A stretch of 64,000 nucleotides of DNA from Eukaryota sp. GEM-RC1 (Eukaryota). Of the stretch, positions 1 through 64,000 are shown one piece after another; positions within the stretch are counted from its first letter, which is position 1; each line of letters starts with the position of its first letter. Below the pieces are notes generated by a model, which ran no database searches, was not told where the DNA came from, and saw nothing but the letters and a program-made list of their open reading frames with translations. A program made the translations under genes and the position numbers. Where the stretch lies: NCBI GenBank assembly GCA_040285855.1, contig JAUFOQ010000010.1, forward strand, positions 1,302,001 through 1,366,000, given 5' to 3'.

Positions 1-2461
1 AGTTCCTTAAAACTATATGATTTCAACAAACAGTGCAGAGATGAAAGTTCTGGAGCTGATATTTGGGTAAAAGTTTGTGGTGAAAATCGAAAAACACCAT
101 TTTCAATGTCTAGACAATGAGGAGAAACATCAAGATCAATCACTGATTTGTTAATGGAAAGAATTTCAAATAAACAAATAATTCCTTCTAAACATCCAAT
201 TTTCCATCCACGATAATCAACATGTTTAATAGAAACATTTGACTTTAAAGCATTTAAAAGTGATACCAAGTCAGCACTGGTAACTTGATGTTCATAACGA
301 ATATAACCAAGAGAAATATCAATAACATGGGGAGAACACTTTATATTTGGCAAGAGTTCTTCTGTTAAACTTAGTTGAAAGATTTCCAAAAGATTATTTA
401 AGTTAGTTCCGCAGTTGGAGATGTTTACCGTTTTTAAACAAGAATTGGATTTGAACGCACCGATTAATGTAAATACTTGTTCAGGAGATAAATTGCAACA
501 ACTGAAGTCAATAGAAGTCAAGGAAGTAGAGAGCCTGATTAAATCACATAATTTAGTGATTGCGTCATTGGAAAAACGCCAATTGTTGAGGGAAAGTTCT
601 TTGATATTGAAAACTCCTAAAAGATTCTGTAGAGCTGAAACTTCTTCTACAGTTACTGGAATAGACTTAGATGGAGAAAAACCAACTACTCCATTATCCA
701 AGTCAATGCAATGAGGAAAGCAATCAAAACTGATTACAGATTTGTTTAGGGAATGAATCTCCAGTAATGCTAAACATGTTTTTAGACTTGGTCGTCTCAA
801 TCCTGGACAAACTACACTTTTAATAGGAACATTTGATTTTAAAGCTTCCAACAGTGAAACTAAATCATCATCAGATATTCTTTTTCGATAACAAATAGTG
901 CCAATAGAATGATTTAAAAAATGAGGAGAAACTGCAAAGATTATTGGTGATTGATGACTAGCAATGTGTTGAAAAATAAATGAAAGTGCATTAAACTCCA
1001 AGCAAGAATTATTGAGAAGAACTCTTTTAAGTTAGAATTGAACTCAAGTGCATGAACAAATTTGATGATACTGTTATTAGATAGTTTACAGAAACTGAAG
1101 TCAATAGAAATCAATGAATTATTGACCCTGATTAGATTACACAAAGCAGTGATTGCATCGTCAGTAAAACGACACTGTTTAAGAGTAAGATGTTTGATAG
1201 TAAAAGACTCGAGAAACGACTTTAAAGTTGAGACTTCTTCGGAAGTCAAGCGAACAAGTTCTTGAGGAGAATAACAAAACACACAAAGCTTCACCTTTTT
1301 AAAACAAGTATTGTTTTTAAACACTTCATAAAGATGTGCAGTTGGAATTCGAGTTCCACCAAAAGATATTTCTTGCAATGACAAATTATACTTAAGAGCC
1401 TCAATAACTGTAGAATCAAGACTTCTACAACTAGGAAACACCAGACTTCTGATACTAGACGTGTTTAGAAGAGGGACTAGAACACTTGAATCGTCTATAA
1501 CAAGACCAGATAAATCTAATGATTTAAGTGAGTTATTACTAGCTAAAGCAGTAAACAGAATCAGTGACTCCTCCTCTTTAATAGAAGACTGAAGGAAAGT
1601 AGGTAATGATACAGACAGTTTGATACTTGTAAATGAATGAATTGAACGAAAGAGTTCAACAAGAGCAATCACATCAGAAGTCGTTAAATCTCTAACATCA
1701 ATACTTAATTCAACAATAGTAGTGCTCAACAATAGAGCTTCACAAAAAGTACATGTAGTTAAGTGAGATTCAGACCGTGTGGTAAAATCAACAAATCTTA
1801 GTCTAGGTAAGAAGAGAGGAGAAGAGCTGTCAAGTAGATAGGTCAAATTGGTGACGTCATCATTTATCCTTAGACTAGTAATTCTTGAAGTGTAGTCAAG
1901 AAGTTCTTCAACTCTAAAGGATGGATCCACACTCAAGGCAACAGATGGTACGTCTGCTTGGAAGTAACAGGCTATGGGAAGAAGAAAAGGAAGATCGTAG
2001 GCGTCGACAGACAGTGTATTGGACTCAAAGAACATTTTAACTCCAAAGAAAGCAGCTACATAGAAACGGCGACTAACATAACCCACTTGTTGGATGAACG
2101 CAGGCAGTTTGTTGGTCAAACGACGGTGACGAGAGCGGTTGTTTTGCTTATAGATAGGAAAAGACTCCCAAAGATTTGTAAGCATGTGTGAACTGATGAG
2201 AGATACTAAAGATTCCTGCAAGTGGATGAACTGTGAAGAAGGAGGAATCAAACAAAGAGAGGGGAGAGAAGCAGTGGTAAGAGAGTCAGGGAGAACATCG
2301 GGACCAGAGGGACATGTAGAAGTAGATATTGTACATGAACTGCAGAGACAACTTGATCTCCATTGATCTCGGCATTTGAGGGAGCAAACATAGCGATCGC
2401 AACAGACTTCAATGAGACAAGCATCGACGGTTTTACAGAAGAAACAAGGACGTTTATCCAT
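1..2461 (-). CDS. LRR family gene A: Cys-rich Zn finger + F-box-like core + RNI-type LRR array; 3' end lies outside the window; one frameshift near 1024
   Basis: ORF 941-2554, likely ATG at 2461 (MDKRPCFFC..CCDRYVCSLKC); HLQESLVSLI..VGYVS core; LKSLDLSG-type repeats; 1-1000 is homologous to 25000-25960 in a shifted frame. Confidence 0.85.
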
Positions 2462-2887
2462 GAGATGGTAATGTATGTTCGAACCAGTTGCTGGGTGTGG
2501 TGTTCGCACACGGGTACGGCTTTTTCTGACCTTGAATCGCACCCTCCCCCCCATCTCTTTTTTTTGGAAGAACTCCTCTCCTTACAAGATAATTGCGATA
2601 GTAGTTCAAAAGTGACAATAGCTGCTCTCTTACTGTAACAATTACACTTAGCTCAGCCCACGATAATTATATTGGACTTCTGTATTTGTCAAAGACATCG
2701 CTATCATTGTTTCATACACTTCGTCCTTGTTGTATCTCTTCAATTCCCTCACTGATCACGTGTCTGATGATGACGTTGCCCAATCTGTAATCCATCATCA
2801 GTAAAAAACTGTATTGAACCATAAAACAACCTAATCTATCAATTCTATCAATTTGTCTTTCTTCATGGATGGTAACCACTTCAACTC

Positions 2888-2927
2888 CATCAGTATTATT
2901 GGGACCTCATCAGTATTATTGGGACCT
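2888..2927. repeat. 20-bp direct tandem duplication
   Basis: catcagtattattgggacct x2. Confidence 0.9.
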
Positions 2928-3399
2928 CGGGGTTCTCGATGGGAGAATTATGAGGCAATAAAGAGGACTCTTGGGAGGTCAGTTGTTCCAGTTTTTGGCG
3001 GTGTTTTTCCATCAGGGCTCCAGCTCTATTGCCTCCAAATGTCTTTTGATCTTCAAGGGAGGAGGCCGTGGACACTGTTTCACATTGGAGGTAGATCCAG
3101 TATAATACGAAGCTAAGCGACTTCTGGATCCGGTAACGTTGTGGTTACAGCAGCGACACTTGTATTTTTCATGAGAGTGGTGTTTTGTTGAGCTTTTTCT
3201 GGTTGGAAGACGAACGACTGTAAAGAAGTCGAATACTTCAGTGCTATCCAGTGATAAATATTAAATAGATATGACAAAGTATGACTAAGAACTGAAGGTT
3301 GTGAAATATTAGAATTTCATAAGTGACACGTCATCGCACCCAACTGCATTTTAAGTGTGCGAGAGTGAAAAGTGTCGCACCCAGCAACACTGGTTCGAA

Positions 3400-4936
3400 C
3401 ACAGAGACAAAAAAATGTAATTTGAATCATTGTTCTTGTACGATTTCATCCACTCCTCGTGTCAAACAAGTTGATCCTTTGGGCCCTTTTTCTTTTCTGT
3501 TTGCCCTTGCAAAGAATTCTTCGCAAATTCTCAAGCGAATTCCCAGGATTAAGGTTGAACTCGTATGCCTCTTTGGTTGGCCCTTTGGAAGTCATTAAAT
3601 CGAGTTTTCCTCGTTTTGTTGAATTGTCTTCAAGTATTGGTTTGTCAATTAATTTTCAAAAATGTCTTGTCATTGGACGTTCATCAGTTTATTTGAATTT
3701 TGGGGAATCTTCCATTCCGTTTGTCAATTATTCAGTTGAATGTGTCAAGTTTTTGGGCAATTATATTGGTAATGATGACAAAACTGATCAGACTTTATCA
3801 CATAAGAATAATTGTATCTTTCAGCAGCTTAACCAAATCGTTGATCTAGATGTAGGCAAACAAGTTTCTTTTGCTATGCTGCAAGTTTGTTTTGGTGGTA
3901 AAATTAATCTACGTGGTTTACCTTCTGAACTAACTCTCGAATTATCTCGTAATTTTAATTCATTGTGCACAAATTTTGTTAGTTATCCGGTTGGTAACAA
4001 AGACTCTTCATTTCCTTCTCATTGTTTCACTTCTACTTCTTTTGGTGGTATTAGTTTTACGAAAGCTAAGTACATGCGTGATGGTGCCTTTTTGGGCTCT
4101 TTGGAGAATTTTTGTTTGACTTTCAGAATCGTTATCATGTGTTATGGAAAACGAAAGATTTTTTACTTCACTCACCTTGTGCATGGTTAATTAGTCTTCA
4201 AAATTTAATTGATAATCTTGACTCCAATTTGTGGTCAGATTTATTTCCTGTTGTGGTAACAGAACTTCAGCAGAGAAGCATTTTCTCTTTGCCTTTGTGT
4301 GTTCGCAAGTTACAGAAGAAGTTTGTTTTGTTTCACGAAAGCTTGGACTTTAAGAACCGTATTAGTTTGGCTAAGACTCAGAGTCCCGCTTTTTGTGCAT
4401 TGTTGCATGATATTTATTCAAGATCTGCGTCTTCATTTGTTTCTCGTTTGCCAAGAAAATTTTGTTTCAGTCTTAAGGATCATGAATGGCTTATAAACAT
4501 GAGACATAGGTTAGGTTTATGGCCTTCAGGTCTTTTGAAGCATTCTCCATGTCTTTGTGGTCGTTCAAAGGCTTCAAATTTTCATCATTTAGTTAACTGT
4601 CATCAATTTATTCATTTTCATTTTAGATCAATAATTCACAACAGTATCAGGGATACACGTTTGGATATGTTTAAAGCTAATGCTTTTCATGGAAAAATTG
4701 AACCTGTACTTGCTAATCTTTCTGATCAGCAGAAAGTTGATAGAAGTCGCGGTGATTTGATTGGTCCTTGGTTATCTTGTCAGGAAATTATCATGGATTT
4801 CACAACTGTTGATCCTTGTATTTCAAGATCAATTTCCAAAAATTTTGATGATGATTTTTCTGCTCTTGAAGTGGCTGAAAAAGGAAAAAATACAAAGTAC
4901 TGCCACTTAATTAACCAATTGACCTTCCCACAATGA
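3400..4936 (+). mobile_element. Degenerate non-LTR retrotransposon fragment, RLE type (R2/CRE superclade): RT C-terminus/thumb, CCHC knuckle, restriction-like endonuclease
   Basis: GLSINFQKC and VKFLGNYIG (late RT motifs); CLCG..HHLVNC, HNSIRD, RGDL, MDFTTVDP, AE.GK..KY; the YLDD catalytic segment is missing. Confidence 0.8.
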
Positions 4937-5440
4937 AGAAGAGATTTCGAGACCAATGTTAATGATACAAATGTGTAGTGCGGTTAAGGTTCTGTGTAAT
5001 AAGTGAAATTGTACAATAAGTTGTGGATTTAGACACTCTCTTTATGAATACATCTTTGTAGTAAAAGAAACTACTGTGGATTTCTCCAACAAAAATGTTT
5101 GAGGACATAAATAGTATCACGATAAATTTAGTTTCACTACATAAATACTATTTATTAAATAGTCTCAGTGAGACTAATTACCACTACTTTTTGGAATTGG
5201 GTTGTTCGTTAGATAATTTGTACTAATAGCTCTATTTGTTGGCAAAATTGGTGATTTTAATCATTCTTGAATACACTATTCTTATGCTTACAGCTAAATA
5301 CCATCAGTTTGTAATCTGTTTAAGCATGTGTATTTTGTTTCTGTCAGGAATACGCAATGTGTTTTCACCGTCTGACGGATCAACAATCATTGTTTCAGTG
5401 TAACGACAGGAAAACAAACGAAATGTATATTACTAAAATA

Positions 5441-5555
5441 CGACAGGAAGGAGGAGTCGAACCCCTGGGTTAAGCAACCTCTGGCGTAATACTTGCCATA
5501 GCAAGATGAGCCTCGAAGGCCACGCCATATGTCCACTGGGACACAACATCCCGTC
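5441..5555 (-). ncRNA. tRNA-Sec-scaffold RNA, copy 1 (anticodon arm replaced by a 49-nt branched domain)
   Basis: GACGGGATG/CTTCCTGTC 9-bp acceptor with U.U; GTGTCC-CAGT-GGACAT D arm; GGTT-GCTT-AACC variable arm; GGGG-TTCGACT-CCTC T arm; discriminator G; TATTTT follows. Confidence 0.8.
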
Positions 5556-5610
5556 AATAATGATTGACGGGATTGGTTAATGTCCATATAATTTGAAATG
5601 CCAATGTGGG

Positions 5611-5624
5611 CAATCTGTAACACC
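5611..5624 (-). promoter_or_regulatory. Candidate PSE-like upstream element of tRNA-Sec-like copy 1
   Basis: GGTGTTACAGATTG at -69..-56; 10/14 match to the motif at the same offset upstream of copy 2. Confidence 0.45.
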
Positions 5625-5639
5625 TAGAAATTTATTGAA

Positions 5640-6324
5640 TCGTAACCGTTTTATTTCTTTTTAGAAGTAAGGTTCATGATTCAGTAAGGGATCAATTATA
5701 TTGTATGTGTAAATCTTATGGAATAGTTTCCTTTTTAGATCCAGTTCTGGCTGGTTTGTTTGATGACACAGATGTTGACAAATCGTTTGGAAATAGTCGT
5801 GATGTCATATTTCCTGTCCTTGATGGATCTTTCATTATTGCTGATGTTATGTCTATCGATGTTTGTGATGATTCCTACAAGAAACTTGCTAAATCTGATG
5901 CTAAAACCCCTTGTTGATTGGTGAAAAATTTAAAATACAAATATATTGTGCTAAATCAAATTATTGAATTCGACCTCACACTCGAATTACTTGTTGTACC
6001 CTTTCGTATTTTCACTATACGGTACTTTAGGTGAATCTGCATCATCATTACTTGAAATCTTTGTGAAGATTGTAAAAGAAAAAACATCTAAGACTTTTGA
6101 TCTTAGATTTTGGAAAAATCGAATCGTGTTTGCTATCTTTAAAGGTATGGTGACTTCTGTATCTAGCGCTTTATTATCTCTTGGCAGACATTATGAAGAT
6201 AAGGTAGGTGACAATTTCCAGTGAGGCAATCTAGACTTTGAGGATATTGATTATTAGATGTGTGTACACTGTAGTGTTGTTGTCTATCACTTTTAGAATA
6301 AATAAATAAAAATAAAGAAAAAAA
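5640..6324 (+). mobile_element. 5'-truncated RLE non-LTR retrotransposon 3' end with A-rich tail
   Basis: RSKVHDSVRD, RDVIFP..ADVMSIDV and YPFVFSLYGTLG RLE motifs; ends in aataaataaataaaaataaagaaaaaaaa. Confidence 0.75.
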
Positions 6325-7556
6325 AGATTTTGGACGATCAATAAATTATTGATAGATTATTGATTGCAATAGAATGAGATAAATATATATATGAAAAGCC
6401 CTGGCATTGTCCGGTGCAGTATCAGGGCTTGCAAAGTTCATGATATTAAAGAAACAGTTGTCTGATTGAATTGTACTTTTCAAAAATGGATTAAGATCAT
6501 AAAATAGAAATCTAATTCAATGACGTCTACATTTAACTCGACATCACAATCAATCAATCCACAGCTTCTCACCTAGCAATAGTTCTGTCGAACTTCGACA
6601 CAAAGACATACTCCAAGCTCTACATAAAACGCCCATGATTTAAGGACTACGGCAACTAGAGAAAATGCATAGCGATAGAACAACAGCTGATAAACTGACT
6701 GATATCGACTTTTCTCTACTCACATGTCTACGACCCGCGTAGTCTACAAAAACATAATATGGATATTGTTTTCAACCAAAAACTATATCCAATCACACGG
6801 TTTTACATTATTACCCGACACATCGAAACTAAATCATGATAAAAACTCCTAATCTGTTTAGAAACAGTATTGTTACACCCATCACTGTTCTTGCGAGTTA
6901 CAGCGAAGTTACTTGAATCTTTTATCTACTTTCTGACAGCAAAAATTACAATTTAACTTCTGATTGAACTAATTATCGTCATTTGAATACAAATATAATT
7001 TATCCACATTTTGAGATATTTCTAAGTGATCAGAAATTGTCATGGGCTTACAGATCAGTCTTTTCGATACGGTTATCAAGACGATGTGACTGATTGAATT
7101 GCTGTTTGATTTTAACACATATTAGCCTAATAATATTAAGCCACTTTCAGTATGTCCGTGTTCGTCGTCCCATATTCGCTTTAATCACTAAGTTTATTCA
7201 TTCTTTTCAACTATTAAGTATACTGAGAAAACAACAAATACAGTAGTATTTGAAGACACCGTGTTGACACACATGCGTTTGAAGAACCAGTAGATATTTG
7301 GAACCCTGTTAAACTTTGATGAAGAACAATAATTCCAGTTATCAAGCCTGCTTTAGAAATTTAATCCCCGTAATTGAAATGACCTACAAGTGATCTTTAT
7401 TATACAAGTTCCATTAATGCTGCTTCCATCACAATGAGAATTGCAGTACTTTTTAACAGTTTACTTTACAAATTTCTTTAGTATTTATAGTTTTAAATTG
7501 ATCACGATATATTGTATTAATCGACATACATGATGTTGCTTCCATCAAAATGAGAA

Positions 7557-7967
7557 TTGCAGTACTTTTTACTGATGATGCTTTAGACTTGTTACGTGAT
7601 TTAATCAGGACCAGTACGTCATTGACTTCTCTTGACTTATATAACTGTAACTGATCTGATGCAGATTTATCAGGTATTATTGATTCTGTTCGACTCATTT
7701 CGTCTTTACAATTTAGCGAAAATACTTGTAGAGGACTTGGAAGTACAAGAAGAGCAATAGCTGAGCTGTGGAAAGAAGAGAGTTTTTTCCAAAATTGACC
7801 TTGTGGGTAACTCTACTGATTGATGAAACTGTTTGAGAATTTTGATTATAATTGAGGTTAAATTTGCGATTGAATATATTAATCACGGAAAAGCTGATGT
7901 CAACAAAAGAAGCGGAATAGAAATTTGAACAATCTCAAATGGACGTATTGTATTTCTAAGGAATTAA
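7557..7967 (+). pseudogene. Decayed C-terminal part of an LRR family gene
   Basis: FTDDALDLLRDLIRTSTSLTSLDL...ISNGRIVFLRN*, homologous to 11592-12000 in the opposite orientation; contains stops and indels. Confidence 0.75.
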
Positions 7968-8419
7968 TGAATACAGTCCTTTTGTCTGCAGTCAATCAAA
8001 CACGAGACTCAGCAATATTGATGCAGTACATGATTGTGTTCTCTGTAATTTTCGTGCAGTTGTTGACATCATAAACAATTAATATTTATTGATCATATAG
8101 ATTTAGTGGCCTCTTACAAAATGTAGCAATGTTTTCTGAATTGAAAAAAATCTATTTATTGCAATTATTGCAAAATAGTAATATCGTTACGTTTCCATCA
8201 AAACTTGCAACAAATGAACTTACATTCACTTGAACTTCTATTCAATTTAATTGAATCAGATTACAAATGTCAAACGACTCGGCTCAAGCCGTATGCCGAT
8301 CGACTTGAGCAAATTCTCTTGCTCATGCAAATTTGGTTACTCAAATGACTCAAGTCAAAGCCATTTTGGAATTTTATGGCCAACTCAAATCTTTCTCCCC
8401 TCCTGACTAAACTCTGTTC

Positions 8420-8660
8420 ATAATTGTTCACCCGGTGCGCTTTCCACGCAATGAGATTGCAAGGTCAAATAGATGGAAGTTTTTCGAACATTGGCAGATA
8501 CCTTCCTATCTGTGTGACTCTTCCAACATCAGCCTTCTTCTCGTGTTCCCCTCCCTCATTTTTTTATCCGACCCCTTTTCTTCTTCGCTTTCTTGCGAGG
8601 ATATAGCTGAACCGAAGCACATACGTTTTCAGCAGTCTTTACTAGCTCTCATCAATTCTT
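8420..8660 (+). pseudogene. N-terminal fragment of an LRR family gene, truncated by non-LTR sequence
   Basis: SSSLSCEDIAEPKHIRFQQSLLALINS matches SSLACEDVAHPKHIHCQQTLLVLISS of gene C. Confidence 0.75.
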
Positions 8661-9545
8661 GTCTTGTAAGAAATGTCATGAGTTTATCTCTAAATTGCCC
8701 AATACTTTGGACAACATTTCAAACTATGTTTTCTTATTGGTAAGCGGTTTGCGGATCTTATGTATGGTGAGCAATCTATCCAGTTTGTGGACTACAACAC
8801 TGAAGCTGTCCGTTTTTTGGGTTCCTATATTGGCAATCCTTTGCAGATTGAGAGTGTGTTCAATAATTATCTTCAGAAAATCAAAGTTCAATTGGAGACT
8901 ATACAAGATCTCAAGATCGATAACCACTTGGCTTTTTCAGAAAACTTTCGGTCTGTTTTGGATCGAAAATCAATCATCTTCTTAGATCTTTATCACCTGA
9001 GCTTTCTCTTGGTTTTGCTCGTGAGTTCAACTCTTTGAGAACTCAATTTTTAGGGAATTTGGTTGAAATCAATAGTTCCAAAATTCCTTATCATGCCTTT
9101 TCAGTTCAAAATTTGGTAGTGCTGGTTTTCCAAGAGCTGATTATTTATGTAAAAGTGCTTTCGTTGGTGGTATGAAGAACTTTCTTTTGAGAGTAAGCTT
9201 CGGTTCGAAAATATTTTCGATTCAGTTGTAGACGGCTCTTACGCTTTATTGAACTCTTTGGAGGAGTTAGTTCAAGGTTTGCCTATTGAAGTTTGGAACA
9301 AAAGTTTCCCGAAAAGTGTTTCATCTATTCCTGATCGGTCAATTGAATTTCTATCTCTTGTTGTAGTTAAGTTACAGAATGCAACATTACTTGGGTTGGA
9401 AGACTTGGATTTTAGTAAAAGACTTAGTGTGACTAAGATTGATAATCCCGTCTTTGCAGCTTTTTTATGTGACATTCAACAATGTTCTAGCTTCATCACT
9501 CAACAACCTAGACCTTTTGGTTTACATTTGAACAATGATGCTTGG
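8660..9545 (+). mobile_element. Degenerate RLE non-LTR retrotransposon fragment (RT thumb/linker)
   Basis: EAVRFLGSYIG, LDFSKRLSVTK, QQPRPFGLHLNNDAW; paralogous to 3700-4500. Confidence 0.7.
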
Positions 9546-11215
9546 AAAACTCTTTCAGTACATGAGTTGAAACTGCTCGATCACTCCCAAAACAAACTCA
9601 GATCTAAAAATGTGAGATCCTTGATACAGGAACATGACTTGTGCTACAGTATAGTACATGTATCAGTATAACTCTCATCACTCGCACTAAAACTACTTTT
9701 TGTACTTCATCCTCTTAATTGCCACACTCCTATCAATGCTAGTGTAAACATTGAAACTATTCATCTACCATCTTCTGAGTCATCATGATCACGATCCTGT
9801 AGATTTTGATGGAAACAAGAGTCAAATTGTTTTCATTTTCTTAATGTTCGTCTTTATCTTCATCAATATTCTCTTCAGACTTGAAGCTATCTCACACGAA
9901 CGATTGCCCTCCGTCTCATACCTCCACCTCTCCGTACATTTCCCCTATCTCTATCACCATCATTTTTGGGAAGTCTTCGCTATCTTTTCACAAAAGATAC
10001 AGATGAAATTTCTCAACAACTGACATGCTGCTGTTTTTAATGACTATCAGTTCTATCTATCATTCACCACTCATAGGTTGGTGGTTTCTCAGTCTGTTCC
10101 AATCTATATGGTTCATCGTTGTCAGGAGTCGTCTGGTAATTTCCAAAGTCGTACTGGATTCTATCATAATCTTTATTGGTGACAACATTCTGAAGATAAT
10201 CTCTCGTAATGTTTATGTAATTGACCATTTCTTTAATCTGAATATGATTATTTATTGAGTTGTTTTTCAAATTACATCAAATAAGTCTGTGAATGGGTCA
10301 AAACTGCATCTGTTTTTCAAAAAAATTGATTTATTTCAATCTTGGATTGAAATCCACTTCATTGTTTTCAGCAAATCCGAAATTTTGTTGTATTCTGCGG
10401 TCGTTCTATTCAACAGTTTTCCAATATATTAATATCGAAATCAGCTAACAGAATTACATCCGCAAATGGTCTGAACAAATCAGAAATTTGGCTTAGTTAC
10501 TGGCCACTACAAGGGAAAAACTCATGGGCATCAACTCGATTCAAAATTCTGTGAATTAATTTTTTTTTGCAATTTTCTAATCATTGACAGAAAATCTCTG
10601 TGAAGAAGAATACTTACTATTTCATCCTTACATTAAATCAGTGGTTGAAGAAGTAATAAACCTGGTGTCACCTGGAAAAAGTAATTTATTCAGAAACGTT
10701 GATTGAACACATCACGAGAAGTCTTTTGTTTTCTTCAATGTCAATAAAACTATTCAATAAGATTGTTGACAGCAACAATTCGTTCTTGTACATTCGATAA
10801 AGTAAGATCTAATTTATGAGCAGCACAATGAAGCCAGTTCACGACGTGTCGCTCATTCTTCTTTGGAGAGTTTGCTGCATATACTTGTATCATTGGTGCA
10901 TTCAGATAATACTTGTTGTCAATCCCACTTCGCACACTTGGGAATATCTCATATGTTCATAAGTGATAGGTATGGAACAAGACACCTTCTTTAGTGGTTC
11001 TGGATTCGCTGTGGTGACACTAACGAGTGTGACATCGCAGCTGTCACAGCATGTGTACAAGTTGGTAGAATTCGTCCGATTTGTCACATTAATGATATTG
11101 TACACGTAATTTGTTCTTTTTATAACACAATTTCTTGCAAAGTGGGAATGAGCTCTGCATTTAGGCCAAATATTGAACGTGAAAAAGATTTGTTAATGGC
11201 ATGTGACATAACTCT
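9546..11215 (-). mobile_element. Triplicated module, copy 1: decayed hAT transposase plus LRR-gene upstream region
   Basis: NWLHCAAHKLDLTLSNVQERI matches TWLPCAAHTFDLALTNVEGRI of the hAT near 50990; DNA is homologous to 19698-21335 and 30747-32255. Confidence 0.75.
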
Positions 11216-11591
11216 AATTGCTGATAGTACTGGTCAGAGGATCTGTATATCTAATGCTAAATAGAAGACAGTTTTATAATCAATGTCTATTTTGGGAAGT
11301 TATAATTTGATTGATCAATATTTGTTATGATGTCTTGAAGCAATCTTTTGGTAATTCTTCTGATTTAATACATGAAATTCGTGTATTTTGTATCCAATGA
11401 GAGGAATAAATTAGTCCCTGTCATCGATTTCTTTTCCCCCAACAGATTTGTGATTTACGTCTTCAAAATAATATTTATTGTTCTAAAGTTTTTAGTATAT
11501 ATGTATAATGTGACTTTAATTGCAGTAAAAAATGAAGACCAACATTTTCTTTGAATTTTGACGGATTGCATATAAAAACTGACTGGATTGG

Positions 11592-14500
11592 CTAATTCGT
11601 TAGAAATACAATCCGTCCATTTGAGATTGTTTTAATTTCTGTTTTAGTTCTTTTTTTAAAACCATTATTTCCAAGATTGATACATTCAATTGTAGAATTT
11701 AACTCCAATATTTTCAAAAGTTCTAAAGCACCTTCATTACAAATAGAGTTACCCCAAAGGTCAATTTTAGAAAGAGTGGTATTTACTTTCAACAAATCAG
11801 CTAATGCCTTTACACTCAATTGTCTTCCAAACTTGAGTCCTCTAAAATTAAAAGAAGAAATATGTCTGTTGAATTCAATAATTCTTAATAAATCAGATTC
11901 ATATAAATTACAGTTAGATAAGTCAAGAGAAGTCAATGACGTACTGGTCCTGATTAAGTCACAAAACAATTCAAAAGCATCGTCAGTAAAACTACATTTG
12001 TGCATTGTAAGATTTTTAATATCAAGAGAACTTAATTCCGCGACATTCTCGCTATGAATTTCAGTGTAGTCTTGTGGTGAAAAGGAGAAAATACCTGATT
12101 CTGTGTCGATAAAGTGAGGGAAAATATCAACATCTATCAATGAACTTTTAATGGAATAAATTTGAAAAGAACGACAAGACCATCAAAATTTAAATCTGCA
12201 ATTCCATTACACTGAACACGTTTAATCGGAACATTGGATTTTACAACATTTAAAAGTAACCCTAAATCAGTGTTTTTAATCTTGTTATCGTAACTAATAA
12301 TTCCACGAGAGAAATCAATAGAATGAGAAATAAAGTCAATGGTTGGTGACGATTGGTGGGTAGAAAATTGATTGAAAATATCCAAAAGATTATTGAATTC
12401 AATATGATTGTTACTGACATAAACTCTTTTCAAGCAAGAAATTGACTGAAGTGCAGTGATAAATTTAAGACTACTGGAATACGACAGACGACAGTGACTG
12501 AATTCAACAGAAGTCAAAGAAATGTTGGATTTGAATAAATCCGCCAAAAACTGATTGCTTCTTCAGTGAAGTGACAGTTAGTAAGGATGAGATTGTTGAT
12601 ATTAAAACGCTCCAGAAATACTTGAAGTGACAACAATTGTTTAGATCGGATTTCAGTGTTTTCACCACAAAAACAGAAGAAACGCTTTTCAACGTCAAAT
12701 GAATGTGGAGAAGTATCAATTTCTAACAAATCTTTCTTCATAGAAAGAATTTCATATAAAACCATAAGTCCTACAAAACTTAAACTTTTCAATCCACGAC
12801 ACTCAACAAAATTAACACGACTGTGCAACTTCACTGCTTTTGATAGTAAGAATAAATCGCTTCCATCGAGATCATTTTCATAACGTAAGACTCCAGCAGA
12901 AAGATTAATTAAATGAGGTGATACATCTAGATTTTGCAAGCCATTTCCAACTGAAACAAGTTCAAAGATTGCCAAAAGATTAGCGAAGTTAATATCATTT
13001 TGACTCAGGTTAAGTGTGTTTAAACAAGAATTGGACTTAAGTGCACCAATTAGACTGGATACACCATCAGGAGAAAACTCACAGTAACTGAAGTCAACAG
13101 AAGGACAAGTTCTGATGATGTCACACAAAACAGAAATTCCAGCGTCAGATATTTCACATTGTTTAAAAGTAAGTTCTTTAAAACTATATGATTTCAACAC
13201 GAAATGTAGAGATTCAAGTTCTTGGACTGAAATTTGTGTCAAAGTTCTTGGTGAAAATCGGAAAACACCATTTTCAATATCTCCACAATGAGGAGAAACA
13301 TCAAGATCAATCACTGATTTGTTAATGGAAAGAATTTCAAATAGAGCAATAATTCCTTCTAAACTTCCACTTTTCAATCCACGACATTCAACACGTTTAA
13401 TTGGAACATTGGATTTTAAAGCATTTAAAAGTAACCCTAAATCAGTGTTTTTAATCTTGTTATCGTATTGAATAATACCACGAGAAAAATCAATAGAATG
13501 AGGAGACACATCAATATCAACAACTGATTTTTTAATGAAAAGAATTTCAAATAAAGTAATAATTCCTTCAAAACTGAGAGTTTTCAATCCACGACAATCA
13601 ACACGTTTAATAGGAACATTGGATTTTAAAGCACTTAAAAGTGTACATAAATCGGCAGTACCTACATGTGAGTCATAACAAATTGCGCCATTAGAAAAAT
13701 CACAAGAATGTGGAGAAAATTGAATATTTGAGGTTAATTTTCCAGCTGAAACTAAGTCAAAGATAGTCAGTAGACCCCTAAATCCAATTGAATGATTACT
13801 TAAATTGACGTTGTTTAATTTAGAGTTGGACTGCAGTGCATCGATTAATTTCAGGAAATATGCATGTATATAACAATCAGATAAGTCAAGAGAAGTCAAT
13901 GACGTACTGGTCCTGATTAAGTCACAAAACGAGTCAAAAGCATCATCAACAAAATAACATTCGTGGATACCAAGGTTTTTGATATTAAGAGATTGTAAAT
14001 CAGAGACAATCTCAGGGGTTATTTGAGTGTGGTCTTGTGGTGAAAAGTAGAAAATTCCAGATTCTGTGTCGATAAAATGAGGGGAAATATCAACGTCTAT
14101 CAATGAATTATTAATAGAATAAATTTGATGAATCGTAAGAAGAGTATCAAAATCTAAATCTGCAATTCCATTACTTTGAACACGTTTGATCGGAACACTG
14201 GACTTTAAAGCATTTAAAAGTAACCGTAAGTCAGTGTTTGTAACCTTGTTATCGTAACTAATAATACCACGAGAAAAATCAATAGAATGAGGTAACACTT
14301 CAATTGTTGGTGGTGAGTGGTGAGTAGAAAACTGTTCGAAAACAGTCAAAAGAGTTTCAAACCCAATATCAAGGTTATTGACATTAACATTATTCAAGTT
14401 AGTGTTGGACTGCAGTGCATTGAATAATTGCAAGAAATTGTCATGAGTCAGCTTGTTGTAAACAGATGAATCATCATCAAAGAAAACATCAACACTAGAA

Positions 14501-17500
14501 TGAGAGTATTCAAAATCGGATGAACAGCGAGAGAGTTGCTCCAACAATCTCATAGTACTGAAGTCAACAGAAGTCAATGAATGACAGGTCTTGATGATGT
14601 CACACAAAATAGAAATTCCAGTGTCACAAATGTGAAGTTTTTTAAGAGTAAGTTCAGTAAAACTACATGACTTCAACAAACAGTACAGAGATGAAAGTTC
14701 TTCAACTGATATTTGGGTAAAAGTTTCTGGTGAAAATCGAAAAACACCATTTTCAACATCTATACAATGAGGAGAAACATCAATATCAACAACTGATTTG
14801 TTGATGGAAAGAATTTCAAATAAAGTAACAATTCCTTCAAAACTGACAGTTTTCAATCCACGACATTCAACACGTTTAATAGGAACATTTGATTTTAAAG
14901 CAGTTAAAAGTAACCGTAAATCAGTGTTATTAACCTTTTAGCGTAACTAATAATACCACGACAAAAATCAATAGAATGAGGCAACACTTCAATAATTGGT
15001 GGTGATTGGTGAGGAGAAAACTGTTTAAAAATATCCAAAAGGGTATTGAACTCAATGTCATTGTGACTGAGATTGACTATTTTGAAAAAAGAATTTGATT
15101 GAATTGAATTGATTAATTCATGAATACTGATGTAAAGCAGACGACAGTGACTGAAGTCAACAGAAGTCAAAGAAGGATAAGTTCGGATGATGTCACACAA
15201 AACAAGAATTGCAGTGTCAGAAATTTGACATTTGTTCAATGTAAGTTCCTTAAAACTATATGATTTCAACAAAGAATGTAGAGATGAAAGTTCTTGAGCT
15301 GATATTTTGGTAAAAGTTTCTGCTGAAAATCGAAAAACACCATTTTCAATATCTATACAATTAGGGAGAAACATCAGGATCAATCACTGATTTGTTAATG
15401 GAAAGAATTTCAAATAAACTAATAATTCCTTCCAAACTGTCATTTTCCATCCACGACATTCAATACGTTTAATGGGAACATTTGATTTTAAAGCATTTAA
15501 AAGTGACACCAAGTCAGCACTGGTAACGTGATGTTCATAACGAATATAACCAAGAGAAGTATCAATAACATGGGGAGAACACTTTATATTCGGCAAGACT
15601 TCCTTCGTTAAACTTAGTTGAAAGATTTCCAAAAGATTATTTAAGTTAGTTCCGCAGTTGGAGATGTCTACCGTTTTTAAACAAGAATTGGATTTGAAGG
15701 CACCGATTAATGAAAATACTTGTTCAGGAGACAAATTACAACAACTGAAGTCAACAGAAGTCAAGGAAATATTGAGCTTAAACAAATCACTCAATTTAGT
15801 GATTGCGTCATTGGAAAAACGCCAATTGTTGAGGGAAAGTTCTTTGACATTAAAAACTTCCAAAAGAGTCTGTAAAGCTGAAACTTCTTCTACAGTTACC
15901 GGAATAGACTTATTTGGAGAAAAACCAACTATTCCATTATCCAAGTCAATACAATGACGGAAGCAATCAAAACTGATTACAGATTTGTTCAAGGAATGAA
16001 TCTCCAGCAATGTTAAACATAATTTTAAACTTGGTCGTCTCAATCCTGGACAAACTACACGTTTGATAGGAACATTTGATTTTAAAGCTTCCAAAAGCAA
16101 GACTGAATCATCATCAGATAATCTTTTCGATAATAAATAGTGCCAATCGAAAGGTCTACAAAATGAGGAGAAACTTCAAAGAATATTGGTGATTGATGAC
16201 TAGCAATACATTGAAAAATAAGTAAAAGTGTACTAAACTCCAAGCAAGAATTATTGAGAAGAACTCTTTTAAGTTAGAATTGAACTGAAGTGCTTGAATT
16301 ATCAAGATGATGTTTTCAGATGATAATTGACAGCCACTAAAGTCAATAGAAATCAATGAATTATTGACCCTGATTAAATCACACATATAGATGGTTACAT
16401 CATCAGTAAAACGACAATTGTTAAGAGTAAGCTCTTTGATACTAAAACACTCTACAAATGGCTGTAGAAGCGAGACTTCTTCGGAAGTCAAGCGAACACG
16501 TTCGTGGGGAGAGTAACAAAACACACATTTCTTAGTCTCGATAAAATAAGGAGAAATGTCGATCGTTGATCGTAGAGTAAGAAAATTTAAATTTTCATAC
16601 ACAGTAATCAATGAAGTTAACTTTAATCGTATTCCAGGAATACTAACTTTTTGAAGAGTAGAATTGCCATCAAGTGCTTTGAGAAAAGTTTGCAATTGAT
16701 GCACATTAAATAAAGAAGCACCCAAACTCAAAGAAACCAAGCCAGAAGTCATTTGAACCATTTTAATTAGTGACTTGGCAGGCTTACCTTTGAGTTCCTG
16801 TCTAGGTGTAGAAACTGTAATTGATAAATCTAACAAAGAAGTGTTTGATTGAAGAAAATTATTATAATGTTGGAATTCACAATCAGAAATCTTCAGCTTT
16901 TTTAAGGATGTATTGCTCTTTAAAACCTGAAAAATCCCACCAGGATTAATAACAGAGTGGACAAAAGATACTTCTTGCAATGACAAATTATACTTAAGAG
17001 CATCAATCACTGTAGAATCAAGACTTCGTCTACAACGAGGAAACACTAGACTTCGAAGACTAGACGTGTTTAGAAGAGGAACAAGAACAATTGAATCGTC
17101 TGTAAAAATACCAGATAAATCTAATGATTTCAGTGAAGTATTATTAGCTATAGCAGTAAACAGAAGCATTGATTCATCAGTAGGGCTTATAGAACAAAAT
17201 ACAAGTTTAATCCTACTAAATGAATGAATTGAACGAAAAACCTCTGTTAGAGCAATCACTTTAGAACTCGTTAAATAGTCAACATTGATATTTAATTCAA
17301 CAATAGTCGTGCTCAACAATAGAGCTTCACAAAAGGTAGTTAACTGAGATTCAAACCTTGTTGTAAAGTCAATGCATCTTAGTCTAGGTAAGAATAGAGG
17401 AGAAGAGCTGTCAAGTAAGTGGGTCAAATTGGTGACGTCATCACTAATTTCTAGACTGGTAATTCTTGAAGTGTGGTCAAGAAGTTCTTCAACTTCGAAA

Positions 17501-19682
17501 GACAGATCTGCATTCAAGTCAACAGATTGTACATCTGCCTTGAAGAAAGATACTATGGATATGAGAAGACCAAGTTCAGAAGCAGAAATTGAGATGGTGT
17601 TGGAGTCACTGGTGACGTGGTGTTCACAATGAATATATCCAAGAGAAACGTCAATATAATGGGGAGAAATTTGAAAATTTGGTGATAATTTACCAGTAGA
17701 ATTCAGTTCAAAAATAGTGCAAAGATTGTCAAGCCCAATAGAATTATTACATACGGAGACATTTTTTAAATTAGCGTTAGACTGCAGTGCATCGATGAAT
17801 TTCAAAAAATGGTCATGAGATAGTTGCTTGTAAACAGCAGAATCATTATCTGAATGATATTCGGAAACACTGTAATTATCATAATCAAAATCATCATTAG
17901 ACTCATGGTCATGGGAAAAAACATCATCATTAGAATGAGAACAATAGAAATCATCGGAAAAATGTGAGAGTTCCTCAGACATTCTCATATTACTAAAGTC
18001 AACAGAAGTCAAGGAATTGTTGGCCCTAATGAGACCACACAAAACATCAATTGACTTACTGTCAATACAACTTCTTTGAAGAGTAAGTTCTTTGATACTA
18101 AATCTCTCTAGAAACGATTGAATGGATGAGACTTCTGCGGCAGAAACCTGAGTACAACAATAGGGAGAAAAACAAAAAATTCCATATTCAACATCTAGAA
18201 AGTGAGGAGAGACATCTACAATTGATCTTAGTTGTAGATAATCCAAAGTTTCATAGACAGTCATTAACGAAGTTAAATCTACAATCAAGTTGGGAAAACT
18301 AACTTTTTTAATTTGTGTGTTGATTTCAACTGCTTCAAGAATGTTTGGAAAGTCTGCAAAACTAAAAAGAGAACCATATAAACTTAATACAAGCAAACTG
18401 GTATTCCCCTCAATCATTTCAATTAGTGATTGGACCTGTTTGTTATTAAGTAAAATATCAGGCTTAAAAATAGACAATTCTAATAAAGATGAATTTGACT
18501 TCAGAAAATTATTAAAATATCTGAAACGACCACCAACAATCTGTAATTTTTTTAAAACAGTATTGTTGTTAATAACTTTACAAAGGTCATTGGTATCAAT
18601 ATAAGTTTCAATGATAGTTAGTTCTTGTAACGACAAATTACACTTAAGAGCCTCAATCACTGTAGAATCAAGACTGTAACATCTAGGAAACACCAGACTT
18701 CTGATACTAGACGTGTTTAGAAGAGGAACAAGAACACTTGAATCGTCTATAAAAATACCAGATAAATCTAATGATTTAAGTGAAGTATTACTGACTAAAA
18801 CAGTAAATAAAAGAAGCGAATCACCATTTCTAACAGATGATTGAGAAGAAAATGATGTGATTCTAATCTTTCTAAATGAATGCACTGAAAATGAAACAGT
18901 TCTGCTTAAAAACCCACAATGATATTAGTTAAATCTTCAACAATTAAATTTAACTCAACAATAGTGGAACTTAAAAGCAGAAATTCACAAAAGGTATGTA
19001 GCTGGGAGTTGTACTGATCGACAATATCAAGCCTTCTAAGCCGAGGTAGAAAAAGAGAAGAAGAGTAGCTGTCAAGTAAGTCGGTCAAATTGGGAACGTC
19101 ATCATTCAATGCTAGACCAGTAATTCTAAAAGTGTGGTCAATAGAAATGCCATCTAGAAACGTTGTCTCATCTAAAGTTAATAAAACAGATTGTACATCT
19201 GCATTGAAAAAAGATGATATTGAAGTAAGAAGAGAAAAATGAGAAGTAGAGAACGTGTTTGATTCTAAAAATACCATAACTCCAAGGAAAGCTGATTTAA
19301 AGAAACGTTGACTAACATAGCCAACTTTTTGGAAGAATGCAGGGAGTATTTCAATTGAATGGGGAAAGAACAGATCACGTGTAAAACGTGACTTCGAGAG
19401 ACATCTGAGACGATGAGAATTGATCAGAACTAGTAAAGATTGTGGAAGATGTATTGTCTTCGGATCAGTTATGTCCCCACAAGCAAGAGAACAAGAGATG
19501 GCGTCCGATACAAGATCCGGGGTGGAAATAAGAGAAGAAAGCATGATATTGCAAGAGTCACATGTACAAGAACCTTTCTGCCAATTTTTGAGACATTTCT
19601 GAGAACAAACATATCGACCACAACAGACAGCAATGACCTCAGTCAGATGGGCATTACAAACGGAGCAACATAGAGGTTGCAT
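11592..19682 (-). CDS. Giant LRR family gene B (~8.1 kb), chimeric; split into 7 ORFs by mostly homopolymer frameshifts
   Basis: Consecutive ORFs from MQPLCCSVC (19682) to GRIVFLTN* (11592) form one collinear LRR array; several breaks are 1-nt homopolymer differences relative to the duplicate in gene C. Confidence 0.8.
13403..17608. repeat. ~4.2-kb near-identical direct duplication (partner 23113-27322)
   Basis: Translations are identical; the DNA differences I found are homopolymer lengths. Confidence 0.9.
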
Positions 19683-19697
19683 TAAGAGAGAATTTGT

Positions 19698-21335
19698 CTT
19701 TCAGTACGTGAATTGAAATCACTCCCAAAACAAACTCAGGTCCAAAAATGTGAGATCCATATTACATGAACATGACTTGTGCTACATTATAGTACATGTA
19801 TCAGTATAAATCTTATCACTCACCCTTTTGTACTTCATCCTCTTAATTGCCACACTCCTATCAATGCTAATGTAAACATTGAAACTATTCATCTACCATC
19901 TTCTGATTCATCATGATCACGATCCTGTAGATTTTGCTGGAAACAAGAGTCAATCAGATCTTCTTAATGTTCTTCGTTATCTTCGTCGTCAATATCCTTT
20001 TAAGCTTGAACCTGTCTCACATGAACGAAACCTTCTCAAATTTCCGCCTCTTCGTACATTTCCCCTATCTCTGGTGTCATCCGTTGTGGGAAGTCTTCGC
20101 TATCTTTCCGCAACAGATACAGATGAAATTTCCCAACAACTGACATGCTGTTGTTTATAATGACTATCAGTTCTATCTATCACTCACCACTCATAGGCTG
20201 GTTGTTTCTCAGTCTGTTCCAATCTATATGGAACGTCGTTGTCAGGAGTCGTCTGGTAATTTCCAAAGTCGTACTGAATTCTATCATAATCTTCATTGGT
20301 AACAACATTCTGAAGATATTCTCTCGTAATGCTTATGTAATTGACCATTTCTTTAATCTGAATTTGTTTAATTTTTTGAGTTGTTTTTCAAATTACATCA
20401 AATAAGCATGTGAATGTGTCAAAACTGCATCTGTTTTTCAACAAAAATTTTGATTTATTTAAATCATGGATTGAAATCCAATTCATTGTTTTCAGCAAAT
20501 CCGAAATTTTGTTGTATTCTACGGTCGTTTTATTCAACAGTTTTCCAATATATTAATATCCAAATCAGCTAACAGAATTACATCGGCAAATGGTCTGAAC
20601 AAATCAGAAATTTGGCTTAATTAATACAAGGAAGAAACTCATGGGCCTCGACTCTATTCAAAATTTTGGGAATTTGTTTTTTTTTTGGCACCTTTCTAAT
20701 CATTGCAGAAAATCTCTGTGAAGAAGACTAATTACTCCCTCATTCTTCATTAAATCAGTGGTTGAAGAAGTAATAAACCTGGTGTCACCTGGAAAAAGTA
20801 ATTTATTCAGAAACGTTGATTGAACACATCACGAGAAGTCTTTTGTTTTCTTCAATGTCAATAAAACTATTCAATAAGATTGTTGACAGCAACAATTCGT
20901 TCTTGTACTTTCGATCAAGTATGATCTAATTTATGAGCAGCACAAGGAAGCTAGTTCACGACGTGCCACTCTTTTCTCTTGGAGACTGTAGTGCAGGTAC
21001 ATGCTTCATTGGTGCATTCAGATAAAACGTGTTTGACAATCGCACTATGCACACTTGGGAATACATCATGTGTTCATAAGTGATAGGTTTGGAACAAGAC
21101 ACCTTCTTTAGTGGTTCTGGATTTGCTGTGGTGACACTAACGAGTGTGATATCGCAGCTGCCACAGCATGTGTACAAGTTGGTAGAATTCGTCCGATTTG
21201 TTACATTAATGATATTCCACATGTAATTTGTTCTTTTTATAACATAATGTCTTGCAAAGTGGGAATGAGCTCTGCATTTAGGACAAATATTGAACGTGAA
21301 AAAGTATTTTTATTGACGTGTGACATAACTCTGAT
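19698..21335 (-). mobile_element. Triplicated module, copy 2 (decayed hAT transposase plus LRR upstream region)
   Basis: Homologous to 9546-11215; PCAAHKLD remnant; abuts the ATG of gene B. Confidence 0.75.
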
Positions 21336-21882
21336 TTCTAGTGGTATTTTTCATTGATTTCATTTTTGATTTGAGATTGTGTCTGTAATTCGTTGTATTT
21401 TTTGTTGGATCGTTTTTTCTGTTTTTTATGTATTGTATCAGATCACTGTAGTTATAACTATTAGATATTGTTCCAATCTCCTTAAGTTGAGACATGAATG
21501 TCACATGAGCCATTGTTGTTACTCTCCGTTGTTAATAATGTAATGAGGATCTGTATATATAATGCTAAATAGAAGACAGTTTTATAATCAATGTCTATTT
21601 GGGAAAGTTATAATTTGATTGATCAATATTTGTTATCATGTCTTGAAGCAATCTTTTGGCAATTCTTCTGATTTAATCGTGTATTTTGTATCCAATGAGA
21701 GGAATAAATTTGTCCATATCATCAATTTCTTTCCCCCCAACAGATTTAAGATTTCTTCAAAATAATGTTTGTTCTAAAGTGTATAGTATACATATATAAT
21801 GTGACTTGAATTGTAATAAAAAATGAAGACGAACATTTTCTTCGAATTTTGATGGATTGCATGCAAAAACTGACTGGATTGG

Positions 21883-24800
21883 CTAATTCGTTAGAAATAT
21901 AATGCGTCCATTTGAGATTGTTTTAATTTCTTTTCTAGTTCGTTCGTTAATACCATTATTTCCAAGATTAATACATTGAATTGTGGAATTCAACTTCAAT
22001 ATTTTTAAAATTTCTAGAGCACCTCTCCTACTAATAGAGTTACCCCAAAGGTCAATTTTAGAAAGAGTAGTATTTACTTTCAACAAATCAGCTAATGCCT
22101 TTACACTCAATTGTCTTCCAAACTTGAGGCCTCTAAAATTTAAAGAAGAAATATGTCTGTTGAATTCTATAATTCTTAATAAATCAGATTCATATAAATT
22201 ACAGTGAGATAAGTCAAGAGAAGTCAATGACGTACTGGTCCTGATTAAGTCACAAAACAATTCAAAAGCATCGTCAGTAAAACTACATTTGTGTATGCTA
22301 AGGTTTTTAATATCAAGACAACTTAATTCTGCGACATTCTCGCTATGAATTTCAGTGTAGTCTTGTGGTGAAAAGGAGAAAATATCTGATTTTGTGTCGA
22401 TAAAGTGAGGCGAAATATCAACATCTATCAATGAACTTTGAATGGAATAAATTTGAAAAGAACGACAAGACCATCAAAAATTAAATCTGCAATTCCATTA
22501 CATTCAACACGTTTTATCGGAACATTGGATTTTAAAGCATTTAAAAGTAACCCTAAATCAGTGTTGTTAATCTTGTCAGCGTAACTAATAATTCCACGAG
22601 AGAAATCAATAGAATGAGAAATAAAGTCAATGGTTGGTGACGATTGGTGGGTAGAAAATTGATTGAAAATATCCAAAAGATTATTGAATTCAATATGATT
22701 GTTACTGACATAAACTCTTTTCAAGCAAGAAATTGACTGAATGGTAGTGAGAAATTTAAGACTACTGGAATACGACAGACGACAGTGACTGAAGTCAATA
22801 GAAGTCAAAACATGACAAGTTCGTATGATGTCACACAATTCAGATATTCCAGCGTTAGATACATGACAATTTTTAAAAGTAAGTTCTCTAAAACTATATG
22901 ATTTACAAACACAATGTAGAGATGAAAGTTCTTGAGCTGATATTTGGGTAAAAGTTTCTGGTGAAAAGCGAAAAGCACCATTGTCAATATCTACAAAATG
23001 TGGAAAAACATCAACATCAATTACTGATTTGTTAATGGAAAGAATTTCAAATGAAGTAATAATTCCTCCTAAACTGAGATTTTTCAATCTACTAAATTCA
23101 ACACGTTTCATAGGAACATTGGATTTTAAAGCATTTAAAAGTAACCCTAAATCAGTGTTTTTAATCTTGTTATCGTATTGAATAATACCACGAGAAAAAT
23201 CAATAGAATGAGGAGACACATCAATATCAACAACTGATTTTTTTAATGAAAAGAATTTCAAATAAAGTAATAATTCCTTCAAAACTGAGAGTTTTCAATC
23301 CACGACAATCAACACGTTTAATAGGAACATTGGATTTTAAAGCACTTAAAAGTGTACATAAATCGGCAGTACCTACATGTGAGTCATAACAAATTGCGCC
23401 ATTAGAAAAATCACAAGAATGTGGAGAAAATTGAATATTTGAGGTTAATTTTCCAGCTGAAACTAAGTCAAAGATAGTCAGTAGACCCCTAAATCCAATT
23501 GAATGATTACTTAAATTGACGTTGTTTAATTTAGAGTTGGACTGCAGTGCATCGATTAATTTCAGGAAATATGCATGTATATAACAATCAGATAAGTCAA
23601 GAGAAGTCAATGACGTACTGGTCCTGATTAAGTCACAAAACGAGTCAAAAGCATCATCAACAAAATAACATTCGTGGATACCAAGGTTTTTGATATTAAG
23701 AGATTGTAAATCAGAGACAATCTCAGGGGTTATTTGAGTGTGGTCTTGTGGTGAAAAGTAGAAAATTCCAGATTCTGTGTCGATAAAATGAGGGGAAATA
23801 TCAACGTCTATCAATGAATTATTAATAGAATAAATTTGATGAATCGTAAGAAGAGTATCAAAATCTAAATCTGCAATTCCATTACTTTGAACACGTTTGA
23901 TCGGAACACTGGACTTTAAAGCATTTAAAAGTAACCGTAAGTCAGTGTTTGTAACCTTGTTATCGTAACTAATAATACCACGAGAAAAATCAATAGAATG
24001 AGGTAACACTTCAATTGTTGGTGGTGAGTGGTGAGTAGAAAACTGTTCGAAAACAGTCAAAAGAGTTTCAAACCCAATATCAAGGTTATTGACATTAACA
24101 TTATTCAAGTTAGTGTTGGACTGCAGTGCATTGAATAATTGCAAGAAATTGTCATGAGTCAGCTTGTTGTAAACAGATGAATCATCATCAAAGAAAACAT
24201 CAACACTAGAATGAGAGTATTCAAAATCGGATGAACAGCGAGAGAGTTGCTCCAACAATCTCATAGTACTGAAGTCAACAGAAGTCAATGAATGACAGGT
24301 CTTGATGATGTCACACAAAATAGAAATTCCAGTGTCACAAATGTGAAGTTTTTTAAGAGTAAGTTCAGTAAAACTACATGACTTCAACAAACAGTACAGA
24401 GATGAAAGTTCTTCAACTGATATTTGGGTAAAAGTTTCTGGTGAAAATCGAAAAACACCATTTTCAACATCTATACAATGAGGAGAAACATCAATATCAA
24501 CAACTGATTTGTTGATGGAAAGAATTTCAAATAAAGTAACAATTCCTTCAAAACTGACAGTTTTCAATCCACGACATTCAACACGTTTAATAGGAACATT
24601 TGATTTTAAAGCAGTTAAAAGTAACCGTAAATCAGTGTTATTAACCTTTTTAGCGTAACTAATAATACCACGACAAAAATCAATAGAATGAGGCAACACT
24701 TCAATAATTGGTGGTGATTGGTGAGGAGAAAACTGTTTAAAAATATCCAAAAGGGTATTGAACTCAATGTCATTGTGACTGAGATTGACTATTTTGAAAA

Positions 24801-27725
24801 AAGAATTTGATTGAATTGAATTGATTAATTCATGAATACTGATGTAAAGCAGACGACAGTGACTGAAGTCAACAGAAGTCAAAGAAGGATAAGTTCGGAT
24901 GATGTCACACAAAACAAGAATTGCAGTGTCAGAAATTTGACATTTGTTCAATGTAAGTTCCTTAAAACTATATGATTTCAACAAAGAATGTAGAGATGAA
25001 AGTTCTTGAGCTGATATTTTGGTAAAAGTTTCTGCTGAAAATCGAAAAACACCATTTTCAATATCTATACAATTAGGGAGAAACATCAGGATCAATCACT
25101 GATTTGTTAATGGAAAGAATTTCAAATAAACTAATAATTCCTTCCAAACTGTCATTTTTCCATCCACGACATTCAATACGTTTAATGGGAACATTTGATT
25201 TTAAAGCATTTAAAAGTGACACCAAGTCAGCACTGGTAACGTGATGTTCATAACGAATATAACCAAGAGAAGTATCAATAACATGGGGAGAACACTTTAT
25301 ATTCGGCAAGACTTCCTTCGTTAAACTTAGTTGAAAGATTTCCAAAAGATTATTTAAGTTAGTTCCGCAGTTGGAGATGTCTACCGTTTTTAAACAAGAA
25401 TTGGATTTGAAGGCACCGATTAATGAAAATACTTGTTCAGGAGACAAATTACAACAACTGAAGTCAACAGAAGTCAAGGAAATATTGAGCTTAAACAAAT
25501 CACTCAATTTAGTGATTGCGTCATTGGAAAAACGCCAATTGTTGAGGGAAAGTTCTTTGACATTAAAAACTTCCAAAAGAGTCTGTAAAGCTGAAACTTC
25601 TTCTACAGTTACCGGAATAGACTTATTTGGAGAAAAACCAACTATTCCATTATCCAAGTCAATACAATGACGGAAGCAATCAAAACTGATTACAGATTTG
25701 TTCAAGGAATGAATCTCCAGCAATGTTAAACATAATTTTAAACTTGGTCGTCTCAATCCTGGACAAACTACACGTTTGATAGGAACATTTGATTTTAAAG
25801 CTTCCAAAAGCAAGACTGAATCATCATCAGATAATCTTTTTCGATAATAAATAGTGCCAATCGAAAGGTCTACAAAATGAGGAGAAACTTCAAAGAATAT
25901 TGGTGATTGATGACTAGCAATACATTGAAAAATAAGTAAAAGTGTACTAAACTCCAAGCAAGAATTATTGAGAAGAACTCTTTTAAGTTAGAATTGAACT
26001 GAAGTGCTTGAATTATCAAGATGATGTTTTCAGATGATAATTGACAGCCACTAAAGTCAATAGAAATCAATGAATTATTGACCCTGATTAAATCACACAT
26101 ATAGATGGTTACATCATCAGTAAAACGACAATTGTTAAGAGTAAGCTCTTTGATACTAAAACACTCTACAAATGGCTGTAGAAGCGAGACTTCTTCGGAA
26201 GTCAAGCGAACACGTTCGTGGGGAGAGTAACAAAACACACATTTCTTAGTCTCGATAAAATAAGGAGAAATGTCGATCGTTGATCGTAGAGTAAGAAAAT
26301 TTAAATTTTCATACACAGTAATCAATGAAGTTAACTTTAATCGTATTCCAGGAATACTAACTTTTTGAAGAGTAGAATTGCCATCAAGTGCTTTGAGAAA
26401 AGTTTGCAATTGATGCACATTAAATAAAGAAGCACCCAAACTCAAAGAAACCAAGCCAGAAGTCATTTGAACCATTTTAATTAGTGACTTGGCAGGCTTA
26501 CCTTTGAGTTCCTGTCTAGGTGTAGAAACTGTAATTGATAAATCTAACAAAGAAGTGTTTGATTGAAGAAAATTATTATAATGTTGGAATTCACAATCAG
26601 AAATCTTCAGCTTTTTTAAGGATGTATTGCTCTTTAAAACCTGAAAAATCCCACCAGGATTAATAACAGAGTGGACAAAAGATACTTCTTGCAATGACAA
26701 ATTATACTTAAGAGCATCAATCACTGTAGAATCAAGACTTCGTCTACAACGAGGAAACACTAGACTTCGAAGACTAGACGTGTTTAGAAGAGGAACAAGA
26801 ACAATTGAATCGTCTGTAAAAATACCAGATAAATCTAATGATTTCAGTGAAGTATTATTAGCTATAGCAGTAAACAGAAGCATTGATTCATCAGTAGGGC
26901 TTATAGAACAAAATACAAGTTTAATCCTACTAAATGAATGAATTGAACGAAAAACCTCTGTTAGAGCAATCACTTTAGAACTCGTTAAATAGTCAACATT
27001 GATATTTAATTCAACAATAGTCGTGCTCAACAATAGAGCTTCACAAAAGGTAGTTAACTGAGATTCAAACCTTGTTGTAAAGTCAATGCATCTTAGTCTA
27101 GGTAAGAATAGAGGAGAAGAGCTGTCAAGTAAGTGGGTCAAATTGGTGACGTCATCACTAATTTCTAGACTGGTAATTCTTGAAGTGTGGTCAAGAAGTT
27201 CTTCAACTTCGAAAGACAGATCTGCATTCAAGTCAACAGATTGTACATCTGCCTTGAAGAAAGATACTATGGATATGAGAAGACCAAGTTCAGAAGCAGA
27301 AATTGAGATGGTGTTGGAGTCAAGATACACTCTAACTCCAAGGAAAGCTGATTTAAGGAAACGTTGACTAACATAGCCAACTTTTTGGAAAAATGCAGGG
27401 AGTATGTTTGTCAAGCGATGAAGAGACCGATCATGTGCAAGATCAGACTTCCAGAGATTGCTTACTAGATGAGAGCTTATCAGCACCAGTAAAGTCTGCT
27501 GACAATGAATATGTTTTGGATGAGCTACGTCCTCACAAGCAAGAGAGGAATAGACGGAGTCGGATACTAAATCGGGAATGGGAATAAGAGAACATTGCAT
27601 GATGTTAGAAAAGTGACACATACAAAAACTTTTCTACCAATCTTTGAGACATTTCTGAGAACAAACATATCGATCACAACAGACAGCGAAGCGATTAGTC
27701 ACATTGGCTTTGTAAATGATGCAAG
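21883..27725 (-). CDS. LRR family gene C (~5.8 kb); nonsense TAG in the N-terminal Zn finger; homopolymer frameshifts
   Basis: ORFs 25870-27621, 25073-25957, 23227-25095, 22428-23282 and 21883-22431 are collinear; upstream in-frame VCCDRYVCSQKCLKDW*KSFC. Confidence 0.8.
23113..27322. repeat. ~4.2-kb near-identical duplication (partner 13403-17608)
   Basis: Direct sequence comparison. Confidence 0.9.
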
Positions 27726-27799
27726 AGTGAGTTTGAGTGGAAAGACGTCAAACACTTGTTTACAGTGTTGTACCTTAACCTCATGGCATTTTCGGATTA

Positions 27800-27990
27800 T
27801 GCCCTTGTGGTCATGGAATGTTAACAGAAGTATTCATTTCTAACACATTTGCCAAAGCTTTAACACCTTCATCTTCGACAAAATTATACGACATATCAAT
27901 GTTGGTAGTTGTTGTGTTGGCTTTCAACGCATTTGACAATGATTTAGCACCTTCAGCACCAATAGAGTTGACGTTGAGATTAATTCATGT
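27800..27990 (-). pseudogene. RNI-type LRR remnant
   Basis: NLNVNSIGAEGAKSLSNALKANTTTTNIDMSYNFVEDEGVKALANVL. Confidence 0.7.
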
Positions 27991-28499
27991 AACTATACCA
28001 TTCACTTTAAGTATTGTAATTATTTTATTTTATATAAACTTCTGCAAATGCATTTATTTCACTGACTGATCATAAACCCCGTTTTTTTATTAAGGTAGAT
28101 ACATGTATAACAGTTTTTCACTTCCTCTTTTCTTCTCTGATGTAACTGAAAAATCTAACACAAATTTGTTTGAGTAGATAGACAAAAGAAACTAACGAAT
28201 GTTGATTGTTTTGCCGACATGCATGAAACATTTTGTTAAAGCATCAACAATTACTTAATGTAACTACATTTTTAACACATCAGTAAATGTAGTTTTAATT
28301 CTTCCAAATTGCAGTAGGTCATGTTTAACAGTCGAATCATAGAATCACATGTCACTTTATAACAAACTTCAAAAATACATTAAATAATAAAGTAAAAACA
28401 CACTACTAGTAGTCTATCTCCACAACTTCTTGGTTATCTTTTTCCATCAGTATTAAATTTTACAATCGATCAAGATCTCTGATAGAATCTGCATTCAAT

Positions 28500-28620
28500 A
28501 AATTGTTGTCAAGTCGAAGCATTAGCTCCATATTCAAATGTTTCTTTGAAAAACTGTGTCTTGAATATCTAATAACGAGTTTAGCCATAGAAAAGAGCCT
28601 TATTGCTTGATCCAATCTCA
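28500..28620 (-). mobile_element. Possible hAT C-terminal dimerisation-domain remnant
   Basis: IRLFSMAKLVIRYSRHSFSKKHLNMELMLRL resembles ERxFSxxKxxxxxxRxxLxxxxL. Confidence 0.4.
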
Positions 28621-30073
28621 GTTTTCATATTCTGAGCCACTTTTTTACTATTTCATCGATCTTATTTTCATTTAGCATGCTGATGGTTTTAGTTCTGTGG
28701 ATCTAAGGAGATGGATCGAAATGGTAACTCAAAAATGAGTTCTTCATCATCAAGGTCTTCACTTTTTTCTGTCTGTCCCTTAAAGACTGCGATTTCAAAC
28801 AGCGAATATGGACTGTTTTGACTTTAACCAGATAAATAGTTTAGTGATCCAAACTTGGGAAACATTCATGAAAAACCGTTGGCTAAGTGAGCTGTTGTTT
28901 TTCCAGTGCATTGGAGGTAATCTGGAATACTTCAAAATGTTCGAACATTGTTTTCAGTTTCTGATCAACCAATATTTCGATCAGAAAATCTCTGTCAAAC
29001 TAAGAAAAAAACTGTTAAGTCTCATATTATGAGATGGGATTTAGATATGATGAAGCAAAAATATGTTTGAACTTCAAACATTGAAATATTCTGCTAGATA
29101 TGGCTTGTTGGCCATTGACAGCTATTCTGCCATACGCCGAACCGCGCATGGAAAATATATTTTTGTTATGTCGCAACACTGGTAAATTTAATTTTAATAC
29201 TAGTAATCAGGTAGGTATGTGAACACTCTTTCCTAACCTAGACATGAGCACTTGCTTTTAAACTCTGCACGACGCTTGCGATGCTTTGCTGCATTGTAAA
29301 CCTTTTCACCGATTCTTTCTATGTAATCAGTAAACCAGTTACAATGTTTTCGTCATGGGACTTCGGTAAAACGTGGTGATCATCACTTTACTTTTCGATC
29401 AGGTAGTCAACATCATTCTTAGATCCATATATGGTTCGTTTAAACTTCCATTTTACATTGCAAATATCCAGGGCTCTTCAAAACTGAAATGGCAATTCAT
29501 TGAAGTTGAAAAATAGTTCTTAATCAGTTTTTCCATCATTTCAACTCATTGTTCAACTGTTTGTCATTATACTTGACAAAAAAAAAGTTCAAAGTTGATC
29601 TTTTAGTTACTTTTTCTTGTACTTAGATAATATATACAATGTCCACTGTTCGTCCGAACTTTCATCGACGACATCTATAGACACATCTTTCAAAAGCAGT
29701 GATGTTCTTCAAATCACACACAAAATTAGCAAAAACGGGGTTTGTTTTTTAGCCGAGCTACGACCAATTTTAGAATGCAATCATTCATCAATATGTCGGA
29801 AGTTGATTTTGCAACTCAAGAGACCCAAAATATATTTTAATATAACTTCACTGGTAGAACTACAGTAGATGCGGGGAAACGTCATATCATGGCACCAAAT
29901 CTGAATCAAGTCAAGTGTCTGAAAGTGTGTGTCTGTTGTTTTAGACAGTAAAACTACTTGTGTATTGACAGCACAAACTGTATGGAAAAACAGCGTTCAT
30001 TAAAATATGATCGATATCGATTGTTTTAGTCTATTGGAAACAAAAAGCAAGATAAATGTTTGTGATCAAGAAA

Positions 30074-30201
30074 TGACGGGAAGGAGGAGTCGAACCTCTG
30101 GGTTATGGAACCTAGGATGACTGAGGTGCGCAAGTCGCGACTTAAAGGGAGATATCCCCTGAACGCCAGTCCATATGTCCACCAGGACACAGCATCCCAT
30201 C
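30074..30201 (-). ncRNA. tRNA-Sec-scaffold RNA, copy 2 (anticodon arm replaced by a 62-nt branched domain)
   Basis: GATGGGATG/CTTCCCGTC acceptor with U.U; GTGTCC-TGGT-GGACAT; GGTT-CCAT-AACC; GAGG-TTCGACT-CCTC; discriminator A; TTTCTT follows. Confidence 0.8.
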
Positions 30202-30256
30202 ACCAATTTTATAATCTGCAGAAATAATAATAAATCACTACAGGAACAACACCGAT

Positions 30257-30270
30257 CTATTTGCAACATC
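30257..30270 (-). promoter_or_regulatory. Candidate PSE-like upstream element of tRNA-Sec-like copy 2
   Basis: GATGTTGCAAATAG at -69..-56, the same offset as in copy 1. Confidence 0.45.
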
Positions 30271-30514
30271 ACTCTAGTGTACATACCAGTGTTCTAAAAG
30301 TACACATGCTTATCACTGAGTTCGACTATTTTCGTACTTAAAAAACTTCCCCAAACCTACTACATTCTTATGTTCATTCTCTCTGTGTCCTCACAGAATC
30401 CTGTTTTGGAATACTTTGTATCTGTTCAGAGTGGCTCCTCCACTCTGTTTTAAAATTGAAGACGATCATTATGTCCAATTTGTATTGATTAAAGACAATA
30501 ATTAACTGGATTAG

Positions 30515-30733
30515 CTAATTCCTTAGAAATATTCTCCAGCCATTTGAGATTGTTGCCATTTTTCCCCCTAATTTCGTTAATACCGTTAAGCCCTAGATTG
30601 TTCTGTTCAATTGTAGAATGTAACTTTCTTGCCAATTTTTGAGACATTTCTGAGAACAAACATATCGATCACAACAGACAGCGATGACCTCAGTCAGGTG
30701 GGCATTGCAAACGGAGCAAGAGAGAGGTTGCAG
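30515..30733 (-). pseudogene. Collapsed LRR gene: Zn-finger start joined directly to the last LRR and stop
   Basis: 30626-30733 matches the gene B start (CSVCNAHLTEVIAVCC); 30515-30625 matches the gene B/C end. Confidence 0.8.
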
Positions 30734-30746
30734 AGGGAATTTGTCC

Positions 30747-32360
30747 AAAAACTCTTTCAGTACATGAGTTGAAACTGCTGGATCACTCCCAAAACAAACT
30801 CAGATCTAAAAATGTGAGAGCTTTATTACATGAACATGACTTGTGCTACAGTATAGTATATGTATCAGTATAACTCTTATCACTCACCCTAAAACTACTT
30901 TTTGTACTTCATCCTCTTAATTGCCACACTCCTATCAATGCTAATGTAAACATTGAAACTATTCATCTACCATCTTCTGAGTCATCATGATCACGATCCT
31001 ATAGATTTTGATGGAAACAAGAGTCAGATAGTTCTCATTTTCTTAATGTTCGTCGTTATCTTCGTCATCAATATTCTCTTCAGACTTGAAGCTATCTCAC
31101 ATGAAAGATTGCCCTCCGTCTCATACCTCCACATCTCTGTACATTTCCCCTATCTCTATCACAATCATTTTTGGGAAGTCTTCGCTATCTTCCCTTAAAA
31201 GATACAGATGAAATTTCCCAACAACTGAAATGCTGCCGTTTTTAATGACTATCAGTTCTATCTATCATTCACTTCTCATAGGTTGGTGGTTTCTCAGTCT
31301 GTTCCAATCTATGTGGATCGTCGTAGTCGGGAGTCTTCTGGTAATTTCCAAAGTCGTACTGGACTCTATCATTTCTTCATTGGTGACAACATTCTGAAGA
31401 TAGTCTCTCATAATGTTTATGTAATTGATCATTTCTTTAATCTGAATTTGTTTAATTTTTTGAGTTTTTTTTCAAATTACATCAAATGCGCAGTAACATG
31501 TGAATGGGTCAAAAAAACATCTATTTTTCAACAAAATTTTTGATTTATTTAAATCATGGATTGAAATCCAATTCATTGTTTCCAGCAAATCCGAAATTTT
31601 GTTGGATTTTGCGGCCGTTCTATTCAACAGTTTTCCAATATATTAATACCCAAATCAGCTAACAGAACTACATCGGCAAAAAAAACGGCTTTATGTGCGG
31701 AGAAAAACACACAACAATAAAACAACAAATAAATGGTCTCGGCAAATGATATGAACAAATCACAAATTTGGATAGTCATGGGCCTCGTCTCTATTCAAAA
31801 TTTCGGGAATGTTCATCATTTTTGGCATCTTTCTAATCATTGACAGAAAACATATGTGAAGAAGAGTAATTATTACCTCATTCTTACATTAAATCAAGAA
31901 GTATAAAAGCTGATTTCACCTGGGAAAAGTATTTTTCAGAACCGTTGATTAAACACATAACCAGAAGTCTTTTGTTTTCAAAAGTTAGCAAAAGTTAATA
32001 AGATTGTTGACAGTAATAATTCGTTCTTGTACATTCGATCAAGTGAGATCTAATGTATGAGCAGCACAAGGAAGCCAGTTCACGACGACGTGCCGTTCTT
32101 TCTTCATTGGAGAGTTTGCTGCATGTACTTGTATCATCGGTGCTTTCAGATAATAATTGCTGCCAATCCTTCTCACACTTGGGAATACCTCATGTGGTCA
32201 TATATGATAGGTTTGGAACAAGACACCTTCTTTAGTGGCTCTGGATTCGCTGTGGGGAGTCTCACTACTGTTGTGTTTCAATCTACTGGACCAATTGGAT
32301 GTATCATGGATAGAGGTTTGCTTGTTTTTAGATAGCCAATGATTCTTATTATACAATTCC
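30747..32360 (-). mobile_element. Triplicated module, copy 3 (decayed hAT transposase)
   Basis: NWLPCAAHTLD remnant; homologous to copies 1 and 2. Confidence 0.75.
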
Positions 32361-33159
32361 TTCCAGTTTGCACAATGTTCTTGAGCACCAATTTAATTGA
32401 GCTTTGTTCTTAAGCTAATTCGAAGAACCAATGTGATACACCAGATAATGTATGCAGGTTAGGAGATCGAAAACTTTGGAAGAGCTGTCACATTCTATAT
32501 CTTCGAATTTCAATTTGAAAGTAAATTATCACTGAGCGGATCTCATATACGTCAAGAAGATTTTCTTCAATTCTTCAATGCGAATAAAATGATCGAAGGT
32601 GGGATTCATTACGTCAGAAATGTTCAAACATTTATACGATTTATGGAAGCTCTTTATGTAACCGAACCAACGTAAATCATCGTTGGCTATTGACCCATCC
32701 ATGTTAATTCGGTTTATGGTGTTGGTAGTATCTTTGGTGTTGCTGTGTTTATTTAAGTGCATAACCATTCATAAAGTGTTGTTAATGGATCAATCCCAGT
32801 TTTTATAGGTCTACCGTACTAACTCAAGTTCATGATTTGGGTACCCTAATAGAAAATCTAAGAAATGACAGTGTAACTGCAACTCTTACGTCTCGTGTTT
32901 TTTCATAATTTTTCCTGTTTTGTTACAATTGTCAGGTATTACAAATTTAACATATTTTACTCATATATGTTCAATTACTGCACCTAACATATCCCAGTTT
33001 TCTTGTGGATTCTTAAGTCTATTATATCAAAACAATGGAACAGTAGAAGGAGCATTTATTAGTTTTTATAGAACCTTAATTGCATACATTTGTCTAAGCG
33101 TCAGTATCATCAGTAGATTTCAAATAAACGTTCAGTTCTTCTTGGAGATGATCTTCTAC

Positions 33160-33281
33160 TGTTAGCACAGCAAGTGTCAACACGTGTTCTAGTAGTGAAC
33201 TGTAGCATTATTTTACTTAGATTACTCTCTCCCCTTATAAAGGTACCGTCCTTTTCACTTTCAGCCTTAAACAAGGCATCA
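33160..33281 (+). repeat. 5' LTR (122 bp)
   Basis: tgttagcacag...aaggcatca; 3 C/T differences versus the 3' LTR. Confidence 0.95.
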
Positions 33282-33322
33282 ATAGCTATTGGCCGTACAA
33301 TAAGGCCTATCTAACCTCAAGT

Positions 33323-34877
33323 ATGTCAACTAAACCCCAAACTTCACTTCCAGCATCACACCTTCTTGCTGACCAGGTACGCTTCGTAGCACCGAAGCTG
33401 TCCTCCCTCTCTACGAATGCCGTCGCCCGCTTCGTCCAGGAAGTCTCTCACTTCCTCCAGGCCTCCGAGCCTGACCAATCCCAAAGTATTCCTTTGACAG
33501 AACCAACTGTGTTTCCTTCCCTCTCCGCTTCCATTCCTTCAGCTGCTGAACGCTTAGCTGAAGTCGAACAAATGATCCATGCCGCCTTAAGAGAATCGCA
33601 CCCTGAGGGTTTTGACCCTGAAACCTTTGCCGCCTACTGGTCCGCCGCCAAGAAAGTCACAATTGCCGCCAACCCCCCTTCTCCTAAACCCTCTTCAGAA
33701 ACCTCTATGCCCAAGTTCCTCAAAGATGATGCGGAGGCTCTAAAACGCAACTTAAAGTCCTCTTAGTTATCTCACTCCTCTTCCTCCCCTCATCAGCTTG
33801 ATGACTGGGATGGCCCTTCATTTTTCGATGACCCTCCTGTTCCTGAAGGCTTTTATCGCATTATCCTCCCAAATATACTCAGCCTAATACGTATTATGTG
33901 TCCAACCGCCCTTTCTAGCCAGGAGAACCTGTGGATTTATCTACTATCCACCATAGCCGCCAAAGACGCCTCAGAAGCAAGAAGATTGCTGAATTCACTC
34001 TCAATGAAAACCCCAGGCCGAGAACCCCTTACATTCTACATCCTAGATCTCCAGAAAGCTGCCCAGAGATGCAAGAACTTGCTGAACACCTCCAGGCCGA
34101 AACCTCTAATGGAAAGCTTCATTCAAGGCCTCAAACCCTACACTTTAAAAACCAAACTGATGGACGAGTTCAAGATGAACCTCATTCAGGACATCGATTC
34201 GCTAATCTCCAGAACGATCGCGCTCAATGAAACTATAGCTCCAGAAGAAACGAACCCCAAATTCCGCAATCATCAAAGAAGAAATGATTTTAGAAACACT
34301 AACTCCAACTTTGGAACCAGAACTCCCTATCCAAATTCCAACCTCCGAAATAAAGAACCAGCCGGCGAAAAGAACAGCTGCTCTTTCTGTAAGAAAGACG
34401 GCCACGTTATCGAAGACTGCTTCGATAAGTCGTGTAAGAAGTCGAAACATTATGATCCATCGGCCCCGCAAACGAAGAAGCCGTACTCAAATCCAAGGCT
34501 TCCAAGACCAACCTTTGGCAATGCTAAGAGATCAACCAGAAGCTCTAAAAATAATTTTGTCGCTTCCAGAGAGCAATGCTCTGAAAGTCTCCACTCTACC
34601 ACCATCTCAGACGACGAACCCATAGAGTTCGAGCTAGAACTCCCATTTATCAAACACTTTCCTTTTGATAAACCCAAGAATGTCAATGCCCAAAGCCTCT
34701 GCCGAAACAATGGATGATCCTCTCCCAGTGAGTGTTCCGCAGGAATTAAGCTCTTCCTTAAAGGAATTGAGCCGAATAACAGGATCGGGTTTCGACCCTT
34801 TTCTACCTGTGAGAGATACGCCACAACGGGATGGTGACTCCAAAGTTAACGCAGTTGCCAAAGCTACCGAAGGTTAA
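33323..34877 (+). pseudogene. gag: gag region (interrupted), with CCHC knuckle
   Basis: FIQGLKP motif; CSFCKKDGHVIEDC. Confidence 0.8.
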
Positions 34878-34879
34878 TC

Positions 34880-37800
34880 AAATCAAGAACCCTCCAAACT
34901 CTTATCTCTTAAAGTCCTTGTAAACAACACTCCCTTCGAAGCATGCCTGTGAAACCTCCTGCTTCTCCGAAGATATCGCTAAAAAAGCCGGATGCCAAAT
35001 CGTCGCTAGTAGATTTAAATTCACTCTAGCCAATGGAACAAACATCCAATCTCCTGGAACAGCCAACGGTATACTGAGCTTCGAATTCGACCGGATTCTC
35101 TCTCCGTTGGTACACCTGAAATGCCAGATCCCAATTATACCAGGAGTAAACCAATTCCTAATTGGATGTGACTTATTGTCAAGCCTCGGCCTACTTAAAG
35201 CAAACTCACTGATGATCAACTTGAACAAAGAACATTCAAAGATCACAGGAGCCGAAGCCACCCTGGACCACCTAATGGTCGACACACCTAGGAAAGGCCT
35301 CGTCGCTTCAACGTCCACAACTTTAGACGTATCAGAAAGTAGAATCGAGCTTCCCGAAGAAACCGAAGAGAAATTGCTGAAAATTCTAAACAAACACAAA
35401 GATGTGTTCGGAAAACCCCATCCCGAAGGCATAAAATGTAAACCAATGACTATCCCGTTTTTACAACGAGGGCACAACCTGCAAGAAAGCCCCAAGAAAC
35501 CTAAACCCTACTAAATTGAGAATCGCCAACGAGATCTTTGATGACCTCATCGAAGACGGATTCGCCGAAGAAACCTCGACTGAGTCTAAATTTAGCTCTC
35601 CAATCGTCTTGGTAATCTACCCTGACGGTAAAAAACCCAGATTAACAGGGAGACTACTCAGGAACTGGAGGTGTGAACGCTTCCACCAAGCCGATTGAAG
35701 CCAATCTACCCAAGATATCAGACGTATCTATCTTCCTCTCAAATGCCAACTTCATTTGCACACTAGACCTCCCGAAAGCATTTTGGCAAGTTCCGCTAGA
35801 CCAAGCAGACTACCAGAAAACTACACTAAGCATCCCAGGCCGTTCAATATTCTTCAAAAGAGCCGCCTTCGGACTAAAGAACGTGCCTGCGTTCTTCCAG
35901 AACTTGATGCAAGACATCTTCTCCATGCCTAATGTCTTTATTTACATGGACGATGTAATCATCGCTGCTTGCACAGAAGAAGAACTGCTTTCCACGTTAG
36001 ATGCCATACTAACGAAAGCAGTCGAACAGCTCGCACACGAACTGCTTCCCTAACCATCAAGAATCTAATTTGTAACGCCTGCAATCTAGCTCTTCCCGAC
36101 GGAAACGCAAAAATTGTAATCTCAACAGACGCCTCTGACAAAGCTATCAGCGGAGTAGTTTGGAAGAAGCTCGACAAGACCCCTACGACCTCTCCGCTAG
36201 AAGATCAAAAATTAGAACCAATCAGCTTCTTCTCGAAGACCTTGACGGATAGCCAAATGAACTGGCCAATAATGCAGAAGGAACTTTTCGCGATAATCTG
36301 TACCCTGAACCAGCCCGCCATGGCCAACTTCTTGATGACACGACAGCTAACGATTTTCTGCGACCACAAGAACATCGTTTACCTGATTAACCAGCCAGAA
36401 CGAAATCGGATCGTAACCCGCTGGATTCCCCTACTTTCTAACTTCTCTTTCGAAATCATCCACGTCGAAGGTCCAAACAACGTATTCGCCGACCTCCTTT
36501 CACGTCTCACGCCCGCTAACCCCAGTTTAGAATCAGAATTACCTGAAACTTCAACATGCTTTAGCTTATTTTCAGTAGAACTCTACGAGACTGAATACTA
36601 CTTTGAAGAAACCCCAACAAAGACCGAATGCCCCAAGTGTGGAGAACGCATGCCCTACTTAACCATGCCCGACCACATACCCTGTGAAGGCCCATACTTC
36701 GCATGCAGAAACTGCCTCAACAAACTACAACCCCACGAAGTCTACAACGATGATGAACGCAGAGCCCTGCTTCACTTGTATCCGAAAGAAGACACGCCTA
36801 TCAAAGACTACTGCGGCATCTTCCAGCTAGACAAAGCAGGCCCTCGGAAATACATTGAACGTAGAGACGACCACATCAAGGAATTATGCTTCCGCTTCGT
36901 AAAGCACAAAGGTCTCATCAGAAGTCTAGAAAAGAAGAACTCTTCACTAAGGAAACTAGTAGAACCCCCTGCCAAAATCAAAATAATTGAACCAGAATCG
37001 AAAATTCCATGTGGCCATTGCAACCACGGAACCACCGACTTGGAACTATGTGCCAGCCACCACCAAGTAACAACATATCAAGAACGACTGGTCTGCCACA
37101 GTTGCAAGAAATATACAACCGACCAGATGCTGACAGAAGCCAAAGATAAACTAAAGAAAAGAAAAACCAAAAACTCCCACGAGAAGCTCCTATCGTACGA
37201 CGGTACAGGCTCGTATTCGTAGACGCCCTTACGAGATACACCATCTTATGTCCCTCAGACAAAATCTCCGCTACAAACTCAGCATACTGTCTTATCAACG
37301 CGGTGTGCGCCAACGTCGGCATACCCGACATGATCCACTCAGATAATGGACCCGAGTTTTGTAACGCCACCTTTAAAGCATTATGTGCCTTTCTGAACAT
37401 AACTAACTCCTTTTCGCTCCCTCACCACCATCAAAGTAATGGTCTGGTTGAGCGAAGAAATCGAGAAATCAACCAAACTCTGAAGAGATTTCTCCTAGAC
37501 TTAAACGACTTCCAAAACTGGTCGACTCAACTACCTATAGTACAGTTGATGATCAACAATCAACGCCACTCAGTTACCAGATGTACTCCATGGGAACTAA
37601 TGTTTGGATCTCCAATCGACCCTAGAAAACCTGCATCAGATCTACTGGAAAACTAACATCCAAACCACTACAAGAAACAGGCAACGTGTTTGTCAATGCC
37701 CTCGCTGCAAGAACAACCTACTTAAAAGGAAAGTGGGAAGAAGCAGCCAAGAACCAGCAAAGTCATCTGGACAAACTTAGACCCAACTCAAAACCGGTCA

Positions 37801-38195
37801 AGAACCCCTTTGTCGTTGGTGACCTCGTACTTCGAAAGAATGACCAACCTCAGCGCCTGCACGGCTCATGGTTAGGCCCTTTCCAAGTGCTAGAAAGCTC
37901 TCCCGACTCCACGAAAGTTAAAATTCTAAACTTCGTCTCAGGTAACGAACTCACAACCTCCAGCTTGCTCCTTCGCCTATTCTTGGCCCACTCATCCAAC
38001 AAGGAGTATCTGACCGCCATCGCCGCTATGGACCAGCAAGAGTCTATACTTGTGAAGGTGCATGACTTTGATCACAGATCTAACAGAGCCCATGTAGAAT
38101 GGATAGACGGCTCTACATCTATGGAACCTCTCGATGAAATCCGCAAGACCACCGCATGGTCCAAGGCCAAGCACCTCCACGATGTTCCCCTTTGA
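34880..38195 (+). pseudogene. pol: pol region: decayed protease, RT, RNase H, Cys-rich insert, partial integrase, chromo-like tail
   Basis: FLIGCDLL; LDLPKAFWQV, AFGLKNVP, YMDD; TDASD..ELFAII..CDHKN..NVFADLLSR; HSDNGPEF..SNGLVERRN; WLGPF; frameshifts and deletions. Confidence 0.9.
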
Positions 38196-38245
38196 AAACA
38201 CTCGCTGTTCTTAAAGCCATGAGAAGCTTCAAGAAAGAAGAGCAT

Positions 38246-38367
38246 TGTTAGCACAGCAAGTGTTAACACGTGTTCTAGTAGTGAACTGTAGCATTATTTT
38301 ACTTAGATTATTCTCTCCCCTTATAAAGGTACCGTTCTTTTCACTTTCAGCCTTAAACAAGGCATCA
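38246..38367 (+). repeat. 3' LTR (122 bp)
   Basis: Direct repeat of 33160-33281, followed by CTAC. Confidence 0.95.
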
Positions 38368-39409
38368 CTACATGTAACAAGTAATTTTTTTGAATGAATG
38401 GACAAACGGGTTTATATTTTTCACATGATATTACCAACATGGTCTTTTAACTCATCACAATCTGCGAGGTAAATTGGTGGTCCATGTGGCACCAGTAACT
38501 TACCTATAAGAAAGCTGACACTATCTTAATAAATTTCAGCTGCTATCTTCAGCAGATTTGTTTATCAGGACATTTCAGTTATGTTTTTTATGGAAGTGTA
38601 TTTGAAGTTGAGGTCATAACATTAACCACCCAGTAGTTACCCGGATGTGCTTCCAAACACTGATTGTGGTACAACTTACTAGGATATGTCTCATAAGTGG
38701 ACATTGCAAACCTTCAACTAACTCACTGGTTTGTCTATTTCCCTGAGACTAAATTCCTGATGAGACTTATTCACACAGTGACAGTAATTGTAATCAAACC
38801 GTAACATTGCTTATTACTAGTACAATTGATTGAGAAAAGCCATTGATGGTTAGGTATACCATTTCTTCAATGACGTTTATAAACCATAGTACATTAAAGC
38901 AAAGCTGTAGACAATTGACGGTGATCAATTTTTCAAGGATCTCGAAGAACTGTGTAAAGAAAAGATGCGTAAGTTCAGAATGGCTGGATGGAAAAACCGT
39001 ATTGTGTTTTTCATGTATCGGAATATGTCTTTCTATTTCTCTGGATTAGTTGAAAAACCGTACAAATTTTATGTGAAGGTTAATGTTGAAAAACATAATC
39101 TTTTACCGGATAGCCATGTATTGTAATACCAACTCTTCCCATACATATGTTTAGTACAACTCATAATAACTTCTTTGGACCCATAAACCTGTGTAGAAGT
39201 GTGTGAATTGATGTCAACAAGCTGAGAGGTCAAAGATTATTCAAGAAAAAGGCAAAACTGGCGATGTACCAACACCAAGCCGAAATTATCAAATAGAACA
39301 GTTTACCTTCCCATAGTTCATGTTTAAATAGTCCCAAAATTAAACAATTTTATACAACAATACAAACAAATTCTCAAAGAAACAAGGCTTAAACTGTAGT
39401 GGTGATGAT

Positions 39410-40591
39410 TCAACAATTACCACAAGACAAAGACTTCCAACCAGAATTCAAGGTTTCACTGAACTGAGCACACGTCATCATGAACTCAACACGCGTGTTT
39501 TGGTCTTTGAGAATGAAGTTTTGTAAATGTAGAAGAAATCCATGGTAATTGTCTGGTGTTACTGTAACGTTATCAACATTTACTAAAAGCACTTGAGCAA
39601 GCTCACCAAATTCGTCAATTTCTTCATCTTTCCACAACTGTTTTGCCCGGTCAGAAACAATTAGGCAAGTGCAATCAGGCCAAGGAGTGATTGTACAGAA
39701 TCTAGGTCTGGGTACACGATACAACTTTCTATAACGCATAACTTTTTCATTTTGCAATAATCCTTGAAAGGTGTCAACACGTTCTTTTGGATCTAATGAA
39801 ACCAAACCCTCAATAATCTCTCGGAATTCGAGAGAAACCTTAGAGAAATCAGCAGAGCCATCTAACTTCATTGACTTAAGTTTCTTCAAGAAATCATGTA
39901 CACTGTCGTCGCCATCTTCCTGCTTTGGTCTAAACATGAAGTTTCCAGTATATATCTCATACAACAAAGCCCCAAGAGAGTAAAAGTCCACGTCATAGCT
40001 GTATGAAGTTCCCTGGTCAATTTCGGGAGGACGATACAAAGGTGAACCAACAACAGTGTGGAAAACACAAGAACCTTCCCGTGGAATCCTTTCAGCAGCG
40101 TCAAAGTTCGCAAGGACCACGTTTTTATCGTCATCCAGCAAGACATTCTCAGACTTGATATCACGATGAGCTACACCAGCAGTATTATGAAGCCATTCTA
40201 GGCAAGATACCAACTGAGCGAGATAACGCCAGACTTCTTCTCGTTCTATCATGACTCCAGTAGAATAGATGGTGCATATGTTCGATTGATCAAGTTTAGG
40301 TTGGAGAACGGAGAGGAGATCGCCTTCACGGAAGTAATCCATGATGAAGTAGTGGTTGTTGTTATCTTGTTCGACGAGGTGATATCGGATAACAGAAGGA
40401 TGTAGGGAATCTAGTTCAGTGATGATTTGTTCACGAGCGCCGTGAACATTGGGAACAGTTTTACGAACAGCAAAGTTACCAGTGTATTTGTTGAGAACTT
40501 GTTGGACACCCCCATTTGCATTACTTCTACCATGCTTGAATCGGGAGCTTACAGTTTCGAAGTCTTGGAGACTGCGAAGAGGATCAGACAT
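39410..40591 (-). CDS. Ser/Thr kinase-fold protein, NEK-like, probable pseudokinase
   Basis: HRDIKSEN, GSPLYRPPE and DFYSLG present; DFG replaced by NFD; eroded Gly-rich loop. Confidence 0.85.
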   Translation of the reverse strand: MSDPLRSLQDFETVSSRFKHGRSNANGGVQQVLNKYTGNFAVRKTVPNVHGAREQIITELDSLHPSVIRYHLVEQDNNNHYFIMDYFREGDLLSVLQPKLDQSNICTIYSTGVMIEREEVWRYLAQLVSCLEWLHNTAGVAHRDIKSENVLLDDDKNVVLANFDAAERIPREGSCVFHTVVGSPLYRPPEIDQGTSYSYDVDFYSLGALLYEIYTGNFMFRPKQEDGDDSVHDFLKKLKSMKLDGSADFSKVSLEFREIIEGLVSLDPKERVDTFQGLLQNEKVMRYRKLYRVPRPRFCTITPWPDCTCLIVSDRAKQLWKDEEIDEFGELAQVLLVNVDNVTVTPDNYHGFLLHLQNFILKDQNTRVEFMMTCAQFSETLNSGWKSLSCGNC

Positions 40592-41114
40592 AAAAGAGAA
40601 ATGTCTTCAAATTCAATGATTGTTTCTGAAAAAATTTTCAGTCATATTTCATCAGACAGCATAGGATGCAGGGCAGTGAAGAACATCCCTGATCTTTATG
40701 GGTTAGGTGTCATGGACGTGGTGGAAAATTTCCCATATTCTTAGTTGTAATTGTATCACATCATCAACATCAGTTACCGGGTTTCTAAAGTAAAGTGCAG
40801 GGCTGATTGAAAAAATGCAGAACATTACACTATTTTTTTGCTACAATCTAGAATACTCAGTTGCAAAAAAGCAATACAAATATTTGTATTGAAATCGTGT
40901 AGTATTTCTAGACGTTCTGCTTCAAATTAGTTATTATAATAAGAAAAAGACCATTTATAAGAAACGTTTTTCATTGAAAGTCATTTCATTCTATGATGCC
41001 CATAAATTTATTCCACAGCTGTTTTCCTTTCTACCAAGAAGGAAGTTAATTGTAAGTTTACATACATTAATACTGATAATAATTGCAATTTTGATTCACA
41101 TTATGACTAATGTA

Positions 41115-41189
41115 CAGTCAAAACTGTTTATGGCGGGACTATATATACCTACGCTATTTAGAGTTTCACACTATAAACAGTTTTGACTG
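41115..41189. mobile_element. 75-bp MITE (Tc1/mariner-pogo type)
   Basis: Perfect 17-bp TIR CAGTCAAAACTGTTTAT with TA on both sides; matches the ends of 49786-52125. Confidence 0.85.
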
Positions 41190-42023
41190 TACTGTAACTC
41201 ATTTTCAATCTTGAATTCCCAGAATTGGATCATCCTAACAACATTATTTGAGAGTTGTTTATTGTGATATAGCACTATCACAAAATCAATATTTGTTAAA
41301 TTTGTTTCAAATTGAAACGTCGGGAAAAGTTGAAAGTACTTGTATTGGTATGTGTTGCGCAAGTAAAATTTGATTTACTCTGTCTGTCAATTCTCAGCCC
41401 TGATAATCTAGACCCTATTTTTCAAATATTTGTTCTGCTACGTTCCGATGGCTCAGCTACTTTCATACCTATTTCAAACAAATCGAACCAATGTTGATCA
41501 AATGTATCTGAACTCTTTGAATGTCCATAGATGCTGTTCATTTGATGAAAGTCTACGTACAGAAAACATTATGGCTGAGCTAATACAGCTTGAACATTTG
41601 AACGTATATAACGCACTAAGTTTCTTGATCGAGAAGAAACGAGAAGAGGATGATGTCGTTATCAATAGAAACACTTACTGTACAAGTACTACAGTACTTG
41701 TAGTGCAGAGGTTGCTCCAGCCAAAACTGAAGCATCACGCAATGTGAGTTCCAGTTCAACAAAAACCCTGAGACAAAATGATGACAACAACATGTATGTA
41801 ACAAATAAATGTATAAGGAATATGTGGGGACCCATTGAAACCCTGAGATCAGGAAACATGATGTATCAGGATATGGTCAAGATGTCATTATCAAAACAAG
41901 TGAGGGAGAAAGCCAGCTGAAATAAGCTAGGATGACGCCTTCAAGGGCATCCGTCAACCAATTCAGCCATTATAGAGAGAAAGATTGAACAGTTTTCGAC
42001 AATTAATCGTGTATCTACAGTCA

Positions 42024-45000
42024 ATGTTTGTCACTGAACCTCCACTAAAGACAAGTCGTTCTCCGAATGGTACTCTATCTACTGATTTAGCCAATGACTC
42101 CTCCAGTGTCTCTAACTCACAATCATCTCTAGACTTAACCACTTTTTTGTCAGGTGACAGTCATTCTGTAAGCAAGCATATACGCCTCCAGCAATCTCTA
42201 TTGATACTGATAGACTTCCATCTACTGAAACGTGTCATGAAATCTTCCAAAACAGCAAATCTTCGACCTTCCCAGCGTTTAGCCAAATGGTTGTCCTCCC
42301 CTTACTCCCATTCCCAGAATGTTGCATTGGTGAGCCAGCATTTCCTAAATTCTCTATTATCCGCTTTCAGAGTGTTTCTTCAAACCACTATTCTTCCTAT
42401 AACACGGGAAGACCTTCCACGACTTGCTTCAATCAACGCCTACTTTCAAACACAAGTAAAGTATGTGTCTCTGCATGTGCACCGCTCCTTTGACGTTCTA
42501 GATCTCCTTGAGTTTACTCCAATAATCTCAAACTTATCAGTTAATGATTTGACTCACCTACATCAACTTCTTGACCCTTCTTCTTCTTTTATTATAGCTG
42601 CACTTGCAAACAATTCAGTTATTCAAACAGTTGATTTTTCTGAACTTCGCATCCATACTCCAAGTGTTCTTGAACCACTCATGAGCAGTTCTAGTATTAA
42701 AAGCATTGTGTTTCCTCACAATTTTGATTTTGATTCTTCAGTAATTAATTCCATCAATGAAAATTCAGCAATTACAACAGTTTGTCTTAAAAAAACTGAG
42801 TGTACTTCTCCAAGTGTATATTCCTCAATTGCTAATTTAATTAAATTTGACAATTCTTTAAAAAAGATGGTTCTAGACGTGTGTAAATGTTATTTACCTT
42901 CCATTTTTGAATCTTTGGGAACAAATACTTCGTTGTTAGAGCTGATTCTTCATTCATACGGTTGTGGCTGTAAAATCGAAGGCCTTCGTAATGAGCAATC
43001 GTTGTTCAGGATGATACAGCGGAATACAAGTTTACTTGTCCTAAGTCTTGGAGGTTCAATTTTTGATTCATTCCTGTTAAGTGCCGCCATGAGGGCACTT
43101 AAAAGTAGATCGTCGTCACTTAAAATTGTTTGTTTGTCGGATTTACAGTTCAAATCAGTTGTCCTGTCATACAATATATTATCGGCCTCAAATTCAATAA
43201 TGTCACGTATTCAACTTCATCCTCATTATTTTGATGTATTGCATGGATTTTTACACTTTGACAATACGATCAATAATTGTGATCTTGTGCACATTTTAGA
43301 GGCACTAAAGTCAAATGTTCGGTTTGAAAGAATCACTTGTCAAGGATTGAGAAGTCCCAGTATGAACGGCATTATTACTTTATTCAAAATTCTTTCTATT
43401 AAGAGGACAGTGATTGAGCTGGATATCTCCCCCAGCTTACTTGATATTGAAAGTCGCGTGTTCTGTTATTCGCCCACAAATTTTGTCAGTTTAACTCGAA
43501 ATAATATCACGTCATTACAGCGTTTTGTGAATCGATTTGCTATTAAAGTGCTGACCATTAAAAATTGTTGTTTTGATGACCAATCAATAGATGCTTTGTC
43601 TGGTTTAATTAGGACCAATAATTCATTGACTTCTATCAACTTCAGGTTTCCGATACTCTCGAACACTGATTTTGCGCTACTATTTGGTGCAATTCTATAT
43701 AATTCTAGTTTACGTAAGGTAGTTGTGAACTCATGTTCCTCCAAAAGTCATAATCTTTGGACTATTGTCGAATGTGAATGTTGTAACATGTCACTTCCAA
43801 CCAAGATCTCAGTCAATCAATCAAATGAATTCGGTTGTTTGGTGAGAACTTTTGGTCAACTTTTAGCTCGCAAGTCAATTGATATTATTGAAATGTTTGA
43901 TCATTCAATTAATGTTGGTTGTGGCTACATTCGTTTCAGCAATACAATTAACTGCACTGATTTAGCAGTGTTATTAGAGGCTTTAAACTCAGGAGTCCCT
44001 ATTAAACGTGTTGATTGTCTTGGATTGAGGACTTCAAGTTTAGAAGAAATTATTACGTTTTTCCTGATTCGTTCTATTAACAGCACAATGCTTGGCTATG
44101 ATATTTCGCCGAATCGTCTTGATATCGAATCTGGGGCATTTTGCTATTCTCCAGAAAGGCAGACCCGGATCACCTCCAAAGACGTCTCACGTCTACAACA
44201 GTCTTTTCTTTCTTTTAAGTTCTTTCGTAGCAAAGAACTTACACTAAAGAGGTGTGCGTTTTTAGGAGAAACATTCGATGCATTGTGTCATTTTATTAAT
44301 GCAAATAATTCATTGACTTCTGTTAACTTCAGTGAGTGCATACCATGTGATGACAGTTCATATACGTCACATCACCAGACTGGTACAAGTTTCACAAAAT
44401 TCATCAGTAAACTTCACTACAATTCGAATTTAAAGAAAGTTGTTCTCAAAGATTGCAACATTGGACTATGCATTCTCTTAACAATTCTTGAACTAAACTC
44501 ATCTGGAAATGAAACACAGAAGTTTAATGTATCTCCTCATAGTATTGACTTTAAGAATGGTTCGTTTTGCTTTTCGCCAGAGCATCTTACTAAAATAACC
44601 ATCAATCAAATTTCATCTCTAAATTATTTTATCCAAAGCAGCGGGTTCAAAAATCTAACTTTAAGAGGATGTCGTTTTACTGAAACTACCATTAATGTTT
44701 TGTGTGATTTACTCAATCTCAACAATTCATTGACTTCTGTTGACTTCAGCCATTGTGATCTTTCTGATCAAGCTTTCTCTCAATTGATATCTGCCCTTAA
44801 GTTAAATTCCTCCTCAAAACTATCAAGAATTTGTATGATTCGAAATTCTATTGGATCGGGAGGAGCATTCGCATTGTCTGAATTATTAAAAGGAAACACT
44901 GTGATTAAGGAGATCTACATATTTGGAAACACTATTGATGATGATGGTGTAATTGCATTAGCTGAGGCATTGTCAGTAAATTCAACACTTACTCGAATCG

Positions 45001-45245
45001 ATCTAGGTGACAACCATGTTGGGTCTGCAGGTGCTGTAGCGTTGGCATCAGCTCTAAAAAGAAACATCTCAATTGAAGACGTATGTCTGCATGCGAATTC
45101 TATTGAAAATGAAGGTGCGATTGCATTGGCTGAAACTCTTTTAGAAAATTCGTCAGTTACTAACATTGATTTGGGTTTTAACTCTATTGATACCGGAACG
45201 GAACAGTTCGTTGAAAGAAATTCAAAAGGACGGATCAAGTTTTAA
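42024..45245 (+). CDS. Intact LRR family gene D (Ser-rich N-terminus, F-box-like core, composite LRRs, canonical 28-aa RNI repeats)
   Basis: Uninterrupted ORF, first ATG at 42024; HIRLQQSLLILI..VALVSQHF core. Confidence 0.9.
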   Translation: MFVTEPPLKTSRSPNGTLSTDLANDSSSVSNSQSSLDLTTFLSGDSHSVSKHIRLQQSLLILIDFHLLKRVMKSSKTANLRPSQRLAKWLSSPYSHSQNVALVSQHFLNSLLSAFRVFLQTTILPITREDLPRLASINAYFQTQVKYVSLHVHRSFDVLDLLEFTPIISNLSVNDLTHLHQLLDPSSSFIIAALANNSVIQTVDFSELRIHTPSVLEPLMSSSSIKSIVFPHNFDFDSSVINSINENSAITTVCLKKTECTSPSVYSSIANLIKFDNSLKKMVLDVCKCYLPSIFESLGTNTSLLELILHSYGCGCKIEGLRNEQSLFRMIQRNTSLLVLSLGGSIFDSFLLSAAMRALKSRSSSLKIVCLSDLQFKSVVLSYNILSASNSIMSRIQLHPHYFDVLHGFLHFDNTINNCDLVHILEALKSNVRFERITCQGLRSPSMNGIITLFKILSIKRTVIELDISPSLLDIESRVFCYSPTNFVSLTRNNITSLQRFVNRFAIKVLTIKNCCFDDQSIDALSGLIRTNNSLTSINFRFPILSNTDFALLFGAILYNSSLRKVVVNSCSSKSHNLWTIVECECCNMSLPTKISVNQSNEFGCLVRTFGQLLARKSIDIIEMFDHSINVGCGYIRFSNTINCTDLAVLLEALNSGVPIKRVDCLGLRTSSLEEIITFFLIRSINSTMLGYDISPNRLDIESGAFCYSPERQTRITSKDVSRLQQSFLSFKFFRSKELTLKRCAFLGETFDALCHFINANNSLTSVNFSECIPCDDSSYTSHHQTGTSFTKFISKLHYNSNLKKVVLKDCNIGLCILLTILELNSSGNETQKFNVSPHSIDFKNGSFCFSPEHLTKITINQISSLNYFIQSSGFKNLTLRGCRFTETTINVLCDLLNLNNSLTSVDFSHCDLSDQAFSQLISALKLNSSSKLSRICMIRNSIGSGGAFALSELLKGNTVIKEIYIFGNTIDDDGVIALAEALSVNSTLTRIDLGDNHVGSAGAVALASALKRNISIEDVCLHANSIENEGAIALAETLLENSSVTNIDLGFNSIDTGTEQFVERNSKGRIKF

Positions 45246-45749
45246 ATGGTTCCTGTTCGTCTTATAACCTAATTTTAATTTGCATTATCATTATGAAATG
45301 GGGATGACAAGTATCTTAATAGTATAAATATGTTATACTATAATAATCACTTGTTTGTAATCAATATTACTCTATCGAGATTCATTATTCATTCTTAATA
45401 TACATGTATAATTCCCATAAATGTAATAAAGTCTGTAATTCTTTTTTCCGAGGACATCGACATGCCAATCAAATCACATGTGATCTTATATCTCAAAATT
45501 GAGTCAAAAAATACTGTTCTTTTTGTGTAAAATTGAATACCTCTCTACTTTTTTTTATTGATGTGACCTGTAGGTTTATAGTGAATAAACTCATATAATC
45601 AACTGAAAAAGTAAAAAAAGTGACGTATACTAATGACATCATTGAAGATAAAACAAAATGTACACATATAAATCAAACAGCTATAAACCCTTACAAGATT
45701 AGCTTTTTAATAACGATCATCTAGAATATGACACATTCCCTCTATTTTA

Positions 45750-47120
45750 ACTTTGTTATTAATTTTGGACACATTTGCCAACACTCTGGCACCTTCAGCT
45801 CCAATAGAGTTTTCAAGTTATAACTTTAGTATTAACATTTAACGCCTCTGCCAAACATACATCTTCATCTGTGATAGAGTTTCCCTGAAGATACACAATC
45901 TTAACTACACTATTGAGTTATAACGCATCTGCCAAAAATCGTGCACCTTCAGCTCCAATAGAGTTGTACGACAGATCAATACTTGTAACTGAAGTATTAA
46001 CTTTAAAAGATTCTGCTAAAGTTCTAGCACCTTCATCTCTAATGGAGTTGTCCTGCAAACGAATACGCAAAACTGTAGAATTAATTTGCAAGGCATCTGC
46101 TAAAGCACTAGCACCTTCAGCTCTAAGATTATTGAAATCAAGATTAACACCTGTAACTGTAGTATTAACTTTCAATAATTCAATAAATGTCATAGCATTA
46201 GAAAAGAACGCTGAACACGCACATCAAGATCTTTAAGTCGTGGAAAAATCAAGGAAGACTTGTTCAGAAACTCCAAGTCATTATGATTCTTCAATACAAA
46301 TTCCAATCCAGAAAATATATTAGAACAACTATTAAATTCTTCAACATAAAAGGTATCGTATACGTGCAAGAAAACAGATTGTTTCTCTGCTCCAAAGAAA
46401 GAAGCAAATGAAGAGATTTGAGAAAGATATTCAGGAATGACATGAAACGTGTTTGTTTGAAAAAAACAGCTTGGTTGATAGCATAGAAGAATTAAAGAAA
46501 TGATGGCTTACATAGCCAACTTTCTTAAAGAAAGTACGAAGATCTTTCTTCAAGTTAAGAAGGGGACAATGAGGATTATCACGATTTCATTCGAGAAAAA
46601 AAACTGACAAAGACTTCTCAACAAGTGAATATGAATTAGAATCAGCAAAGACTGTGGAAAGTGTAAGCATCTTAAAGGAGATTGGAATGAGGAAGTCATA
46701 GGGAGGAGTTCAAGTGGTTTAGGTTCAGCATTAGGTTTATAAGAGAAAGTACTAGTATTCAATGGTTTAACAGAAGACTGAGGAGCAGAAGCTACATAGG
46801 TACGGATAGGGCGGTCATGGATCTTAAACATCCAGTACTTATCTAAACATTGCTTGAGTCCTTGAACATGAAGAAACTCGACAAAGAACGTGCCTGGAAT
46901 ATTACTAGGAGATCGAACTTCTTTAACGGGAAGAGATGAGAAGGCTTGCTTAATGTCGGCTTCTGTAGCACTGTATGCAACGTTCACGATTTTGGCAGTG
47001 AAGGGGGCTTCAGGGGGAAGTTCATATTCTTCGAGGGATGTACGTGGGGTGGAAACTTGGGGTTGTTCACCGGCTATTGGATTACAAGAAGATCGAGTAG
47101 GTTCACTGTGGATGGAAGAT
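45750..47120 (-). pseudogene. RRM (eIF4B/4H-like)-F-box-like-LRR gene E, disrupted
   Basis: LPPEAPFTAKIVNVAYSATEADIK..TFFVEF in frame with LHFPQSLLILIHIHLL; downstream homologous to gene F, with an in-frame TAA and deletions. Confidence 0.75.
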
Positions 47121-48599
47121 CAGCACATGTTTGAGTATAATCTTCATCGAGGTAAATCAAAATGGGACAAACTACTACTAGTAGTAGGTCGTTTCCTTCA
47201 ACACCATCAAATGCATCCTCCCTTTTTCATCTACTCTTCACGTAACATCTTATTACATAGATACCGTGATCAGATACGTCATCACTCCTGTTCAATAACA
47301 AGATATTGGCTCGTTTCCATGATTTGGGTTCTTCTTCACTTCAAACACGTCTGAAAACACGCTTCTCCATATGTCCCTTGGATTCTCTGTCTACTTTATG
47401 TTGGTCATCTTTACTATGTAAGTATTTTGCCGTCAATTTGTTTGATTACTATTACTTTTTTTAGTTGTGAGTCCACTGATTATTTCTACGCTTACTCTAA
47501 AGCAACTACTTAGACTTTTGTATCACTACAAATTAACAAACTCAATTTAAACTCTAGTATCTTCCGTGTCCAGGATGTTACTATTAGAAGGACGTCGTCA
47601 TTAAACAAAGATGAACGAATTATAAGGAAAAGCTCACCATATACTAATGTAATTGACATTCTGATCACCCATGGTCTTTTGTTAAAGGTTTTAGATCTGT
47701 AGATGCGGTTTAATCTGATCCAAACATTCAAGGACAAATTGTTGAATTTTGAAAGAACTTTAGTAATTATTTTAATAATATGCAGTTGTTCTATCTAGTG
47801 TTCGAAGAAATTTCATCCACTCAGAATCAACGTGATTTCGGGAAAAAAATTAACTGACACGTCATCATCTGTTTATCTAATGTATAGGTAGAATCAGTTA
47901 TCTTCATGGTCATGAAGAATATTTAATTTGTTTTGAGAACAAAATAAGTTGTTCAATTCAATTATGGAAATTGAAACAACTACTTTCTGGGCCTGTAAGT
48001 AAAGTTTTAGAAATTAGTTGTTATATGTCCCAGTTACTGTTTTACTGTGACTGCTATTTGGACACTCTAAATGTACCAATGACAAAGCAAAATTCAATCC
48101 ATTTGTCGCCAAAATTACATTATGTATGTGTCCACCCAGGCTATTCCACTTTAGTGAAATTGCCTTCCTTCACGGCCAGCAACTCGATTACACAATATTC
48201 TTTCATATCTGACAATTTATTTTGACTTAATTATCAGTGGAAATGCTTTTTGAGTGGGTATGTGTGGACATAGAACTTGATAAAACATTGCATTGGTTGG
48301 TCTGTACTTTTCTAGTTTTAAGACTTGGAGTACTGTTTTCTTCCCAAAAACCTCAATTGTTCGAGTTTCACCTGGATTAACAAATATAGCAAGATCAATA
48401 CTTAGCGACTTTCGACCACCCCCTCGAACACGAAAAGAAGAAGGATCTGAGTTCTTCTTTTTTCTTTTGACATTGTTGGCTTGTCAGTCTTCTAGCCGCC
48501 GAAGGTTTAGATTAGAGTACTGAGAAAGCACAGTAGCATTGCTTTTTTCTTCCAGCTCAAAAGAATCTTTTGTTTAAACTCTAACGGTCAGCTGTGCTC

Positions 48600-49500
48600 G
48601 AGAACGTCTCTTTTCTGAAAGACCGGGTCAATGATTTGGAATTCCTCCACTTGAACGATGAGATCTTGGAACCATGGTAAAAAACTATTGATATGTACTG
48701 GTTTTAGTCCTTTTCTTAAATACAGAAATTTCTTACTTTTAACATCTTCAATTTAAATTAGTGGTATGCTTTAATTAGGGACTCCACTCGACAGTAAATG
48801 TGGTGAGGTTCTTCTTGGTTTTTTCCACTAATATATATAGTTTCGTGTAGCACTAGAAGATGATAACCAATATGAATGTGAATATCAGTTTAGAGTAAGC
48901 AGTTGAAGACTTTGCTCTGATTTCTTCCATTGCAGCGTTAAAGTCATTTTCATTTAAGGCTCTGGCAGCTCTCCCAACCAATACACCAGTATAACGAGCA
49001 CCCATATTCTTGGCTAAGTGTCTGACACAATATGCATGATTGCTGTCCGGGAAAGTAGTTCTTACAGCGTCCAACAGTTCTTTTTCTGTATCTGACATAA
49101 ATGTGACAATGTCATCACCATAGCACTGTTTAAAATTCTTTCAAAACCAAGTCAATTATCCATATTTTCGGTTGATACAACAGCAAAGGAGATGTGGAAA
49201 CAGTTGAGCATCAATCCCTGAGCTTCAACAGCAGTTGATGTCAAAAGGAATTGTTTAAATTTGGTACGTAAATTCATACCATATAAACTAGCCCATTAGT
49301 CGACAGTATTTGAAGCCATTTATCGTACTATTGATAGCAATAAAGAGACGCTTAAAGCGTTGCCATCTACTTCAAAATCTACATGAGTTCCAGGATTAAG
49401 TTGCTTTAAACGTGATAAATAGGAAGGAAGTGGTCTGAAGTTATCTTCTTCGGTACCAAAAAACCGTTGTTTAACCCATATTTAAGACCCATAAAAGTAG
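48600..49500 (-). mobile_element. Decayed Mutator/MULE transposase
   Basis: PSYLSRLKQLNPGTHVDF, FKRLFIAI, MSDTEKELLDAVRTTFPDSNHAYCVRHLAKN. Confidence 0.8.
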
Positions 49501-49785
49501 TGTGATTTATGATGGCTATGAGTAAGTATATTTCTATAATACATACATACTGTACATGTATATAGAAACATATAGATTCATTTCAGTATTTTCCTAATTG
49601 GGTTACTAACAATCTTAATATTTGAAAACCTTCCTTCTGTCGTAAAATTAGCGCCTTTTTAGAGGCTGGAGCTATGAGTGTGCTATTTATAGGAACTTAT
49701 GTATTATTAGTTTAAATTTTCATCTGTTTTCAAATTCTGAAGAGACACGTGTTTCGTTTGAGAAAGAATCAAAAACTGTGTTATA

Positions 49786-52125
49786 CAGTCAAAACTGTCT
49801 ATAGCGTGAAACTCTATATAGCGTAAAACTCTATATAGCGTGCACTTTTCACCAGTGTTTGAAAACCACCCGGGTGGAAATGAAAACCACCAGGTGCCAC
49901 CCGGTGCCACCCACCACCCGGGTGGCGTCTGGGTGGTACTGGGTGGTAAATTTCTTAACCTCCACTTCCTTCCAACCTCCAACTTCTTCAAATGCCATGG
50001 CCTGGAAAGAAACACCCAGTCTTTGATATGATATCTCCTAATCACGAATATTCTGAGGTTCAATACTCTAGGGGAAAGGTTCACGCTCTCTGTGATTACT
50101 GTTACCATCCTTTGAATCACTTTCCTGGTAGAATATCTGAACACTTCATCCCTGAGTTACGTGGCAATATCAAGCTTTGTCTTCATCTTGATATTCTTCC
50201 AGACGGTAGTCGTAACGTCGATTCTTTTTTAGCTTGTAATCGTCTCCGAACTCTTTTGAAATTACCTAGAATTTGTATTCCAAACACTCCTACAGTAGCT
50301 TCTCCAAATACACTACGATTGTCCTCTACTATTGTACCAAGCTCTAGCTTGCCACTTGGGAACTCTTTTGATCCGTCTCCCAGTGCTCCTGATGTTATAG
50401 AAATTCGTGAACCTCCTCTGAAGTGCAAACAACTAACAGTGAAAGAGGCGATCTGCCTTAAAGCCGCTGAAAAAAAAGCTGCTGAAGAGTATCAAGACAG
50501 TGTCTGCTTTCATATAGCAAAGTTATTGGCAGCACGTGGACAACCAATCTCTCTAGCAGATTGTGATGAGTTACAGGAACTTCTTACGGTAACATCCTGT
50601 GGCAAATACAAGCCTGTATGTTCCAAGACTATCCAAACAAAATATCTGCCACAAGTAGAAGATCATCTCCGAAAAGAACTGACTGATTATTTGGAAGCTA
50701 TCAAAGAAACTGGCTGTTCGATTACTACTGACGCTTGGACAAATGTAAATGGTACCGGCTTTATGAATATTGTAATAAATGCCCCTCCTGGTCCATTTTT
50801 CTTTGATGTAATAGATTTAACAAACCAGAAGAAAACTGGAAAATTCATTGCATATAAGTTAAATGATGTAATTCAACTTATAGGAGTACAATATGTTAAA
50901 TTTGTAATTACTGATAATGGAGCTGATTTTACCAAAGCAGGAAAAATCCTCATGAAAGAGCACCAAAAACATGGATTGACCTGGCTTCCTTGTGCTGCTC
51001 ATACTTTCGATCTTGCTTTAACCAATGTAGAAGGACGTATTCCCACCATCAAAAATCTCGTTGACATTGCAAAAAAATTGTCAAATTCATTCGAAATGAC
51101 AAGACCTCACGTGATGTCTTTAATCAGATTTCAGAAAAAAAATTACTTTTTCCAGGAGAAACCAGATTTTATACTCGGTTTTTATTGCTTCAACGGATAA
51201 TTGAGTGTAAGAATGCAGTAACTACTACTCTTCTTCATAGCGATGTTCTGGCAATGATTGGAAAGTTGCCACATGAAAAAAAGATGCAGATGCATGAAAT
51301 TTTACATCATGTTAAAGACATAGAGTCTCTGCCTTGTATTGGCCAGTACTCGTTTTGGGACAAAATAGGTCAAATTTCTCATTTGTTCAAACCATTTGCC
51401 GATTTGATCCTTTTTTCTGATCAAGATACTCCATATATTGGGAAACTGCTGAACAGAACTGCCGCTGCGTACAACAATACTTCGGACTTGCTCAGAACCA
51501 TGACTTGGATTTCAATTGACGATAGAAATGAAATTAGAAGAATTTTAAAAACTAGAGTGGATGCTGTTCTAACCCGAGCACATATTACTGCTCATTTGTT
51601 GGACCCTGAAAACCAATCCAAACTAGCGGGGTACTCATCTAACCCAAATTGATAGGGAAATAGAAGGGGCGATGAAAGATGTAGATCCGTTCTCATAGTC
51701 TCTGAAGATTCATCACTCATCTACTCAGAGAGGAGGGTGATACAAGGGATACAACTGGTTGCTTGGAAGATGAATCATGTCATCATAGGTTTAAGCGAGA
51801 TGATCATGTCTCTTCTTCCCTCTTTCATGTCCAAATAGGGTCAGAATGAAGTTACTCCACCGGAACTTCCGTATCTGGGTGATTTCTTGAATTCCGTTCA
51901 AAATATTTACCACCCAGATTCTAGACTTGTCCATTCTTCCTTCTCATCCCATGTAGTTATGTCCACGATATGGTTATTTGAATGACCCATACTTTGTTCT
52001 TTCTAGATCTGCTTGAAATAAAAACTCATTGTTGAGAATGGAGCTGCACAGTGCGTTTATTCTATTTAGCGTGAAACTCTATATAGCGTAGGTACATATA
52101 GTCCCGCTATAAACAGTGTTGACTG
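49786..52125. mobile_element. Non-autonomous pogo/Tc1-type TIR element containing a hAT fragment
   Basis: TA-CAGTCAAAACTGTCTATAGCG ... CGCTATAAACAGTGTTGACTG-TA; subterminal GCGTGAAACTCTATATA repeats at both ends. Confidence 0.8.
49853..51652 (+). mobile_element. hAT element 5' end and 3'-truncated transposase (BED-like finger, DUF659-type core)
   Basis: CAGTGTTTGAAAA end with CCACC(C)/GGTGG subterminal repeats; CDYC..H, ITTDAWTN, ITDNGA, PCAAH, TAHLLDP; frameshifts near 51080-51190. Confidence 0.85.
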
Positions 52126-54427
52126 TAGTATGTTTTTGATAATTAGTTTGAGTTTGATGTGTTTCATCTTGTAATAAACAACAGTTATTCGGTTTTATAA
52201 TGACGATATAACAGTTGTTTAGATATAGTGTTTGCCAGTTCAATAATAGTAATTTCACAAGACTAACACTTCACAACCAGATTTAATTGTCAACTAGACG
52301 TCATTTTGAGTAAAGGTGAATTTGTGATCAGGCCATCTCGAACTTACCATCAATTTAGGTTGAAAATTGAAGTCTTCAAGAACTTAGTTCTTCGGTGTAG
52401 TCGAGACAAAATTGTTTTAAATACTCTATTTGGTCAGCTAACTTTGGTGGATTTCTATAAGCGTCAAACTCGACTGAAAGTGTATTTTTTGGCGAAATAA
52501 CAGTTTTACTATTACTTTTAAAACAAGATACGGTGTTTTAGTTCAATAAAAGCATGTTCATTTAACTACTTGACCAAACTATTAAGACTGTTTAAATTTT
52601 TGATTTATGTAATGTTTAGATTTAGTGGGACGAATTTAAAATTGAAAGAAACGTTCCATTTGTCAAAAAGAATAAGTATTCTGTATTGTATTGTGATTAA
52701 TAGAAATGACTTCAATAAATTGTAAACGTAACTGATCTATGTCCAAGAACAATCAGTGTCAAAACCACAAGCTTTAGACCATACCAATTCAACCTAGTCG
52801 AATGGTTTGCAGCAACAGAGGTATTTGATTGTGATTAGTAGTTATCATGTAAACGATAAGAGCTATGTGGTGTTGGAAAAGCTACCAGATTTTTTCGTTG
52901 TAATTTGGGTATAACATCAATGACGAATTCAATAAATCTGGTTAAATATACTTTATAGTTTAATACGTTTCATAACTTTTCTTTAGCCCGTTCGAAATAA
53001 GCTACAATTCTAAAATTTATGAGTAGACATCTATAATCAGGGGTACTCAAAAATGAATTGGACTCTAATGGTCTGCAAATATTATCCAAACAAAGAGCAG
53101 TGTAATTAGTGTCATTAATTGATCATTTATCAATTGCTGTTCCAATTTGTTTAGAATCAGTGATAGGTTTAATTGTATTGTTTAAGTTAAGAAAGCGATG
53201 AATAACCCTATTTCTAAATACGATCGCATTTTCCACGTCAATTTTCTTCACAAATCTTCTTATAAAACTGAACTATCTAGAGGTACCTTTCAAGAACATT
53301 TTCAGATGAACCGTAGTGGCGCCAGTCAAACAGTGTCTATGCAACCGTAAAGTTGATTTACTAATGTAAATCAATTTTCCAATCAACATTAGTTGAAGTA
53401 ACACACATCCTACCAGCAATATATTGTGTTCAAAATCTGTTGCAAGAGTCATAGTGTTGCAAGTAAGTTCTATAAGTGATGTTAAATAGAGATTCTATTT
53501 ATTAATCAGCTGGTCTTGAAATACCATTTAGCATTGTTCACAAAGAATTGTGGTACACATATATCTTCATAAAAACTAGACAATTTACTTTCACCAGTAA
53601 CTCTGTACCTTAATCAAAACAAATTTATTGGAATAACAATAGTGAATTGGTTAATTAATTTCCAATAAATTGGCATTAGTAAATTGGAAATTTAATTGTG
53701 AGCAACCCTATGATCGTGATTATATGTCTTCTGATTAACATTTACGTACATGAGATGTGGATTTACTATACACATACACAAACTACTTAAAATAGAACAA
53801 AATTGGTACATTTTAATCTTTTCTGTTTAGATTTTGCATTATGGTAGTCTTCTTGTATTGATTTACTCACTCATTTATTGTGGTCACTGCTGTTTAAACG
53901 AACCATTTTTACATAATCAAATATTCAAATATTGAAGAAATTAACATTGTAACCACTTCTTCTTCAAAAATCGGGCAATTCGAATACTGTAATGTTTTCT
54001 ACATGACGTAGATTTAAAATGATTAACATAAAGTATTATTGCCTCCTGATTAAACACATACGAAGAACCGCATAATCGACAGAAAAGTACTAATTGATTG
54101 TGTATTCCTAATATAATATTAGGATAATAAATTGGTGTTCCGGAATACTTGAAATCAATTGGTTTTGGATTGAAATGACATCTGTAACTCATCAACTATG
54201 ATATCTGAAAGACTAAAAACTGTTTGGAATTGCTCATGACACCATGACACAAATAAAGAAAAAATCACTACTTTAATGACTTAGAAGTTGTTGAAGTTAG
54301 AACTTAAACTTTTTGGCTGTAGCTAACCAGATGCTGATCAAAAAGTCAACTCCATTTTCATCAAGAACACTACAACATTCAAAGTTACAGAGACTTTAAA
54401 GTCTAACAATTTCTGACTTGCATGTAT

Positions 54428-56477
54428 TTAAACCATTTTATTTACCCAAATAATAGAATTAGCAACCAACTTGTGTCCGTCAGTTGAACTTGGCCAACAA
54501 CCACCACCACCACTAGAGTCACTAGATATACAATAACATCCAAACTCTACAAGTCTACATCCACCAACTTCTTTCTTTGCAATTAAAGGAATTCCAGAAT
54601 TAACAGTAGCTAATAGAGTTCCATTAACAGACTTTTGAGTTTGAAAACCATAGTTAGTAGAAAAACTGTTTACATTAAGAAAAATAGGATCATTTGGTAG
54701 AGTTGTTACCATGTCATGTTGGGTTTGTTGATTGGTAAGATAATAACCCTCACCACCTGCATTGGAAACAAGAATTACAGAATCCTTGAATATTACTTGG
54801 TTTACTATTAAACAAAACAAAACCCTTACATTGGTTTAAAAACTGGTCAAGAAATTGACCTGGACAAGGACAACTAAAACTTTCAACAACTAAAACATCA
54901 TAGTTTTCAAGTTCTTCAAAGCTTTGAACTTTACTCGTGAATGAATTAATTGAAAGATTAACATTTCCCCAATTTTCAGCAAAACCGTTTTTAATTTTTT
55001 CAGTGAGGTCATTTAAATAACCTTGATTACAAACAAAAACTCCAACATTAATTCTTAAAGAAATCTCCCTACCCAAGAATTTTCTACCAACTACTTGAAT
55101 TTCATCTCTAACAACATTTTTAAGAATAACTTTTTCCAACCAAATTTCCCTGTTTTGATTTGAAACATTATCTAAATTAATTCTTGATAAAAAATTACCA
55201 GGAATAACTGGAATTTCAGGAACACCTTCGAAAGCGAAATTATTGATAACTTTTGACACCAATTCTACATTGGAATGTTCAACAAAAGTACCAACTATAG
55301 CAAGAAATTCTTCATCAGTTAGTGAAGTAAACTCTAGTTTTGCAAACATTAAATTGGTTAATTCAGGGTTAATTTCTTTAATCCAATTAAATTGAGAAAT
55401 TGAAATAGTTTGAGAGTTATTGATGACATTATTCAATAATTTGAGTTTTAAGTCTTGAGGAATTTCAATTACCACGAGTTCTTGTAATTCTGAGAAATTG
55501 ATAGAAAAATCATCAGAAATTTGAGCAATTTTTAAAATTTCTTTGGCTTTTGCAGACACATCAAACTTTTCAACATCAACTAAATCTTTCTTCACCAATT
55601 TGGACAACAACTTCAAATGAAAAGACTTTGCATTTTCTTCAATGAATTCAAAGCTTTCATTAAAAGATTGTTTGAAGCTATTTAACACCTCTAAAGCATT
55701 TTCAATGAATTCATTACCTTTTTCTCTCAACTCTTTGTCAAAAGTGAGAGCACAACTCACGGTATTTCCAGTACCAAGATCAACAATCTTTTCAGACGAT
55801 TCTCTAACTAAGTTGTTGATCAAGTCATAAAGAATTGTTTGAGTATTGACAAGAACTTCAGCAACAACCTTTTCTACTTCTTCTTTATTTCCAAAGACTT
55901 TAGAAGTAGCGTTGGACAAAGAGAGGTGGAGCTCTTTGACTTGGAGTTCAAAGTCCTCTTTGGCTTGTGAAAGAGGAATTAATTCCTCACAGTGTTTGGC
56001 GTGACCCATTAAAAGTCCACATGAGTCGCATATGGATAGCAAACACTTAGTGCAGAAGTGTTCGAGAGGTTTAGTGGGGTGGCGAGGGCATTTGAAGGAA
56101 GAGATGGTGGGTTTTTGGTTGATGGGAACAACTGAGTGGGATCGGAACGCTTTCAACCTGTGAGCAAGCGAGGAACATTCTTCGCAGTAACTAGCATCAC
56201 AATCACCACAGAAAAGAGTGGCGGGAGCTTCTTCACATTCAAAACAGATGACCGCATCTTGCTTTGAGTTTTTAGCAATTTCAATAGCTTCTCGTAAAGC
56301 GATGTTCACACGAAGAGGCGAGGAAGGTATTGCTTCCCGACAAACGGGACAAGAAGCCGCTTCTTTCTGTTTTAACCATTGAACAAGACATTTGTCACGA
56401 CAAAAGCTGTGGCCACATGGAAGCGTGGTGGGATTCTCCATTAGTTCTTCGCATACGGAACATTCAAGATGAGACAT
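54428..56477 (-). CDS. TRIM-like protein: RING, two B-boxes, coiled coil, C-terminal alpha/beta domain; frame break near 54780
   Basis: CSVC..LPCGHSFC..C..CPVCR; CFEC..C..C..YC..C...H; CPRH..FC..C..IC..C...H..H. Confidence 0.85.
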
Positions 56478-57167
56478 TGGAGGAAAAGTAAATGAATAAC
56501 CTGAAATTCTGGTCAATTATATTGATGTGTACAAATACTGATCGGAAATACAATACTTTTTGGACATACTAATGAGTTCTAAAATTTTAAAAAAACCCTT
56601 CTACAGTTAGTTCTTCAAACATTTAGCCTCATTATCTAAGTCTGTCAAAATCTTAAATGGCAGTGAATGGTTTGACCCTAACTATAAATAGACAGAAAGT
56701 GGCTCAACTACACAATTCTTCTGATTCGTATTGATGGTGGAGGAATCTTACTGCATTACACTATTGACTAATAGTTTATAAGAACAACCTAAAGGGAACT
56801 TGTATTAAATGGACGTTCTAAAGTGATTGCATTGCAGTACAAGCAGACTATGAAGTAATGGAGAAATATTATACAGTATGACATTGTATGTATTTGTAAA
56901 TCTCATGGTAGGTGTTACAGTTAACCCATTCAATTGTTTCAGTACAATATAAATGCTACAATTGACCAAAAGTTCAATTTTGTAGTTGAAACTACTGTTG
57001 CTGGTTCAAGATAATTATAATGGTTCAAAACTATTAATTACTTCTAAGTGCTATTTCTTGCCAGTAATAACACATTTTATTTACAATTACAATTGGAGAA
57101 TACCATCATTATTACCAACTGAGATACTACTAGTAATACATCTATATCATAACAAATATATGTAGCA

Positions 57168-58000
57168 GTGCAAAGCGACGTGTCTCCTTATTCAATTGAT
57201 GTTAAAAATGGAGTTTTCTGTTTTTCTCCAGGAAGGCCGACTCCACTTTCTGCGGAGCAAGTGTCTTCTCTTCGCTCTTTATTTAAGAAGATCGTTTTAA
57301 AAATGTTTACTCTCAAAAAATGTCGTTTTACTAAAGCAGCAATCACAAGTTTGTGTAATGTAATTAGAGCAAACAACAGTTTTCTTTCCTCTTTTGACCT
57401 CAGCCAATGTCAGCTTTCTAATGACTATTGTTTAGAAATTGTCAAATCTGTGAATTTATCATATATAAGATCTATCAATTTGAGTAATAATATTATTCAT
57501 TTCAAAAGCCTCTTGGCATTTTTTTGAGGTTGTTTCATTCAATGAATCATCTCCAGATATTCAGGTATCTCCTCATTTAATCAACGTGTCTCTTGGAGTT
57601 ATTAGTAGTGATCATGTAATTGAAGAATCAGAACTTTTTTTCACTTTTAAAGTCCTTGAGCTCTGGAGTTCGTATTCAACTTTGTTTGATTGTCTTTTTG
57701 ATTGTAATAGATATCTTTTTGATTGTCTTGGATTGAAAAGTGCAACTCTAGCAGGACTTATTGCGCTATATCAAATTCGTTCCATCAACAAATCAGTGAT
57801 CGCTCTTGGTGTTTCTCCAAATATTATTGACTTTGAAATTGGTGTATTTTGTTTTTCACCCAAAACTTATACCAAAATTAACGGCAAAACCATTTCTCTT
57901 TTACAGGCTCTATTTGAAACCATTGATGTTGAAGAATTGACCATCAAAAACTGCCATTTTACCAAAAAGGCAAATCCTCAATTAAATAAATCAACCTATC
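57168..58000 (+). pseudogene. Internal fragment of an LRR family gene
   Basis: DVSPYSIDVKNGVFCFSP, SINKSVI; no N-terminal core; frameshifts. Confidence 0.75.
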
Positions 58001-58690
58001 TTTATACAGCAAACTTTTAGGAGACCGATCAAAGATTAGTACAAAAACAGTTTTTCATCAATTTTTTGAACTTTGATATTCCTAACAAACTATTAGAAAT
58101 TGTTCAATTTTGTTTTTACAAACACTCTTAGAGGTAGCTGAGGTGGTTCATATTTGTTTATCTTCATCATGCTCATCAAATCAATAAAGGGACATTTCAA
58201 ACACAAAATTCAGTGATACAAAAAAATCAATAAATCTAGCCAATCATTTTTAAAACAAATATCTGGAAACAATAGTGTAGACTTTTAACTACACTTTAAG
58301 AATTAATAGTACTCTTTACTCATCTTTCCACAACCATTAAATGATATATTGAACCAAATCAATAGTGGACTGATCCAACATGTAAAAGATATAATACTTC
58401 TCAAGTTCTCATGATTGCTGTTTTGGACACTCAACTTCTATCAAAACACTCAAAATCACAGTTTATACGTGAAGATGTAGCATCAAACCGCAGAATGCTA
58501 GATTTGTGTGGAACAAAATGATTTGAATCCAGCGCAATATACTAGCATAAACACCGCAGAAGAACTTCTCAATTTCAACATCAGTTGGAGACTTTTTGGT
58601 TTTTTAATAATTAAGATCTTCATCAAAGTTAAAGTTCAAGAAAATTTAGAATGGGTTTATATAGATACACCTAATAAATGTTGACTACTA

Positions 58691-60056
58691 TCAATTGAGT
58701 TGACGGACTCCAAATATTTTAACTGTACTATTAAATTTCATCACTTCTGCCAAAGCTTCAGCACCTTCATCTTCAATATAGTTCCATGTTAGATCAATAC
58801 TTGTAATAACATTATTAACTTTCAACGCCTCTGCCAATGCTATAGCACCTTCAGAACCAATGGAGTTGTCACCTAGATTAATACTGGTAATTATAGTATT
58901 CACTTTCAAAACATCTGCCAAAGCTCTAGCACCTTCAGGTCCAATAAGACATGAACCCAGATCAATACTTGTAACTACACTATTAACTTTCAACGCATCT
59001 GCCAAAGCTCTAGCACCTTCATCTTCAATTGAGTTTCCATACAGAACAACATTTGTAACTACAGTATTAACCTTTAAAGCATCTGCAAAAGCTCTAGCAC
59101 CTTCACATGTAATAGAGTTGTCACCTAGATTAATACTTGAAACTACACTATTAACTTTCAACGCATCTGCCAAAGCTCTAGCACCTTCATCTTCAATTGA
59201 GTTTCCATACAGAACAACAATTGTAACTACAGTATTAACTTTTAAAGCATCTGCAAAAGCTCTAGCACCTTCACATGTAATAGAGTTGTCACCTAGATTA
59301 ATACTTGTAACTACAGTATTAACTTTTAACGCCTCTGCCAAAGCTATAGCACCTTCAGATCCGATACAGTTTCCATCCAGATCAATGCTAGTAATTGTAG
59401 TATTAACCTTCAATAATTCGATTAATTCCAAAGAAATAGAAGCATCAACAGCAATATCAAGTTGCTTAAGACGTGGAAAGAAGAAAGAAGACTTGTTCAG
59501 AAACTCCAAGTCATTATGATTCTCCAATACAAATTCCAATCCAGAAATTACATTAGAATAAATATTAAATTCTTCAACATAAAAGGTATCGTATACGTGC
59601 AAGAAAACTGATTGTTTCTCTGCTCCAAAGAAAGAAGCAAATGAACAGAGTTGAGGGAAGATCTTTAGGAATGACATGAAAGGTGTTAGATTCGAAGGAC
59701 ACCTTGGTTGAGAGTAGAGCGGATTCAAAGAAATGATGGCTAACATAGCCAACTTTCTTGAAGAATATAGGTATGGTTTTCTTCCAGAATACAAAATCTT
59801 TGAGATAACAACGAGGAGCATACTGATTCCATTCTAGAGCGGGTGATAGCATATGACTTAGAAAATGAAGGTGAATGAGAACAAGTAGTGACTGTTGGAA
59901 GTGCAGCGGATTGGAGCTTGAAGGGGATGGCGCACAATCGCTAGGATTCGAAGAGGAGATACTAGAAGATGTTCTATTACATTCAACAACGTCAGTAACC
60001 GAAACACTATCATCCGATGGACGACTACTATTGAGTGGAGACTCGGAGATAGACAT
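58691..60056 (-). CDS. LRR family gene F (Ser-rich N-terminus, F-box-like core, ~8 canonical 28-aa RNI repeats); one frameshift near 59655
   Basis: ORFs 59574-60092 and 58691-59821 join at CTTCCCTC; a 168-bp near-exact internal duplication. Confidence 0.85.
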
Positions 60057-60501
60057 TTTAGGTAGAGTGAAGGAAAATCCGAGGTGGATCATGCTTGTGG
60101 ATCACACCATGCCGTGTGCTTCATTCACATTCACATTCACATCACACGTGTTTCAGTGGTCCACAAGTTTTGTGTGAATGTGTACTTTTTTAGTACATGA
60201 TGTAATAGTACATCCATACTCTGGCTTTCAAACAAAAGAACTAACTTTCCACAGTTCAACACATGGCAAATTGAGGCGATGTTCAGATAAAGACATTCTG
60301 AACTGGTTTATTGTTCTCCATTTACAGACAATAGTGTGTTTGCATCGAATGATGACTTTAAAGATCATTAGATCTTGGTCTCACTCCTACAGACAGTGTA
60401 TCCAATGAATGTAGCCAGAACTCTCAACAACAAGTAGAAATTGTTGAAGTAATTTGTGAACATTACTGTTGAACACAAAGTTGTATGATATATGTACATA
60501 A

Positions 60502-60620
60502 CAGAGTTCGAAATGTGTCGGACACGTTCGGACACGTGTGCGGTTCGGAAACGTGTTTCACACGTTCGGTTTGTTTTTGGACACGTGTGTACCTTTTGTT
60601 CTCAAAAAGTAGACTGGGGT
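60502..60620. repeat. Cluster of ACACGT/GTTCGG motifs starting at CAGAG; possible DNA-transposon terminus
   Basis: cagagttcgaaatgtgtcggacacgttcggacacgtgtgcggttcggaaacgtgtttcacacgttcgg; no partner end found in the window. Confidence 0.45.
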
Positions 60621-61103
60621 TCTCAAAATTCGTGCACGGTGCTAGTGGGACCCACTTCACTTTCCCCCACTTTAAATTTCCCCCACCTTAAAAACACGTC
60701 CTTAACACGTTATCCCTCTTTGACTTATGGATGTTTACATCGCTCTAACATATTCGATGCTTATTTAGAGTTCATCATATGTTGTTCTGAATCGCATTCT
60801 GTAGGGATGGATTGTTGTGAGTTTCCACCTTCCTTATGTGCTTGTTCCGTCATGGATTTCCCATGAAGCTGTTGAATGGGATGTTCTTTATGAATGCGTC
60901 GTTTACGTTCACTCTTGGAGACATGAAGAACTCGATTACTGTTTGTTTCCTTCATCTCAAAGGTCTTGAATGCACTTCACTTGTCTAGAAACTGCTTTTA
61001 AGTTCACACATTCACTAGTTTTCAACAATGATTGTGGATCTATGAGCTGTATATCGCTAGCTTTATATAATATGTAAGGTCCTCGAGTAATAAAACAACT
61101 ATT

Positions 61104-61171
61104 ATAGTTCTTCAGACGAACGCAAGACGAACAAATGATAGTTCTTCAGACGAACGCAAGACGAACAAATG
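61104..61171. repeat. 34-bp exact tandem duplication
   Basis: atagttcttcagacgaacgcaagacgaacaaatg x2. Confidence 0.9.
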
Positions 61172-61667
61172 TTGGAAGTCTATGATAATGTCACACAATG
61201 TGGTGTAGAACTAAGTACACGTACAGTAGTTACTAGTAGATGTAACTTCTCAGGGCTTCGCAATCAAACATTATAGTACACATTCTCTTGTGACCAGTAT
61301 TCAACTGTGAAGATGGACAAACCAACATCATGATGAATATTTTGAAAGCTCTGAAGACATGATATTGATATGCTGGAAAGGAAAAGTTGAAACGTTGCAG
61401 ACAAGATTTATGAAGTAGAGAACAACAAAAACTAACAATATCATCCAAGAAACTAGGGAGTACATCGTACCTGGCGAGGATGAAGGCGATCGGCATTCAG
61501 AGGTGTGTCATGAATGGAGAAAGAGTTTGAAATTGAATGTGGGACAAAGGTGTGGGATAGTGCAAATTCATTGAAAACGACACTGAGGTTTTCATTTTGA
61601 GTGGGTAGTGAGTCAGAACACTTTTCACTCATTTGAGTTTTAACTCACCTAATAAAACAACTGTATC

Positions 61668-62747
61668 ATGGGTTACACCTTCGACATGCTTCTATCATGT
61701 CATGAGCTCGCTTCCTTGAGAGTTAATGCATCCGAAGACACAAAAGTTCGTGCATGTTACTCATATCTCTTTCTCGAAGGGTCACAGGCGACTGTAGCTA
61801 AGTACTTTTGCATATCACAGTCAACACTCAGTCGTTGGATTCAAACCCTATTTAGTTCAGAATCTACGGAATCTACATCTGCCAACACCCGTCAACTCCT
61901 CTCTCCTGCTGAAGTTTCCTTCATACTTTCAACTGTTCAAGAAGATCCTCTGCTCTATCTTAGAGAAATTAAAGCACGTCTTTTTCGCTTCTCTGGACGT
62001 GTTTGCTCCATCTCAACCATCCATCGATCACTTGTATCCAGTGGCTTTTCTCGTAAACGATGCCGTTCTATGATTCGCAAAGCTAAAGTACAACTCATCC
62101 TTAATTTCGAGAAAAAACTCTCTTTCTCGTTAGGAATCATATTTACTAATCAGCTAGTATTTATTGATGAGATTAGCTTCCGTAAGGAACACTTCAGTAG
62201 ACTCTATGGTAGGAGCCCTAGAAATATTCCTGTAGCTACTGAAAACCAACTTGTCAACGTGGACCAGATCTCAGTAGTCGTGGCGATTAGCCAAGATGGT
62301 TATCTCTACCACCATATCCAGGAAGGACATTTTTCTCGCTTACAATCTGTCGCTTTTCTTGAAGATTTAATAAATTTAGGATATTTAAGAACGAAGACTG
62401 GGAGTCGTAGTGTTCTAGTTGTAGATGGATGCAACATTCATGTATCTCCTTTTATACATGCGGCTCTTAAAAAGTGTGGAATTTCTTATTTTATCTTGCC
62501 TCCGTACTGCCCGGAGTCAAATCCGATTGAGGCCTTTTTTGGTGTTTTGAGGCGTAAAGTTCGTGAAATCTCTCACCATAGCATTGGACAAAATTCAATT
62601 GATGTACTTCAAGCCATCCTTCCGAGACTAAAGTGTGATTGTACAAGGCTTTTCAATCACAGTGGCTGGAAAGACTTTGAATACTACAAGTCTCCTTATT
62701 TATCAGGACCTTTGTCTGAATTTTTAATAGATTTTGTTGACAATTGA
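61668..62747 (+). CDS. Tc1/mariner-IS630 transposase, DD34E, intact ORF
   Basis: N-terminal HTH (VAKYFCISQSTLSRW); FIDE, VVDGCNIH, LPPYCPESNPIE; 34 residues between the second D and E. Confidence 0.92.
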   Translation: MGYTFDMLLSCHELASLRVNASEDTKVRACYSYLFLEGSQATVAKYFCISQSTLSRWIQTLFSSESTESTSANTRQLLSPAEVSFILSTVQEDPLLYLREIKARLFRFSGRVCSISTIHRSLVSSGFSRKRCRSMIRKAKVQLILNFEKKLSFSLGIIFTNQLVFIDEISFRKEHFSRLYGRSPRNIPVATENQLVNVDQISVVVAISQDGYLYHHIQEGHFSRLQSVAFLEDLINLGYLRTKTGSRSVLVVDGCNIHVSPFIHAALKKCGISYFILPPYCPESNPIEAFFGVLRRKVREISHHSIGQNSIDVLQAILPRLKCDCTRLFNHSGWKDFEYYKSPYLSGPLSEFLIDFVDN

Positions 62748-62817
62748 AACTGAAGAATTCAGTGAACAACAACAAAGATACCTTTATAGAACATAAACAT
62801 TGTGATAAGTGCAAAAC

Positions 62818-64000
62818 CTAGAGATCAATGTTATAAGTGAACAATTGGCGTTGGACATCATCATTGACTGGTGAATTTTGATCCGCATGTGAACGAAAGT
62901 TGTGTAAAGAAGATAGAAAAGGATCGTCTTCACTTCTAGAGCTTTTAAGAACAGGATGATGCTGTTCCGTTGGAGATTGAAATCCGTTTGAAGATAGAAA
63001 AGGATCAACTTCACTCCTAGAGGATCTAAGCGTAGGATGATGCTGTTCCGTTGGAGATTGAAATCCGTTTGAAGATAGAAAAGGATCAACTTCACTCCTA
63101 GAGGATCTAAGCGTAGGATGATGCTGTTCCGTTGGAGATTGAAATCCGTTTGAAGATAGAAAAGGATCAACTTCACTCCTAGAGGATCTAAGCGTAGGAT
63201 GATGTGGTTCTGTTGGAGATTGAAATCCGTTCAAAGCAGCATGCGAATCGTTTACCTCGGCCACCTGGTTAAAGTCATGTGTTGATATTGGTAACAACAC
63301 TGCCCTTCCAGAGGATCTTCTCTTAAGGGAGTGACAAAAAGCGGCAATCTTCTTCCAGAGAAGGTTTCTCTGAACTGAATCAAACTGACTACGTTCGGTG
63401 TCAATTTTTATAAGCTCGCGGGACACCATTTGGGCAACAGCATTTCCGAAGACATTATCTTCGTCTTCACTTGGCGGTTCATCGACGGCAGAGAAGAAGC
63501 GTGTCAATTCTGCTGGGATCAATGTAATGTCCGCCTTACCCGACTCAATAAGCGAGGCCCAATTGCGCCAAATGGCAGGTGCTGCTGAGATCCCAGGATT
63601 TGCTTGTTGTAAGTCAGTAACAGGCATGTGTACAACTTCTCGCTGAAGCGATGAGCTTTGCCATACCTTGTAAGCTTCCTTATCAATATCAATAGGATTG
63701 ACCTTGATCTGGAAAGCCATACCTTCACCACTGTGAGAGGCTATCCATCCGGCAATTGTAGAGGTGACACCTAAGCGGTACATGCTCCCGGTGGCTTTGT
63801 ATTTAACTTCAAGTTCCCAATCGGGGTTAGAAGTTTTACCTTTGTTGTTAAGTTGGATTTGATAAAAGGCTTTACAGAGTTCTTGAAGTTCAGATTCCTC
63901 AAAGTTGTTGTCATCATAGAATAATGAAACTTCTTGTTGGAAAAAGGATCTGGAGCCCTTAAAGAGTTGTAATGACACTAGTACTTTTATAGATGATGCA
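62818..64000 (-). CDS. Hypothetical protein convergent with the transposase; frame open to the window edge; 27-aa repeats
   Basis: No stop from 64000 to 62821; NGFQSPTEQHHPTLRSSRSEVDPFLSS x4. Confidence 0.65.
   Translation of the reverse strand, partial: ASSIKVLVSLQLFKGSRSFFQQEVSLFYDDNNFEESELQELCKAFYQIQLNNKGKTSNPDWELEVKYKATGSMYRLGVTSTIAGWIASHSGEGMAFQIKVNPIDIDKEAYKVWQSSSLQREVVHMPVTDLQQANPGISAAPAIWRNWASLIESGKADITLIPAELTRFFSAVDEPPSEDEDNVFGNAVAQMVSRELIKIDTERSQFDSVQRNLLWKKIAAFCHSLKRRSSGRAVLLPISTHDFNQVAEVNDSHAALNGFQSPTEPHHPTLRSSRSEVDPFLSSNGFQSPTEQHHPTLRSSRSEVDPFLSSNGFQSPTEQHHPTLRSSRSEVDPFLSSNGFQSPTEQHHPVLKSSRSEDDPFLSSLHNFRSHADQNSPVNDDVQRQLFTYNIDL
62910..63231. repeat. 81-bp minisatellite, ~4 copies
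   Basis: Direct tandem units, central copies identical. Confidence 0.92.

Follow-up and report, generated by a model that had tools for sequence, protein, structure and literature searches.

Two tRNA-Sec-shaped genes of a skoliomonad flagellate that lack an in-register anticodon loop and may be non-decoding tRNA mimics

The eukaryotic tRNA-Sec gene is normally single-purpose. Its product is recognized by enzymes of the Sec pathway through the acceptor domain, the D arm, the variable arm and the discriminator base G73 (PMC7609411); for SerRS, PSTK and SepSecS, the features recognized are G73, the variable and D arms and an acceptor domain of 13 bp (PMC7609411, PMC2330242, PMC9976931). For archaeal PSTK, the anticodon arm is dispensable (PMC2330242). 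Position 18 and discriminator 73 are described as fully conserved in eukaryotic tRNA-Sec, and extra copies of the gene in eukaryotes as either intact or pseudogenes (PMC5330540). The same paper names Daphnia pulex as the only eukaryote with a known intron-bearing tRNA-Sec. In bacteria, some allo-tRNAs and selC* RNAs are untranslated, form five-stem junctions and lie near transposable elements (PMC5389517), features that the two genes described here appear to share.

The two genes, copy 1 (c1) and copy 2 (c2), occur in a 64-kb stretch of DNA, referred to here as the window, from which alone all statistics were computed. For the one ordinary gene examined in the window, the closest named proteins bear the labels Eukaryota sp. 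GEM-RC1 (84–88% for the top five) and TZLM1-RC; Skoliomonas sp. GEM-RC is described as an anaerobic metamonad flagellate (PMC11316075). The main text of that paper contains no mention of tRNA or selenium, and the supplements searched yielded one unrelated row. Sec synthesis is known from other metamonads, namely Spironucleus (PMC3916229) and Preaxostyla (PMC10703272). The window consists of AT-rich, eukaryotic DNA crowded with leucine-rich-repeat genes, one kinase gene and transposon fragments, and the surroundings of both copies are rich in broken genes and transposon fragments. The leucine-rich-repeat genes at 121–27735 and 42024–59821 are expanded, with near-identical tandem duplications at an offset of ~9.7 kb, and their arrays are adjoined by a RING/B-box gene family and by hAT-like and Tc1-like transposases. 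An LTR retrotransposon at 33160–38370 (plus strand) has short LTRs (~125 nt) that are 97% identical, and the usual tRNA-primer TGG is absent directly after its 5′ LTR. A role of c1 or c2 as primer for this element was rejected, since neither gene has a 3′ end complementary to the bases that follow the 5′ LTR.

Copy 1 is 115 nt long and occupies 5441–5555 on the minus strand, with G1 at 5555 and G73 at 5441. An earlier note had described it as a tRNA-Sec scaffold with a branched RNA domain in place of the anticodon arm, and every letter of the sequence given there matches the window. The tRNA-Sec shell is borne out as well. The 9-nt acceptor 5′ strand (5547–5555) forms eight of nine pairs with 5442–5450, the mismatch being U6.U67; the D arm (5529–5544) has a complete 6-bp stem and a 4-nt loop; the variable arm (5468–5479) comprises 4 bp and a 4-nt loop; and the T arm (5451–5465) has all four of its pairs and an intact B-box-type T loop. 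The D stem, the variable stem and the T loop are the same in c1 and c2. Of the diagnostic features listed in the note, U6.U67 and G73 are present in c1, but its D loop carries A18 instead of the invariant G18. The central domain (5480–5528) measures 49 nt, as had been reported, and its predicted pairing agrees with the earlier drawing: a closing stem of 5527–5522 with 5487–5482 (probability 0.86) and hairpins at 5521–5509 and 5505–5492 (0.81 and 0.96, respectively). As a whole, the c1 RNA is only modestly more stable than its shuffles (z −1.98).

A second scaffold, to which the note had alluded, was located at 30074–30201 (minus strand). This copy is 128 nt long, keeps G18 and has A73 as its discriminator. 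Its central domain of 62 nt (30113–30174) is closed by a stem with a 3-nt bulge. A search pattern for the Sec shell matched the window twice, at c1 and c2, and matched none of 100 shuffles. When the whole window was compared with 4227 Rfam families, the tRNA-Sec family (RF01852) matched 5442–5555 with 33.0 bits (E 0.012) and 30075–30201 with 34.5 bits, both below its gathering score of 47; an intron-bearing control tRNA-Sec reached 57.8 bits. Default ARAGORN called neither copy and Rfam at its own cut-offs returned nothing, so standard tRNA finders miss such genes. A model (R1) built from the two scaffolds, as had been suggested, recovered c1 and c2 in the window but no third copy, the next best match scoring 9.3 bits. 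Neither this model nor nhmmer gave further or truncated copies in the window above noise.

The two shells differ far less than their surroundings. Of 23 shell pairs, 22 are standard in c1 and c2 alike, the exception being the Sec-typical U6.U67. Only 3 of 46 stem bases differ between the copies, each as a switch between Watson-Crick and wobble that retains the pair, whereas loops, linkers and the discriminator differ at 6 of their 20 bases (Fisher p 0.018) and the 3′ flank at 11 of its first 30 (~37%). With the neutral rate taken from loops and flank (30–37% divergence), the binomial probability of three or fewer changes among 46 stem bases is 1e-4 to 2e-6. Because the stems are conserved together with their pairing while loops and flank have diverged, the pattern indicates selection rather than decay. 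No shell pair has changed on both sides and covariation is limited to wobble toggles; the pattern is thus one of conservation, not covariation. Random stem decay across copies was an outcome raised in the earlier note; the 64 kb contain two copies, neither with a broken stem. Judged from these sequence comparisons, the evidence points to purifying selection on the tRNA-Sec shell across both paralogues. The same pattern could have arisen by recent gene conversion, with a true tRNA-Sec as donor, or by descent from a master copy under selection.

Neither copy retains the full Sec identity set, since each lacks one invariant. Copy 2 has all of G18, G19, U55, C61 and C66, and c1 deviates with A18; G73 is present in c1 and replaced by A73 in c2. 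Among tRNAs with a long variable arm, A73 is a determinant for Leu, not Ser, whereas G73 is one for Ser (PMC9976931). The proposed role as a decoy for SerRS, PSTK and SepSecS draws support from the G73 of c1, but as a role shared by both copies it is weakened by the loss of G73 in c2, in favor of a Leu determinant, and by the loss of G18 in c1.

The central inserts behave differently from the shell. Their overall similarity (p 0.002) resides chiefly in the first bases, and past position D+11 it falls to p 0.08. A closing helix is predicted in both inserts (0.86 in c1, 0.51 in c2), built from different letters. The inner cores fold no better than dinucleotide shuffles (c1, 34 nt, z −1.24, p 0.11; c2, z −1.50, p 0.08), and segments of similar sequence have different pairing partners in c1 and c2. 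Elsewhere in the window, the longest match of an insert is 10–11 nt, as expected by chance, and no complementarity above chance was found in the window. These results leave the aptamer or guide domain envisaged in the note unsupported; a guide role in particular is disfavored by the chance-level complementarity within the window. In tRNA introns, structure is usual and conserved terminal motifs are generally absent (PMC10275265). The insert behaves like such an intron and unlike a conserved domain, and probably combines an old intron with an anticodon loop that has been displaced. The c2 insert also contains, at 30132–30143 and 30147–30158, a perfect 12-nt palindrome without a loop and a hairpin whose center is self-complementary; these could be a trace of fold-back mutation or could allow dimer formation.

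The register of the Sec anticodon loop was set by the control tRNA-Sec, in which U33 lies at D+8. In this register, the loops read U32 G33 GCC U37 in c1 and U32 G33 GCG U37 in c2, and with G33-GCC and G33-GCG in that place neither copy is expected to decode. The earlier call of a non-decoding RNA is accordingly supported as the most likely one, the anticodon loop being absent from the Sec register of both copies. The associated claim about splicing also holds: c1 has no U33-UCA in any register from D+6 to D+19.

Both copies have U33 at three other registers, D+7, D+12 and D+13. At D+7, the anticodon would be GGC in both; c2 shows a canonical CU-GGC-GA on a 3-bp stem, and c1 has G32 and C37. 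At D+12, displaced 4 nt to the 3′ side of the Sec register, c1 reads C-U-UCG-A (5513–5518, minus strand) and c2 reads G-U-UCA-G, with its U33-UCA at 30164–30159. Compared with the control Sec loop, c1 matches at five of six positions and the two copies jointly at six of six, for which the simulated chance is ~0.01 (0.04 for c1 alone). The c2 bases that precede the D+12 loop pair with the c2 3′ strand, and the corresponding 3′ strand of c1 stops one base short of the variable stem. The D+12 hexamer is likely a relic of the Sec anticodon loop, shifted by 4 nt; the signal is modest and post hoc. At D+13, both copies read U-U-NNN-G; the copy with G73 would then carry a Ser(CGA) anticodon and the one with A73 a Leu(CAG) anticodon, a match with a nominal chance of 0.0012. 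This concordance is the strongest result counting against the reading of c1 and c2 as mimics.

Excision at position 37/38 does little to restore a canonical loop. Among the excisions listed for c1, 0 of 21 are canonical; one c2 excision is, but its stem has 3 bp and is one base short. The excision script requires three inner pairs and missed the arm of the control, making it conservative; the register table is free of that filter. An anticodon-intron pair with a 3-nt bulge is possible in several registers and is therefore not discriminating. The outer stem takes up the 3′ strand in its pairing, and in spliced c1 the predicted probability of the displaced loop's own stem is near 0. Readings as Ala(GGC), as Gly/Arg, or with a re-registered canonical D arm are disfavored by the excision, register and folding analyses.

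Outside the genes, homology between the copies extends for ~65 nt on the 3′ side (p 0.0005) and is absent from the 5′ side (p 0.4–0.67). The c1 3′ flank (5372–5440, minus strand) has T4 runs at +3 and +27, and the homologous c2 flank (30009–30073, minus strand) has a T5 run at +28. The T run at +27 or +28 in both tails is a putative terminator, and homology that continues past it favors duplication at the DNA level. A segmental duplication was rejected, as the flanks are unrelated outside the element and its tail when compared with nhmmer. Ten nucleotides of the c1 3′ end (5437–5446) recur in direct orientation 36 nt downstream (5401–5410), and pieces resembling the c1 5′ end lie further downstream, at about 5370–5385. 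At c2, the four bases before G1 (30202–30205, minus strand) are complementary to the c2 discriminator plus CCA, probably by chance.

Upstream of c1, the flank is replaced by a degenerate, 5′-truncated retroelement fragment (5584–6251, plus strand) that stands head to head with the gene. Its family is abundant, with only skoliomonad-labelled proteins among the matches, and the longer members carry the reverse transcriptase domain PF00078 (20 of 34 relatives). Searches of Pfam and PDB sequences with the flanking retroelement protein gave no name. Its C-terminal motifs presumably correspond to a zinc knuckle and a restriction-like endonuclease (REL-type). Further fragments occur at 3410–4921, 5182–5223, 8694–9668 and 38915–39090 (plus strand) and at 29692–29748 (minus strand), so that both copies have fragments nearby. 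Elements that target tRNA genes insert head to head with them; c1 provides a single case of such placement. A perfect 11-bp inverted repeat (5548–5573) overlaps the c1 5′ end and sits exactly at the junction of gene and retroelement. It is the only perfect hairpin of at least 11 bp in the window, versus 0–1 in each of five shuffles, and is possibly a fold-back scar of the insertion. If transcribed, this leader hairpin would, by prediction, tie up the 5′ strand of the acceptor. Insertion of the retroelement beside c1 can explain the sharp 5′ border of homology.

Relatives were sought in collections that cover few eukaryotes, so that a lack of matches does not indicate that relatives are absent. 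A family-specific pattern had no matches in metagenome contigs, and a slightly shorter pattern had one, in viral contigs. The latter was rejected as a homologue, because it is phage sequence that resembles a tRNA and has an end of 7/5 type: at 290–415 (minus strand) of locus L046, a tRNA 3′ half is found with a long D-like hairpin ~60 nt further upstream, and ARAGORN calls no tRNA. It is perhaps another tRNA look-alike. A general pattern of Sec shell plus long insert matched 45 outside loci, of which 6 are viral, 28 come from metagenomes and 11 from prokaryotes. Just two of them have a Sec shell, namely L010 (182–287, minus strand) and L020 (359–464, minus strand), which represent one sequence on short metagenome contigs. 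They are ordinary intron-bearing tRNA-Sec of eukaryotic type and provide the control used above; the 57.8 bits of L010 come from Rfam, which was applied to 20 of the 45 loci. Against the two-copy model, L010 and L020 were again the best of the 45 (36.5 bits), and the best ordinary tRNA scored 22.7. No RNA of this kind was found in the literature searched, the coverage of which leaves out most subscription papers.

The best explanation, held at a probability of roughly one half and resting on two copies, is that c1 and c2 form a small family of non-decoding mimics derived from tRNA-Sec. Both likely descend from an intron-bearing tRNA-Sec. Insertion of ~4 nt just behind the D arm would have displaced the Sec loop, which would then miss the site needed by the splicing endonuclease, known to measure from the tRNA body (PMC10275265), and by the ribosome. 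The gene with the displaced loop would afterwards have been duplicated as DNA. Transcription would proceed up to the T run at +27/+28. The polymerase is uncertain: in Trypanosoma it is Pol II that makes tRNA-Sec, and in vertebrates transcription of the gene depends on external promoters (PMC2943599), and Pol III transcription of c1 and c2 is therefore not established. RNase P and RNase Z would trim the ends and CCA would be added, with no productive splicing. The product would adopt the Sec-type L fold, either with the old loop and intron as a passenger or cut to a non-canonical loop, and would bind shape-reading tRNA enzymes away from the ribosomal decoding site. The G73 copy (c1) may be serylated, with handling by PSTK and SepSecS possible if these are present in the cell, and the A73 copy (c2) may be leucylated or uncharged. 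The object of selection would be the shape and neither the amino acid nor the insert fold. Counting against the mimic reading, the retroelement fragment 5′ of c1 and the 11-bp inverted repeat could silence or misfold c1.

The copies could instead belong to a multicopy, SINE-like repeat with a tRNA-Sec head, in which selected master copies are spread by a retroelement and single copies are inert. This account is unlikely, though less so than the other alternatives. It suits two dispersed copies per 64 kb without segmental duplication, homology that begins at G1 and takes in the 3′ tail, and a large reverse transcriptase family in the lineage with fragments near both copies. Several of its expected traces are missing, however. 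There is no target-site duplication longer than 6 nt (the longest shared flank word is 6 nt), the tail is unmatched in three retroelement-adjacent regions of the window (best p 0.06 among 12 comparisons) and has no additional copies there, and a third or truncated copy is likewise absent from the window. The sharp 5′ border is possibly due to the retroelement insertion beside c1. RNase Z cuts the tail behind a paired tRNA acceptor stem, and the full acceptor stem kept in both copies would invite such removal. An improbable alternative is that c1 and c2 are spliced tRNAs on a Sec body, c1 for Ser(CGA) and c2 for Leu(CAG), whose anticodon arm exceeds the normal length by 5 nt. Both have U32 U33 NNN G37 at D+13, a cut to A38 with an anticodon-intron pair is possible, and the anticodons agree with the discriminators (G73 for Ser, A73 for Leu; PMC9976931) at the nominal chance given above; such tRNAs would explain both the selection on the shell and the unlike discriminators. 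Yet this test was post hoc and uses the same hexamer as the Sec relic. Read one base further on, the relic gives Leu in any case, so each signal depends on the other. Five surplus bases would separate the D arm from the anticodon stem, and the decoding fold is predicted to lie 8–11 kcal/mol above the best fold, with a stem probability near 0 for c1 and for a 39-nt excision of c2. A 26-nt excision of c2 gives 0.6 for 3 pairs, but leaves 13 extra bases. Moreover, ~10% of shuffles per copy contain a canonical loop in one register or another, as do 26–35% of simulated pairs. In the weaker GGC (Ala) variant, the canonical D+7 loop of c2 stands alone, set against C37 and G32 in c1.

It is doubtful, more so than the Ser/Leu reading, that the shell serves to display the branched insert as a selected payload (aptamer or guide), or that the RNA is a dedicated decoy of Sec enzymes. 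The predicted closing stem and inner hairpins of both copies, the maintenance of that stem with unlike letters, and the G73, 13-bp acceptor domain and 6-bp D stem retained by c1 would all suit such a role. They are offset by inner domains that are no more stable than shuffles (p 0.11 and 0.08), by similarity past D+11 that is not significant (p 0.08) and like parts that pair differently, by a longest window match of chance length (10–11 nt), and by the absence of G73 from c2. Two dead tRNA-Sec pseudogenes are very improbable. One invariant base is gone from each copy, copies without G73 are usually pseudogenes (PMC5330540), and broken genes and transposon fragments abound in the locality; even so, not one shell pair is broken despite 30–37% divergence of loops and flank. 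Finally, and again unlikely, a Sec-bodied RNA family may have taken on new jobs, either as charged carriers outside translation or as the overlong-arm Ser(CGA)/Leu(CAG) tRNAs. In the carrier version, the G73 copy would serve as a bench for phosphoserine or selenocysteine synthesis and the A73 copy as a leucine carrier. The Ser/Leu version, if true, would be the first eukaryotic counterpart of the bacterial allo-tRNAs.

Under the preferred reading, as non-decoding mimics, c1 and c2 represent a type of RNA that is apparently undescribed so far. If the anticodon was lost and every stem nevertheless selected, the Sec body would have been reused without decoding in a eukaryote. Since Sec enzymes read that body and not the anticodon, the two genes would test whether serylation, phosphorylation and Sec synthesis serve purposes outside the ribosome.

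Compared with known systems, c1 and c2 share with eukaryotic tRNA-Sec (RF01852; Daphnia pulex and L010/L020) the 9/4 fold, U6.U67, the 6-bp D stem with its 4-nt loop, the extra arm, U55, C61 and C66, and with the D. pulex gene (PMC5330540) and L010/L020 an intron-sized insert behind the D arm. They differ in that neither has an in-register U33-UCA (at D+8 in the control), the U-UCA of c2 being displaced by 4 nt and preceded by G32, and in having A18 (c1), A73 (c2), Rfam scores below the cut-off, and excisions that yield no canonical loop. Tail and surroundings recall tRNA-derived SINEs, which likewise have a tRNA head from +1, a 3′ extension and retroelements nearby. Unlike these, c1 and c2 comprise a whole cloverleaf with a paired acceptor, and their flanks in the window showed neither a target-site duplication nor a tail derived from a retroelement nor an end rich in A.

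The bacterial allo-tRNAs and selC* RNAs (Mukai et al., PMC5389517) resemble c1 and c2 in their Sec-like body, long D stem, tetraloop, extra arm and non-Sec anticodon region. However, allo-tRNAs are bacterial and have a 12-bp branch of 8/4 or 9/3 type and a defined anticodon, whereas c1 and c2 are eukaryotic, with a 13-bp 9/4 branch and no in-register loop. The nematode nev-tRNAs (PMC3333845) are likewise eukaryotic, lineage-limited derivatives of class II tRNAs with an anticodon outside the identity set; in contrast to c1 and c2, they descend from tRNA-Leu, possess an ordinary anticodon arm and are able to decode. In the bacterial Y RNA YrlA and in tmRNA (PMC4201824), as would be the case here, a tRNA elbow serves as a handle for enzymes without codon reading. 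Thus, c1 and c2 fall outside tRNA-Sec, allo-tRNAs, canonical intron-containing tRNAs and, by the tests made in the window, SINEs. By analogy, they would be most like untranslated allo-tRNAs (PMC5389517) and tRNA mimics (PMC4201824) in their working, built on a eukaryotic Sec body.

Follow-up and report, generated by a model that had tools for sequence, protein, structure and literature searches.

A pair of tRNA-Sec-shaped genes with an expanded anticodon arm in Eukaryota sp. GEM-RC1, tentatively read as non-decoding mimics of tRNA-Sec

The gene at positions 30074..30201 combines a body shaped like that of tRNA-Sec with an anticodon arm of 62 nt, and a second gene of this kind lies on the same strand, 25 kb away. 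According to the excerpted text of PMC5330540, tRNA-Sec usually exists as one decoding gene, and additional copies of it either work as tRNAs or are broken pseudogenes. The locus raises the question of whether such a pair decodes, decays, moves as a mobile element, carries a selected insert or has been retained for something other than decoding.

Both ARAGORN and Rfam at its cut-off call nothing in the window, that is, in the whole 64-kb stretch of DNA that was analysed, so the gene pair escapes standard annotation. At a loose threshold, the top Rfam match is tRNA-Sec (RF01852) at 30075-30201, with 34.5 bits and an E value of 3.6e-05. A BLAST comparison finds a sole partner on the same strand (5442-5555), scoring 33 bits on this model, and both copies are below its gathering cut-off of 47 bits. 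On its own, the score is unspecific: RF01852 also gives 31.8-46.5 bits to phage tRNAs from four loci. The diagnostic feature is the anatomy (9/4 fold, 6-bp D stem, and 4-nt D loop). These phage tRNAs (L074:237-323, L047, L050, and L054; 32-46 bits on Rfam tRNA-Sec) have a 4-bp T stem, and by eye the one in L074 joins an 8-bp acceptor to a 6-bp D stem, being allo-tRNA-like. ARAGORN with lowered thresholds produces Ser and Pro calls, which were discarded because the same option yields 29 calls over the window.

Profile and covariance searches detect no third copy in the window, leaving two copies in the 64 kb. The collections searched for more distant relatives are mostly prokaryotic or viral, so that absence there is no evidence of absence. 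In them, the D-arm pattern has no viral matches and 28 metagenome loci, 0/28 with a T arm. The T-arm pattern matches 18 loci in prokaryotes and 28 in viruses, all of which lack the 5' half. Of these 74 loci, a phage tRNA scores highest on the model, with 35.3 bits, where the two training copies score 134-153. Also, a pattern spanning the arm returns 77 viral loci, none of them scoring on the model. The features of the two copies are the following.

30074..30201, minus strand: copy 2, complete tRNA-Sec-shaped gene, 128 nt including the discriminator (Rfam RF01852 and fold)
30193..30201, minus strand: copy 2 acceptor stem, 5' strand, 9 nt, pairing with 30075-30083 with one U.U mismatch
30175..30190, minus strand: copy 2 D arm, 6-bp stem (a 7th pair is possible) and 4-nt loop UGGU
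30179-30189, minus strand: copy 2 A-box-like motif inside the D arm
30113..30174, minus strand: copy 2 expanded anticodon arm, 62 nt
30101..30112, minus strand: copy 2 variable arm, 4 bp and a tetraloop
30075..30098, minus strand: copy 2 T arm (4 bp, 7-nt loop) and acceptor 3' strand
30086-30096, minus strand: copy 2 B box
30074, minus strand: copy 2 discriminator, A73, against G73 of tRNA-Sec
30009..30073, minus strand: copy 2 3' trailer, AT-rich, homologous to the copy 1 trailer
30042-30046, minus strand: T5 run in the copy 2 trailer, a possible Pol III stop
5441..5555, minus strand: copy 1, tRNA-Sec-shaped gene, 115 nt, with G73
5480-5528, minus strand: copy 1 anticodon arm, 49 nt
5378..5440, minus strand: copy 1 3' trailer, with T4 runs at +3 and +27
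5548..5573, no strand: perfect 11-bp inverted repeat with a 4-nt spacer, spanning the copy 1 5' boundary

In both copies, 13 nt separate the T loop from the discriminator, giving a 9-bp acceptor with one U.U and a 4-bp T stem. Both therefore share a 13-bp 9/4 acceptor/T domain, along with a 6-bp D stem, a 4-nt D loop, and a 4-bp variable arm, which is shorter than in the Rfam consensus. As described in the excerpted text of PMC7609411, a 13-bp acceptor plus T domain and a D arm of 6 bp and 4 nt are marks of eukaryotic and archaeal tRNA-Sec. The D loop of copy 2 (UGGU) equals the RF01852 family consensus and contains G18/G19, which are not present in the D loop of copy 1 (CAGU, with A18), G18 and G73 being among the tRNA-Sec invariants (PMC5330540, excerpt). 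Given the anticodon arm, the lack of G73 in copy 2, and scores below the Rfam cut-off, the gene pair is tRNA-Sec-shaped and yet not a member of that family. Judged by the usual box consensus, the B box is perfect in both copies, and each also has an A-box-like motif and T runs downstream. The anticodon arm of copy 2 consists, in order, of a closing stem, a relic U-UCA-G (UCA at 30160-30162), and about 36 nt of intron-like sequence. The initial annotation had given 62 nt between the D stem and the variable stem of this copy and a TTCA lying about 4 nt too distal, and both values are correct; the displacement of the UUC-purine-purine relic by 4 nt is, however, common to both copies and not confined to copy 2, the relic of copy 1 reading U-UCG-A. 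As a separate observation made by eye, the terminal acceptor bases and discriminator of copy 1 (10 nt) recur about 35 nt downstream, at 5405-5414 in its trailer, and copy 2 has no such repeat.

A comparison of the two 66-nt scaffolds confirms the nine differences counted earlier, 3 of them at the 44 paired and 6 at the 22 unpaired sites, and the claim that those in stems preserve pairing, with 22/22 pairs intact in both copies. Three pairs carry a one-sided change and none a two-sided one, that is, no compensatory change is seen, and the chance of three pair-keeping changes alone is 0.006-0.05, which is a weak test taken singly. The shared 3' trailer offers another measure if it is assumed to be neutral; weak constraint on it is possible, and the copies would then be older still. 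Paired scaffold sites differ at 3/44 positions against 23/63 in the trailer (p 0.0004), and the insert differs at 12/32 sites, at a rate like that of the trailer (p 1.0) and unlike that of the scaffold (p 0.01). The distance between the copies is 0.07 at paired sites and 0.15 over the scaffold, compared with 0.52 in the insert and 0.50 in the trailer (Jukes-Cantor for the last two). With the trailer taken as neutral, one neutral lineage since the duplication would be expected to show 7-9 pair breaks, and none is observed (P ~0.001-0.0001). Selection on structure, as originally proposed, is thus upheld for the scaffold, by the absence of broken pairs and by the difference between paired sites and trailer. 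This supports a tRNA-Sec body under selection in both copies, and, as judged from these two sequences, the pair consists of real, selected genes derived from tRNA-Sec.

The same annotation had assigned to copy 2 a different payload of the same topology. The first 32 columns of the inserts align ungapped with 20/32 identical, which does not support a different payload, and the score of the global insert alignment is matched by only 68/5000 shuffles. As for the topology, both minimum-energy folds do consist of a closing stem and two hairpins, but this is only mildly unusual against shuffles. With the closing stem forced, shuffled interiors are as stable in 1102/3000 cases for copy 1 and 1237/3000 for copy 2, and two hairpins appear by chance in 227/3000 and 622/3000, respectively. 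The arm of copy 1 is well defined, with pair probabilities mostly >0.9. The closing stem of copy 2 reaches a pair probability of ~0.55, and the individual helices that had been named for this copy are not recovered, the GGGG/CTCC hairpin having a pair probability of at most 0.02, with a shifted hairpin at the same site at 0.56-0.91, and AAGT/ACTT and GCGT/GCGC ~0.05 each. RNAalifold on both copies keeps the four scaffold helices and gives no common closing stem and one 3-bp hairpin in the insert. An extra TGG/CCA helix was also considered and rejected, its probability being 0. Moreover, a search for complementarity between the inserts and the rest of the window reveals no excess, 87/100 and 36/100 shuffles matching equally well.

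A common excisable intron that yields a standard tRNA had been named as the counter-case, and among the single excisions no such intron is found (0/41 per copy, for products of standard length with a stem of at least 4 pairs, U33, and a purine at 37). Two introns of at least 11 nt each give 0/8590 for copy 2 and 65/3390 for copy 1, none of the latter with UCA, and a 6-bp anticodon stem with a 7-nt loop containing U33-UCA is reached in neither copy, unspliced or spliced. Cutting at the fixed distance from the body that the ruler rule prescribes yields loops with G33. One register, among the four relaxed ones listed per copy, is common to both: a TGGC/GYCA stem that encloses N-U-UCA-G-A in copy 2 and, in copy 1, C-U-UCG-A-C, once 36 nt (copy 2) or 26 nt (copy 1) are removed after position 37, and with a connector of 5 nt against the normal 1 nt. 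The spliced forms close the 7-nt loop with probabilities of 0.00 and 0.13. Also, the bulge-helix splice structure is absent, the central helix pairing at 2/4 sites in all four cases tested. We read the TGGC/GYCA register as a putative relic of an intron-bearing tRNA-Sec, shifted by ~4 extra nt.

The flanks had been described as otherwise unrelated. This is correct upstream, where four blocks are at background, but not downstream, where the first 65 nt are homologous. The trailers are identical at 40/63 positions, with a score of 12 against -9.0 +/- 4.4, reached by 1/3000 GC-matched window segments (self-overlap not excluded) and by 0/3000 shuffles, and three downstream blocks beyond them are at background. 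Homology between the copies starts no more than ~6 nt from the 5' end of the tRNA and extends into a non-tRNA tail. The copies were also said to stand apart from the segmental duplications, and both indeed lie outside those of the LRR arrays. A conserved hairpin in the trailer was rejected (z 0.11 and -0.38, no consensus pairs), as was an origin of the trailer from a LINE 3' end, there being no similarity to the two local retrotransposon ends tested. The inverted repeat at 5548-5573 is the sole perfect one of at least 11 bp with a spacer of at most 10 nt in the 64 kb, and it is likely a fold-back scar from the duplication junction. If part of a transcribed leader, this repeat could compete with the copy 1 acceptor stem.

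Regarding the surroundings, the domain content marks the window as eukaryotic, with LRR arrays, genes for a kinase and a RING/B-box protein, and transposon domains of the Ty3/gypsy, DUF659, and DDE_3 types. For two proteins encoded in the window, the nearest paralogues that carry a species name are from Eukaryota sp. GEM-RC1. The LRR gene arrays are large and partly broken (1-2581, 11592-27633, 41976-46200, and 57484-60101), with recent, near-identical segmental duplications at an offset of ~9.7 kb. A block of ~1.6 kb is present three times with 81-88% identity (9546-11236, 19558-21353, and 30607-32271), and part of it resembles the DUF659 transposon region at 50977-51622, reversed. Fragments of a multi-copy non-LTR retrotransposon, a relative of which has RVT_1, are located at 3440-4924, 5660-6330, and 8727-9668 (plus strand); they presumably contain C-terminal zinc-knuckle and restriction-like endonuclease motifs. 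One 5'-truncated non-LTR copy with an A-rich end lies in head-to-head orientation to copy 1, starting ~100 nt upstream of it, an arrangement reminiscent of tRNA-targeted elements such as TRE5 of Dictyostelium, although it is a single case and may be due to chance. A Ty3/gypsy element lies at 33160-38370 (plus strand), with 125-nt LTRs that are 97% identical and two same-frame ORFs at 33221-34717 split by one TAG. The copies were considered as its primer tRNA and rejected, because by eye the sequence after the 5' LTR matches neither 3' end.

A constant tRNA scaffold bearing selected, interchangeable structured payloads, such as guide or aptamer domains, was the initial proposal; it would fit the shared minimum-energy topology and the well-defined arm of copy 1, but it is now highly improbable, because the inserts are homologous and diverge at the trailer rate, are no more stable than shuffles, have no closing stem or hairpin pair in common by alignment, and show no excess complementarity within the window. 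Likewise, with hairpins that are not positional homologues and only two copies found, a diversified family of constant-scaffold, variable-domain RNAs is not supported. The homologous inserts and their common register, with its 4/5 stem, U33, UC-purine, and purine 37, would rather suit working intron-containing Sec-type tRNAs, with the intron one base past the anticodon and a long connector, reading UGA (copy 2) or CGA (copy 1). A conserved body with a fast insert is the usual exon/intron pattern, and intron-bearing tRNA-Sec is known in Daphnia pulex and Lokiarchaeota (PMC5330540, excerpt). Nonetheless, working splicing is quite unlikely: the product would have 10 nt between D stem and loop, where 6 is standard, its 7-nt loop hardly closes, copy 2 has A73 and G32 and copy 1 has A18 and UCG, and of all stems in the pair the anticodon stem is conserved least, whereas in real tRNA-Sec it is conserved most, according to the excerpted literature. 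The half-paired central helix and the outcome of the excisions, with no standard-length product from one intron and never UCA from two, point the same way.

Two further explanations were weighed. tRNA-derived SINEs have a tRNA head with A and B boxes and a short AT-rich tail. A family of SINE-like retroposons, whose head derives from tRNA-Sec and whose tail is 65 nt long, mobilised by the non-LTR retrotransposons of this genome, would account for a head with A-like and B boxes, homology that starts at the tRNA 5' end and runs into a short AT-rich non-tRNA tail, and two copies in 64 kb with unrelated outer flanks, and non-LTR fragments that are multi-copy in Eukaryota sp. GEM-RC1 flank copy 1. 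However, the target-site duplications or tails that had been suggested as signs of a SINE are lacking (the longest common word of 6 nt is equalled by 1063/1500 and 1055/1500 random pairs, and there is no A tail), T4/T5 runs interrupt the tail, which is unlike the two local retrotransposon ends tested, no third copy is present in the window, and conservation is strongly uneven, the body being far above the tail. Such a family is therefore unlikely, as is its corollary that the head is conserved because active source genes need Pol III boxes and the tRNA fold. The other explanation is that these are dead or dying tRNA-Sec copies whose apparent conservation stems from recent loss, chance, or gene conversion. 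A different invariant is lost in each copy (A73 in copy 2; A18, together with UCG, in copy 1), the surroundings are rich in decayed repeats, and tRNA-Sec copies without G73 are usually pseudogenes (PMC5330540, excerpt). Yet, the known tRNA-Sec pseudogenes of the same excerpt have broken acceptor pairs, whereas all pairs are intact here although insert and trailer are ~0.5 substitutions/site apart, and the decoding defect is older than the split. Decay is thus decidedly unlikely.

The best reading, preferred tentatively, is a non-decoding RNA derived from tRNA-Sec that would engage the Ser/Sec enzymes, either as a decoy or as a side substrate, a role that we purely infer. The 4-nt misregister is common to both copies and hence older than the duplication, and conservation of the body after this shared decoding defect points to a function for which the anticodon is dispensable and the acceptor, D, T, and variable arms are required. 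According to the excerpted review, SerRS reads the variable arm and G73, PSTK reads the D arm and the 13-bp domain, and no Sec enzyme binds the anticodon arm (PMC7609411). The arms conserved here are those that the Sec enzymes read. On the other hand, an invariant of tRNA-Sec is missing from each copy, position 73 being A in copy 2 and position 18 being A in copy 1, which resembles decay.

In this non-decoding scenario, an intron-bearing tRNA-Sec gene would have gained ~4 nt on the 5' side of the anticodon stem, for which a TGG motif present twice can be cited, and anticodon and splice sites would have been put out of register. A DNA piece of ~190 nt would then have been duplicated, and selection would have kept the body only. 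The genes would be transcribed by Pol III from the internal boxes, cut at the ends by RNase P and RNase Z, and provided with CCA, and their product would be bound by SerRS, PSTK, SepSecS, or eEFSec. Copy 1, with G73, would be chargeable with serine, and copy 2, with A73, would stay uncharged. Pol III transcription and tRNA-type end processing of both copies are likely, as predicted from the boxes and T runs.

Eukaryota sp. GEM-RC1 is treated in a genome paper as a skoliomonad metamonad (10.1101/2023.05.03.539051), and, as far as the excerpted sources go, other metamonads, namely Spironucleus and Preaxostyla, possess the Sec pathway. The words 'tRNA' and 'seleno' are absent from the main text of the genome paper (10.1101/2023.05.03.539051), and its searchable supplements contain one unrelated 'tRNA' and no 'seleno'. 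In a crude check, the stop codons that end 30 long ORFs of the window (TGA 14, TAA 9, and TAG 7) give no hint of UGA reassignment. A more doubtful extension of the non-decoding reading, though conceivable, is that tRNA-Sec gave rise to a family of RNAs without a decoding function, in which the parts recognised by SerRS, PSTK, SepSecS, and eEFSec are retained and the anticodon is not, with G73 versions that are charged and A73 versions that are not, acting outside translation as a carrier of serine, phosphoserine, or Sec or as a regulator, possibly even after loss of the selenoproteins.

Finally, the pair can be compared with known systems. With eukaryotic and archaeal tRNA-Sec (RF01852), it shares the 13-bp 9/4 fold, the acceptor U.U, a D stem of 6-7 bp with a 4-nt loop, and the variable arm, and also U55, C61, and C66 (PMC5330540 and PMC7609411, excerpts). 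It differs in the anticodon arm of 49 or 62 nt against ~19, in UCA/UCG 4 nt out of register, in A73 (copy 2) and A18 (copy 1), and in scores below the Rfam cut-off for both copies. The intron-bearing tRNA-Sec of Daphnia pulex and Lokiarchaeota, as excerpted in PMC5330540, likewise occurs in two copies with a conserved body and a variable insert after U-U-C-purine-purine; their intron, however, is at the expected place, G73 is present in both copies, and two sites distinguish the mature tRNAs, whereas here no single excision yields a standard arm. Bacterial allo-tRNA and selC* tRNA-Cys (PMC7609411, excerpt) also put a Sec-like body to non-Sec use, some of them being non-translating, but they are bacterial and have a 12-bp domain (8/4 or 9/3) and a normal anticodon loop, while the present genes belong to a eukaryote. 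An allo-tRNA identity is ruled out by the 13-bp domain found here against the 12 bp of the definition. Non-decoding tRNA-shaped RNAs are also known in bacteria, according to the excerpted literature, and among protists the sRNA-76/sRNA-85 of the trypanosomatid SRP are tRNA-shaped RNAs with a non-decoding job, although the excerpted text of PMC2800229 describes for them neither a Sec-type body nor an enlarged arm. In the literature covered, which leaves out most subscription journals, no Sec-type, non-decoding, tRNA-shaped RNA was found in a eukaryote. If the non-decoding reading is true, a selected Sec body without a decoding arm would be a third fate of tRNA-Sec copies, and the pair would offer a direct test for RNA partners of the Sec enzymes outside translation.
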